NCBI GenBank assembly: GCA_965637545.1
Contig: OZ281495.1
Coordinates: 3,348,001 to 3,412,000 of the forward strand
From: Phallusia mammillata
Lineage: Eukaryota
Length of the DNA stretch: 64,000 nucleotides
Direction of reading: 5' to 3'
Positions 1-64,000 of this stretch are shown here, in pieces. Positions within the stretch are counted from its first letter, which is position 1. The number at the start of each line of letters is the position of its first letter. Under the pieces are notes generated by a model. It saw only the letters and a list, made by a program, of their open reading frames with translations, had not been told where the DNA came from and searched no databases. The position numbers and the translations under genes were made by a program.

Positions 1-400
1 TTAGCGCATTTCGTCACTATTGGCACTTGGCCCAAAGTGGGTGATAGTTAATTGCATTTTGCTGTAATTATCGAGTCGGGTTCACTTTTTTGAAAACGGA
101 TTATTAAAATAGACTAAAAGATGAGTCAATGAGGCGAATTTAAAGAAAATAATGGGCCCGAAAAGATTTCAAATATTGTATTCAAGTTAGCGCATTTCGT
201 CACTATTGGCACTAGGCCCAAAGTGGGTGATAGTTAATTGCATTTTGCTGTAATTATCGAGTCGCGTTCACTTTTTTGAAAACGGATTATTAAAATAGAC
301 TAAAAGATGAGTCAATGAGGCGAATTTAAAGAAAATAATGGGCCCGAAAAGATTTCAAAAATTCTATTAAATTTAGCGTATTTTGTCAATATTTCGATTT
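1..400. repeat. 186-bp tandem repeat, two near-identical copies plus a degenerate third start
   Basis: The unit beginning ttagcgcatttcgtcactattggcac starts at 1 and again at 187. A diverged ttagcgtattttgtca begins at 373. The array may extend left of the window. Confidence 0.9.
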
Positions 401-529
401 GGCCAAAACGTTCTTTGCGCATCCTTCCGTGACGTTCTCTCGTTTCGCATTCCTTTTTTCGTTTTTATTCTGGCAGAATGACAATGGTACATTCCTCTGT
501 GAGCAGCAAATGTCGTTCAGTGATTTCAG

Positions 530-3030
530 TGATTCCTTAAATTAGTTGGTAGTTGTATACAAAGATAGGACTGTGAGAGAAAAAGCGTAACAGTAAGTTT
601 TCAAGTAAGCATTCAAAGCTTAACAAAGAAAGCAGTATTTATGACATTCCATGCACATACCGAGAATTAAAATAGACACAAACAATTAAATTCAAGTCAG
701 AATGAATCCCCTCACAGACTGTTATGAAATAAATGTATTAAATAAACAACAGGTGTAAAAAATAGGTCATTGCTAAACATCAGTAACTCAAATTAATGTC
801 AAATTAACTAATTATGTATGTTCAATTTAAGTCATGGTACACACAAAACTTCTCAGAACCACAAAACATGAACCATAGAATCTATAAAAGAACATAATAC
901 ATGTAGTTTTGGCATTGGAATGTTAAGTGAATAGTGCTTTTGATTTGTATTTTGCACAGGATAAGGAGAAAAATGAAATACAAACCTGCAAACAGTCATG
1001 GTGGCTTTTTTAACCCAATCACATCTGCTATTCAGTGATTATTATCAAAACAGCATACCATTATGTTCAGCCCAGCTCTCTAGTGTGATACTAAAAGGCA
1101 AAAGTTTTAAATAAACATTCACAAATTAACAGCTATATCAATGTAAAAACACAAAAACTTATATATACCTAATTTGTTCCAACATGTCCATTTTGGAAGT
1201 TTAATCCCATACAAAGATAGTACATTTGGCCAATTTAAGCTTTTTCTCTGGTAAGTGGGGCATTGTCATGTAATCCATAATCTGGGTTATTCCCTCACTG
1301 AGTGGTAATGTTGTTGGTGCTGTTTAAGAGAAACAACATAATATTACATTGAGTAGACATACTCTATATATTCAATCTGCTATGGTCCAAAATTAAATGC
1401 AGAGAACTTTAGCAGATTTAAACCAAATAAAACTACAAAGAAGTGATATTCAGCTTATTACAAGATGAAAAATAAATGTCTAATATCAGCAAATTATATT
1501 CTGGAAATAGGAAGTACAGATTTAAGTATGTGAACAATTTAATGAAGTATGAAAATAACAGCAAGGATCTGTTTGGAACATAATACGGAATGGATCAACT
1601 AATCAAAGTGTTAGACTGACAATTTGACACATTTTTATGCATTTTTTATGTTGTAAAATCCTGGAAAATAAACAGTTTACATTTTCAAACTTTTAAGGAT
1701 CAGGTTTAACACATTTAATAAAACCTAAACAACACACTGAACAAACCATGTAGCAGAGAGGATAACTGTTAAAAATAGAATGAGTGGATTCGATTAAGCT
1801 GACAAATGCCAGTAATTTTTAGAAATTCGCAAATACCTTGTATGCACTTTAAGTATTACATCACAATCAAACAGTGCATATGTGTGACATCACAATTGTG
1901 TGATTAAAGAATTAGCTACGATGAGTTGTAGCTGTAATTGTAAAAATTGTATTACCTGCCAACACAAGTATTTCCCTGAGCAACACTTTAATAAAATAGA
2001 ACATTTTTTTCTGATTGGTTCTTGCAAAAGTCTTTTCATTTGCAACTTATTATCAGTGAAGACTGCAAACATCCCATGAGGGAACGGGCACAGTCACGCA
2101 TTTTCACTAAAGGGACGGATGTGGTACTTTTTGCATTAATTCGTTTTTGTTCGGCCATTAGGTTTGCCTTCCATCAACACAAAATACTTTCTTTTGCACA
2201 AAATAACACAAAAACATAGTAGAAGGGTTAATATTTTTATTGGGACGATTACCTTTGCTTACATCGGATACCGCTTGTGCGAAATAGGTCGAAAGTGCGC
2301 CACATTAATTACACAAGCACCAGTCCAGCTGTTGGAAAAGCTATCATCCCAATATGTGTTCAATAACATGACTTGCGAAAAATGACTGTTCGGTTGAGAC
2401 ATTAGGGGCAATAAGGATTCGAAAAAGTTTGTTAGATTTTTTGATATAGTTGTTGTTGTTTACCATCGTTTTTTAACCGGGTGTAATCAAGCCATGTTGC
2501 ACAACGCAGATGCGCGGCCTTTAATACTATTTGATTCTCTCTCAAACAAGATTTTAACCTTTTAAGTCGCATTTCTCCTTACCAGGTGCAGCTAATGCGT
2601 TTTATAATCCTGTCAAGTTCGTTTTACTGTTAATAATACAACATATAACCATGACGTGCCATATAACTATGATGTATTATACTTTATTTGTTGCATACGT
2701 AAACAAAATACAATACAGCCCACAAAGTAGCGGCAAAGTTTCGGATTTTTTATTGATATGTTGCATAGTAACGAACTGTAGTTGTTGTAGCGGACAACTT
2801 ATAACCACAAAAATTACCAACATGCAAAATCAATGATACAGCCTATAGTGCGTAGAACGAATAATTAAGGTTAGAGTATAAAAATCACCGATTGGCAACA
2901 GCTTTTAAGTTTGTAGCAGTCAGCACACAGCAAACAAACTAACCGCAGAATCACTCAGATTGATACAAACACTTGCCCCATGTTAATAATAGCGTTTTTA
3001 TCGTTGTGAGACGATACTTGAATCCCTAGG
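530..3030 (-). pseudogene. Relic of an unidentified multi-exon gene ('gene X'), copy 1, 3' exons and 3'UTR-like region
   Basis: Homologous to about 31.7-34.1 kb. Exon-like segment 2263-2353 is frameshifted (WDDSFS..LDWCLCN..TFDLFRTSGIR) and has a GTAAGC donor. An exon from 2106 downward (LKMRDCARSLMGCL) has an AG acceptor. Differences from copy 2 are mostly synonymous. Confidence 0.55.
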
Positions 3031-3046
3031 CTCTGCTGGATACCCG

Positions 3047-6000
3047 CACTGATCTCTATAAACACTGGATTGCGCTACTCCGTTGAACGGTTGGGTGATT
3101 TCTGAAGCAAATTGAAGCGTAATGGGGGCTGAAAAGGAAGCCCCAAAAATGCATTGCGGGCAATGGGGGAGAGTGGAAAAATGACGATAATTTTTATTTT
3201 AGGCATTTGTGTAGCGATTTTTTAAGACATGATTTGTAGATTAATAGGACGCATGTATTCCAGTGTGTAATAACCAATAAATATGCGTAGATTGATTGTG
3301 ATGTGTATTAGTGTTTGTGTACTGGGAATACATTATTCAGTTAATGTTGAAATAAATTATTATTAAGTGGTAATAAATGTTTTATTGTGCAATATAAGTT
3401 GTTTACATGCATTTATTAATATTTAAGACACAAATCCAACAAGGATGGCTATTTTCTTCACACAAGACGATGTGATACTTTATTTAGCATCACCTTGTGC
3501 TGATCCAAACTGCTGTTTTTGATTGTCAGCAAAATCTTGGAGCTAAAATATGAAAAGTTTTTTAAAGTTTAAAATATTTAAAAGTTTTTTTTGTAGTAGG
3601 TTCAACATTATTTTGCTTTTATGTTATAAACCATGAATCTAGTAAGCTCACAATTAGCTCATTTAATCTAGCCTTTTCAGTTTGCAAACAACATGTGTTG
3701 AATAAATTTTTTCTAATGTTGTGAATTCTCAAACAACAAACTCTTAACAAAATTCTAATATCTCAAAGGGATACATGTGCATATAAATGCATTTAAGACT
3801 TTATAGCAGTTAGGGTGGACAAGTTTAACTACCCAAATGAATTGCCTATTTATGTACTATTCCAGTCAGAATCATAAAATATTGTTTTTATTCTTTTTAA
3901 TATGCAATTTTCTGCAAAAACACACCTGCACACCAATTATCACCAACATTTAAATTCTTGCTAAATAGGACTGAAGGCAACAAATACACCAGACAAGTTC
4001 ATACAGATATCCTGTATTTTTTGTCAGATGATCACCATTGTAACAGATGGTGCATTCACAAAATAAAAAAAACAACAACTCAAAGTAGTTTAAGTTCAAA
4101 ATGTGCAGAATATCATGTTACAGGCAGTGTCAGAAATAATTACAAAACATACACAGTGGAAGTAGAACAGTATACACACAAAAAATGTTTAATCTGATTC
4201 CAACCCTTCTGTAGTGTATTTGTTGTCGAAAAAATGCTGAATTGTAATCTTGCAGTGTCATAAAGCTTGAGGGTTTGGGAGGAGACTGAAACATTCCAGT
4301 GGAATTTTACCAAAGACAATAAAGGTAGCTTATTGGAGAAATATAAACCCTATTATGTCTGAAATGTTTGGAAACAAATAAATGTAAAATGGAATTGCAA
4401 AACTTCATAATATCACCATGGCAAGATAATAAACACCCAAACTAAATGCACTCAATCGAGAGAAAAAAGTCAAATAGTGTTAAAATCAAGGATGGCAGTA
4501 CGGTACGGTACGTATTCGATTGATCGTACCACGTACCTCGTTACGTAGAGCGTACCGTACCACCGTACCGTACCAAATGTCAAAAATCGAGACGTACCGT
4601 ACCACCTCGAGTACGGTACGAAAATTTGCGTACCGTACCTTCAAATAAACCAATCGGGATTAAGTTGGATACATTTTATGACATGCACTTAATGGAGAGG
4701 TGTCTAAACTCACAGAGTTGCCTTCGACTTAAGTTTCAATTGAAACCAAAAATAAGGACAATCTAAAAAATCTAATTTTCATACGAAACGAAACAAACGT
4801 TTTTGAACAAATGCAGTTAACTATCAAGTAGTTAACTATTAAGTTGCCGCAAGATAACCTAACTTGCGGCAAGTTAGCTGACTTGCAACGCTAAATTGCT
4901 GCAAGTTAGCTATGTTTCGCTGCAGGTTAGCTATCTTGCAGCAACTTAATTTATTCGTCAACGGCGCCCCATACATAGCTATCACATGTCATATTTTTTT
5001 GCCCAGGAACAATCTGTTCCAGCAACTCCTTGTTCGTAGAAAATACTTCGTTCATCTCACAACAGCTCAGGTCTAGGTTTGCTTTTACTTGTAGCAGGGA
5101 TTTGACTAGTAATCGTGGAAAATAAGACAAAATAAGGACGTAAGTCAAAAATAAGAACATTTCTTAGAAATAAGGACAATGAACTTTTTTAAGACATCGC
5201 CCTTCAAAATAAGGACAAATTTTAGAAAATAGGGGCGATATGGCAACCATAACTCAAGCTACCCCACTACAACCAGCTTATTCGAAAGGGTTGATGTGTT
5301 TTCTACGATGGGCTCGTGCAGAGACAATGTATTATTTTCAACATCATGTTTCTTAAAATCATTGCTACGAAAGAGACAACAACACTGTACCTAGCTTTTT
5401 TTAACTTACATGAAAATCAATTACAAATGCCGAGTTGATCTCAGTTTTTGTCATGTGCGCGTTTTTGTAACCCTCCTATTGCATAGCGTCAGTCCGTAAG
5501 CACAAAATATTTAGCAGTGACGTCATAAACTTTTTTAGACTTAGCACTATTTTGGTACAAGGACATTGTGATAAAATCATATAATAAACAACTTAAATTC
5601 CAGTTTTGAACAATTTTGATATTATCTGCAAATAGTAATGATGCAAAAATGACCGTTTGATCAACATTTATTAAGCGTACCAGTACGGAGGTACGGTACG
5701 CTTTTGGTACGGTGGTACGCTCTAGTGAAGGACCGTACCACGTACCGTACCCGTACCTAAGCTTTTCTTGCGTACCGTACCTACGTACCGTACTTTTTGA
5801 TGAAATTTGCTGCGTACCGTACCGTACCGTACTGCCATCCTTGGTTAAAATAGTTGAAATATTAGTTTAGTTTTTGTGATTTTAATTAAAACGTTATTCC
5901 ACATGTTGGTCAGAATTTCCTGAAGTTTGATAACAGTCAAAAACAGCAGTTTGGATTAGCACAATGTAATGTCACACAAAGAATTACATCATCTTGTGTG

Positions 6001-6368
6001 AAGGAAGTAGCCATCTTGTTGAATTCATATCTAAAATACTTAAAAAAGCACGAAAACTACTTATATTCCACAATAAAACATTTATTTCCACTTAATAATG
6101 ATTTAATTTAACACTTACTTAATAACGTATATCCAGTACACCTACACTAATACACATCACAGTCAATCTACGCATATTTATTGGTTATTACACACTCGAA
6201 AAAAAAATCGCTACACAAATGCTTAAAACAAAAATTATCGTCATTTTTCCACTCTTTCCCCATTGTCCGCAATGCATTTTTGGGGCTTCCTTTTCAGCCG
6301 CCATTACGCTTTAATTTGCTTCAACCGTGACGGCCAGTAGCGCAATCCAGGGTTTATAGAGATCAGTG
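3047..6368. mobile_element. Long inverted-arm (foldback-like) element, or two oppositely oriented copies of one repeat
   Basis: About 3047-3535 is the diverged reverse complement of about 5930-6368. The outer ends are cactgatctctataaac and gtttatagagatcagtg. No TSD was found. Confidence 0.7.
4487..5843. mobile_element. Non-autonomous hAT-type MITE
   Basis: TIR caaggatggcagtacggtacggtacg / cgtaccgtaccgtactgccatccttg. Exact 8-bp TSD gttaaaat at 4479-4486 and 5844-5851. GTACC-rich subterminal repeats and no transposase ORF. Confidence 0.92.
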
Positions 6369-7442
6369 GTCTCAAGGGACGGATTCCGTAATTTTTGCAT
6401 TGCTTTGCTCCAATGTTTGGTTCGCTTCAAACGAACAAAGTAGAAAAACTTTGTCCATAACACAACAAAGTAGAAGGTTTAAATTTTTACTTGGACCTGA
6501 AAATCCACCGTTTGGGTAAAATAATAATTGCTTTCAAGCAAAAGAGGACTGCAGGTAGCGCCTATATTAAATCAACTTTGATAATCTTCATCTCCTCAAA
6601 ATCTCGTTTGTTGTGGTGTTAATGTCACCCAGCTTACAGTTTTGTTTTGTTTCACGTAACAAAAGCAATTTTGGGATGACATGGACAAAACCTGATTGTC
6701 CCGTTACAAAAAATGAGGTTTTCATTGCTGTTTTTTCAATCCGTCTTCAACAGACAAAAAGCTAGTTATCGCAGAACCTAATCGACATTTCGGAAATATA
6801 TGTGGGCAACGAGAACTTCAATTACACGCCACATAACACTGTTTCTAGGCATTAAAATATTCCAGAACCCATGCGTGCACAAACACTGCAGAATAGCCTG
6901 CACTTTGTTAACACAACACGAACATTTTTAATTGTTTAATTTTATCATGAAACGCAACAGGCAAGTTCACAGATAAAAGGGTGATTTTGAAATTCCTTCA
7001 TGTGTTCGCTCCTGATAAATTAGATTTTGTGGCTTGCGAAAGCCAAGTTAACGTAGCTGACAATTCAAGGACACAGTGCGACAGGAATTATGAGATTATA
7101 TTCCCGTGTCATGACAACAGAAAGCAATCAATACATTAGAACTTTGCCATTGTTTTGTACCTGTCATGTTTTCTGTTTAGGCATCACTTACAACCAACAG
7201 CAGTCAGCTGTGGATTCCTAAAACAAAAGAAGTTTTTGGTTTCAGATTTCCAGTTCTGAACCAACACCTGTTATTCAGCAACACACAGTCACATGTTATT
7301 ATTGTTTATGGAATAGCAGAGCACTACTAGCATTCTGTGTCGTTTAAACTCTGTTGCATTGAAAGCTTAATGAGTTTTTGTTTTGTTTTTGAATTTACAG
7401 AATAGTTTGTAAACTTTTGTGATGTGACAATAGCAATTAAAT

Positions 7443-8955
7443 ATGACAAGCACAACTGACGTAAGTTACTACTATCTGTTTTTTGACTAAATGCAGAAGA
7501 AAACTAACAAAGCGTGATTATCACATTCACACTAGCCTTATGTTAAGTGCGTTAATTAAAAGTTTCTCGCGCTTGACAATTGTTTGGAGTTAAGGTGATT
7601 TTGCAACATTATTGTTATTCGAGAGACTGCATTTGGTAATATGAGATCAAAATGCAGTTATAGCTGTAAAACATAAGATAGTAGTTGCATTCTACATGTA
7701 AACTGATATTTCGCCCCATCTTTGGAAATCTATCGTGTCAGGATAGTGTTTCTGCCGTGGTTTTAATTTACTATAGTTTGGCCCATGTGGCAAGTAACGC
7801 ACAAAATGTCATCTTTGCTGTTAGTTACGGTTTGTGATTAAACAATTTTGACCACAGCTACCTGAGTTTAAGCCGAAGGACATCATATGCGATCCCGAGA
7901 AGTTCGTCGCTGGGTCGGGTGGTTTCGGAGACGTTGTATATGGCTACCATAAACTGAAGCAAGAGATCGTTGCTATCAAAGTGTTCACTGTAGCCAGTGA
8001 CAAGGATCGAAAACCTTTGGTGAAAAGGTATGCTGTCCTATTTACCACAGAAGAGTGAGTAAGAACTTTACTAGAAAATATACCTCTGATTTTAACAGAA
8101 TATATGAAGAAATGCAGCATTTGGAGAAGGCAAACCATCAAAATATCGTCCGGGTCCTTGGCTATGTTAAGTGGCCTTTTACAATGGGAATTGTGATGGA
8201 ATACTACAAAGGCGGAGACCTTAACAGTCTCCTTTTCAATCGACACATTCCTTTGGGACTTGGCCTGCGTCTTCGAATTTTATCCGAAATATCAAAAGGA
8301 ATTCAGTTCTGCCACAATCTACCTGACAAACGTTTGCTGCATTTAGACTTGAAACCGGGAAACGTTTTTCTCACTCAAGATCTTCATTGCAAAATTGGCG
8401 ACTTCGGTGGGGCAGAGCTGGCAACGTTGACTGGCCAAGCACCCGCAGATTCTTCAGCAAGAAGCACGAAGGAGAAGCCACAATACACGCCCCAGTACAC
8501 AGCTCCCGAAAAACTGCAGAATAAAACAATGAAGCCCAGGAAAGAATTTGACGTTTATTCATTTGCTATTTTGATATACGAAGTCCTCACGCGTGATTCT
8601 GCCTATCCAAGTGTAAATTTAACAGATTTAACAATTGCTATTATAAAAGGAAAAAGACCAGACTGTGGCAAAATACGCAAACTGATGGAAACTTTGAAGA
8701 GCGAAGAGAAGAAAATGGTCTCAGAACTGGAAAACCTGATGAAACGATGCTGGGATCAAAAACCCATCAATCGTCCCAACATGAATGAAGTAACACGCAT
8801 TCTAAATCAATTGCTTGCCAAGCAAAAATCCGCTCATCTACTTTCACAAGCCACAAAAGCTCTAAAGGAAATGGACCTAGATGAACAGTCAACGTTCAAT
8901 GAGGACGAGTGCGTTCAACTTCACCAGTTTTCATCTAGAGCCAGAGCATTTATCG
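7443..8955 (+). CDS. K1: RIPK/TKL-like Ser/Thr protein kinase domain (exons 7443-7460, 7858-8027, 8099-8955)
   Basis: Spliced translation gives MTSTTD|LPEF..GSGGFGDV..VAIK..|..HLDLKPGN..DFG..YTAPE..DVYSF..CW..RP. GT-AG sites keep the frame, and the exon structure matches the three paralogs. Confidence 0.92.
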
Positions 8956-9157
8956 GTAAATTTGAAACGACAGTTTCAATAATGATTCAAAACCATCAAC
9001 AGCAAGGCTGACGATTATTGTCTTTTTTAACTATAAAACAGTGAAACCAATGGACATACATTTCATTGGTTTAAACAGAATCAATCGGTTTTATATGACG
9101 TTAATCCGAAAATACTTTTTCAAGAAAACCGACTTAAAACAACCGTTTTGCTTTTAG

Positions 9158-12100
9158 ACCCATCGACCCTTCAAATTCTCAAACAAACCACCAAACCAGC
9201 AAGAACCGAAGAAAACTGGTCTACTCTAACAACAGACGCCAAGACATTACAGCGAGATTCGGGTAAAGTAGATGAATTCATATTTGCATTTGTGTTCGTT
9301 GTTTGTGTTACAACAAGGAAGTTGGTAAAGAAAAACGTTTTAGTCGCCACCATTCAGTCTTAAATGTACAAACAGCTTTGATTTGAAGCAAACTTACAAT
9401 GAAATTTCGTAGATCCAACGGCAGATCAAAGCATCGAGGATCTTCCACATAAACAGGACAAGAGGCGTTTTACTCTCATTACCACTCCACACGACGGTGC
9501 TTACGTTATTGTTGATTGCTTGTTGTTGGTAATGGCTTACAAAGAAACTTACATATACAGCAGTTATAACCTTGAATCTGAATTGGTGATATAATTTTTC
9601 TTACCAATCACCATCTGTTAACAATAGCTTTAACAGTTTTAGAACTAATTAATAAACGTAACAATGAAAGACTTACACAGTTGAAATATAAACTTTCAGA
9701 TTTGAAAGCTAGATCAACCATAGAAGAGCTTCCGCATACGTCACAGGAAGGTATTTCCCATGAGAATAGTTCCTTTCCAGTACAAGGTAACGTGATTTTA
9801 GATTTTTGATGTTGCATTTTATTAGTGAAATAACAACAATATATTGTTAAGGAAGAACAAACTTCGCCCAGAATCCACAGATGTTTGAAATTGCTAAACA
9901 TCAGACAGAAGCGGTAAAAGAAAGAAAAGGGGCAACACCATTTACATCAGGTAAGCCATGCTCTCAAAAACCCAATGAAAACGAAGTAATGACTTTACTT
10001 AAAAGTGAAATAAACGCAAAATGGTTGCTCTATATATCAACAGTTGCTCGTAGAAATTGCTATCCAATATCGGAAACTAATTTCTAGCTGGTGTAAATGT
10101 TAGTTTTGTTTATCAGCTCGACTTTAGTTTCACCTTTTGACTTTTCACTTTTGTTGAAATTCACGACCCTGTTGATCCTTGTAATCTGATAACGGGTCGG
10201 TTTGCTGTACACGCAATTATTTTATGAGGTTGACAGCCTTGAAACCCGAACAGCTTAATTCTTCATTGAATGCTGTTACATTGCAAAAACTATGTGTCAA
10301 TTTTCAGATTCAACCAAAACGCTTAAAAGCACTGAAAAACCTCCACTTCATGTACACGATAAGCTTCCCGTTAAAACAAAGGCAACTGAAATCCAACACA
10401 AAAGCAAAGAAACTTTTCAACGATCGGCAAATGTTGTTCCGCCCTCAGTGGAGTCAAAACCAGGTAAATGAATCGAGACCTTTATGTGTAGTTTCCGCCC
10501 GCACTGATCAGCCATCATAACTTATAATAAATTTGAACAATGTAATTAATGCTGAGTTAAGCATAATTGGACCAACCCTTCATGCAGACCAGCGATCACG
10601 GCACACTCATATATATATCGTAGGACACCAGGCACACTGAAGCTTTGAAGGCGTTACATCGAATCAAACCGAACTTCCAGCTTTGTCACTTAGCTGGGAC
10701 TAGGCCAGAAGTACCTGCTAGTTGGAATAGGCCAGTACATAGCTAGGAATACGTCAGAAGTACCTGTTAGTTGTTTAATGTCAGTTTCGTAAATTTTGGC
10801 GATTTCTTCATTAAATTATAAAGCTATGTGTTCTTTCACCAAGCGAGATAAACTTAAACTCAATTCAAATACGTTAAATTTTCAGACGTGAACGAAACTT
10901 TCAATGAGAGGCTGAAACAATCAACCAAAGCAGCAATCGACCTGTCAAGAGAGGGGAACCCAGGTACTTATGTGGCAATTCGTACATTGTTTAAAAAGCA
11001 AAAAACCTGCATTATCGATAAATTTGTGTGTTTTGTTAATTGAGCATTAAGTTCGTGTACAGGGACCTTTAATAGACCGTTAACTTAAAACTGTCCCTAA
11101 TAAACGAGAGACTAAAACGACACGCTTCGATGCACATGAACAAGCACAATAGTGATGTATCCACTTTCAATTTTCACATCAACAAAAAACTTTACATGAA
11201 GACCAGCTGATTCAAAACTTTGTTCAATTTGTGAAAGAAAATAAACTTGACGAAGCAAAATCGACGAGACAGGGGCTTTTAAACTCAATCAAAAGTGAGG
11301 TTGAAGTAAAATAAGTCTCTGTTTTTGTTAAAACCATTGTGTATGTACACATTAATGACATTTGCTATTATATAACTGTTCTTTGCTAGTTAAGCCTTCT
11401 TAGTAACGACAAACAATTTGCTAATTAGGTGGTGCAAAACTTAACCCGAAACCACAGACCGGCGAAACGTTGAAACGTCCCCCTAAAACGACAGAAAAAA
11501 GGCAAGACTTGCCTCCTTGGGCATCAGGTATTACCTCGCTTAAGATGCAAATCAAACGTAAATGCCTCATCTTAAAAGTGTCAACTCAACTCAAACTAAT
11601 TGCAACGTTATAGTGTTAGATCATTAAATTAGTTTGAGGGATCTTTTCGCCATAGTGCATTAGAAAATTATAAAACAAATGATATTTTTTAGATTTTACT
11701 GCACGCAAGGTCCCGATAAAACTTCGTTATACGACACAATGGAGTGGTTCTCACGATTCCGACCCCACGGCACCGTCAGGTAATGTGCAGTTACAGTTGT
11801 TTGTTTATTCCTAAATGTTGAGAATAACATTGAACTGTCAAGCCAATAAATGACATGTAGACTGCAGACATTGCACACCACTGTTTCGACCTGTAAGGTC
11901 TCGTCAGTGCAGCTGGTGACAAGAGATCGGTCGTATTGTCTAGTGTAGCCAGGAAGAGACTTTATATGTTGAAATAATGTGCAATTTCAACAATAAAACG
12001 ATAAAATAACAAAATAAATGGGTGCAAATGTTGAGGCAAAAAACGCCTTTGAGCAAACTGCAAGCCACAGAAACATTGAAAACTGCATTTAAACTCTTAG

Positions 12101-15100
12101 ATTTGACACCGAATCAAAAGTCCGACGCGCCTCCAAATACGTCAAGTCAGGGAAATCCCCATGACAGCACTCCAATCCCACATAAAGGTGACATAATTAA
12201 GTTTTTTTTAACGGTGACTGTCAGCAGAAACTTAATACTGACAACACCTTTTTTTCCAGGAAAAAGAACAATTGCCAAGGAAAAAAAATCATTCGATTCG
12301 ACTAAAAATCGGAGCAGTGCGAAAGATGAGAAAAAAGATGCGATCGATTTAACGTCAGGTAAAGTGGTTTGTCCAAAAAAGTGTTCACAGGCCGCATGTG
12401 GTTTAAAACTTCCTGAGTTAAAGCATGATCATAATACAAACCCCAGGTTTTCCTAAAACAATCCAAAATATACAAGCAGTAACACTTTTGGGATCACCAG
12501 CATTAACAAGTAAACATTGCGAGATAATGCAACACGTGCCAATCAAATACAAGCAGCAATCTGATATCGCTATCAAATATTTTTTTTGATATCCCAACTG
12601 AACGTCTGCTTCACCTTATTTAATTTGCGGCTTTGTGAGTTTTGACTTTCATTGTTGTAAATTCCCGGCCATGCTGTCCTTTGTAACCCGACCAGGGATC
12701 GGTTTTCTGTTCACGCCGTTCCCTTCGTAAGGTTGAAAGGTTTAACTTACAAGTCTGAAACAAAAGCGCTGCGTCATTCTTGTTTGCTACATTGTAAAAG
12801 TGTTTTGCACAGTCACCATCGCGTTTTTTCTGTTTTATACACATCTGTTTAATTGGTGGTGTGACATTTATAGATTTAACCAAAACACGTGAAAGCACCA
12901 AAAACCTTACACATACGTCACAACTGGGGATGGCCAAAGACCTAAAGGCTTCAGATTTTCAACGTTTAAGAGACGATCGGGGTTTGACTTCGAAAAGTAA
13001 AGGCGCCATTGATGACGTCACTGTCCAGGGCAAAACCAACGTAACCTCAACACAGATGACGAAAACACTCTTGAAAGAGTCAACACCAGGTCAGTGATAC
13101 TGAAATATAACCTACATTTATCCAGGATTTTTGAACGTGTTATACAGGAAGAACTCTAAATACAAATAAAAATATGGCTTTATTCCTCCCAAAAAGTGAG
13201 TTTTTATAACCCGACTTGTTTATATAAGAGGACCGCGGGCCGGATAAGTTGGTTGGCGGACGTACGTTTCCGACCCATTGGAGTAATGCACGTCAACAAA
13301 AAATACTTTTTGAAATATTATGATCAAATGGTTTTGTATCGATTTCTATACCCAAACGTAAGAGCTCACGCATTGCTTTCTTTCTGTTAACGATTTAGTG
13401 TTTTAAATGGGTGCAAATGTTGAGGTAAACTAGGTCTACGAGCAAGCTGCGTATCTAAAATTTCTCATTGTATCCCAACTTAACGTTGGTTTCACCTTAT
13501 TCAATTTGTGAGTTTTGACTGGCATTGTTGTAAATTTCCAACCGTGTTGTTCCTTGTAACCGACCTGGGATCGGTTTTCTGTACAAACCATCTCGTTGTA
13601 AGGTTGAAAGGTGTAACTTACAAGTCTGGAACAAAACCACTGTGTATTCTGTTTTGCTATTTTGCAAAGATGTTTTGCACAATTAACATCGCGATTCTGA
13701 AATATACATTATGTGTTTGTTGTTTCTTTACACATAGTTGTTTGACATTTGATTTAACATTTATAGATTTAACAGAAACGCGTAAAAGCACCAAAACCTT
13801 TCCACATACGTCACCTCTGGGATTGACCCAAGACCTAAAAGCTCCTGGTTTCCAACGTTTAAGAGACGAACGGGGTTTGACTTCGGAAAGCAAAAGTGCC
13901 ACTGATGACGTCGCAGTTCGAGGCAAAACCAGTATAACCTCAACACAGCCGACGAAGAGACTCCAAAAAGAGTCAACACCGGGTCTGTAATACGGAAATA
14001 TAAAAGTTATCCAGTTGTTTTTAGATAAAGTCCTGTGGTGCGTTCAAATCTAGATGTTGGCTAGATTTTTATATGACATGCTTTGAAGATCGGCTTCATT
14101 TTAATAGCGTATTATGATTTATTATAGAAAAAGCGACGCTACGCGAATTATCGATTTTGTTTGAATGAGAGTTCAAAATCAACTTTGTAAAACTGCAAAA
14201 CTTTTTGATGATCAAGAGATTTTAAACACAAGCCAAAGCTACGATTTACGCCCTGCTTTTATTTGTCCACTTTTTAAATGCGGCAGGCCAAATCCAAGAT
14301 CAGGAAATTAACAATGGATCGCAATGGGTAGTTATTAATAATGCGAAGCCATTTACTGTATATTATCTAAAATTTAAATCAATTTATGAGTACTTGAAAC
14401 ACAGCTAGAATAAAGTTATTTGTATTCACTTGTTATCGACACAAGCGCTGAGACAAAGGACATCATACATGCCTTTCTAACAGGGCTGTATACCGGATGA
14501 TTTTGCTTGTCGGGCGATTTGTGTATTTTGAAATTATATCAAATGGTCACAACGGATTTTCAAAGTATTGCATCAATAAGATTTCTACAAAAGCGTTTGA
14601 GTTTACTCATATATTGCTATAATTCTGTTGAAAGTTTTTGTGTTTTTTGATCCAACCAATATGCTAAAAACAACGCGAAACTTAAATGATATTTTCCAGA
14701 AATAAATGCACGTAAAGTCATCGGAGTGCTTCCAGTTACGTCACAGCAGAAGTCTTCACACATTAGTTTTGACGTCAGTTTCACTCCAGAAAAAGGTGAC
14801 ATGACTTCTGATTTTATTAATTTTTAACAGTGGGCTAAATTCAAAACAAAAACAAACTTTTCAGAGAGGAGAAAAGTCGTCGTGAAACAAAAAACAATGA
14901 ATACGATGAAAAATCGCACGAAAGCAATGACAGAGAAAAAAGATGCGATCGCTTTTAGACTAGGTAAGTCCTAGCTAGATTACATAAGGAACTTGGCAAG
15001 GGACAAACAAAGTTGTCACTCAAATAAAAACTTTTTACCGTGAAACAGCTTTTTCTTGATTGTTGGCTATTTGCAAAAGGTAGGTATATTTTCTTAAATA

Positions 15101-17860
15101 GGCAAGAATATTTCTGAAGCCTGCAAGGTTTGACATTCCAAAAGAATGCTCAAGACACAAAGTTCGCCCCAAAACGCGGGTGATCAGTTGGGTTGCAAAT
15201 CTTGATCCGAAGTTTAGCTGAAAGCTACTTGCAAACCACTTAAAAAGCACCGGCGTATAACTAGAGAACCGCTGATCCTAACGAACACTGACTTTTCAGA
15301 TTTAACGTCAAATAAAGCGTCCAAGGAGCTTCCATCCACGTCACAGAGAGCAGTTTCCGGTGATACATCTCGAAATCCACCTCAAGGTGACATATATTTT
15401 TTTCTTTGTTCCTGGCTGCTGACAAAAAAAAACTTAAATTAGGCGTCGCAAACCAATCCGCCCCAAAGAAAAATTATTTGACTCGCAGTCACTTTACAGG
15501 CTACTCTCTTGTACATGAAATAACACAAAAGCTATTTCGTGTTTCTGTGTGCCCATGGTACAGCTTTCGTGAAGAACAATTAAGATCTAAGTTAGAAGAT
15601 TATTAAAGTATTCCTACAAACGTTTTAACAACAATAATAACAGTGAAGGGAATAAAAATTACAATTAGTACGGTCCACTAAAAACTCTACTATTCCATTG
15701 CTTTGGTCCAGGGTTTAGACAAATTTGTCGAGCTTTGCTCTTAATCAACATTGTCCAGATAAAAGAAAATTCGTCATAGAACAAAAGGTAACGGATACGA
15801 CCAAAAATCGAACAAAAGCGATGGAGAAGAAAAAAGAAACAGCTGCGTTTTCATCAGGTACACCATAATCTGATTTCAGAACAGAACAATTTAAAAACGA
15901 AATAACAACAACGATCGACTGTATATTGAAAGTACGTTGCATTGTAGTAACTGCAATATGTACTCGTTTTGTGTAAATTCAAGTATGATTACTTTTTACC
16001 ACCTTAAACAGTGACATTTTTCACATTTAATATGATATCACAAAGTAAAGGTTTTTTGCTCAGTCATCTTATCAATTTGAATATCGCTATCCAACGTATA
16101 TTTTTTTACGGATCAGACATAACTACAAAAAGCACCGAAGAGCTTCCACATACGTCACGACAGGAGATTTCTCATGACGGAAAGGCTCCAGGTATCCACC
16201 TAAAAATACGATTTTGGGCAAAATGTTACATGTTTCAAAACATGCATCGGGGAAAGTCGATCCATATTCAAAGGAGCTAGAGACCGGTTCCAGGTCTCAA
16301 AGGCAAATATCTAAAACGCCACAGAGTTGTAAGTGGATCTGCAATTGGGCCGGAAACCCTATCCGAACGCAATCAAAGTGTTATAATACTGTATCGAATA
16401 GGCTAGGGTTCAAAGCGAAAACAGAATATTCTACTGTTTTGCTAAAAAAATTCGGCCGAATTTATCAAAACATTGCGACGTCACGCGAAGTCGTACTCTA
16501 CGTTTTTGACATGAAACATAAGATTTACCACCAGCCAAACAGTGATGTTACTATAGTATACTAACTTGGTAGTCCAGCTCCTCTTTTCCTCCCGTTTCTT
16601 TTGTTATCCTGCTTATTTTGGTTCATATGACTGACACTGCACGTCGCCTGAAGTTTTGTGCGATGTGGTAAACAAAGCCGACACATCATTAAATAAAACG
16701 TAAACAAGCGTAATATTTTCTTTAGTCTGACTTGCTCATACACTAGCTTGTTTTTCAAACACAATTTCTTTAAGATGAGAACAAATGTCCACGTGAAGAG
16801 AAGTTGATACAGAAATTTCTTGAACATGACGAAGCAAAATCGACAATACTGGAACTTACGAAGCTGCTCAAAAGTGAGTTTGTTAAAAAACGATAAGTCA
16901 GTGTGCAAATTTTATCTGTAGGCTAATTACATTTTACGTTAGTTCTAGCCGGCCAACATTTGTTCTAGAATAACAGGATAGTTTGTGAAAAAAACTATTT
17001 TGGCCAAAATGATACGCAATTCCGAAACATGAATCCGAGAAAGTCGATCAACATTCAAATGATCTAAACACCGGTACGGTGCCCACAAGGAGTTGTAGAC
17101 CTGCCATTAGGGCCCGAAACCCGATCCGATCCGAACCTGACCTTGAATATTAAATCTATTAAATTAAATCAAGCCCGAAAGTCGGTGAAAATTCAGCAAA
17201 AATGATGCTAAGTGTGGAGTCAGGTCCGAATCAAGCCCGAGTATAAAAACTTAGCCCGAACCCGAATTTCAACTCCGGTGCACTAACAACCTGCAACTGG
17301 TAAAAAACATCACAAAGTGTAATTAAGATATTTGCTGTTTAGATCAAAGTGGGATTTGTAAAACTAGAGTGCACCAAATCGGCTAAATAGAGTTCTAACA
17401 GGAACCGAATATTCGACAGTTTTGCCAAATAAATTCGGCCGAATCAATTGAAACAACGTCACGCGAAGTCGACGACGTCACGCGAAAGTCGTACGCTACG
17501 TATTTGAAATGAAACATAAGTTTTACCACCGTGCAAACAATTGTGTAACACAACAGAATAGTTGTATTTTATTATCATTACAGTTCTGTGGATGTAAGGT
17601 TGCCTCTGTCATGGTTGTCAGCCTGGTAATGAGTTACTGATTTTGACTGTGGGCAAAATGATATTGTTTAATAATGATACTCGTTTTTACACTGTTAATT
17701 TTTGTGCAATTTAAATAATTCTGGAGTGAAAAGTTAGCCTCAAAAAACATTTTGTTTTAAGATGAGAACAAATGTCCACGTGAAGAGAAGTTGATTCAAA
17801 AATTCCTTGAACATGACGAAGCAAAATCAACAATACTGGAACTTACGAAGCTGCTCAAAA
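9158..17860 (+). CDS. K1 linker: 19 candidate phase 1-1 cassette exons (about 690 aa, S/T/K/P-rich and helical repeats)
   Basis: Exons 9158-9262, 9413-9496, 9700-9786, 9852-9950, 10308-10463, 10886-10963, 11429-11527, 11693-11779, 12101-12187, 12260-12358, 12874-13089, 13767-13982, 14700-14795, 14865-14963, 15300-15386, 15759-15857, 16117-16191, 16775-16873 and 17762-17860. Each is AG/GT-bounded, a multiple of 3 long and stop-free. Confidence 0.75.
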
Positions 17861-18454
17861 GTGAGTTTGTTAAAAAACGATTAGCATAACATGCCAAAAT
17901 AACACGATAGTTTCGTATTTTTAACATGTTACTTGCGTTATCCGCGGTGTATTAAGCTGTACAGGCCTAAAAAAATACGCGTTTTTTACTATCTAACGCT
18001 TTAAAAACAGTCATTTTTGTACTTTTATACTTTTTCGAACACCAGTTTCGTATATTAGCTGGGCATTAACATGAAAATATAAAGCTCAGATCAGATTGTG
18101 CAACTGCTTGGCCGAGCGCCGAGCATCAAAACAACGATGCTCGGTACCGAGTACAGGGGTCTGGCTCGGTTCGGTCCATCACTAGTGTACGGAGAACGCC
18201 TATATGCGTTATACTCACAGTTAGTCTACCATCGAGCTTCCTGTTATATTGCAAGTCAGATTAATTATTTTTTTATTCGACTTTTACGGCTTGCAGTGAT
18301 TTGGTGAGCTTATTAGTTCTACTCGGGTACCACAGGGTTGGAGCAATGTCACTCAAGATATTTGCTCAGGGAAACACAAGCGATCGAAATAGGATTAGAA
18401 CACACAAACTTAATAAAAATAGACCGAGTGGTGGGCGCGGTCTTGTGCTTAAGT

Positions 18455-18577
18455 CAGAGTTGTAAATCGGACCTTTCAGGCCTTAACTGTCTTCTCACAA
18501 ACGATTCGGGTTCAGGCCGGGTTTGGGGCTTGTACTTTCGGGTACGGGATCCAATTTCAGGCTCGTTTACAACTCTG
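18455..18577. mobile_element. Small MITE-like element
   Basis: 12-bp TIR cagagttgtaaa / tttacaactctg and a ttcggg-rich interior. Related degenerate sequences lie near 16.3 and 17.1-17.3 kb. No TSD. Confidence 0.5.
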
Positions 18578-18722
18578 GCGAGAAACTGAAGCAGTATTGC
18601 TCTACAACATTGTGGAACCTGTTGAGTAGAGAGAAATGAATCAAATATAACTGATTCAACAGGCTTGCAATAAAATGAGAAGCTTAAGACACAATATTGA
18701 CGCAGTAATTTTGTTTTTTAAG

Positions 18723-21677
18723 GTCAACGCAATTACACTGCAGAGGATATGAGAGCAATCGCCAAAAAGCACGTGAAAGACCAAGAATATTGCAAAGCAC
18801 TGTTGTTCTTTGCAATCGCAAGAAATTTTTACGGAGAACATCAGATTCAGAAAGAGGAAGGCAATCAGGCATCAAGTGTCCAAGATCACAATGTAAAGTT
18901 TCATACACCACCACCTGCAGCCAGTGTAAAGGTTTCTACACATTTGGAAGAAAAAGTTTCGTGTTCCTCTCGCTCAACTCGGTCAAAAGTAACATCTCAA
19001 CAGGTTTGTGCCTATCCATCGCCCTTGTTTTGCTTTTAAAACAATGATTTCCAACCAATTTTGAAAATTCTTCACTTCACAAAAAATAATTTCATTCCTA
19101 CCCAATAGACTGCATAGCTGATGTTACACCATAGCAAGATAAAATTAGGCCTTTTATCAACTTCACAGGTTATATTCCCAGAGCTATAATGTCTATTTAC
19201 AAACCACATGTAGATAAAATAAATGCCTCCCTGAAGTTTAAAAATATGCCCCCTTGAGACGAATTCATACCCGGTTAGGAACCACTGCAAAATGTATTTG
19301 ATTGGTGGTACCATACATAAACACACACTGCATCTCTTTTCGGCAACGTTTACTCAAAATTTTTTTATGGTGCACTTTTATGCTGTGATGCAGTTTGGTT
19401 GAAGAGTGCCGAAATTTGAGTAATATTACTGTTTTCAACTTTTGTTATCCTTTTGCATGCAGAGATATTTCGTTCACATCGATTCACAACGCGTGGGTGC
19501 GAAAGGTGGAACGCTAAGAGCGGGTTGCTGTCAAGTTAAAATCCCTAAAGGTGCTTGTGATGATGAGGTGGAAATTGTAATCACTTCACAATATGGATCC
19601 TCAAACGGAAAGGTCTTCACCTAAAACTAGAATTTATGTTAAAAAACAACAGACACAATTGGTTTATGTTTAGTTTTTTATTTGGCCAAGAAAAAGTACA
19701 GGGCTAGATTTGAATTGGGTGGCTAAACATATGTTGTATAACCGTGGGAAAGGTAATGAAGAGTAGAGTAAAATACGTTACTACAGCGAGGCAAAGAGGT
19801 TATTGCAGATAATGTTACATGTTAGCGTGATAAATGTTTGTACATGTGTGAAAAAACGCGATTTCCAATAAGAAAATTAAAAGGAAAGGATCAGTTTGTT
19901 CAAAAAGCTCTCGCGAACCTCACATTTACTATTTCTTGTCATGTTATGAGCTTGTTTAGATTTTTTTTTTTTCATGGGTCCCCATTACTGGCTAATTCAT
20001 AGTCTATGTGTCCGTAATTCTTAAACTGTGTGTCGTAACACAAAAAGAACAACTGGGGATCAAGGGTGGCAAAACATCTAGTTTCTCGATGAACCCCATG
20101 ATCAAAATAGGAAAAACACAGTGGTATATACGTACTATCTCTAATCACTAAACTTTAATGTTTAATAATTTTATTATTTAAGGTTTCGGCGTTAAACATT
20201 GAGAATGATTTTGTTGCCCGACTCACTCCGATTTTGAAATGTGAACCAGTAGGTTTCAAGTTTAGGAAACCAATAGAAATCACACTCCCTACATGTTACC
20301 GGAATGTCAAAGAATTTCCTGTTTCTGTCGCAGTAAGTGCTGAAAACGACAGTCAAGGACAAGCACAGCTTTGTGTTTTGTATATTTCTACCAAATTATG
20401 TCTCTGCTGCTTAGGTTATTGGTGGAGCTATTAACGTGAGAACTTAATATCTAATGTATACGGAATTTTGTGATTTTAGTTTTTACTTTTACAGCTCCAC
20501 CGATTTAAATATTTATTTTTTAATTCAAGCACACGAGTAATAACTAAAACAAGTGCTGTTTACCAGTAAAAATATCATACGCTGCTGTTTATACTCACCT
20601 GTGATTCGGTAAATACTTTAAATTAGCTTAAAAGGTATTTCTTAAACCAACTTATAACCCATGACAGGTCTGCCTCCAAAAGTTTCAAAACGGTGTGCGT
20701 TTCCTGTTAACATATCGTTCTATAGCTATCAACCATGTATTGCGCAGATTTGTGACAAAACCAACAGTTCTACCTGGAAGGTTATGACGCAATGCCTAAT
20801 GGACCAAACAACTCAATCATTCACCTTCCAAACTGACCACTTTAGCATGTATGTTCTCATACTGTTATGTTTATGCATTCTAGTAATTATTTCAAATTCC
20901 AAAATTATTGTTCAAAGCTTTGACGGAATCTGCACTGCTGGCGATTTTGTCGATTTAATGAAAGAGACAGCAATCACCTTGGAAGTTTCTTCTTATGAGG
21001 AAGACATCGTATCCGAAATTGTGACTCATGTGTTTGTTTGTGACAACATTGAGTCAACGAAAAATGAGAAGCCCCTTAATTCAGCTTTGGATATGATCGT
21101 GCTACTGCGGTTAGTTCTAAGGTTAAAAACTGTGTTGTTTTGTTGAAACATGTTTTCCAGCAGCCTAAATAATTCTGAATAACAAGTTCTGACAAATATG
21201 GCTTTGCATCATTGCGGTAGCATTTATAGTGGACTGACGTTACCAAATAAATATTACGCAAAAAATGCCAAGCAAAATTTCATAAAATAAAAAAAACAGG
21301 TAAAATAAATCACGCATACTATGGTTTGTAATTCCCAAAACATGCACTTCCATAGACGGCTATGTATTGGTTTATTTATATTTTTGTAAGTTTGTACATG
21401 CAAAATCACCGGTCTTATGTAAGTAAAACCCAATACAGAAACCAAAAACAAGATGTCCACATCCGAGTAAGTGCTGAAAACACAGTAGCAAACCCTGATG
21501 AACATATTGCTACACTGGAGAGCATCAGAGATTCGTGGCAGTTTTGCCTGACAAGGACGGACGGCGAAAACTGGAAACAAGGGATAAAGGAGATTAAACT
21601 GGAGATCAGTTTTAACAATCCTAATCTACGGGATATCGTCAAGTCTGTTTTCTTGGAGAAACGTCACTTGGGCATCA
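18723..21677 (+). CDS. TPR-like helix + ZU5 + UPA-like module, copy 1
   Basis: Exons 18723-19003, 19463-19612, 20183-20332, 20748-20848, 20918-21109 and 21439-21677 splice in frame. ZU5 signatures are VGAKGGTL, VKIPKGA, LTPILKCEPVGFKFRKPIEITLP and W..FQTDHFS. A beta-rich UPA-like segment follows (ITLEV..HVFVCDNIES..WQFCLTR). Confidence 0.82.
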
Positions 21678-23190
21678 GTAAAAGTTTTTGCTTGTTAGGG
21701 GTCCCGTTTCCGTGACACATATTGTTTTTGTCCGTATTTTTTTCTTTTTTCTGTCCAACGCTGGTTTGTTATACGCGTTTGGTCAAGAAAGCGTGCTTTA
21801 AATTTATTCAAATTTACACAGATGTTAATTATTTATCCATATTTATTCCTCTTAAAGTTTGACCCAAAATGATCCAAGGGTTCAACAACAGGTCCCCAAA
21901 ACGTAATTTCTTTAAAACAGCTGTACTGACCTAAGTACATGATCTAGGAGTTTCATGCTTTGTTGGTTGGTGCAATGTAAGCTATTCTAAATATTCTAAC
22001 TTTTTATTGGATTTGCCCATTTTGCACCCCTTTAACCCCGAAATAATTGGCTTCACTTTTTCCAGTCCCTTAGGTCAGAAATGCAAGCCCGTTATATGTG
22101 CTAAAAGTTAAATTTTTAGGAAAAAAATGTTTGCAGTGGGTTACTCATTTGGTGATCAAAATTTCGGCCCAATGGCCTAATGGTTGTCGTTACAGCCCAT
22201 AATATGTGTACACTGGAAAGCCCAAGGGAGTAATTCACTGGTTTACAATTGCGGCAAATTAATGCATAGCGGGAAATCGCAACTGGACGCGTGGACGGAC
22301 GTTTTAAGCGGCAGTCTTTTTGATTAGTAGACATCAGCGCAGTAATGCTATGTGGTTTTATTACGTTAGTACGCGTATTTTCAGCTTAGGCCAAAGTTTT
22401 GTATCTTAGAAGTGATTAAAACGATATTTAGGTTTTGTACATTTCAGGCAAACGTTGTTGATTAACATGAAGGTAAAAACCTACATGTTTTCTAAAGATC
22501 CAATAAAAAGGATTAAACGGTAATTGACAAGTTGGCCGTCTTATGACGACTGAAGGTCAACTTGTAGGAAACGCAGAACACAGTTGAGAATGATTTTTTG
22601 TCACAACGTAGCTTCTTTAATTTTTACACATATACTCCAGAAACAATACGTAAGTCAAATATAGATTGAGAGAAACATTATTGTTAATCACTAAGGACTG
22701 TGTGCTATTTAAAACCATGTCAAAAGATTTTTAAACGGTCGTTCGGCGACTACACCGCAATAGGCTACTGAAGAACAATAAATTTATGTGACAATAATGA
22801 TGCAAAAAGAATACGGACATGCAAAAAGAATACTTTGGGTTAGTGCTTTCTAATAATTTGTCCTTAAGAATTTTAAAAATAACCGCAAGATTTTCTTTCC
22901 GTAAATCCGCACAAACACTCGTGTGGGGACCCATTCGTTTTTGTTTGCAAAAACAATCATATTTGTAAATCAAATGATGTGTATATTAAATTGGTGAATA
23001 TGATATAGAATATATAAAATGAAAGTATATTAGAAAGCCACCTTTCTAACTTCATCCGTATTGCATTCGAAACAAGCCCTTTATGCTAAATATCTACGTG
23101 CACTAATAAACCATTGTACAACTGATAAACACATACAACAATACAGTTTAAGTGTTTCACGGCTGTTTTTATCAATTTTTGTATCTTCAG

Positions 23191-26100
23191 GTAAATATAA
23201 TAATATAAGCCTGAATGAGACGATTCAAAATTTTATTAATTTTCTAACAAGGAAATATGACGAAGCAAAAGCAGTTGATCAGGAACTATTTGAATTTCTC
23301 AAAAGTAAGTTTACGTTCGATCTGAGGTACAATTTAGAACCTTTTTTTTGACCAAATTCTGTTAACATAGCAATGCTGTTGCATTTCCACAATGCTAACT
23401 GTTCACAATAACTTTAAGTAATAACTACTTTTTTTAGAAACAAAGATACTAATAACGACAACCAGAACATATTATTAGTGAACGCAAAGAAAACAACTAT
23501 TTGCATACTCACTTACTTTCAGATGAAAACAAACGTTTACTTGAAGACCAGCTGATTCAGAAATACCATAACAGTTTAAAAGAAAAAAACTATGAAGAAG
23601 CGGCATTGATAAGACAGAAATTCACAAAGCTACTCAAAAGTGAGTTTACAAGAAAAGAAATAATACAACATGTTGTGGGTTGTCTTTAACCGCCTTGTAT
23701 TTACACGGTTGTAGGGTCTAATCCTGTCTTAACCGCATTGCGTTCCGTAGAGCAAGAAACTTAAGACAGCAAACACATTGTTAGCATTCAAAGTTGCCCC
23801 TCAACTGAGGATAAAAACGAAGTAAACAAACCGTTCCCCTAAGTCATTTAAAACTGTTTATTGTAACGATTTATTTAGTTGGAAGTCAGTTAAAGTTATT
23901 TTAGTTAAAGTGCAATGATTTATATGTGACTGTGCAGATCTGGATGTAAGATCGACACGATAATTTTGTTTTGCAAGGTCAACGCAAATTTACTGCAGCT
24001 GATATAAGGGAAATCGGCAAAACGCACATGGATCAACGGGAATATCGCAAAGCACTGCTGTTCTTCAAAATTGCTAGTAATTTTAACGCTGAACAACAGA
24101 TTCAGAAAAAGGAAGGCAATGACGTATCAAGTATCCAAGATCGCAATGTAAAGTCTCATACACAACCACCTGCAACCAGTGTAAAAGTTTCTACACATTT
24201 GGAAGAAATAGTTTCAGTTTTCTTTCGCTCAACTGGGTCAAAAGTAACATCTCAACAGGTCGGTATTTACACGCAAACCTGTGGATTGGTTAACTTGTGG
24301 ATAATTATCCCCGAAGGGGTGACATTTCAGGGGGTAGTTACATAGAAAAAAACCTTTCTTTTACTTTATCCTTATGTGACGTGATCATTGGTTATTTTTT
24401 TGATGAAATGGTGAATAAAACTCAATTTGTTGTTCTATTAGCAGGGGTAATAACAATTAAAACAACTGCTTTAAAAGTTATACAAAATGTAAAGTGGCTT
24501 TTTTATTATATTGGTTGTACCATGTGAAAACATGCACATACACTGTAGCTCTCTACAGCAACGTTACCTATTCACAACTGCAGCATTTTCGTGTACCTCT
24601 ATGCTTTGGCGGTTGAAAGCGTTGAGATAAGTTTTCAACCGATTTTATCTTGTTCAAACAGAACTATATCTTTCACACCGATTCGCAACGCGTGGGTGTG
24701 AAAGGAGGAACGCTAAGAGCGGGTTGCTGTCAAGTTAAAATTCCCCAAGGTGCTTGTGATGATGAGGTGCAAATTGTAATCACTTCCGAGTATGGATCCA
24801 CAAACGGAAAGGTCTTAAAACTAAACTTTTAAATAACAATCAGTCGCATCATTCTAACTTAAAAAAAATTATAAGTATATAATTTGTATGAACTATATAA
24901 AAGTATGTGTATAAACTATATTTTGTAACGTAAAGTTTTCAAAAACTTACTACTCAACCCTACACCACTTTAGGTTGTAAATTAATAATTCGGCTCTTTG
25001 TGTCACCTATCCAAATTTAGCTCAATGTGAAGCTGCAGTGAGGTATGGTGTTAGTAGCTCTACCCAATATAAAGCCGAGAAATATCCGAGTTCATGTCCC
25101 ATTTCATGTTTTAAGACTTACAACAAAATGTGTATGTGCATGACACCAAAGAAAGTCTCGTCCATCGTATTAGAGTAACAAATTAATTTCAAAACACTTT
25201 TAAGCAAGCCCTGGGTAGGGAATAAATGTTTAATTTCTATGGCCACAAGCTTAACAAGTTTAAAAACCACAGCTCTATGTTGCATCTATGGTTTGTAAGT
25301 CCTCAAAGAAAAATAATTGTATTTTTTTAAGACTTCGTTATTCGGCGTTGACAATCCCATCGTTGACCGACTCACTCCGATGTTGAAATGTGAGCCAGAA
25401 GGTTTCAAGTTTCGGAAACCTATAGAAATCACACTCCCTACCTGCTACCGGAATGTCGAAGCATCTCCTGTTGCCGTAAAAGTAAGTTAACTTGTTATTG
25501 AGTGATTGAGTTTTGTTTGTCCTGGCAAGGCATTTTTAACTATTTTCACAAACTGTTATAATAATCATAATTGAACTCATAAACAACTTATTCAAGTTGT
25601 CTTCCTATTTCGCCAAGATTCGCCACAAAACAAACGATTCCGACTGGGAAGTTCTGACACAATGCTTGATGGACCAAACCACCCGATCATTCACCTTCAA
25701 AACCGACCACTTTAGCATGTATGGCATTACACACTGTTCAGTATAATACAAAAAGGTTTACATTACCAATTGAAACAATTTGTATATAGCTATGACGTTG
25801 TCGGAAAGTTTTTTGGTCTGATGAAAGAGACGGCAATCATCCTGGCAGTTTCTCCTTGCGAGGAAGACATCGTATCTGAAATCATCGCACATGTGTTTAT
25901 TTGTGACAACATTGAGTCAGCAAAAGATGTGACGCCGCTTAACCTGGTTTTTGACAAGATTATTCTGTTGGGGTTAGTACTTAAACAAAAACTGTGTTTT
26001 GTTAAAACGTATTTAGCATTAGCCTGTAATACGTAGTCTGGTGAGGGTCTTTTCGTTGTTAATGGTAAAATATTTGAAGATGAAGTATTTAAAATTAGCC

Positions 26101-26525
26101 TACAATCACCGACCACAGCAACCCAAGATGTTATTATGAAGCACAAATCAACATCTCTTGCATTATACTGCATGGATACCGCCGTCTAGTGGTCACTCCC
26201 TCATTTATATGAAAGAATTTGGTTTGAATCGAAACTTTAACTAAACTTATCCAAATACATAGATCATTTTCTTTGTAATTTTCTAAATACAGAAACCAAA
26301 GACAAGATGTTCAAATCCAAGTTAGTGCTGGAAACGCGGTAGCAAACCCTGATGAACATATTGCTATACTGGGGGGCATCAGAGATTCCTGGCAGTTTCG
26401 CCTGAAAAGGACGGACGGCGAAAACTGGAAACACGGATTTAAGGAGATTAAACTAGAGATCAGGTTTAAGAATCTAAATCTACAGGATATCGTCAAGTCT
26501 GTTTTCTTAGAAAAACGTCACTTAA
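23191..26525 (+). CDS. Helical hairpins + TPR-like helix + ZU5 + UPA-like module, copy 2
   Basis: Exons 23191-23304, 23523-23639, 23978-24258, 24662-24811, 25332-25481, 25618-25718, 25790-25972 and 26293-26525. Sizes and phases match copy 1 (281/150/150/101). Motifs VGVKGGTL, LTPMLKCEPEGFKFRKPIEITLP and FKTDHFS. Confidence 0.82.
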
Positions 26526-26901
26526 GTGAGTAAAAGTCTTTGCTTGTTTTAAAAACTGTGAACTTGTCCAGTTAAAAGTCGGCATTACGAAAACATTGCA
26601 CAATTTTACAAAACGCAACACATCTCAGTTTGTTGTTACTGATATATCGTTGTAACTCGTGTTGTCTTAATTCACAAAATAAAGTTTGTATATCACACTT
26701 TAAAGCATCTCGACCAGCACATTAGTATTTTTCCAGCCTTCATTAAAACATCATTTTGTTTCGTTTTTAATTTGCTAAGTTGATGTTTAACTTGACTTGT
26801 GTCTTGGGTATCCCCTCTAGTTTGCAGCAGAAAATTACCGATGCATTCGTAAGTTTTTGATAAGTTTATGCCAATGTAACAAACTTCAATTTCTATCTTA
26901 G

Positions 26902-27106
26902 CTCCAACTGGACCGAATCAATTAACATACATCGATGCGAGAGGCGGTTCGGTAAATTTTTAGAAGAAATGGTCTCCACGAAACGATATTCCATGATGGC
27001 GGAATTTCGAAATACGTTTGCAATTGCGGCTTCTTTCAACCAACTACGAACTATTGTTGCTACTCATATTCCCCTAACGCACGCTGCACTCAACAAAGCA
27101 TTTTAA
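26902..27106 (+). CDS. Probable terminal exon of K1 (reading frame ambiguous)
   Basis: Acceptor ctatcttag at 26901. A direct phase-1 splice from 26525 gives TPTGPNQLTYIDARGGSVNF* (stop at 26963). Splicing through a small exon at 26821-26848 gives a 67-codon frame ending at 27106. Confidence 0.45.
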
Positions 27107-30100
27107 ACAAACAGTTAAAGTTATAAATGGCAAACTGATAAAGTGTATATGATCAGAGAGTTGGTTGACGCAAGTGTGTGAGGCACCCGTGTTTTAAAAA
27201 TACAGAAATAGATAACGAGCCACAGATTGCTTGTTAGTTTGTTTGTTTTATTTTTATCCTCGGTGGGCGGGCAACGCCTAAATGCGTCATGCTAAAACGA
27301 GTCCGCCGTCGGGCAGCCTGTATCTTTTTTCAAGTCCGGCGAATGATTAGCCACTGCGTTGAAGCGATGTCTCTCAAGTTTCTTGGTCAGGGAAACACGG
27401 GGCCGTTAAGTTAACCAATCGGCCATCTCGGCAAATTGTACTTCTAAAATTGAACTTGAGAGTTTGTGTTCGAACAAACATTTTACCCATCCGAGTGTCA
27501 ACAAATGAACAACACGTTTCAAAGCAGCATGGCAGTCATGTTAAAAGTGTGTTGTAAAAGCGGTCCAGGGTAACAAAACGACGCTGAGGTCACGTTCATG
27601 TCACGTTATCGACGTTCATTGGCGACGTTCAACGATTTTCAGTGTTTTACGCTAAAGATCTTGTTTATCAGTAAAATGTTTTATTTTTGCTCGTCGTCAT
27701 GTCACACTTCAGCACATATTGTATTGTAGCTATATTGTAGTTTTGCATTTTTTTTCAGCAAAATTGTTTTTTTATTCGTTTTTTGACTATTTATACATTT
27801 TGTATTGGAGCTATTGTAGCTATATTGTAAAAATGTGTGTTGTCATGCAGATTTTGTTTCCCCTTTTTTCTATTTGTCAATTTGAAATATGAATATTCAG
27901 ACTCCGTTGAAATCGTTTGTACTTTACATAATTGAAGTCATAAAAATTACCCATATTGAAGTTTTGCATTATTTTCAGCAAGAGTGTTTTTTATTACTAT
28001 TTATCGTTTAAATGACACTCAAGTGCACAATAGTAACCTCCACATTCTGTTACCATAAGCCTTCTAAATTTCACCAACAACCAAATAAGGCCATACAACA
28101 ACAGAACTTTTGAAACAATAGGTAGACATCCGTTGCAACGTAAAAAGTCATTTTTTTAAACAGTTGTTTTTCGAAATCCACTACCGGTTTAAACAAACCT
28201 AAAACGTTATCTTTGGGTGCAGTTAAGTGCAAGTAAAGTCTATTAAATTTTATTTTTTTTTGAAAAAAATCGCAAGTAATACAATAGCTGAACATACACA
28301 AAAACACTGAAACTTTCGAAACTCGCACACAAAGGATTCACCGCAATATTGATAAATGGCGTAAAGAGCACAGGCGCGCCAGACAATTTTCCACAGAATT
28401 TGGTTTCAAATATTTTTGCGTAACAACAGAACGGCGCAGTGAGGTTGAGGTATAGTTGGTCGAATTTCCAAAAAAATGTCATAATGTAATGTCCGAACGA
28501 GCATACGACAACTCTTTTGCTGCCGATCATCGTCATGCAGCTGGGGCTTGCGGTAACAAAAGATGTATTTTGGTGTCATGCGGGTTTCTGATGTCAAGGA
28601 AATTGAACCAGCACCTGATTTTTCAGCTAATCGGGTGCGATACATCGAGTGGCAAAGTGGCAGCAATGTAGTTGTTTTTGCTTTTTGAGTAATAAGTAAA
28701 ATATTTTTGTGTTTGTTGATTAGACTGGAAGCTTGCGTCGTATGAAAAGTCAATAGTTAAATGAGATGAACTATTAAAAGTTAGAACCATGCTGCTTTGA
28801 CAAAAAGCACAGAATGTACAATGCAAGTCGATTCAGTATTAGAAGTTGTTGTTTAAATACGCTGGATTGTCATGAGCTGATCTCAATATGCAGCGAAACC
28901 AAGAAGGTATGTAAAAGAATTGGCAACACAATATTCAACTAGGTAAACTTTCACTAACGATGACAATTGTTTTGTTTTTGTCGAAACGTTTGCTCAATAA
29001 AATGTCTAAGGTTTATTCTACATCGCGGACAATTTAGTATTTAGTAATGTTCAACTAACTTTTGCAGAGAGTACTTATAAATCAATTTAAATATATAAAT
29101 ATCAGTACAAATCATGTGCTTAGACCAAACTAGACCCGCAAGAACCCTCACTGAGCATATTCCCCATTCCGTCACATCACCACAGCAACCTGCAGTTAAA
29201 CCAATCACAAATAAACACGTTACAATCGAATAAATACCTTCGAATGCGGTACGCACAGCAGCACGCATTATAACTCTGGTGCATCACCTAGTGGAACAAA
29301 GTAGTTGAGTATCAGCAGTTTTCAAAAGACAGAACTTTAAAGTGTGATGTGTTGTTTAATTATGAAGCTTATAAACAAAATTCGCAAACCTGTGATAGAC
29401 AACCCAGATGATTGAGCCAAACTCATCACCATAAGAACAACTTTTTGTTTTACTATTTATGTCCCCGTAGTTTTCCGCCTCCATATCGTTCCCGGTGTGC
29501 CTTTATACCGCTTTCGTAAATGACCCGCCCCTTTTCGTACGTCGCTCACTCTGTTTCATACTGCTCCTAGTCGTGTGTATGTGTGAGAATGTAACTGCCC
29601 CCAGTGATACGATCGGTTGACACGTTAAATAACTACAGCCGGTCAATTGTGCGACCTCCTGTAGACCCTCGTTTTGGAAGGTCACTTTGTTTTGTTTCTC
29701 GAAAACGTTTCGTTTCTTCTGTTTCCGGAAGTTCCGACACCAACCCCGAGAAGTAACGGCACATCATCGACTTGATGATCTCGTTGTTTTTCATTCGTTT
29801 GCATGTTTGGAGCGCTTGTTTATTGGAGAATAATAAACAAATATACACAATAAGGACAACTTTTTATCAATTTCCACAAGTTCTATTTCCACGAAGTGTT
29901 TGCGTATCTGTCAGGTTAAAACTCGTTCCCATGTCACATACTCACAGCGCATGTCTTGCACCCTAAAGCACGTGCACCTGTCTGTGGAAACAATCCTACA
30001 ATTAAATATCCCGTAGATCAGAAACATGTTGAAAAACCTAACGCCTTTTTAGATTTTGATCAGATAAGCGACAAAGTTTAATTGAACATCGAGACAAACG

Positions 30101-30120
30101 GGAAAGTGACGCATTGTTTA

Positions 30121-30374
30121 CTATCGGATCTGAAATAACCAACATCTTATGGAAGGCGATTTCGTCTCTGTGAAGATGGACACGCTGGATGCAGCAGTCG
30201 TGCCAAACTCACTCACAGCGTGAGACAGAATGTCAGCGACCACTGAGTTGATTGTCGTGTTGATGAAAATTGCTTGCGGTCCTGGAGTCAGATTTGCACC
30301 AGAACAAACACTACGCCCGGTTGTCGTTGTAAGGCGTTCCTCGTCCCAGACGGTACATGTTGTGCCGCTTGATA
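30121..30374 (-). other. Exon-like open frame of unknown gene
   Basis: A polypyrimidine+AG acceptor (tttttctctttag) precedes a stop-free, GC-richer frame VSSGTTCTVWDEERL...VVADILSHAVSEF...FQIR*. No partner exons were identified. Confidence 0.3.
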
Positions 30375-30803
30375 CTAAAGAGAAAAATGTAAAATTCGTA
30401 ACGTGATATCTATGAACCATGATGCGATGGACAATTTTTAAATCGTCACACGTTTCAACCGGGAATAACTGGCCACTTGGTGGCGCGATGTACGGTGAGT
30501 TGTCTAAAAAGAAGACTTGGTGACGTCATTGCGAGAAGCGTTTACGATGAACGTTAAATATTTGTGATGTGACATCTTACGACGTTTCGGTTTGGTCGTA
30601 CGAGACGAGACAATATATTATCAACGGGGTGTCCAACACGTGGTATGCGACGTATTTGAAAATGACACGCAATCTCTCACAAAACTTTACCAGCCTGAAA
30701 CTAAGGTTTGGCACGCAGTTAATGTTAGGTCTAATAATCGCCACAATTACGATGACGAAAATTAATTAAGACGTATCTCAGTATGTGAAGTAGTGGTACA
30801 AAC

Positions 30804-31260
30804 TAGAGATTCACCGAATCGGCAATTTGGGATCGGCTGAATGAATAGAAAAATTTCGTATCAAAATCGTCGCACGCCACGGGTTTGACATTAAAACATA
30901 CGTTTTTCTATCGGGCAAAGAGTGGTGTTGCAGAACAGAATAGTTCTGTTTCATGATCGTTTTATTTCAGTGGACAAGGGGCCAGGGCTTTGGTTGCCAG
31001 CCTGCCAATGAATTACTGACTTTTTGTCTGGAGTGGGAAAAACGATAAAGTTTTAAACTAATAATAAAAATTGATGCGATTTTTGTTATGGCGTAGTTTG
31101 AAAGATTGTGTGATAAGCAGAAACGACAGGTTTTACTGTTTAGATTTGTATAGGTAAACGATTGGTTTTTGGAATAGCAACAAATTATTTGACTGAAAAC
31201 GAATCTGTGCAAAAAAAGATTCGGCAGAGTAAATTCGGCAAACCGAATATTCGGTCTCCA
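30804..31260. mobile_element. hAT-type MITE
   Basis: Imperfect TIR tagagattcaccgaat / attcggtctcca. Flanks gtacaaac (30796-30803) and gtataaac (31261-31268) form a 7/8-matching 8-bp TSD. Confidence 0.65.
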
Positions 31261-34200
31261 GTATAAACCAGAGGTGAGTAAATTTTTTAATATAAAAATT
31301 TGGTAATGATGCGCGAGGGCCAAATAACTTACAAAACCGAAAGCTTGTGGTATTTCTTCCCTAGTTGAAGTCAGATGTTTGGGGAACTGCGACTGTTTTA
31401 TCTTCTTGATGTTGTAACAAATAGTGGTAAGTTTAACCTGGGTGTAAACAGTGGCGTAAAACCGACAAGTGTTTTTGTAATCGTAAAATACACACTTTTG
31501 ATACGCCTGACATTTTCCAGTTTATCTACCAATGTGACGTACCTTCATGAGTGGTGAAGTTCCGGCTTCAGTGGCAAGTCGATTCGCGACAACAAATCCG
31601 CCAGTGAGCGCAATTGATTTAAGTTTTAGTATCAGTGGGGGATTTCCCGTTGGATGTTGGCTGAAAAATTTGTCCTTGACCCATTTATTAAGTGCCGTCC
31701 CACTTAAGTGATTTCTCATAGTTGATAGTTGTATAGGAAGGTAGGGCTGTAGGGGAAATGAAATCGCAATATAAGTTGTTAAGTAAACATTTAACGCTCC
31801 AATAAGTAAACTGTTTAAGTCATTCACACATTAAGAATTGAAATTGCACACCCTTAAGTTAAAATAGACAAAAACAATTAAATTAAACTTAAGAGCGAAT
31901 CCCTTCACAGACTAATATGAATTAAATGTATTAAATAAACACGAGGTGTACAAAATAGGTAATTGGTAAATAAATAAAAAATACACAATATTGCATCTGT
32001 AAAAAAGACAGTATAATTTATACTTTTGCACAAGTTGAAGTAAAAAAAATGCAAACCTGCAAACAGCAATGATAATTTTTTGTATCTGAACGAAATCTTG
32101 CAAATGAGTGATTATTATCGCAACAGCATGTCCACTCTGGTCATCATCAGTCAAACCTGTTGGAGAAGTTAGAATCCCAGCTCTCTAGTCTGATACTAAA
32201 ATTCAAAAGTTTTAAATAAACATTTGCAAAGTAACACAAGTATCAATGCAAAACAACAAAATTATTAACCTACTTCTGTTAACAGGAAAGATTTCATCCT
32301 TAAATTTGTATCCAAAAGGGTCATTTGGAATCTTGTTCCCACCTATAATTTGTTTGGCCAATTCATGCTTTTTCTGCTCTTTAGTGAGTGGGGTATTGTC
32401 ATGTTATCAATGATCTGGATTGTTACATCACTGAGTGGTAATGTTTGTTGGTCCTATTAGAGAAGAAATAATACATTGAGTACACAAACTCATATTCAAC
32501 CCACAATGTTCCAAAATTAAATGCAGAAAGCCCCAAAAAGGGTAAACCAAATAAAAAGTGTCATTTATAAAGGATATGCTTAGCACAAGATATAAAATAA
32601 TATCTATTATCAGCATAATATAACTGGTGAAGAACAAACCTCAGCCAAAAGTCTCTACTTGAAAGAGGAATTTAGGAAGTAAGTTCCAAAAGGTGGACAA
32701 TACAAATCTTCCTTGTTTGCTCAGAAACTTAAAAAGTACAAAAAATAACAGTCAGGATTTGTTAGGTGCATAACAGATCAAATAAGCAAAGCCTTAGCAG
32801 CTAGCACACGTACAAAACACTTGAATTTCTCCATATTGTAACACTCCGAAAAACAATTTACAATTTCAAACATTCATGATTCAGGGGTAACACAAGTAAT
32901 AAAACCAGACTAAACAACATAACTGAACAAAGTAGAATGTACAAACTACAAACCAAAGAGAGAAAATAGCTCTAAAACAAGAAATAAATAGGTTTGATAG
33001 CTGAAAAATGCCTGTGATTTTAAGAAAATCGCTCCTGGTTTTGTATGCACTTTAAGTATGACATCACATTCACACAGTGCATGTGTGTGACATCACAATT
33101 AGTATGATTAAAGAAATAACCATTCAACAAATACGATGACTTGAGGCTGCAAAGTGCAAACTTGCAACAGTGAAATTTTAATGGTTTAACCACTCAAGTC
33201 TCAACACAAGTTATACCCTGAGCATTTCTGATTGCGTTTTAATTATTTTGTAGTTCTGCAAAAATATTTTTAATTTTTTTGCTATTTTGCAACTTTTCAG
33301 TGTATTTAAAAACATCCCATGAGGGAACGGGTAAAGTCACGAAGTTGGACTAAACAGTAAACAGTGTATCGGCGGATTTTGTATTTTTTGCATTGCTTGG
33401 TGCTTTCGTTAGATTTGTTCATTAGTTTTACGTACACAATAGACTTTACTGGGAAGAGAAAACCCAGAAGTTGGTTATATCCCAGAAAAAGTTCGGTGTA
33501 GTATTTGTGGTGAACCCAGGAAATCTAATTTCATGACATTGGCTCACTGCGGATACCGCTTGTACCATAGAGATCGAATGTATGCCCCAAATTGCATAAG
33601 CACCAGTCCAGCGTATCGGAAAAGCTATTATCCCAATTTGCACAAAACACAAAAAATTGCACAAAACCTTAAATTGTTTCCTTTCACAACTGGTGATTTT
33701 TTGCAGCTGTGTTAGGTGGCTTTCGTGCCAAATTACCGATTATATCTTATACTTCCTTTGCCTTGCTAATGTACTTGTAAACAAAATACAATACAACCCA
33801 CAACATATAGGCAACGTTTAGTTTTATCTACTCATTGGTATGTTGCTTGGCAACAAAATGTAGTTTTTGTATCTTGCAAATTACAATCACAAAGATTAGC
33901 AATATGTAAAAAAGTAATAACCTGCAGAACGAATAATTATGGTTTGGGTATAAATATCACTGATTCACAAATGTTATGTTGTGTTTGCACTTGCAGCAAC
34001 CAGCACCACAGAATCACTCAGATTCGTACAAACAAATGCGCCATGTGAACAATTGCGTTTCGATCGTTGTGACGATACTTGAGCCCCTACGTTAGTTACA
34101 CGTCACGCCTTAGCGCCGTTCTACCCCAACCAACCAGCTTTATTGTTGCAAAGTGACGTGGTAAGACTCGACTGAAAGCCTATTTATGGCTCCACACCTA

Positions 34201-36252
34201 TTTTTAACCTTTAGTTTGAACAAAAATGCAGGTAGGTTTTGTTTTTATTTACACGTTGTCCCTGCAAATATGAGAAACGTTGCTTTGCATGCTTGAGATG
34301 AGTTACGAAAAAGATTCTGATAAACGAACGTGGCAAGGTTGGTAACACTCTCAAAAAAGAAATACATCAGATGTTTGTTTAAACGCGTTTTTAAAAATTT
34401 TGAAACAACTCATGATTTTATCACTAATGAACGTTGTATTTTCACAGCAGCACAGCCTAGTGTTGTCATAATGGTGTTTTACAAATCACCCATAACATAT
34501 TCGAAATTTAAGTCGTTCGGTTTAAGACACAAGGCCAAGTTTCAGCGCAACCACAATCGTCTTCATCCCTTACTTGTGCGGTCTGGTGACAACTAAGAAC
34601 GCGGCGGTCTCGGCGAGTTTCGATCGTTGTGAGACGACCATACATTGGTTACTCGTCACCCCTCAGTGCCGTTCTACCCCAACCCACCCGCTTTATTGTT
34701 GCAAAGTCACGTGACGATACTTGACTAAAAGCTTATTTATGCCTCCATGCCTAACTTTACCCTTTAGTTCAATATCATTTAAATCTGCCGGTAGACTTTC
34801 GTTTTCGACTTACAAGTAGCCCAAAAATTTTAGAAACGTGGTTTTGTATGCTTGAGATACCTTACGTGGCAAAGCTTGATAAACGAATGCGCAAAAGTTG
34901 AGTAATGCTGCTGTTCTGACTATGGAATGAGCTTTGCAGACATATCAATATCATGACAATATCATTTTAACGGCGTTTTGTAGTTAAACAGTTCGTCATG
35001 TGTTTGGCAATATTTACCACACAAACCCAGCTGACCAGTTTAGAGTTAAATGTATTATTAACGCACCCAAGATTGAATAACCATGTTGTCATGTTTATTG
35101 GTGTTGTGACCCCTATACTTGGGAATAGTATTGGTATCTTATATAACCAATGTATGTTGGATATTGCAACGCTTATACTTTTTATTGAGGAACTTCCTTT
35201 GCCCAACATACAGCCATGAAGTTTAAGAAAACGTTTTACCTTCAGTCCCTTCCCTTTTACGGTCTGATGACAACTAAGAACGCGGCAGTTTCGGCGAGTT
35301 TGCCAAAAACTTTTTTTCTTTACGCTGCAGTAAATAAGTCGCATTCATTCATACGAGTCGTGTTGTCGGTCCAACCGTTATTTAGGCGACTGTACTTGTG
35401 CAGTAGAAATATATAGACCTTAAATCTAAGAGTTTTGCGCAATATATTTTGTTATTTACAAAATGTGTATTACGAAAGGACTTTTTGACGAGCGGTAACA
35501 CTTTTAAAATAACTCGTCCTCTCCCTAGCTTGTCTTTTGTTTTAAGCAGTGGTGGCGACCAAACAGAAGGATGTATAAAAAGTTGAATGAAGTGGTGCAG
35601 ACGATAAATATGATGATGTCAGTGAAACATTTATATCTGATACAGAACAGTTACTTGAGCGTAGTGCTACATAAGGTGCTTTTGACAAGCTCTGCAAGTC
35701 TACTAGATTTAAAATAACGGTATCTCAATGACTGCAAAAAATCCATAGAAAAGAAACTGCGTTAGAATTGTCCGAACAATTGTTCAGTTTACCATTCCAC
35801 GCTGTTGTAATCGAGTTTGACAACGCAGACATTTTTTTCTCCTCGAATGCACGGAGCACAACGTAACAAATAATAACTGTGGTGCACCGCCTAGCGGATT
35901 TACCCACGAGCTTGATTGGTGCAAAGCGACGTGACGATACTTGACTAAAAGCTCATTTATGCCTCCACACCCAACTTTAGCCTTCAGTTCAGTATCATTT
36001 AAATCTGCAGGTAGACGTTTGTTTTCGACTTACAGGTTGCCCAAAAATTTTGGAAACGTTGCTTTGTGTGCTTGATACACCTTACGTGGCAAAGCTTGAT
36101 AAACGAATGCGACAAAGTTGAGCAATGCTGAACTATGGAATGACCTTTGCAGACATAAACATCATTTTACCGGCGTTTTGTAATTAAACAATTTTGTCAT
36201 GTGTTAGGAAATATTTACCACACAACCCAGCTGACCAGTTTAAACTTTAGAG

Positions 36253-37411
36253 CAGGTGAAACTATGGCCCGGCAAAGGAGTTCACGCGGCCCGCCAAATG
36301 TTAGTAAATTTTAAAGAGAAAGTTACCGAGCAACGCTGAATAATATTATAAGCACAGGCGTGGAGTTTTAAAAAATAATAAAAAATATCGATGGTGCGAC
36401 TTGGCGATACCTATACCATGTGCAGTATCTGTACCCGTACAATACTTAGGAACTAAACACAGATACTTTTTACGTGCTTTCTGTTGTTTCTGCCACGTAA
36501 TTATGCAAATCGTCACTTGACACAATTTCTTCTTTCGACAAAAGTAGATAAAAGTAAAAGCGATTCACGTTTTCAAATACAGCCCACTTTGCACTGTTGA
36601 CGCAAAAACTTTGGTCACTTTAGATCAAGTTTTGGTCGTTGCAGTACTTGCAAACGGACATTAAACACGGCTTCAGAATCGTTAACACAGACCCGCACAA
36701 CAACTACAGATGGCGGCTCACATTGTTTAATGTTTGCGCAAGATATTTATTACCCAAAAAACGTGCTTTTTTGAATGCTTGTTTATTTTGAAACAATTAC
36801 AATTGTAGCGTTCCAGCCATTGTTTGTCCAATCAAGTGACCACAATGGTATTTGCACATAGCTGAAAATATGCTATGGTAATATTTTGGGCTAGATCAGG
36901 CGTGCAAAACCTGCGGCCGTACGGCCACATGCGGCCGCAGAGACGAGTTTATGCGGCCGTAAACATGTATATTAAAATACATGCACTGGCGGCCGTGACG
37001 TAACTAAAATTATTTTGCCAAATATTTTAATTTTTAAACTGCTAAAAACAGATTTGGTGAGACTGGAAAAAAGATTACCAGCCTATAGTAACTGTATGCG
37101 CCAGGCTTTTTATCCTCTTATTGTGTGCAAACAATGAGAAAAACAGGCACCGCAATCGTCACAATACAAATTATGACGTCGCAAACAGATAGCTTCGTTT
37201 AACTTATGCACTTAAAGTTAGAAATTAATAATCAGAGCAATTTACGTGACTTTAAATGGTATATATATGATGTAAACCAAGTTCTTTACACCAGTTATTT
37301 TAAAACAAAAACGAGCAAGCAATTGGCGGCCGTTGGTGAAATACTATGCGGCCCCATAAAATTAATAACTTTTGAATGCGGCCCTTGCACTGAAAAGTTT
37401 GCCCACCCCTG
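36253..37411. mobile_element. hAT-type MITE (nested) inserted in the gene X relic
   Basis: Exact 8-bp TSD ctttagag at 36245-36252 and 37412-37419. The 3' end is tttgcccacccctg. The flanks rejoin in the uninterrupted paralogous copies near 35.05 and 53.28 kb. A second cagg-type 5' end lies inside at about 36897. Confidence 0.85.
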
Positions 37412-38241
37412 CTTTAGAGTATTATTAACGCATCCAAGATTGGAGCCAAGTTTCAACGCAACAACAATTGATCTTGTTTTCGAGCAGGTTTATGGTTTCT
37501 TTCACCGGAAACGTTTTACGTTTAGCCCCTTCCCTTCTACGGTCTGATGACAACTAAGAACGCGGAGGTCTCGGCGAGTTTGTGAAAAACACCATTTTTT
37601 CTTTACGCTGCAGTAAATAAGTCGCATTCCATTGATACGAGTCGTGTGGTCGGTCCAACCGTTATTTAGGCGACTGCACTTGCGCAGTAAAAATAGAGTA
37701 AGCCATAAATCTAAGAGTTTTACTTTGTTTGTTGTTTACAAAATGTGTATTACGAAAGGACTTTTTGACGAGAGGTAACACTTTTAAAATAACTTGTTTT
37801 CTCACTAACTTGACGTTTTAAGTCTTTTGTCTGGGCCAGTGGTGGCGACCACACAAACTAGTGTATAAAAAGTTTAATGAAGTGGTGGGGTTGATAAATG
37901 TGATGATGTCAGTAAAACATTTATATCTGATACAGAACAGTTACTATTTGTTAAGCATATAGTAACGTATCCTGTTTTTGACAAGCTCTGCGTCTACTAG
38001 ATTTAAAATAACGGTATCTCAATGACAGCAAAGTTTCGACAGAAAAGCAATAGAAAAGAAACTGCGTTAGAATTGTCAGAATGATTGTTCAGTTTACCAT
38101 TCCACGCTGTTGAAACCGAGTTTGACAAAGCAGACAATTTTTTCTCGTCGAATGCACCGACCACAACGTGACAAATTATAACTCTGGTGCACCGTCTAGC
38201 GGGTTTAGCCTAAGCAGTTTACCACCATACAGTATATACCG

Positions 38242-39911
38242 CAGGGGTGGCCAAACCGCATGCGGCTCTTTGAGTCTTTGATTGAGGCTCTTTTACGTTG
38301 CACATGTATTTCCCCATCTTGCCGTGTTGTTTAACCTGATTATAAAACAAAGCATTTTCTAACATAACGATAGACTGACTGTTTGTAATAACTAGGGAGA
38401 TTATTTTTTGACCCAAAAAACGAAAAATTTTGACCCACAAATTGAAAATTTTGACAAATTTTGACTTTAAAAAACTTTTTTTGAAAAAATTTTGACCTAT
38501 GAAGAACTCAAGTAGTTAAATTACGCATTATTGTACAAAAAGTTAAAATATAGCTGTAGGCTAATGGAACCGAAGCGAAAGAATGTGCAAAAATATAACA
38601 AGGGCAAATATCCCAAAACAGACCTAACCTATTCTGAAAAGGGAAATGAGCTAATTAAAAATCACTGCTAAAAAACTGCAGCAAAGACACAACAAAAATT
38701 GTTCAATGCATTTGTGTAAACGAAAGATACATGAAGTATATAAAGCAAAACCGAAGCAAGAGCTGCACCTAAACTACCAAAATTGTACACGTTTTGACGT
38801 GTGTTGTTTTGATTCTTAATAAGCAGACAATGGGCCATTTACAACAGTATAAAGTAGGCTCCACTCATGGGCGTTCGCAGGAAAAATACAGGGGAGGGCA
38901 AACTATCGTCACATCGCCGTTCGATAAACGGTATTTCAGAACAAAAATCATCTGACAGTGATATCTTTCTTGCCAATCCCAATGTAGCAAAGTAGTGCAA
39001 TAAACAGAATATTAACTATTACTGAAATATGTGGAAGGTTGGCAAACGATTTTTAACGAAAATAAGATTTATATGCACGAACCTTATCAGATGTAAGAAC
39101 AGATACAGTGAAGGTATCACATAATGGCTTTTTGACACATCCATCAATGACGCAATAATATGCTTGTTACCGAGCTATTGTTAAGTAATAATGTTCGATT
39201 CATTTAATCTGTTGTAAAACCTCATCCTGTTCTGTTACAGTTACAGCTTGTATTCGGTGCGTTTAACGGGGTGGAGACCCACGAAGTCTTCAGTTTACGT
39301 TCCAGGAATAGTTTTTGTATAACACTGTGTGAATGTTTATTGGGTTTTATTTTAAGATGCGAAATTTGCGACCGTTTGCGTTTTTCTTTTTTTCCAGGGG
39401 GAAGGGGGCACCCTTTTGAAGTCAAAAAATAATCGCCCTAGTGATAACCAATGTACATTCCGCAAACCGAAAAGAACATTATTGTACAGAAGAGTGCTAG
39501 CTTGTGCATTGTTGTCAAATATATTGTCAGATTGAAGCTGTAAGTCAGGGCTGACATAAAAAACATTTTACATTTGTATTGCTGCTTATACTAGCAATAA
39601 CTGTAAAGTTTTGCCCAAAAATTTTGTTGAGAAATAATTGCAAAAAAGTAAGATAAACAGGAAAATATAACTATTAAAACAGAGTAACTTGAAACGTCAT
39701 TACGAAGCTAAACACAAAAACAGTCTAATTTCAAAAACCTTGCAGCCCAAGTGGAGACTTACAGTATCACCACACAACAATAATCATCATTTAAAAGACT
39801 ACACTTGATTGTGAGTAAATAAATTCGTTTTTGATTTTTTGTGTTGCGGCTCTTTTAAAACTAAGTTTTGTGATATGCGGCTCGAGCATGAAGCAGGTCT
39901 TGCCAATCCTG
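38242..39911. mobile_element. hAT-type MITE with nested sequence and an aaaattttgac minisatellite
   Basis: Ends caggggtggccaaacc / ttgccaatcctg with gcggctc subterminal motifs. atatacc lies near both ends. The element is absent from the paralogous segment near 51.36 kb. Confidence 0.7.
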
Positions 39912-41196
39912 GAATATACCATTGTTTTTCTTTTTTTGTGTACTGCACTGATTGTTTAGCCGCATGAGATTTGTGGAAGTATCGAGTTTTTATTCTTCTT
40001 TACCTCTTCTCGTTTAATTTTTATCGAAAACTTCTGCGTTAAGCCGCATTGCTTAATTTATCTCTTGGTGGGTCACGTGCATCACAATTCAGACACATTA
40101 TCGTGTGATTTAAACGTCAGGTCTAAGCTATCAGTGTAGAGAGGTAGGACGGATTTTTAGAGCAGTAGAACATTTACTCCCGCGCAAACGCGATAAGTAA
40201 TCAGCTAACAGTTGCTTCACACCTCTAAACAACAGTGTTTGTTCTCGTTTAAGCACAATGTTTGTTCCGGTGTCCTTCCGGTTTTGCCCTGCGTTGTGTT
40301 ATAAAAACGATTGCGTTGGGTAGTTTTGCCATAAAATGATACCGAGATTGATACAAACACTTGCGCAATGTGAACAATTGCTTTTCTATCGTTGTGATGA
40401 CAGTTTAACCCTTACGTTGGTTACCCGTCACGCCTCAGTGCCGTTCTCCCCTAACCCACCAGCTTTATTGTTGCAAAGTGACGTGGTGAAACTCGACTGA
40501 AAGCTTTTTTTTGCCTCCGCATCTAATAAGATGATAATTGTGACTTAATTGATGAAAATGTTTCGGGCGTAATCTTTTAAAATGTAACTCATTCCTTTGG
40601 AGTTTTAGATTAGCTGGGGCAAAACTTTGTACAACACGACTTTTCGCATTTCAATTCAGTGCATTTCAATTTCAGTGGTTTATGTGGTAAATAGATCAAA
40701 TAAGAAGTAGAACATACAAGTTTGCAATATATAGAAAAGCCTAGTTTCAGGTAGGTCATTGGCCGTCGAACAACAACTAATGACGTCACTCACCACGTGG
40801 TCGTCTCCAAGCCACTCTAACAAAAATTGGACTCGCGGACGATTTGTATAATCAGCGTTGCACAACAAATATGTTACGGTTGAATGATTATTTTGTTACA
40901 AAATAACAATCCATGCGTGAATTTTCATCATTTCACTTCAGTAACAAGTAGAAGTAAAATGAAAAAAGTATGTATAAAGTTCATACAATCCTTCTCATTG
41001 ATGCTTTAGGTTTTGTCAGTTGTTGTTCGCGAAACAGCCTAATTTTTCTTCCATTTGTTATAGTTCGACGCGAAAGTCACTACTTTGCAAAAAAATGTAA
41101 ATATATGTCTAATTTGAGATGATATAACATCCAGTTTACTCTGTAATCGGCACAGTTTGTCTGGCAGGATTTTGTTCCAAAAAAAATTGATTTACA

Positions 41197-44100
41197 ATGG
41201 CTTCGATAAACGAAGTAAGTAAACTAAAAATGTACAAGCTTAAAGGCATGCAGAATTTTTTTTGAACGTTGCATTGCTTTTAAAAAAAAACTGTTGCCCA
41301 TTTAAGTTTATGTTTTCGAAACATGTAAAAGTGCAAATGCCTTATTTGTTTCTGAAACAGTTTCAAGAATTGGACTGTGGTGACATCACGTGCAACCTTA
41401 ATGACTTTGTGGCGGGTTCAGGAGGTTTCGGGGATGTTCTATTTGGATATCATAATGGGTTAAAGCAAGAAGTTGCCATAAAAATATTTAAGGTCTCTGG
41501 TGGAAAGCAGGAAAAGGCGCGGCTTGAAAAAACGTAAGTTATGAGACTTTTCATTTTCGGTACCTTAATGTATTGCAAACATGGTAGGGATGTACTTTAA
41601 AATGATGGGTTGGTACTTTAACTTTGTGGAAGAATTTTGTGACGATGACATCACAACAGTTTATAAAAATAATGACGTTACGAAGCGCAAATAACTTTTA
41701 AAAATGATCATTTTAAAAACTCTTTCCAATTTTGAATTTTGTGTCAACTTGCTGGCGCAGTGTGTGTTGATGTGTATTGAGAAAGGAGTCTTTGCGAATA
41801 ACCGAAGATTACAAAAGCGACGTATGGGGCCTGTGTGATGTTTGATAAATTGTACTCGTTGTTATTTCGTTAAAACAAACCTATTACGGTTAGAAGTCCC
41901 CAATCACATTTGAAGGAACATACCACCTCACATGTCCTTACCGGACTTCGCTCGTGGTCCCATACACAGTACATCAACATGCAGTTGAGTAAAAAACCTA
42001 TTTCCTTAGAATCAAAGAAGAGATGGAACACTTGCAGAAAGCCGGCCATGAAAATGTTGTTCGGGTTTATGGCTATGTCAAATGGACTTTCGCAATAGGA
42101 ATTGTGATGGAATATTACAAAGGCGGGAATCTCAAAGAACTACTTCAGGATACATCCAAAGAACTGGGCCTTGCTCTGCGCCTTCGCATTTTATACGAAG
42201 TAGCATCAGCAATGGATTTCTGTCACAATTTACCAGACAAACGTTTAATTCATCAGGACTTGAAACCTGAAAATGTCATGTTTACTGAAGAGCTTCGTTG
42301 CAAAATAATCGATTTCGGTGCCGCCGAACTGGCCACTTACAGTATTTCGGCAACTGTAAACCCTTTGGCAAGAAGCAAGAAGGAAAGGCCACAGTATACT
42401 CCCTATTACACTGCTCCAGAAAAACTTAAGGACCCAATTATGAAACCAAGAAAGCAGCATGACGTGTACGCTTTCAGCATGTTAACTTACTGGCTTCTTG
42501 CTCGTAAAGCTCCCTATCCACATCTGATCGGCGAACCACTAAGAAAGCTTTTGCAGCTAATCGAGAACGGAAAAAGACCAGACTGCCAGGAAATACAGGA
42601 TTGGATACAAACTTTGGTCGGTGAAGACAGAGAAATCGCAGAGCAACTCCAACTACTGATGAAGCGATGCTGGGATCAAGATCCCACAAAACGTCCCACA
42701 ATGACTGAGATAAAAGAAGAATTAAAAACGCGTTTGGATAAGCAACAAAACACCAAGCTACTTTCTCAAGTTTTGACGACTTTGACTCAAATAAATTTGG
42801 ACGAGCAACCGCAAGTCAGCGAAGGTCGACGCGTTCCTCTTCACTATTTTTCACCGCGGTCCGGAGGTTTTCATGGTAAATTAATCGGTCATACATATAA
42901 ATTTATTATAATAAGAAGTAACTCCGAGCAGAAGCAAATTTCCTTGCCCGAGACGCTTTGGAACTGGTAGTTATCACAATTAAGTTGGGACACAATGTGA
43001 TAATTTGATGTGTTATATTTTATCGCTGTTCAGAATTTACACAATAACATAAAAAATCGAAAGATATTAAGTCGTTATGTCATGTCACCCATCTATATTT
43101 CAGTGCCCTTCACATCGGGTGGAACCGAAGGACGTTTGATCGAACCAGCGGAGGGCGCACAAGAGTATCCTTCTTCTCAGCAAGAGAAAAAATCCCCCCA
43201 AGGTGAAAAAACAAAACCGGGTAGGATTTAACAATGTCAAATTTTTTGGTATATAACCTTCAGCATCCCCGTACTTGACCCAGGTTGACATGCTCAGTTT
43301 ATGAAGCCACTTGACAACCCTCAAATGCCGCATTAACAATTTTGTGTAATGTAATCCCAAGGTTTAGGTCTTACAACGGCAAAACTATATAGAGCGCACT
43401 TTTAGAGCTAAGTGGCCGCAGGTCTCCCATTTCCGACCTGGTCAATCAAAACTATTTTTCATTGATTAAACTTTGTTTTATTTGTCGTAACATTGCTGTT
43501 TGTTCGATCGTTTTTTAAAACTTATGAGATTTAAAGTTCAATATAAAGCCGTAACCGCCCTCTGCGAGTTTGTTGTAAGTCAATATTTGTCTTTGGCAAC
43601 CGAAACGTCAAACAATTTCACTCGGTGCACAGACGATGTTTCTAATAAATCTTGGTTGTATTTCTCTCGGAAAGCAATGCAAATGTATTCACTAAATAAA
43701 GATATCTAAAAGCAATCAACTTTCAGGTCCCTCTACACCAAGTGCGGCCATAAAAAAGACAATCAAATCTACAGAGGGCACACATGAGGTACGGTCTCCA
43801 TCTTCTTCTTCACAACAAGGGGAAAGTCCTACATTCAGCAAACCGCAGCAACCAGGTATATGGTGGGCAAAACGATAATGGAAATTCCGATAATTTAGAA
43901 CATCGTTATAAATTTACCAGTTTTTGTTTTACCTACTTTAAGTCGCGGAACACTTGGCGCATATTAAAATCAAGGTCACACTCAACCAATTGATAACGGA
44001 CCCACGCAATTACATTATCAATATTTCACGACGAATCTGATTGTTACACAAAAATAAATGTGAATCACGATGAAGCATTCAAACTGGTGACAGCGGAGAA

Positions 44101-45954
44101 TTACTTTTATGAAAGAAAAGCTATTTCTGCCATTGTGTAAACTTTAAAAATCACCGCCTTAAACGACAGCTAACATGCGTTGCCAGTATGGTGGAAAGTC
44201 AATATTGGTTTAGCGGCAACTCGTATAACTTTACGAGGAAATAGGTATTCGTCCAAAAATAAGTTATATTTTTATTAAAATATGTATAGGCGAAAACAAA
44301 AAGCATTGTAGGTAAACAAAGGTCCCAGTTCTTAACCAACAATGATTTATCGTCAATAGAATCAGTCGGCACCAAGAAACAATCAATTGAACCAATAGAT
44401 GCCTCCCAGCAAAACATACAATTACCTTCTTATGAACAAGGAGAAACTCCCACCAGCAGCAATGCACAGCAATCGGGTATGAGATACGTCGGCTCGTAGA
44501 AACTTATAGTTATTTATAATATTGATAAACGTATTGTAACCAAAAGAATACTTATGGGCAGTAAGAAAAAAACTTTTTTAGACATTTTTTGTTTAGACGC
44601 CATCACAAACGATGACGAAAAATCCAACCCGTCCGTACAAAAGTTAATCGCCCGCTTCAACAGTATATTACCGCAGCAACCTGCAGGTAACCAATCATGG
44701 AGTCAAATAAATGGGACTTGTGTGCTTGTTTTGAAGCTTATGACCTGGCTAACGAAATGTTTGTTAACGACGGCAAAAATGCCTGAGCCGGTTTAAACTT
44801 ATTTCTCGTAACATCAACAAACTTAGTTTTATTTAAGCAACGCCCTGATAGCTATCAAGCAGTCAGGGTGCACGTAAATTCGTAACAGGGATCAACCCTA
44901 AAGCGGTTATTCAGATCTGTAATAACGGCGTAGTTATAAATAAATCACCAGGACCAGCCCTTTTAAACGCGGTACCAAAGCAGCATTTCCAAATGGCAAG
45001 GGTTCTGGTGGGACTCGAGCCCACGACAGGAGTCTTTCTGGGACTTGCAGGCAACAGTGCTTGTTTCGATATTTGACGGGCTCACCGCTAAACTTGTGAA
45101 GCTCAGTTGGTTCCACAACGAGTCCAGATATCAAAAAAAATAAATAAATGAAGTAAATCGCGAACATTCAGTCTAATATAAAATCTAATAAGAACCTGCT
45201 AATCTATATTATATGAACACATTTAAAGGTAAACACAAGTAAAGCTTATGCAGCGGCAACATGCCAAATGCCCGTAGATTTTCCCACAACGAAAGCGCAA
45301 CCGCGTACAGCAGGCTAGAAAAGTAGTTTCCGGTACGCGAGGGGTTATATAGCGGGTTATATACCCCAATCATGATGCACTTGACCGATCACATCGGTGG
45401 GAATCGCATACACACACTAGTACATATAACGCAGTTTTGGTTAAAGTTTGGATAGATTGAAGCTAACAAAAGGTTTCGTTTAGTATAGAAAAATATCAGT
45501 GTTTCAGTTGGGGTTCGAATTCCACCACAGGCGGTATATTTTAAGCCTACCTCTTGTCATATGATAAACGCTTGGTGACCGGCTGATTCGGTATGGCGCC
45601 TTTAAGAAGCCTGATGCATGGTGTACTACGCTAAACATATATCATAAATAACATAAAAATATACCTTGTTTTACAAACAAATCAACCCCACATAAAAACG
45701 TGCAGTGTACTTTAAAACGAAAAAAACATTTTCCACAATACACCTGACCATGTTGAAAGCCTGGTGGTGGTAATGATTTGTTCTTTAATGAATTCCTTTA
45801 GTTTTATTTGTTTGGCGGAAATGGTGGATTTTATTTGGATTGTCACAACTATGTTTAGATTCCAGCAGACTTCTAAGAACTGAAGTAAAGTCCTCTGTTG
45901 TACCTACAGAAAACCGTCCTACTTCCAGCAGCTCATCACTACAGCAACCTACAG
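41197..45954 (+). CDS. K2: RIPK/TKL-like kinase with low-complexity linker exons; 3' end not visible
   Basis: Exons 41197-41214 (MASINE), 41361-41533, 42010-42875, 43104-43202, 43727-43855, 44360-44476, 44597-44686 and 45859-45954. Motifs GSGGFG, VAIK, HQDLKPEN, DFG and APE are intact. Confidence 0.9.
45510..45625 (+). mobile_element. Degenerate SINE fragment (same family as 46132-46377); another head fragment at about 45003-45046 (-)
   Basis: B-box ggttcgaattcc followed by gaccggctgattcggtat, which is shared with the other copies. Confidence 0.65.
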
Positions 45955-46131
45955 GTAAACCAATAACAGATAAACACGTTGTAATTATTTTAAAGCTATT
46001 ATTGCTAACTATTTAAAGGTTTTGATTTGAAACAAGCGCTTAAAAACCATAAAATTATCAAAAAGAAAATTCAACGTTTAAGTGACGGACAAGGTATTTA
46101 TTATTATGTTATGTTAATACTTGGAAGTAAG

Positions 46132-46377
46132 CTAAGATGAATATTTTCATACTGGGATCAGCCCTGAAGCATCGATTCAGACCTGCGATCACGGCATACT
46201 TATCGATAATACACAGTACGCCAGGCCTATTAAAGGCATAATACCGAATCAGCTGGTCTCCCAAGCATTCACATATGGCAAGGCATAGGCTAGAAAAATC
46301 TATCCTGCGGTGGGATTCGAACCCACGACAGGAGTCTTTCCGGGACTCGCGCTCTACCAACTGAGCTACACAGGCTC
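46132..46377 (-). mobile_element. tRNA-derived SINE
   Basis: The minus strand reads gagcctgtgtagctcagttggtagagc (A box)...gggttcgaatccc (B box). About 170 bp of body follows, shared with dispersed copies at 45.5 and 63.2-63.46 kb. Confidence 0.85.
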
Positions 46378-46420
46378 AGTGGAGAAACCGCCGAAAGTCG
46401 GATCACAATCACCGTTGCCT

Positions 46421-46620
46421 NNNNNNNNNNNNNNNNNNNNNNNNNNNNNNNNNNNNNNNNNNNNNNNNNNNNNNNNNNNNNNNNNNNNNNNNNNNNNNNN
46501 NNNNNNNNNNNNNNNNNNNNNNNNNNNNNNNNNNNNNNNNNNNNNNNNNNNNNNNNNNNNNNNNNNNNNNNNNNNNNNNNNNNNNNNNNNNNNNNNNNNN
46601 NNNNNNNNNNNNNNNNNNNN
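46421..46620. other. Assembly gap (200 N)
   Basis: Run of N; the true gap size is unknown. Confidence 1.
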
Positions 46621-47009
46621 AATCAAAACAGGCCGCAACTAAACAATCGGTAACGCGTTTTACGACAACAGGATTGGGATAACTACAAGTTTCTGCCATG
46701 TAACCGATTAAGTTTGTATCAGTCGTCAGTAAAAAATATTGACTTTCTATGGTACTAATGTGCATAGGAATTCCAGATATTAAAACGCTACAAATACAGT
46801 TAAGCGTTGGCTGCTTGCAAAACAGCGAAAATGTTAACATTTACTGACAACTTGATGTGTGTTTCAAAACCGCAGGGAGCGTGAAAATGTTTTACATTTT
46901 AACCAGTTTTCGAAGCAAACGTTTTTTACTAAACAATTGCCAGCAATGCATACCTATGTTTGCTGTATTAGTTCAACTACTAGCTCCAATGTGTCAATAT
47001 ATCTCATAC

Positions 47010-49540
47010 CTGTTTTTTGCTGTCTGCTAGAGGTGAGGATTTCCCCTTGTTGAGATGACGGACACTCTTGTGCGCCTCTCTTGTGCGCTGGTCCGCTTGA
47101 ACGTCCTTCGGTGCCACCTGGTGTGGAGGGCACTGAAAACAGAAAATAATAAATGAGTAATATTAGCAGTGGTTTAGGACGATTTTTGTACTAATGAATC
47201 ATTAATTGCCACAACACCTACTGGGTCTGGTGTGGATGTGACAGATATAATAAAAGACCGCAATTAAACAACCAGTAACGCGTTTAATGACAACAAGATA
47301 AGGATAACTACAAGTTCCTACGGATCAAAGTATCTTATACACGGGTCCTTTTTTAGGAAAATGCAGCCTGGTCCGCTTTGCCTACGATTAATTTGTGAAA
47401 AGCAAATCTAAACTTAATATCTGTTGGTTTGTTAATTTACCATGAAAACTTCTGGACCGGGTTGCAAAATACTGAAGAGAAACGCGTCGACCTTCGCTGA
47501 CTACGGGTTGCTCGTCTAAATCCATTTGATTCAAAGTCGTCAAAACTTGAGAAAGTAGCTTGGTGGTTTTCTGTTTGTCTAAATACGTTTTCAATTCTTC
47601 TTTTATTTCAGTCATTGTGGGACGTTTTGTGGGATCTTGATCCCAGCATCGCTTCATCAGTAGTTGGAGTTGCTCTGCGATTTCTCTGTCTTCACCGACC
47701 AAAGTTTGCATCCAATCCTGTATGTCCTGACAGTCTGGTCTTTTTCCTTTCTTGATTAGTTTCAATAACTCCTTTCGCTCTTCTTCTGCCAGACGTGGAT
47801 AAGGTGCTTTACGGGTCAAGACCCAATACAATAGCATACTGAAAGCATATACGTCATGCTGCTTCCTTGGTTTCGTTGTGGGGTCCTTCAGTTTTTCTGG
47901 CGCGGTGTAGTAAGGGGTGTATTGTGGCCTTTCTTTCTTGGTTCGTGCCAAAGGATTCACAGTTGCCGAAATACTATAAGTTGCCAGTTCGGAGGCCCCG
48001 AAATCAGCCAATCTACAGCTTAGTTCTTTGGTAAGCAAAACGTTTCCAGGTTTTAGGTCCTGATGAATTAAACGTTTGTCGGGCAAATTGTGACAGAAAG
48101 CCAATGCTGATGCTATTTCGTATAAAATGCGAAGGCGCACAGCAAGGCCCAATTCTTTGGATGTATCCATTAGTAGTGTTTCCAAATCTCCACCTTTGCA
48201 GTATTCCATCACAATTCCCATTGAGAAAGACCATTGGACGTAGCCGAAGATTCGAACGACATTTTCATGATCTGCTTTCAGCAAGTGTTCCATTTCTTCC
48301 TTGATCCTAAAGAATATTTTGAAAAACATGGGTGTGGTGTTTTATGTAAGTGGTAAATTTTACGACTTACATTTTCAGAGCAAGTGACCTTTTTTGCGTT
48401 CCACCAGCCACCTCAAATACTTTGATGGCCACTTCTTGCTTTAACCCTTTGTGGTATCCAAATATAACATCCCCGAAACCTCCTGAACCGGCCACAAAGT
48501 CATCAAGGTTACACGTGATGTCACCGCAGTCCAATTCTCGTAACTGTGACACAATAAGTTTGAATTTTTACCCCTTCATGGCCATCATATATTTTATTGA
48601 AGTCCAACCAAGTCATACAACTAACTCAATCAATTGAGATTCTCTTTGCTTTGTGCAACCGCTTTGCAAACGAAAGGTTTGAAATCCGTCCGGCTTTAGT
48701 AATCGCTGAGTAACTTACAACTGATTACAACTTGTTAGTTTTTTTGACTAGTTTCAGAGTGTCAAAAAAAGAAATCCCCTTTATAAGTCATTGGCATTGC
48801 CGAAAATGGAATACGATTGTGAACCCCTCTAAACCAGGGGTGCACAACCATGCGGCCGCGAAAACGAATTTATTCGGCCGTGAACATGTTTGTTAAAGTA
48901 TGTGTTATGGAGGCCGTAAGTTGATTGCAACTCGTTTGCTAGACATTTAGCGTAAAAACTGGTCTGGATGCACTGTGTGGAAATTGAAATATATGTTACC
49001 AGCCCTGCTGCTACGCGTCAAACTTTGCGTGTGCCCATTATGCGCAAACAATTAAATAAACACGCAACGTAACAATATACAAGGTAATGCCAAAGGCAGT
49101 TAAGACATAATACCGACTCGTTCAGCTGTATCAATGGAAAAACGAGATAATCTGTACTTTCAGCCACCAGTCGATGGGATATTATAAGTTAAATCATACT
49201 ACAGCTTTACATTAATACTATACAAACAAAAAACGTGAAGACATTTGGCGACCGTCGATAAAATAAGGACCTGTGCCGTCGCAGCAAAATGTTGTGCACC
49301 CCTGCATTAATCCCTTAGATTAACATTATCAGGCATTAGAAAAGCACAAAAGGGGGAAATAATAAAAATATTAAAAAAGAGTAGTGAAGTAATATTTGAA
49401 AACAAATGCTTTTATTTAAAATGCAGAAAATGTTTCGAAAGGACAAAAAAAACTGTTGAGGTATATTTTAGTTCAGCAAGCAAACAAACAAACAAAAGCA
49501 GCAATTATCAGATTTTGCTCACCTCTTTTGGCGAAGTCAT
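47010..49540 (-). CDS. K3: RIPK/TKL-like kinase, inverted paralog; 3' end runs toward the gap
   Basis: Minus-strand exons 49523-49540 (MTSPKE|gtgagc), 48371-48543 (173 nt), 47441-48306 (866 nt) and 47010-47132. Motifs GSGGFG, VAIK, HQDLKPGN, DFG and APE are intact. Confidence 0.9.
48835..49304. mobile_element. hAT-type MITE in intron 1 of K3
   Basis: 14-bp perfect TIR caggggtgcacaac / gttgtgcacccctg. Its 5' region resembles the element end at about 36897. The TSD is degenerate (5/8). Confidence 0.75.
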
Positions 49541-50099
49541 ATTTAAGAAAGTTTAAAAAAAATTCCTGCAATGAATGAATTTAACTGCAGAAGCTCTTGC
49601 TGCATAAAAACAAATGGATGCTTTTTATGTGTTCGCTGATAACCTGAGAGTGGAGAGTCCATAAATATGAAATTTAAAGATTATTTAGCACATATCATTA
49701 TTTTTCTATTTTTGCTATAAAATATTATCCTTATTGTGTAGCATAGCATAGCATGTAATTTTTATGATACTCTCATTCATTTATGATACAATTTATCGCA
49801 CATATACAGGTTTCAATGGGGGCCAAATAATGTATCGCACCAGTAAAAAAAATTACCCTGGGGCCCTGCTGTCAGCCATACATTTATCTTGACACTGCCT
49901 GAAATAAATTTCTGCATCTCCACATCCTTTCTATTGCAACACACTTAAAGTTTCTCTGGTGAAAAAATTTCAAATAGCAAACAAATTCTGATGACCAAAA
50001 CGTTTTCCTATTCAATTTTTATCCGTACTAAATTGCAACTACATGTGACTGTCTAATTCAAGTCTGCATTACAACTCATATAAATGAAAGGCTACTTAT

Positions 50100-53000
50100 T
50101 TTCAGCACTCGCAAAAGAGAAAAGGTGCTTTTACACTTACGTACCGAGACCGCCGCGTTTAGTAGTCACCAGACCGTACATGGGTGGGGGCTGAAGTTTA
50201 AGCCAAAAAACGCCTCTTCGAAAACTGCGATTGTGTTTGCGTTGAAACTTGATTTTGTTTCATGGTTTGTGAAATGCCGTTGTGAAGCCACTATGCTTTG
50301 CTTTAAAAATAATAAGTTTATCGGTGGAAATACCATTGTTGAGCCAAAGGTTAAAAATTATTGTGGATACAAAAAAACAGCTTTAGTCGAGTCTCGCCAA
50401 CAATAAGGCTGGCGGGTCGAGGTAGAACGACACTTATGCGTGACGGGTAACCAACGCAGGCGCACCATTATCGTCTCACAACGATTGAAAGTGTTTGTAT
50501 CAATCTGTGTGATTCTGAAGTTATTGTGTTCGCTTGGTGCTGGCTGATCGTCACCACAACCCTTGAATTTCAAACTTTTGTTCATCGGTGATTCTTAACC
50601 ACTAATAGTCACTTCGTTCTACATATTGTCATTTTTCACTCATTATTTGATAATAATTGTCCACAATAACAATAACATTTTGTTGCCAAGCAACATACCG
50701 ATAAGCATGCAAATCATTTTCGCAAAGCATGTCTAACGCAGCTGCCACGTGACTACTACGCTTCTTCACAAACCTTCATGAATAAAATTGCAATTTTAAA
50801 TTTAGAATGTTCCACGTTTCTAAAAATCCTCGTTAACTGTAATCAGTTTCTTTAGCAATCACATGATATAGTAAGTTACCCGCTGAGCACAAATGATAGT
50901 TTAGAAACTATGTCTGTCAACAACACTACATGTATTCTGGGCCTTATATCCATGAAAATTTTCGACATTGGAAGTTTGGGCTATCTATAGTGCATGGGTC
51001 TAGTGGACTCACCAATCTTATTTGAAACACGACCTCACGCAGCACAAACTATTGCTTAACAAATAGTAACCGTTGATGTTTCAGATACAAATATTTCACT
51101 GGCATCATCACATTTGTCGCCTCCACTACTTCATTGAGCTCTTAACCTAATTTTCATTACTTGCGTTTGTATGATTTCTTGCATCTTTTCTATGTCCCAC
51201 CTATCATTTATGCTGTTGTCTTAGACCAGACGTTTAAAATGCAGCACACGTCAATGCTTTTGAATTGTGATGCACGTGACCCACCAAGAGATGAATTAAG
51301 CAATGTGACTTAAGGCAAAAGCTTTTCATATGACTTTAAGAACAAGATAACAACAACGGTATATATTATATAGTGGTAAACTGCATAGAAGAAATCCGGT
51401 AGGTGGTGCATCAGAGTTATAATTTGTCACTTTGTGCTCGGTACATTCGGCGAGAAAAAATGTATTTTCAAACTCGATTACGAGAGCGTGGGATAGCGGA
51501 CTGATTTTTGGGTAACTCTAACGTAGTTTCTTATTCTATGGCTGTTCTTTCGAAAACATGCTGTCATTGAGATACCGTCATTTAAAATCCAGTAGACTTG
51601 ACAAACTTATCAAAAACACAACCTTATGTAGCATTATGCTTAACAAATAGTAACTGTTCTGTCAGACATAAATATTTCACCGACATCATCACATTTATCG
51701 TCTCCACCACTTCATTGACCTTTTTATACATTCGTTTCTGTGGTAGCCAACACTTGCCCAGACAAAAGACTTAAAATGTCAAGCTAGGGAAAGGACAAGC
51801 TTTTTTAAAAGTATTGCCGCTCGTCACAAAGTCCTTTAGTAAAAAAAACATTTTGTAAATAACAAAATCCAATGCACAAAACACTTCAAATTCAAGTCTG
51901 CTCTACTTCTACTGCGTAAGTGCAGTCGCCTAAATAAAGAATGGACCGACAACACGACTCGTATGAATGAATGCGACTTACGTGCAGCAGCTGTACAGAG
52001 GAACGGTCTTTTTCACGTACGTACCGAGACCGCTGCGTTTTTGGTCGTCACCAGACCGTACAAGGGTATAGGGACTGAAGGCACAACATTTCCGCTTACA
52101 TAAACGACGAACCTGCTAAAAACAAGAATAATTGTTGTTGCGTAAAAACTTAGTCTTGGATCAAACTGAACAACAAAAACATGAAAAGTGCGGTTTCTCA
52201 AACTTCATGGCTGTATGTTGACCTAAGGAAGTTCCTCAATGATAAGTATAAGCGTTTCAATATCCGACATACATTTAATTGCAAGACGCGTTTGAACTGA
52301 AAAGTTGCACATTTCCAAGCTTATTTCAGAATGAGAACCGTAGCATTTACCAACTTTGCCACTTTCTCTATTTAAACTCTGCCACGTAACGTATCTGCAG
52401 CATACAAAGCAGCGTTTCCGATATTATAGGGTAGTAAATCAAAGACAGAAATCCACCGACAAATTAGTTGGTATAGAACTAAAGGCTAAAGATATGTGTG
52501 AATGCATAAATATAGCCTCTGCATTCGGTCGAGTCTCGCCACGTCACATAACCACAATAAAGCTAGTAGGTTGGGTAAAACGCCACTAAAGCATGACGGG
52601 TAACTTACGTAGGGGCTCAAGTATCACCACAACGATTAAAACGCGGCTGTTCACAAGGCGCAAGTGTTTGTATCAGTCTCAGTGATTCTGATGTTGGTGT
52701 TTGCTGTGTGCTGCCTGCCGCAAACACAACTCAAAAGCTGTTGCCAATCGGTGATTTTTATACTCTAACCTTAATTATTCGTTCTACGGATTATAGTCTG
52801 TATCATTGTTTTTGCATGTTGGTAGTTTTTGTGGTTATAATGTGGACCGACAACACGACTCGTATGAATGCATGCGACTTTTTTACTACAGCTGGAAGAA
52901 AAAAAAGATATTTTTCACAAACTCGCCTAAACCGCCCCGATCTTAGTTGCGTGAGACCGTACAAGGAAAGGGCTAAATGTAAAACGTTTTCCGGCTGAAA

Positions 53001-54400
53001 GAAACGAAAAACCTGCTCGAAAACAAGATCAATTGTTGTTGCGTTGAAACTTGGCCTTGAGTCAAACCGAGCAACTTAAATATGGAAAGTGTGGTTTGTG
53101 AAACTTCATGGCTGTATGTTGGGCTTTAAGGAAGTTCCTCAATGATAAGTATAAACGTTGCAATATCCAACATACATTGGTTATAAAAGAGACAAATATT
53201 ATGTCCGAGTATAGACGTCACCACACCAATAAACATGACAGCACGTTTAATCCATCTTGGATGCGTTGATAATACACTTAGGTCTAAGCTGGTCAGCTGG
53301 GTTTGTGTGGTTAATATTGCCAAACACACGACGAAATTGTTCAAATACCAAACGCCTTCAGAATGATATTTATATCTGCAAAGCATATTCCATCATCAGA
53401 ACGGCAGCATTAACCACGGAAAGTACCTCAAGCACACAAAGCAACGTTTCCAAAATTTTGGGGCAACGTGTAAGTCGAAAACAAAAGTCTATCGGCAGAT
53501 TTAAATGATACAGAACTAAAGGCTTAAGTTAGGCGCGGAGGCATAAATAGGCTTTTAGTCGAGTCTCGTCAGGTCGCTTTGCAGCAATAAAGCCGGTGGG
53601 TTGGGGTAAAATGCCACTGAGGCGTGACGGGAAACCAATGTCGTCTCACAACGATCGAAACTTGCCTAGACCGCCGCGTTCTTAGTTGTCACCAGACCGT
53701 ACAAGGTTAGGGGCTGAAGACAAAACATTATTCCGGTAAAATAAACGACAAAAAGCACGAAAAACGAACACAACAAACGATTGTGGTTGCGTTGAAACTT
53801 GGCCTTGTGTCTTAAACTAAACGACTTAAATTTCGAATATGTAAGGAGTGATTTGTAAAACAACATTATGACAACACTATGTTGTGCTGCTGTGAAAATA
53901 GAAACTGTATTAGTGATGAAATCATGAGTTGCTTCAAATTATTTTTTAAACACGCGTTTAAACAAACATCTTATGTATTTCTTATTTTAGAGTGTGAACT
54001 GCAGCATTTACCAACTTTGCCACGTACGTTTATTAGGCTCTGCTACGTAAAGTGTCCCAAGCATGCAAAGCAACGTTTCTCATATAGGGCTAGCAAATAA
54101 TTTTTGTTCAAAACTAAAGGTGAAAAATAGGTGTCTAGGCATAAATAAGCTTTCAGTCGAGGCTTGCCACGACACTTTGCAGCAATAAAGCTGGTTGGTT
54201 GGAGTAGAACGGCACTGAGGCGTGACAGGGAACCAACATTGGGGCTCAACTATGATCACAACGGTCGAAACGCATTTGTTTAATTGGCGCATTTGTATGT
54301 ATGAATCTGAGTGATTCTGTGGTGCTGGCTGCTGCAAACACAACTCAACATTTGTGAATCGGTGATATTTATACCCAAACCTTAATTATTCGCTCTGCGG
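50100..54400 (+). pseudogene. Gene X relic, copy 3 (inverted relative to copy 2), truncated at the Penelope-like insertion
   Basis: Reverse complement of segments of 33.8-40.5 kb. Exon-like units at 50387-50446, about 52.53-52.60 kb, 53559-53630 and 54157-54228. Confidence 0.55.
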
Positions 54401-54419
54401 AAACACGCTCCACAGGTTA

Positions 54420-55800
54420 TTTCTTTTTTGCATATTGCTAATCTTTCTGAGATATTGCTAATCTCCCTCGTGCTCAATTCCATATTTCAGCAAAGTGACA
54501 CTACGTTTAACGGGTTAAACAAGAGGCGTATGAAAAAACTGTTGCATTGGGCCGCTACAACTACCACCTTTCAATTTAACGGACAGTACTATAAGCAGAT
54601 CGACGGCATTGCGATGGGATCATCTATTGCACCTCTGCTACGAGATGTTTTTATGAACTATGTTGTCGACACCGCTTTAAAATCTACCACGACGGAAAAC
54701 AACCCTGAGATTCTGTGTCGTTACGTGGATGACCTTTTCTTGGTTTTTCCTTCCAAAACTGCTCTTCATGGGTTTTATAAAACCATAAACTCGGTACATC
54801 CCAACATCACCTTCAGCAAAGAAGAAGAGCAAAGCGGCACCATTCACTTTCTCGACGTCATGGTGGAAAAAACAAGCAACGGAGTTAAAACCTGTACCTA
54901 CCGGAAGCCAACCAACACTGGCCTTTACACCAAATGGGAAAGCTTCACACCTGCTCGTTATAGGCGGATTTAGTACTGTGTCTTCTAAACAGGGCCTTTA
55001 GAATTTAAGAAGGTCAAGAAAATGCTTGGAGCGAATGGATATCTCCACAACTTTGTGGACGGGTGTATTAAAGGGTTTCTGAACAAAAAACACCAATCGA
55101 AGGTATTAAACAACAGCTCCAACGAGGAGAGATATGTGGTTGCAAGACTTCCATTTCTCGGCCCAGTGTCTTACAACATTGCGCGTGAATTGGAGCATTT
55201 TGTTCGTCGAACCAGGGCCAACATCTGCTTACGCTTTATTCATGAAACTAACAAACTTTCACGGTATTTTCCAATAAAAGAGCTCCAGGAACATATCAAG
55301 AGAACTAACGTTGTTTAGCGGTTGGTTTGCAACTGCGGCGCTTCATATATTGGGGAAACGCGACGAAATCTGGCTGTAAGAATCAAAGAACATAGCATGG
55401 ACCAAAAATCAGAAGTGTGTCGGCACATTTTGTCGAATTCGACACATAAAGTTAATTTTGCCGAGCCGGAGATTTTGGACGCAAACCAAGACCGCGTGAG
55501 ACTGTTGTTTCTCGAATCGCTTTTTATTCAAAAGCATGACCCCGAGCTCAACATCGACACAGTTTCCATGCGTTGTGTCTGTTTAACACCTGACCCCTAT
55601 CTCCAGTTCTTATCTGTTCGTCTACGCCACCGTTCTAAACGCCGGTTCTCTGTTATCGTCTGTGACGTCACTTTACACATCTGGCTTTTACCTTTTTTTC
55701 CTTAGTGCTTTATATACCGTGTTCTACAGCTTAATTGAAAACATGTACTGATGATGACAACAGAGATTGTTGAAACATCTGAACGATGTATTCTTTATAT
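54420..55800 (+). mobile_element. 5'-truncated Penelope-like retroelement (RT + GIY-YIG endonuclease), frameshifted
   Basis: RT motifs FQFNGQYYKQIDGIAMGSSIAP, CRYVDDLF, HFLDV and TYRKPT (ORF 54428-54973). GIY-YIG motifs CNCGASYIGETRRNLAVRIKEH and FLESLFIQ..PELN (55322-55560). This RT plus GIY-YIG pairing defines PLEs. Confidence 0.92.
55748..55790 (+). ncRNA. Hammerhead ribozyme-like motif in the PLE 3' tail
   Basis: CTGATGA core, stem II gacaa/ttgtt, GAAAC, stem III catc-tgaac-gatg, then a GUA triplet. Stem I pairing is weak. Confidence 0.55.
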
Positions 55801-55862
55801 ACCACCACCTTGGCAGTAATGTTTATGTTTAAATTACTTTTCAAGCCCGTGTATAGTGTTCC

Positions 55863-57544
55863 GCAACAAGTGTCAGGAAGAAAAAGAAAAATTCTACAGT
55901 CAGCAATGTAGAGAAATTGAGCTCCTGGAATGCAACAACCCACAGCGGATGCATGAAAAAGTTCGGCAAGTAATATGGCGGCAGAAAATCTTGAAGAGAT
56001 GGCAGGAGTACCTAGGAGAACTGTTTGCTGATGACAGAAGACCACGCCCTAGTATTAACAAGACTGGTGGAATTGTGATACTTAAAGATGAAGTCGAACA
56101 AGCCATACAGAGTCTATCGAGGGGCAAAGCAACTGGCCCGGACGGGATCGCAATGGAAATGATCGAAGCTCTTGCCGATTTTGGAGTGAAAACGATAACA
56201 AACCTAGCCAATCGTATATACAATGAAGGTCATTTTCCAGTGGAGATGTGCAAACCTGTTTTCATCATTTTACAAAAGAAACCGAGTGCCACAAAATGCG
56301 AGGAACATAGAACCATCAGCCTCATGAGTCACCTCACGAAGCTTGTCCTTCGGATCCTACTTAACAGCATCCGAGGCAGAACGACTGGAGATGTCAGCGA
56401 AGAGCAGTACGGGTTCACTCCTGATAAGGGTACGCGGAACGCCATCTTCATTTTGAGGATGATAACGGAGCGAGCAATTGAAATGCAGCGTGATATATGT
56501 GCCTGTTTCATCGATTATGTGAAGGCATTTGATAAGGTCAGGCACGAACCATTGATCGAAATGCTGGAGACACTGGATATCGATGGGAAGGACATCGAAT
56601 TGATCAAGAATCTTTACTGGGACCAGCAGGCAGCAGTGAGGATAGATGGTGCGCTGAGTGAGTATGTGAACATCGAACGCGGAGTGAGGCAAGGGTGTAT
56701 CATGTTACCAGACCTGTTCTCCCTTTACACGGAAATGATAATGCGCCACATAAAGGAGCTGAAAGGTTTTATCATTGGCGGGGTAAATATCAATAACCTG
56801 AGATACGCCGATGACACTGCACTCATCGCCGACACAGAAGAGAAGTTGCAGAACATGATGAACGAGGAAAGTGAAATGAAAGGGCTTACCATCAATAAAA
56901 GAAAATCCTTCGTGATGGTTTTCACAAAGAAGCCTGTCACGCCGCCGTGCAACGTCAAAGTGAAAGGAGAGGTGCTAGAACAGGTCAGCCAATTCCAGTA
57001 CTTGGGCAGCATGTTAACATCGACAGGAAAGTGCGACATTGGAATCGCAAAAACATGAAAAGTGTTTTCACTTCTCGCTCGATCAGCATTGCAACAAGAC
57101 TTCGACTTTTGAAATGCTACGTGTGGTCGGTTCTTCTATATGGCTGTGAGTGTTGGACCATCAGCCAAACGTTGCAGAATCACCTGGAGGCAGCGGAAAT
57201 GTGGTTTCTGCGAAAAATGTTACGAATAACCTGGACGCAGAAGGTGCGAAATGACGCGGTGCTGCAGCGGGCTGGAACAACAAGACAGTTGATGTGGTCC
57301 ATCGTCACAAGACAGGTTCGATTTCTCGGCCACGTGCTTCGTAAGAAGCAATTGGAACATCTGGTGCTCAACGGGAAGGTGGAGGGGCGAAGAGATCGTG
57401 GTCGGCAGCGTATGAATTATCTAGGATGGCTGTCACGTGTCAGGGACAGATCGACGCTGGACATCACCTGGAAGTGTATGGAAAGACAAGAACATTTGAT
57501 TGTCGCCGACGTCAGACTCTGACAGGGCACCTCTATTGATTGAT
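55863..57544 (+). mobile_element. 5'-truncated RTE-clade LINE
   Basis: RT ORF 55856-57058 (KATGPDG, RTISL, QYGF, FIDYVKAFD, GVRQGC, LRYADD, FQYLGS) continues in a shifted frame (YVWSVLLYGCECW, EMWFLR). It ends in an (attg)n tail with a 13-bp TSD tgtatagtgttcc at 55850-55862 and 57545-57557. Confidence 0.93.
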
Positions 57545-57631
57545 TGTATAGTGTTCCTAAGTTTGATTTTAGTTTGGAGATCCAAGACAGGTTCAACGGT
57601 TTCTTTTCGTTTGTCTTCTTTGTAATATCTA

Positions 57632-58135
57632 TTGTTAATTGCTGTTAATGTTAATTACATTATATTTCTGCATCACTGTCTGCCAACGATGAGTTTTGTG
57701 GCAAATGCTATTTCGTACTCGGATTTATCAAATATATACGTTGACCCTCAACCTTATGATTTATTGGATGTGGATGCAATTCTAGCTAGTTCTGCTGAGA
57801 TGTCTTTAGAAGACCAGTTCACCTTAGACGAGTGTTTAAACAACCTAATTCACTTGTTTGCATGCACGTCTGCGTCAGTCGACTCCCGAAACAAGGAAGC
57901 TGTTTCCCCAGTCCGGATTTATAGCGACCTGGACGACGCAATTTCGCCTGATTGCGCAGAAGCCGGTCACGGCAAGGGAAGTATTATATCATCCAAGAAA
58001 GGTGCCTCAAACGGATTTATCAGTATCCTGCATATATTGGACATCGAGCATACGCGCCCGGCTGCAGTAAGCGACGAGTTCATACCGTCCCGAGCTGAAG
58101 ATCTCTTCTCGGGAGAGCTCAATTCAGCTCAGTAA
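57632..58135 (+). other. Orphan acidic ORF (167 codons; about 149 from the ATG of MSFVAN)
   Basis: A long, uninterrupted, GC-richer frame with no recognisable motif. Confidence 0.25.
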
Positions 58136-60039
58136 AAATACTGGGCTGAGCCCGAGAAACGCCAGCATCAAACCCGCGAGGCCTTTGGAAATATATTCGA
58201 AGCCAAGTGGAAGGAATTTTAACCGATTGGAATTATCGTTTACGCCAGCTTGGCCGTGTTTACGCCACCCGTGTCGTTTAGACACGCAGCGACCCGTATG
58301 GAAATCGCTACAACCGTTGCCCCAGTTACACGGTTGTTAGATTGTACCAGACGGTGTTTGCGTGGTTAATCAATCCTATCGTTTCACGTGAAAATATTGC
58401 GCACTACAAGCCGCATCAGATGTGAGCAATATTTATGATGTTTTAGCAGGGTTGACTACAAATATACAAATATGAGTCCTTTACGGGATGAGACCAACTT
58501 TATGCTACCAGTACCTTTCTACTTGTTTATGTTATTTCGTGGAAAGGGAAGTATATTGTGTATGCAAACCTAATGAAAGAACCAAGCAACTTATTCGGCC
58601 GATGTTCTACTTGTTTACGATACATTTCTGCGTGATTTCGGCCTTTTTGTTTGTAGGTGGATTGTTTTATTGTTCTTTACCAGAAAAATAATAATGGAGT
58701 CAATGAAGTACTGATAGTATTGGTACAAATTATCTTGTTTTAATTGTTTTTTAAATTTTTACCAGTGGTTTCAAGAACGTTTATTTACAGCTTTTTGATG
58801 CTTCTTGGATAGTCAACTGGTCAATTTTTATGAATTAATTTTGTAATTATGTAACCACAACTGTGCAAAAAGAAAAGTACAAGAGAGGTGCTGCTGTTGA
58901 AATCTTACCAGGATGGAAACACTATTCATATGAGCCTATGACCCTATGTGTAGGTGGATTTTGGTATAAATTCTAAATGTATTGCTTCTTTAACAACTAT
59001 GATTTGTTGCAGAACTTTTCCTAATCTACATGTCTATGACTGATTCAGCAACTCCAGTGCCCTGTTCAATAAACTTCATGGCAAGAAAAGAAAATGTTGT
59101 GTATGGATTTCCAGGTTGGCATACTTGAATAAAAATGTAGTTTCTGCTGATCAACTGTTTCATATGTTTCCAGAGTTTAAGACATGATTTTGTGACATGT
59201 TTGTCTGACAACAGAAAGGAATTTCCCTATGAAAACCTCATCAAACATCACATTGCAAAATGGTGAAGTTACAAATATTAGAGAAAGAGATGCCACAAGC
59301 CAACGAATACACTTTTTTCCTCACATTTGACACCATCTAGCAGCATTGTGATTGTGCAACAATGTGCAAGTTTATGCACATGCATCTTCTTACATTTAAG
59401 CTTTTTTATGTGTTGTTATATGATTGTTTTCTTTGCACTTATGCAATCTTGTGTTTTCTAAATTGTGTTCATTTATGTTATTGCTTCTATATTGCCCACT
59501 TTGAAACATAAAGTGTCTGTAAAACAGGAAAGTGTGTTTCAACAGCAATGACAGAAGTAAACTAAATCCAATATTGCTGTTGCAATTGCTTTTAGTAACA
59601 TTTTACAGTGGGATGACGATCAACATCATATTTTGTCACAAAATAAACTAAACAGAATTTCGTATCAACTTTCTTAAGACGTAGAAACACTCAATATGTC
59701 GAGCACATTGACCCAGTTTTCTTAGCAACAAAAGTCGTTCACGCCAACCGCATTGCCGGTGTGAAGGGTCAACGTCGCGCCAAACGTTACGCGGCAAATC
59801 CGCCAACAACCGCCGGCGCTGACATCGCTAGCCGTCACCGTCAACCGCGTCTGGTGTGCAGAGCCCTTAATAAAGACACAAATCACGAAGCTTCAGTAAA
59901 CGCCCAAGCCATTCTCTCCACTGTGTTGCTTCCGATTCTAAAATGCAGTGTTCCCAGCCAATTCTACGCTTTCTCAGACCCCGGAGTAAAAGTTTAGCTC
60001 TAAGCATGTACCTTGCAACAAATCGTCAAAAATGTCAGC

Positions 60040-61230
60040 AATAAGGGTCGCATTTTCCAAATCAAACGAATTGCGTTAGTTGCCACGAGAGGCCTGCAGT
60101 GTTCAAAGTAAGTAATGTGAAGTGACATTACCAGTCTAAACACGCCGACACATTAGCAATGTCGTGAAAACCCGGCAGCAATTTTCACGAGGGGCTGGGG
60201 TCTAACGTTTATATCACTAAGGCTAGTTACGAAGTAGCCATGATAATAGCTAAAGATCGTTTAAAGAGGGTGCGTTTGTCAAAGTGGCATGAAAATGGTG
60301 GAGAATATATGTGTCCTGATAAAAATAAATACACACTGATTTGCAGTAAAGTTAGCGAATAAGAGGAAAATCAATTAAATTATACTGCATGATTTGTCTG
60401 TATGCTCTCTGCGTAAAAGTTCTAAATTTTGATCAAGTTACGGAAACAGTGTTAAAAGCAATCATGCAATGCTTTGCGTTTAAGAGCCCTGCGCCACCGC
60501 CAGTTTCAGCAGTTTTTGCTTGACATCCAGACAGAATGCAGAGATGTATTTTATCACAGCGATGTTGGGTTACTAAGTCGACGGTCGGCAGTGCAGAGAT
60601 TTATCAGAACCTGTGTGGCTTACAGATTTGTTTTTTTTCGTTGACATGACAGAGCATCGCACTTCAAGGACGAGATGCAACTGTTTGACACATTTATACT
60701 CACACGAAGCCTTCAACCTTCAGAACTAAGTTAAATGTTTTTCGAAGACACCTATGTTAAACAGAGACCTGCACCACAGACTTTCCAGGTTAAAAAAGTT
60801 CTTGACAAACTTTCCTCACAACAGAATGCGTACTAATAGCTAGGTTTGCAAGAGTTGTAGCATCTTTTTCTGATGAATTCTCAAGTCGCTTTTGGGATTT
60901 TGCGACTGTTGAAAAGTAATTATGCTTTTCCTTTCTCCCCTGACAGTAGATCCAGACGATGTTCCGTCCCAGTTGGAGCTCATTGAACTGTAATGTGGTT
61001 AGCGAAGAAAATGTTTCTTGTTGCGTTAGTTAAACATTCGTTAAAACTGTTTGCGCAATAAAACGCATTACCTGTTTTGTGCCATTGTTTATTATTCTAC
61101 TGCTTTTGTTAGCAGCTTTGAAAACAAAACGACTTTTGTCCGGTCGTGTATTTGTGTTCTAATTCTACGGTTAATAACTTCGCAAAAAATGTTGTCCCGC
61201 GGGCGTCTTGACCTGATAAAGGTTGGCCCC
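60040..61230 (+). mobile_element. Decayed, internally deleted hAT (Charlie/SPIN-like) transposase
   Basis: Broken frames give ASYEVAMIIAK..EG.FVK, YCMIC..ALCVKVLNF (the HCIIH..LCAK motif), RALRHRQFQQFL..DVFYHSDVGLLSRR..VQRF (the YH..VRWLSRG..RF motif) and ELIEL. Confidence 0.75.
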
Positions 61231-61418
61231 CACAAAAAACCTGCAAAATACAAATAACTGACAAATAACTTTGAGATATATGTCAAAAACATTTTGTCCC
61301 TGTTTTACTCCAGGTTTACTTTTTGTCTCTCTGACCAAGCGTTGCTGTCAATAGAATTTACAAACTAATAAAAAAATAAAAAAAGCTGATCAAACTTGCC
61401 TATCTGAACAAAATAAAA

Positions 61419-63771
61419 ATGACGTCAGCGAACGAGGTAAGTAAATTCTAAGGATAATTTGTTGCTTTTTTCACTTAGTAAAAGTTAAAAATAAAAAAAG
61501 TCAACATTTCGTGAAAATGTCGCCTGAACGCGTTTTTCTCTTAATTTCTTTGAGGTATTTAAATGTTGTGTAGACCACTTGTCACAAAACTTCTAACACC
61601 GTAAGTCATATTCGATAAAAGTTTATTGTTTGCCGGTAGTTGGCTTAAAGAGCAATTATTAAATTAAACATTTGGAAGGAACAGTGGTAAAGAACAAGTT
61701 TTAAAGGTAAAACTAAGTTTTTAGTTCCTTATTTTATTTATTTGAAAGATCACTCGCAAACTTTGTCTCATGCGAGTGATCATTTTTGTAAATTCTTCTG
61801 TCATGGCGTAAATATCTCGTGCGCAGTTTCGAAAATTGGACTGTGGTGACATCACTTGCAACCTTGATGAATTCGTGGCCGGTTCAGGAACTTTCGGGGA
61901 TGTTCTATTTGGATACCACAATGGGTTAAAGCAAGAAGTTGCCATCAAAGTATTTGAGGTGGCTGGTGGAACAAAGGAAAAGGCACGGCTTGAAAAAGCG
62001 TAAGTTATAAGATTTGTACACAATAAAATAACCACAGTTATGTCATTAATGTACTCTTTAGAATTAAAGACGAAATGGAACACTTGCTGAAAGCAGATCA
62101 TAAAAATGTCGTTCGAATTTTCGGCTACGTCCAATGGTCTTTCTCAATGGGAATTGTGATGGAATACTGCAAAGGTGGAGATTTAGAAACTTTACTAATG
62201 GATACATCCAAAGAACTGGACCTTTCTGTGCGCCTTCGCATTTTGTACGAAATAGCATCAGCATTGGCTTTCTGTCACAATTTACCAGACAAACGTTTAA
62301 TTCACCAGGACCTAAAACCTAAAAACGTCTTGCTAACTGAAGAGCTTAACTGCAAATTAGCTGATTTTGGAAGCTCGGAATTTACAACACACAGTACTTC
62401 GGCAACTGTAAATCTTTTGGCAAGAACCAAGAAAGAAAGGCCTCAATTTACTCCCTACTACACCGCTCCTGAAAAACTAAAAGATCTCACCACAAAACCG
62501 AGAAAGCAGCACGACGTTTATGCTTTTGGCATGATATTATATTGGGTACTGTTTCGTAAAGCACCTTATCCACGTCTGACAGACGAAGAGCGAAGGGAGT
62601 TATTGGAGAAAATCAAGAAAGGAAAAAGACCGAACTGTCAGGAAATACAGGATTGGATGCAAACTTTGGTCGGTGAAGACAAAGAAATCGTAGAGCAACT
62701 CCAACTACTGATGAAGCGATGCTGGGATCAAGATCCAACAAAACGCCCCACAATGACTGATATAAAAGAAGAATTAAAAACGCTTTTGGAAAAGCAAAAA
62801 TACACGAAGGTACCTTTTCAAGTTTCGACGACTTTGACGCAAATAAGTTTGGATGAGCAACCGCAAGTCACCGAAAGTCAACGCGTTCCACTTCACTTTT
62901 TCTCAACTCGATCCAGACGTTTTCATGGTAACATGACAACATACTAACAATAGAAAAATATTTTTACAGACTTACCACCGCCAGAAACATATTGCATTTA
63001 CTCGGTGTGTAGATAAATTGATTCACAAAGAGATAGTACACATAGTTTTGATCAATATTTTTAGTGACCTCCACATCAGTTGACACCGATGGGAAAGCAT
63101 CAGGACCGACAGAGAGTGCACTATACCAAGTGCAGTCTCCTTCCCATTATGGCAGTGTATCTACATCCAGCAGACAACAGCAGGAAGGTATGCTACATAA
63201 ATTAAATAGTGCATATTTTCAAAACATAAATCATAGTACGCCAGGCCTATTAAGGGTGTTGTACCGAATCAGCCGGTCTCCCAAGCATTCCCATATGGCA
63301 AGACCTAGACTAGAATGGGAATGCTTGGGAGACCGGCTGATTCGGTACAACACCCTTAATAGGTCTGGCGTACTATGATTTATCGATATGTATGCCGTGA
63401 TCGCTAATTTGCATCGACGCTTCAGGGCTGTTCCCAGTATGATTTTGTTTCATCTTAGTATTTTCAAAACATGTTTTTAGAGCCATCTACTCCCGATGAC
63501 GCAAATAGACGTTCTACCAAACCAACAGGGAGTGCACAAGAGCAATCACAATCTTCTTTTTCTCAACAAGAAGAAATTCCCACCACCAGCAAACCACAGG
63601 AACCTGGTAAGAGATGCATTAACTCGTTAAACTTAGTGCTGAAGTGCCTGAAGTCTTATTCGAACTTTTTTCAATTTTTAGATCCTATCAGACACGATGA
63701 TGAGAACATACCCACTGCACCACCAGATGAAACCGCTCATGCCAACATAATTTTACCACAGCAACCTACAG
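61419..63771 (+). CDS. K4: RIPK/TKL-like kinase with linker exons, continuing beyond the window
   Basis: Exons 61419-61436 (MTSANE), 61827-61999, 62062-62927, 63065-63187, 63481-63606 and 63682-63771. Motifs GSGTFG, VAIK, HQDLKPKN, DFG and APE are intact. Confidence 0.9.
63228..63458. mobile_element. SINE body with a self-complementary fold-back (67-bp inverted repeat, 20-nt loop)
   Basis: 63228-63294 is the reverse complement of 63315-63381 with one mismatch. The sequence matches the body of the SINE at 46132-46377. Confidence 0.88.
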
Positions 63772-64000
63772 GTAAACCAACAACAACCCATAGTTTTGCT
63801 CGGATTTCCCAAACTACATTTGTTGGTAAAGCCGTCAACGAAAATTTATCCACAACAACTCACAACCTGTTTAATGGAAAATGAACATATATCTAGTTCT
63901 TAACAACACCTAGTCAACGGACTCAAATAAGGAAAAACAACTGTAGAGTGTACGTGTGTCAGGACTACCCCACGGCGTGCAAAATATGTTTTACTTCAAT

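Follow-up and report, generated by a model that had tools for sequence, protein, structure and literature searches.

A RIPK-like kinase and two putatively self-cleaving ZU5-UPA modules in one predicted reading frame of the tunicate Phallusia mammillata

The window analysed here is a 64,000-nucleotide stretch of the Phallusia mammillata genome (assembly GCA_965637545.1, contig OZ281495.1, positions 3,348,001 to 3,412,000; all coordinates below are those of the window). On its forward strand, a single open frame can be assembled by joining 36 exons, all with GT-AG borders, to give 5,535 nt, or 1,844 codons, with no internal stop (Table 1). Unless its final exon undergoes additional splicing, the frame ends at its TAA, and the end coordinate of 27106 given in an earlier note, drawn up by a model from the sequence, is unsupported. 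As that note had claimed, exon phases are compatible from the kinase to the second UPA, but this is weaker evidence than was implied, being almost automatic because nearly every exon here is phase 1-1.

Table 1. Features of the predicted gene, with window coordinates
Feature	Position	Strand	Description	Basis
Whole spliced frame	7443..26533	+	ATG 7443 to TAA 26531-26533	36-exon join, predicted
Putative first coding exon	7443..7460	+	ATG, 6 codons, donor GTAAGT, phase 0	Sequence reading; inferred
Kinase exon 2	7858..8027	+	N-lobe, G-loop GSGGFG, VAIK lysine, phase-2 donor	Pfam, splice sites
Kinase exon 3	8099..8955	+	HLDLKPGN, DFG, APE, C-terminal extension; phase-1 donor ATCG/gtaaat	Pfam, PDB
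Linker array	9158..17860	+	19 symmetric phase-1 cassette exons, ~680 K/T/S-rich residues	Exon listing, enrichment, pN/pS
Linker cassettes 1-7	9158-9262, 9700-9786, 9852-9950, 10308-10463, 10886-10963, 11202-11294, 11495-11557	+		
Linker cassettes 8-13	11693-11779, 12101-12187, 12260-12358, 12874-13089, 13767-13982, 14700-14795	+		
Linker cassettes 14-19	14865-14963, 15300-15386, 15759-15857, 16117-16191, 16775-16873, 17762-17860	+		
Exon A1	18723..19003	+	Helical pre-ZU5 region, possibly TPR-like; in phase 1, out phase 0	
ZU5 domain 1	19463..20848	+	B1 19463-19612, C1 20183-20332, D1 20748-20848	Pfam, homologues, profile
HFS motif 1	20838..20846	+	Predicted scissile bond Phe/Ser; Ser ~residue 1255	
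UPA-like domain 1	20918..21677	+	E1 20918-21109, F1 21439-21677; phase-1 donor ATCA/gtaaaa	
Helical (H-type) cassettes between modules	23191..23639	+	Two phase-1 exons, 23191-23304 and 23523-23639	Homology to linker H exons
Exon A2	23978..24258	+		
ZU5 domain 2	24662..25718	+	B2 24662-24811, C2 25332-25481, D2 25618-25718	
HFS motif 2	25708..25716	+	Ser ~residue 1703	
UPA-like domain 2	25790..26533	+	E2 25790-25972, F2 26293-26533; ends ...EKRHLSE, then TAA	
Poly(A) signal AATAAA	26678..26683	+	145 nt 3' of the stop	

The frame begins with a kinase, whose phase-0 acceptor at 7858 matches the donor of the putative first exon. Pfam Pkinase (PF00069) matches positions 8001-9008 (E 2.8e-37, 129 bits) and, through its N-lobe, 7852-8055 (E 4.6e-4); this profile match and the hallmark motifs of Table 1, all of which were found, place the sequence in the protein kinase superfamily. 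Its earlier description as RIPK-type is borne out by similarity: the best PDB match is RIPK4 (E 2.2e-27), followed by RIPK2, RIPK1 and RIPK3, and these four supply all of the top 29 distinct PDB sequences (E 2e-27 to 5e-22), with TAK1 behind (4e-19; 72 bits versus 99 for RIPK4). The best named matches in a word search are ANKK1 and RIPK3. By these similarities the kinase is nearer to the RIP kinase family than to other TKL kinases, and it is apparently a catalytically active Ser/Thr kinase.

The linker that follows is an array of duplicated phase-1 mini-exons, disordered in its product and rich in K, T and S. Candidate phase-1 exons are enriched some three-fold or more on the forward strand (13 distinct, versus 2-5 in other phases, on the other strand or in control regions), and 12 of the 13 paralogous cassette pairs show a lower pN than pS. 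Cassette variants are as dense as intron variants; of the 40 listed, 13 fall in cassettes, at about 10 non-synonymous to 3 synonymous. In another haplotype entire cassettes are deleted, and all five of its small indels are intronic. Three linker exons, those starting at 11202, 16775 and 17762, are of a helical H type, the last lying directly before module 1, and a homologous pair separates the two modules.

Downstream stand two tandem seven-exon modules (17762-21677 and 23523-26533; 1212 and 1215 nt, both phase 1-1) that are 70% identical, their exon sets matching at 77-89% nucleotide identity while the intervening introns are not conserved. An exhaustive HMMER search of 1.84 billion cluster representatives recovered only two relatives of the module, both from Phallusia mammillata: A0A6F9DHZ1 (hereafter P0074) and A0A6F9DN69 (P0075), each 52% identical over 270-310 residues (E 1e-78 to 1e-102). 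The exon joins inside the module align without gaps to these proteins, which confirm the joins and support the ZU5-UPA identity. Exon A1 has no Pfam match and its TPR likeness is a weak lead (atlas score 0.87). Assignment of the next three exons to ZU5 follows from Pfam ZU5 (PF00791), which scores exon C1 alone at 20.8 bits (cut-off 21; E 4.6e-4) and the two homologues at 35.5 (P0074) and 34.3 bits (P0075), and from a profile including window exons that matches the ZO-1 ZU5 structure 2kxs (E 7.6e-6). Pfam UPA, UPA_2, UPA-FIIND and FIIND gave no match at E <= 1 in the window ORFs holding exons D1, E1 and F1, nor at E <= 0.1 in P0074 or P0075. In an atlas model of P0074 (residues 50-335), 256-273 residues align to the ZU5-UPA regions of UNC5, UNC5CL and SH3BP4 at TM 0.65-0.77. 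The AlphaFold model used for the fold test is poor (pLDDT 54); its top three Foldseek matches are ankyrin ZU5-ZU5, AnkB ZU5-ZU5-UPA-DD and UNC5b (3g5b), all at low TM, and VIA-align of the UPA part returned generic beta-sandwich matches only. The two ZU5-UPA modules proposed earlier are supported by Pfam and the PDB profile, both for ZU5, and by the exon joins of the homologues, a ZU5-UPA fold being indicated by the structural match of P0074 and the top Foldseek matches.

In both modules TDHFS lies at the D/E exon junction, exactly at the codons previously named, and the Ile codon after it is interrupted by a phase-2 intron (the D exons end in AT/gtatg and the next exon starts with C). An (H/S)-F-S motif immediately before UPA, the residues of which have assigned roles (PMC3210808), marks autoproteolytic ZU5 domains and is present twice here; HFS is also retained in P0074, with RFG in its place in P0075. 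Pfam Peptidase_S68 was not detected in the window or in either homologue. Judging from the motif, and as in PIDD, UNC5CL and the NLRP1/CARD8 FIIND, the Phe-Ser bond of HFS is probably cleaved by each ZU5-UPA unit within its own chain, and two such motifs per chain would yield three successive fragments.

Our preferred reading, to which we give a probability of about 0.55, is that a single gene (~19 kb, 36 exons) encodes kinase, linker and both modules, specifying a cytosolic protein of ~1,844 residues in which self-cleaving ZU5-UPA units would serve as kinase switches. Of the single protein claimed in the earlier note, the kinase, the two modules and the open 36-exon frame hold, and the presence of all parts in one mRNA is plausible on gene-structure arguments. 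These arguments are the stop-free frame, the enrichment of phase-1 exons and the cassette pN/pS, together with the H exons and module ends considered below; the neutral-looking cassette variants and the cassette deletions point the other way. The transcript evidence linking the parts that the note had called for did not emerge from the RNA-like runs of the species: these contained no kinase or module words, and where mapped on the locus they touch intronic repeats only.

This lack of expression evidence, with near-neutral cassette polymorphism and cassettes missing from some haplotypes, would suit a decaying or silent locus, in which duplicated exons are still open through recency and no functional protein is made. 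Such a fate is very improbable, however, given that all 36 exons are free of stops and bounded by canonical splice sites, that the small indels of the other haplotype spare the exons, and that the two modules have diverged to dS 0.38 with dN at 0.17 (ratio 0.44) and yet retain HFS and all splice sites. As judged from these substitution rates, the modules are not recent copies and the locus is under purifying selection.

A single gene also has to be weighed against two or three neighbouring ones, namely a kinase gene with some or all of the cassettes as its tail and one or two ZU5-UPA genes that each start from an unrecognised first exon or receive a trans-spliced leader, with no kinase-ZU5 fusion. 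What precedes the module differs in its two database relatives, so a kinase is dispensable for it: P0074 is ZU5-UPA with a Cys/His-rich tail and starts at its own Met ~55 residues before ZU5, whereas P0075 is LRR-ZU5-UPA, and neither has a kinase. Moreover, three kinase paralogues in the window end in short S/T/P-rich tails with no ZU5-UPA after them, exons A1 and A2 each hold an in-frame ATG, and no transcript in the RNA-like runs joins the parts. We nevertheless consider separate genes unlikely. The ATGs of A1 and A2 lie at different positions and so are not conserved as starts, and the open, phase 1-1 H exons that precede A1 and A2 lack an in-frame ATG, so they require exons further upstream. 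When the kinase exon and F1 are read through to a stop, no poly(A) signal was found close by, the nearest AATAAA lying ~640 and ~700 nt past these stops, respectively. Furthermore, F1 retains its phase-1 donor, whereas F2, in which a 2-nt difference from F1 brings a TAA into frame, needs none and is followed closely by the poly(A) signal.

Since the linker and module blocks are all symmetric (phase 1-1), skipping any one of them would preserve the frame, and alternative splicing often acts on exon blocks duplicated in tandem. One gene could therefore produce isoforms that include just one of the modules (1 or 2) or vary in their linker, the two-unit protein being rare or absent, and the variation in cassette presence between haplotypes would agree with this. 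It is distinctly improbable in our estimation: the H exons between the modules resemble joining exons, and F1 read through unspliced adds 17 unconserved codons with no poly(A) signal nearby.

If the single-gene reading is correct, the protein would consist of a RIPK-like kinase (residues 1-348), a disordered K/T/S-rich linker of ~680 residues and then a helical unit-ZU5-UPA block twice over, with no death-fold domain at its C-terminal end. Self-cleavage would leave three noncovalently associated pieces, kinase-linker-ZU5(1), UPA(1)-helical-ZU5(2) and UPA(2), and the ZU5-UPA units may be switches that control the kinase through assembly or release in innate-immune or cell-death signalling. No effector domain follows the last UPA, the forward-strand ORFs from 26.8 to 37.5 kb being without a domain match, and no tail resembling that of P0074 or P0075 was found; a release model of the FIIND type would consequently lack its usual payload. 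A rather improbable extension is an innate-immune switch of a new type, in which the kinase is kept in the three-chain complex created by two FIIND-type self-cleavages, and damage to or degradation of one chain, as when a pathogen protease cleaves the disordered linker, would free or activate it, a 'functional degradation' with a kinase output in place of a CARD or death domain. The layout is probably real; expression and cleavage are predictions.

Self-cleavage of ZU5-UPA is central to the PIDDosome and to the NLRP1 and CARD8 inflammasomes and, to our knowledge, every characterised case releases a fragment with a death-fold domain. Two such units coupled to a kinase of the RIP type, in a protein lacking any death-fold domain, would represent the switch wired to another output in a close relative of the vertebrates. 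The two Phallusia relatives, with an LRR or no front end, fit a lineage-specific family of modular sensors, and the gene may belong to an expansion in which the module was joined to an LRR, a kinase or no front end. The gene also illustrates clearly how domains accrete when symmetric phase-1 exon blocks are duplicated in frame.

Among known systems, vertebrate RIPK1-5 share the kinase domain, RIPK4 and ANKK1 being closest and having the same HLDLKPxN catalytic loop, yet identity is only 28-35% and the partner regions typical of the family are missing: the RHIM core [IV]Q[IVLC]G is absent from every open forward-strand frame of the locus, and death domain, CARD and ankyrin repeats have no Pfam match in the exons or downstream ORFs. 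UNC5CL, which we take to carry HFS too, and UNC5 are the closest in structure to the homologous module (P0074 model; UNC5CL cluster TM 0.77, UNC5 0.70-0.75) but are ZU5-UPA-DD proteins, whereas the locus protein has neither membrane anchor nor death domain.

PIDD1 has the layout LRR-ZU5-ZU5-UPA-DD and autoprocesses at two HFS sites, one of them at Ser446. In the locus protein, likewise, a single chain has an HFS motif at the C-terminal end of each of its two ZU5 domains, ~28-30 residues past the Pfam/SMART ZU5 core in both proteins (PIDD1 ZU5 coordinates from PMC9573974). The label 'PIDD-like' in the earlier note fits the HFS motifs but not the layout, which comprises two full, FIIND-like ZU5-UPA units behind an N-terminal kinase; with no LRR or Death Pfam match in the locus, it does not have the architecture of a PIDD1 orthologue.

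The FIIND of NLRP1 and CARD8 is a ZU5-UPA unit cleaved at SF/S and followed by a C-terminal CARD. Similarly, the modules are contiguous ZU5-UPA units with the motif just before UPA, which in FIIND lies on the loop preceding the first UPA strand (PMC3210808), and FIIND clusters are among the neighbours of P0074 by language-model features (score 0.91). A long disordered region N-terminal to ZU5 is shared with CARD8. The locus differs in having HFS rather than SFS, two tandem units, no detectable Pfam FIIND or UPA-FIIND and no CARD or other payload; since the frame ends 2 codons past the conserved end of UPA-2, an NLRP1/CARD8-type sensor was rejected. The earlier note knew of no characterised protein with this architecture, and none of the 1.84 billion cluster representatives combines a kinase with this module. 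However, an amphioxus RIP-kinase homologue, XP_035662392.1, has been published as an LRR-ZU5-kinase gene model of 1,250 aa (PMC9573974, Table 3); its order is reversed, with LRR and a single ZU5 first and the kinase last, but as in the Phallusia locus a RIPK-like kinase and ZU5 are united in one predicted chordate protein, so the combination itself is not unprecedented.

The window DNA is AT-rich (GC 0.32-0.46), eukaryotic and organized in short exons, three of which encode a kinase domain matching Pfam Pkinase at 129 bits (E 2.8e-37). In a search of all solved structures, this domain is closest to RIPK4 (2.2e-27), followed by RIPK2, RIPK1 and RIPK3, with TAK1, RAF and JAK behind, and its closest named relatives by word search are ANKK1 and RIPK3 (28-35% identity). 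The top word-search matches are environmental ORFs without a name (39% identity), proteins above 588 aa being invisible to this search; no ZU5-UPA was found on the contigs of these ORFs (L001-L003). The description 'RIPK-type', as used in the earlier note, thus fits the kinase domain alone, as a motif search of the locus found no RHIM core motif and Pfam no death domain, CARD or ankyrin repeat. Three other RIPK-like kinase genes in the window share 72-79% identity with one another and 52% with the kinase at 8.1-9.0 kb; they have a common phase-1 donor context followed by short S/T/P/Q-rich exons common to these three. An assembly gap of 200 N (46421-46620) lies between two convergent kinase genes, and long ORFs at 54386-57519 (+) have translations that look like reverse transcriptases of the non-LTR retrotransposon type.

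Features of the kinase and module locus and of the other kinase genes in the window
Feature	Coordinates	Strand	Remarks
Putative kinase exon 1	7443-7460	+	ATG and six codons, GTAAGT donor at end
Kinase exon 2	7858-8027	+	G-loop GSGGFG, VAIK
Kinase exon 3	8099-8955	+	HLDLKPGN, DFG, APE; ends at 8955 in phase 1
Module 1 exons H-A-B-C-D-E-F	17762-17860, 18723-19003, 19463-19612, 20183-20332, 20748-20848, 20918-21109, 21439-21677	+	repeat blocks and splice sites
Extra helical H-type exon	23191-23304		phase 1, between modules
Module 2 exons H-A-B-C-D-E-F	23523-23639, 23978-24258, 24662-24811, 25332-25481, 25618-25718, 25790-25972, 26293-26525	+	repeat blocks and splice sites
RIPK-like kinase gene	41244-42967	+	no ZU5-UPA after
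RIPK-like kinase gene	47391-48634	-	no ZU5-UPA after
RIPK-like kinase gene	62027-62944	+	no ZU5-UPA after

Repeat analysis identified seven blocks in the 17.8-21.7 kb region with second copies at 23.5-26.5 kb; the copies are 77-89% identical, or 62-86% in the case of the short helical exon (H). The DNA separating the repeated blocks is unconserved and the splice sites are kept in both copies, which defines the exon set H-A-B-C-D-E-F of each module. The exons total 1212 or 1215 nt per module, and each module as a whole is entered and left in phase 1. With ~70% protein identity, dS of 0.38, dN of 0.17 and dN/dS of 0.44, both copies are constrained and their divergence is old enough to reveal selection. 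The HFS codons lie at 20838-20846 and 25708-25716, exactly where the earlier note had placed them; as exon D ends AT|gtatg and the following exon begins with C in both copies, the residue after the HFS serine is isoleucine in each. The extra H exon means that two H exons precede each A exon (those at 16775 and 17762 before A1, 23191 and 23523 before A2); the unit that was duplicated probably comprised H-H-A-B-C-D-E-F. In exon A (18725-19003, 23980-24258), the opening 40 residues resemble a single TPR-like helical hairpin; the atlas feature score of 0.87 is no more than a lead, and Pfam gives no match. Directly 3' of the first HFS, intron 20849-20917 (69 nt) is in frame and stop-free, and its retention would add 23 mostly hydrophobic residues straight after the cleavage serine; this open frame is probably a coincidence, since the module 2 counterpart (71 nt) is out of frame.

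The identity of the modules was examined with exons supplied to the fold and family tools singly or as alignment rows. On its own, exon C1 scores 20.8 bits against Pfam ZU5, for which the cut-off is 21. When 1.84 billion cluster representatives were searched exhaustively with HMMER, using the D-E region as query, two proteins only were returned, both from Phallusia mammillata: P0074 (A0A6F9DHZ1, 603 aa), in which a ZU5-UPA that keeps HFS is followed by a Cys/His-rich tail, and P0075 (A0A6F9DN69, 521 aa, named NLRC3-like), an LRR-ZU5-UPA protein in which RFG replaces HFS. Both are 52-54% identical to the two modules across 268-310 residues (E 1e-78 to 1e-102), and every predicted exon junction is gap-free in these alignments, which validates the splice model from B to F. 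Both also pass Pfam ZU5 (35.5 and 34.3 bits, respectively), and a profile including the window exons matched the ZU5 domain of ZO-1 among solved structures (E 7.6e-6), so that at the level of sequence the modules are shown to contain ZU5; the D-E piece alone matched no PDB sequence. The half after HFS is probably UPA, judging by structural models. It has no match to Pfam UPA or FIIND, and P0074 was the only protein retrieved when its residues 50-335 were used in a word search; the ESM Atlas model of these residues superposes on the ZU5-UPA clusters of UNC5, UNC5CL and SH3BP4/MACC1 over 256-273 residues (TM 0.65-0.77), and the clusters closest to it in features carry the labels UPA, ZU5 and FIIND. 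AlphaFold on a 12-row alignment gave a weak model (pLDDT 54), for which the three best Foldseek hits, at low TM, were ankyrin ZU5-ZU5, ankyrin-B ZU5-ZU5-UPA-DD and UNC5b. VIA-align, which returned generic beta sandwiches only, was set aside as evidence for UPA.

Between kinase and modules (8955-17762) lie 19 symmetric phase-1 exons encoding ~680 K/T/S-rich residues, an array made by duplication of 87-nt and 99-nt exon types together with helical H exons. With splice-score thresholds fixed across phases, strands and control regions, 13 distinct cassette candidates were found in phase 1 of the + strand, compared with 2-5 in every other phase, on the opposite strand and in two control regions. 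Paralogous cassettes, 40-65% identical in nucleotides, match exactly in length and remain open, with pN < pS in 12 of 13 pairs; together with the phase and strand enrichment, this leads us to read them as coding. Genomic DNA sequencing runs differ from the window at ~1.1% of sites, and variants are as dense in cassettes as in introns (13 of 40 listed variants on 26% of bases), those in cassettes being mostly non-synonymous; the small indels are all intronic (5/5). One deletion allele (11140-11297) takes out the whole cassette exon 11202-11294 and another (12093-12168) the splice acceptor belonging to cassette 12101-12187. Constraint on the linker is therefore loose, and its cassette number varies between haplotypes. 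A contig of the DNA runs over 12749-13580 has a joint that goes back 832, which suggests copy-number variation of an 893-nt tandem unit. Intronic high-copy repeats at 10500-10900 and 11700-12100, probably transposable-element fragments, have a contig depth in the DNA runs 100-300 times that of their surroundings.

Joining all parts gives 36 exons, all GT-AG, totalling 5,535 nt and 1,844 stop-free codons. The phase compatibility from kinase to second UPA stressed in the earlier note holds, and extends to this stop-free frame, but is weak as linkage: every exon of the chain is phase 1-1, making compatibility near-automatic. Further evidence against one gene comes from the different, non-kinase front ends of P0074 and P0075, from the three other window kinases without ZU5-UPA downstream, and from cassettes that are as variable as introns and, in one allele, deleted whole. 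Kinase and module words matched DNA runs and no RNA-like run of the species; the two RNA-like runs compared across 8900-14899 (with two DNA runs) have contigs that touch intronic high-copy repeats only, and so give no splicing verdict either way. Evidence linking the parts comes from the H exons (11202, 16775, 17762, 23191-23304 and 23523-23639), which are open, have strong splice sites and contain no in-frame ATG, and must therefore be spliced to an upstream exon. That at 17762 is the last exon ahead of A1 and the final two lie between F1 and A2, the closest upstream phase-1 donors being those of the cassette array and F1. Moreover, F1 retains its phase-1 donor, whereas F2 differs by 2 nt and reads into an in-frame TAA two codons on, with AATAAA 145 nt beyond; no poly(A) signal occurs within about 640-700 nt of the stops that the kinase exon or F1 would reach by read-through. 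These exons and ends, with the stop-free frame, favour a single gene comprising kinase, linker and both modules, to which, from sequence, we assign a probability of a little over one half. The end previously proposed at 27106 is not preferred, as it requires an out-of-phase donor, GA|gtaaaa (phase 2); a candidate phase-1 alternative, from donor 26525 to an acceptor at ~26902, would add ~20 residues.

In PIDD, Nup98, NLRP1 and CARD8, the Phe-Ser bond within (H/S)FS is attacked by the motif's own serine, while the phenylalanine anchors a strained loop where ZU5 ends (PMC3210808). The motif occupies the equivalent place in both modules, at the last ZU5 residues ahead of the UPA's first strand. 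If both sites were cut, three fragments would result: residues 1-1254 (kinase, linker and ZU5-1), 1255-1702 (UPA-1, helical unit and ZU5-2) and 1703-1844 (UPA-2). To our knowledge, every characterised case of this cleavage module has a death-fold domain after the last UPA. At this locus, comparison with the P0074 and P0075 tails revealed no similarity after F2 and Pfam no domain, death-fold or other, in + strand ORFs from 26.8 to 37.5 kb, leaving the kinase as the only evident output, which the ZU5-UPA units may hold or release.

The presence at this locus of a RIPK-like kinase and two HFS-bearing ZU5-UPA modules is confirmed, and their interpretation as one self-cleaving 'PIDD-like' kinase is partly supported. 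PIDD contains LRR, DD and ZU5-ZU5-UPA, whereas the predicted protein lacks LRR and DD and has ZU5-UPA twice, and is therefore not a PIDD orthologue; nor, lacking a CARD, does it strictly qualify as a FIIND sensor. Published work on ascidian ZU5 proteins was not found. Kinase plus ZU5 is already listed for amphioxus, in the LRR-ZU5-kinase gene model XP_035662392.1 (PMC9573974, Table 3 and text), and marine invertebrates fuse ZU5 or FIIND to many domains (PMC8195603). The strongest likeness of the predicted protein to PIDD and the FIIND sensors is the cleavage module, and its sequence points to a probable lineage-specific shuffling in which this ZU5-UPA self-cleavage module was joined to a RIP-like kinase.
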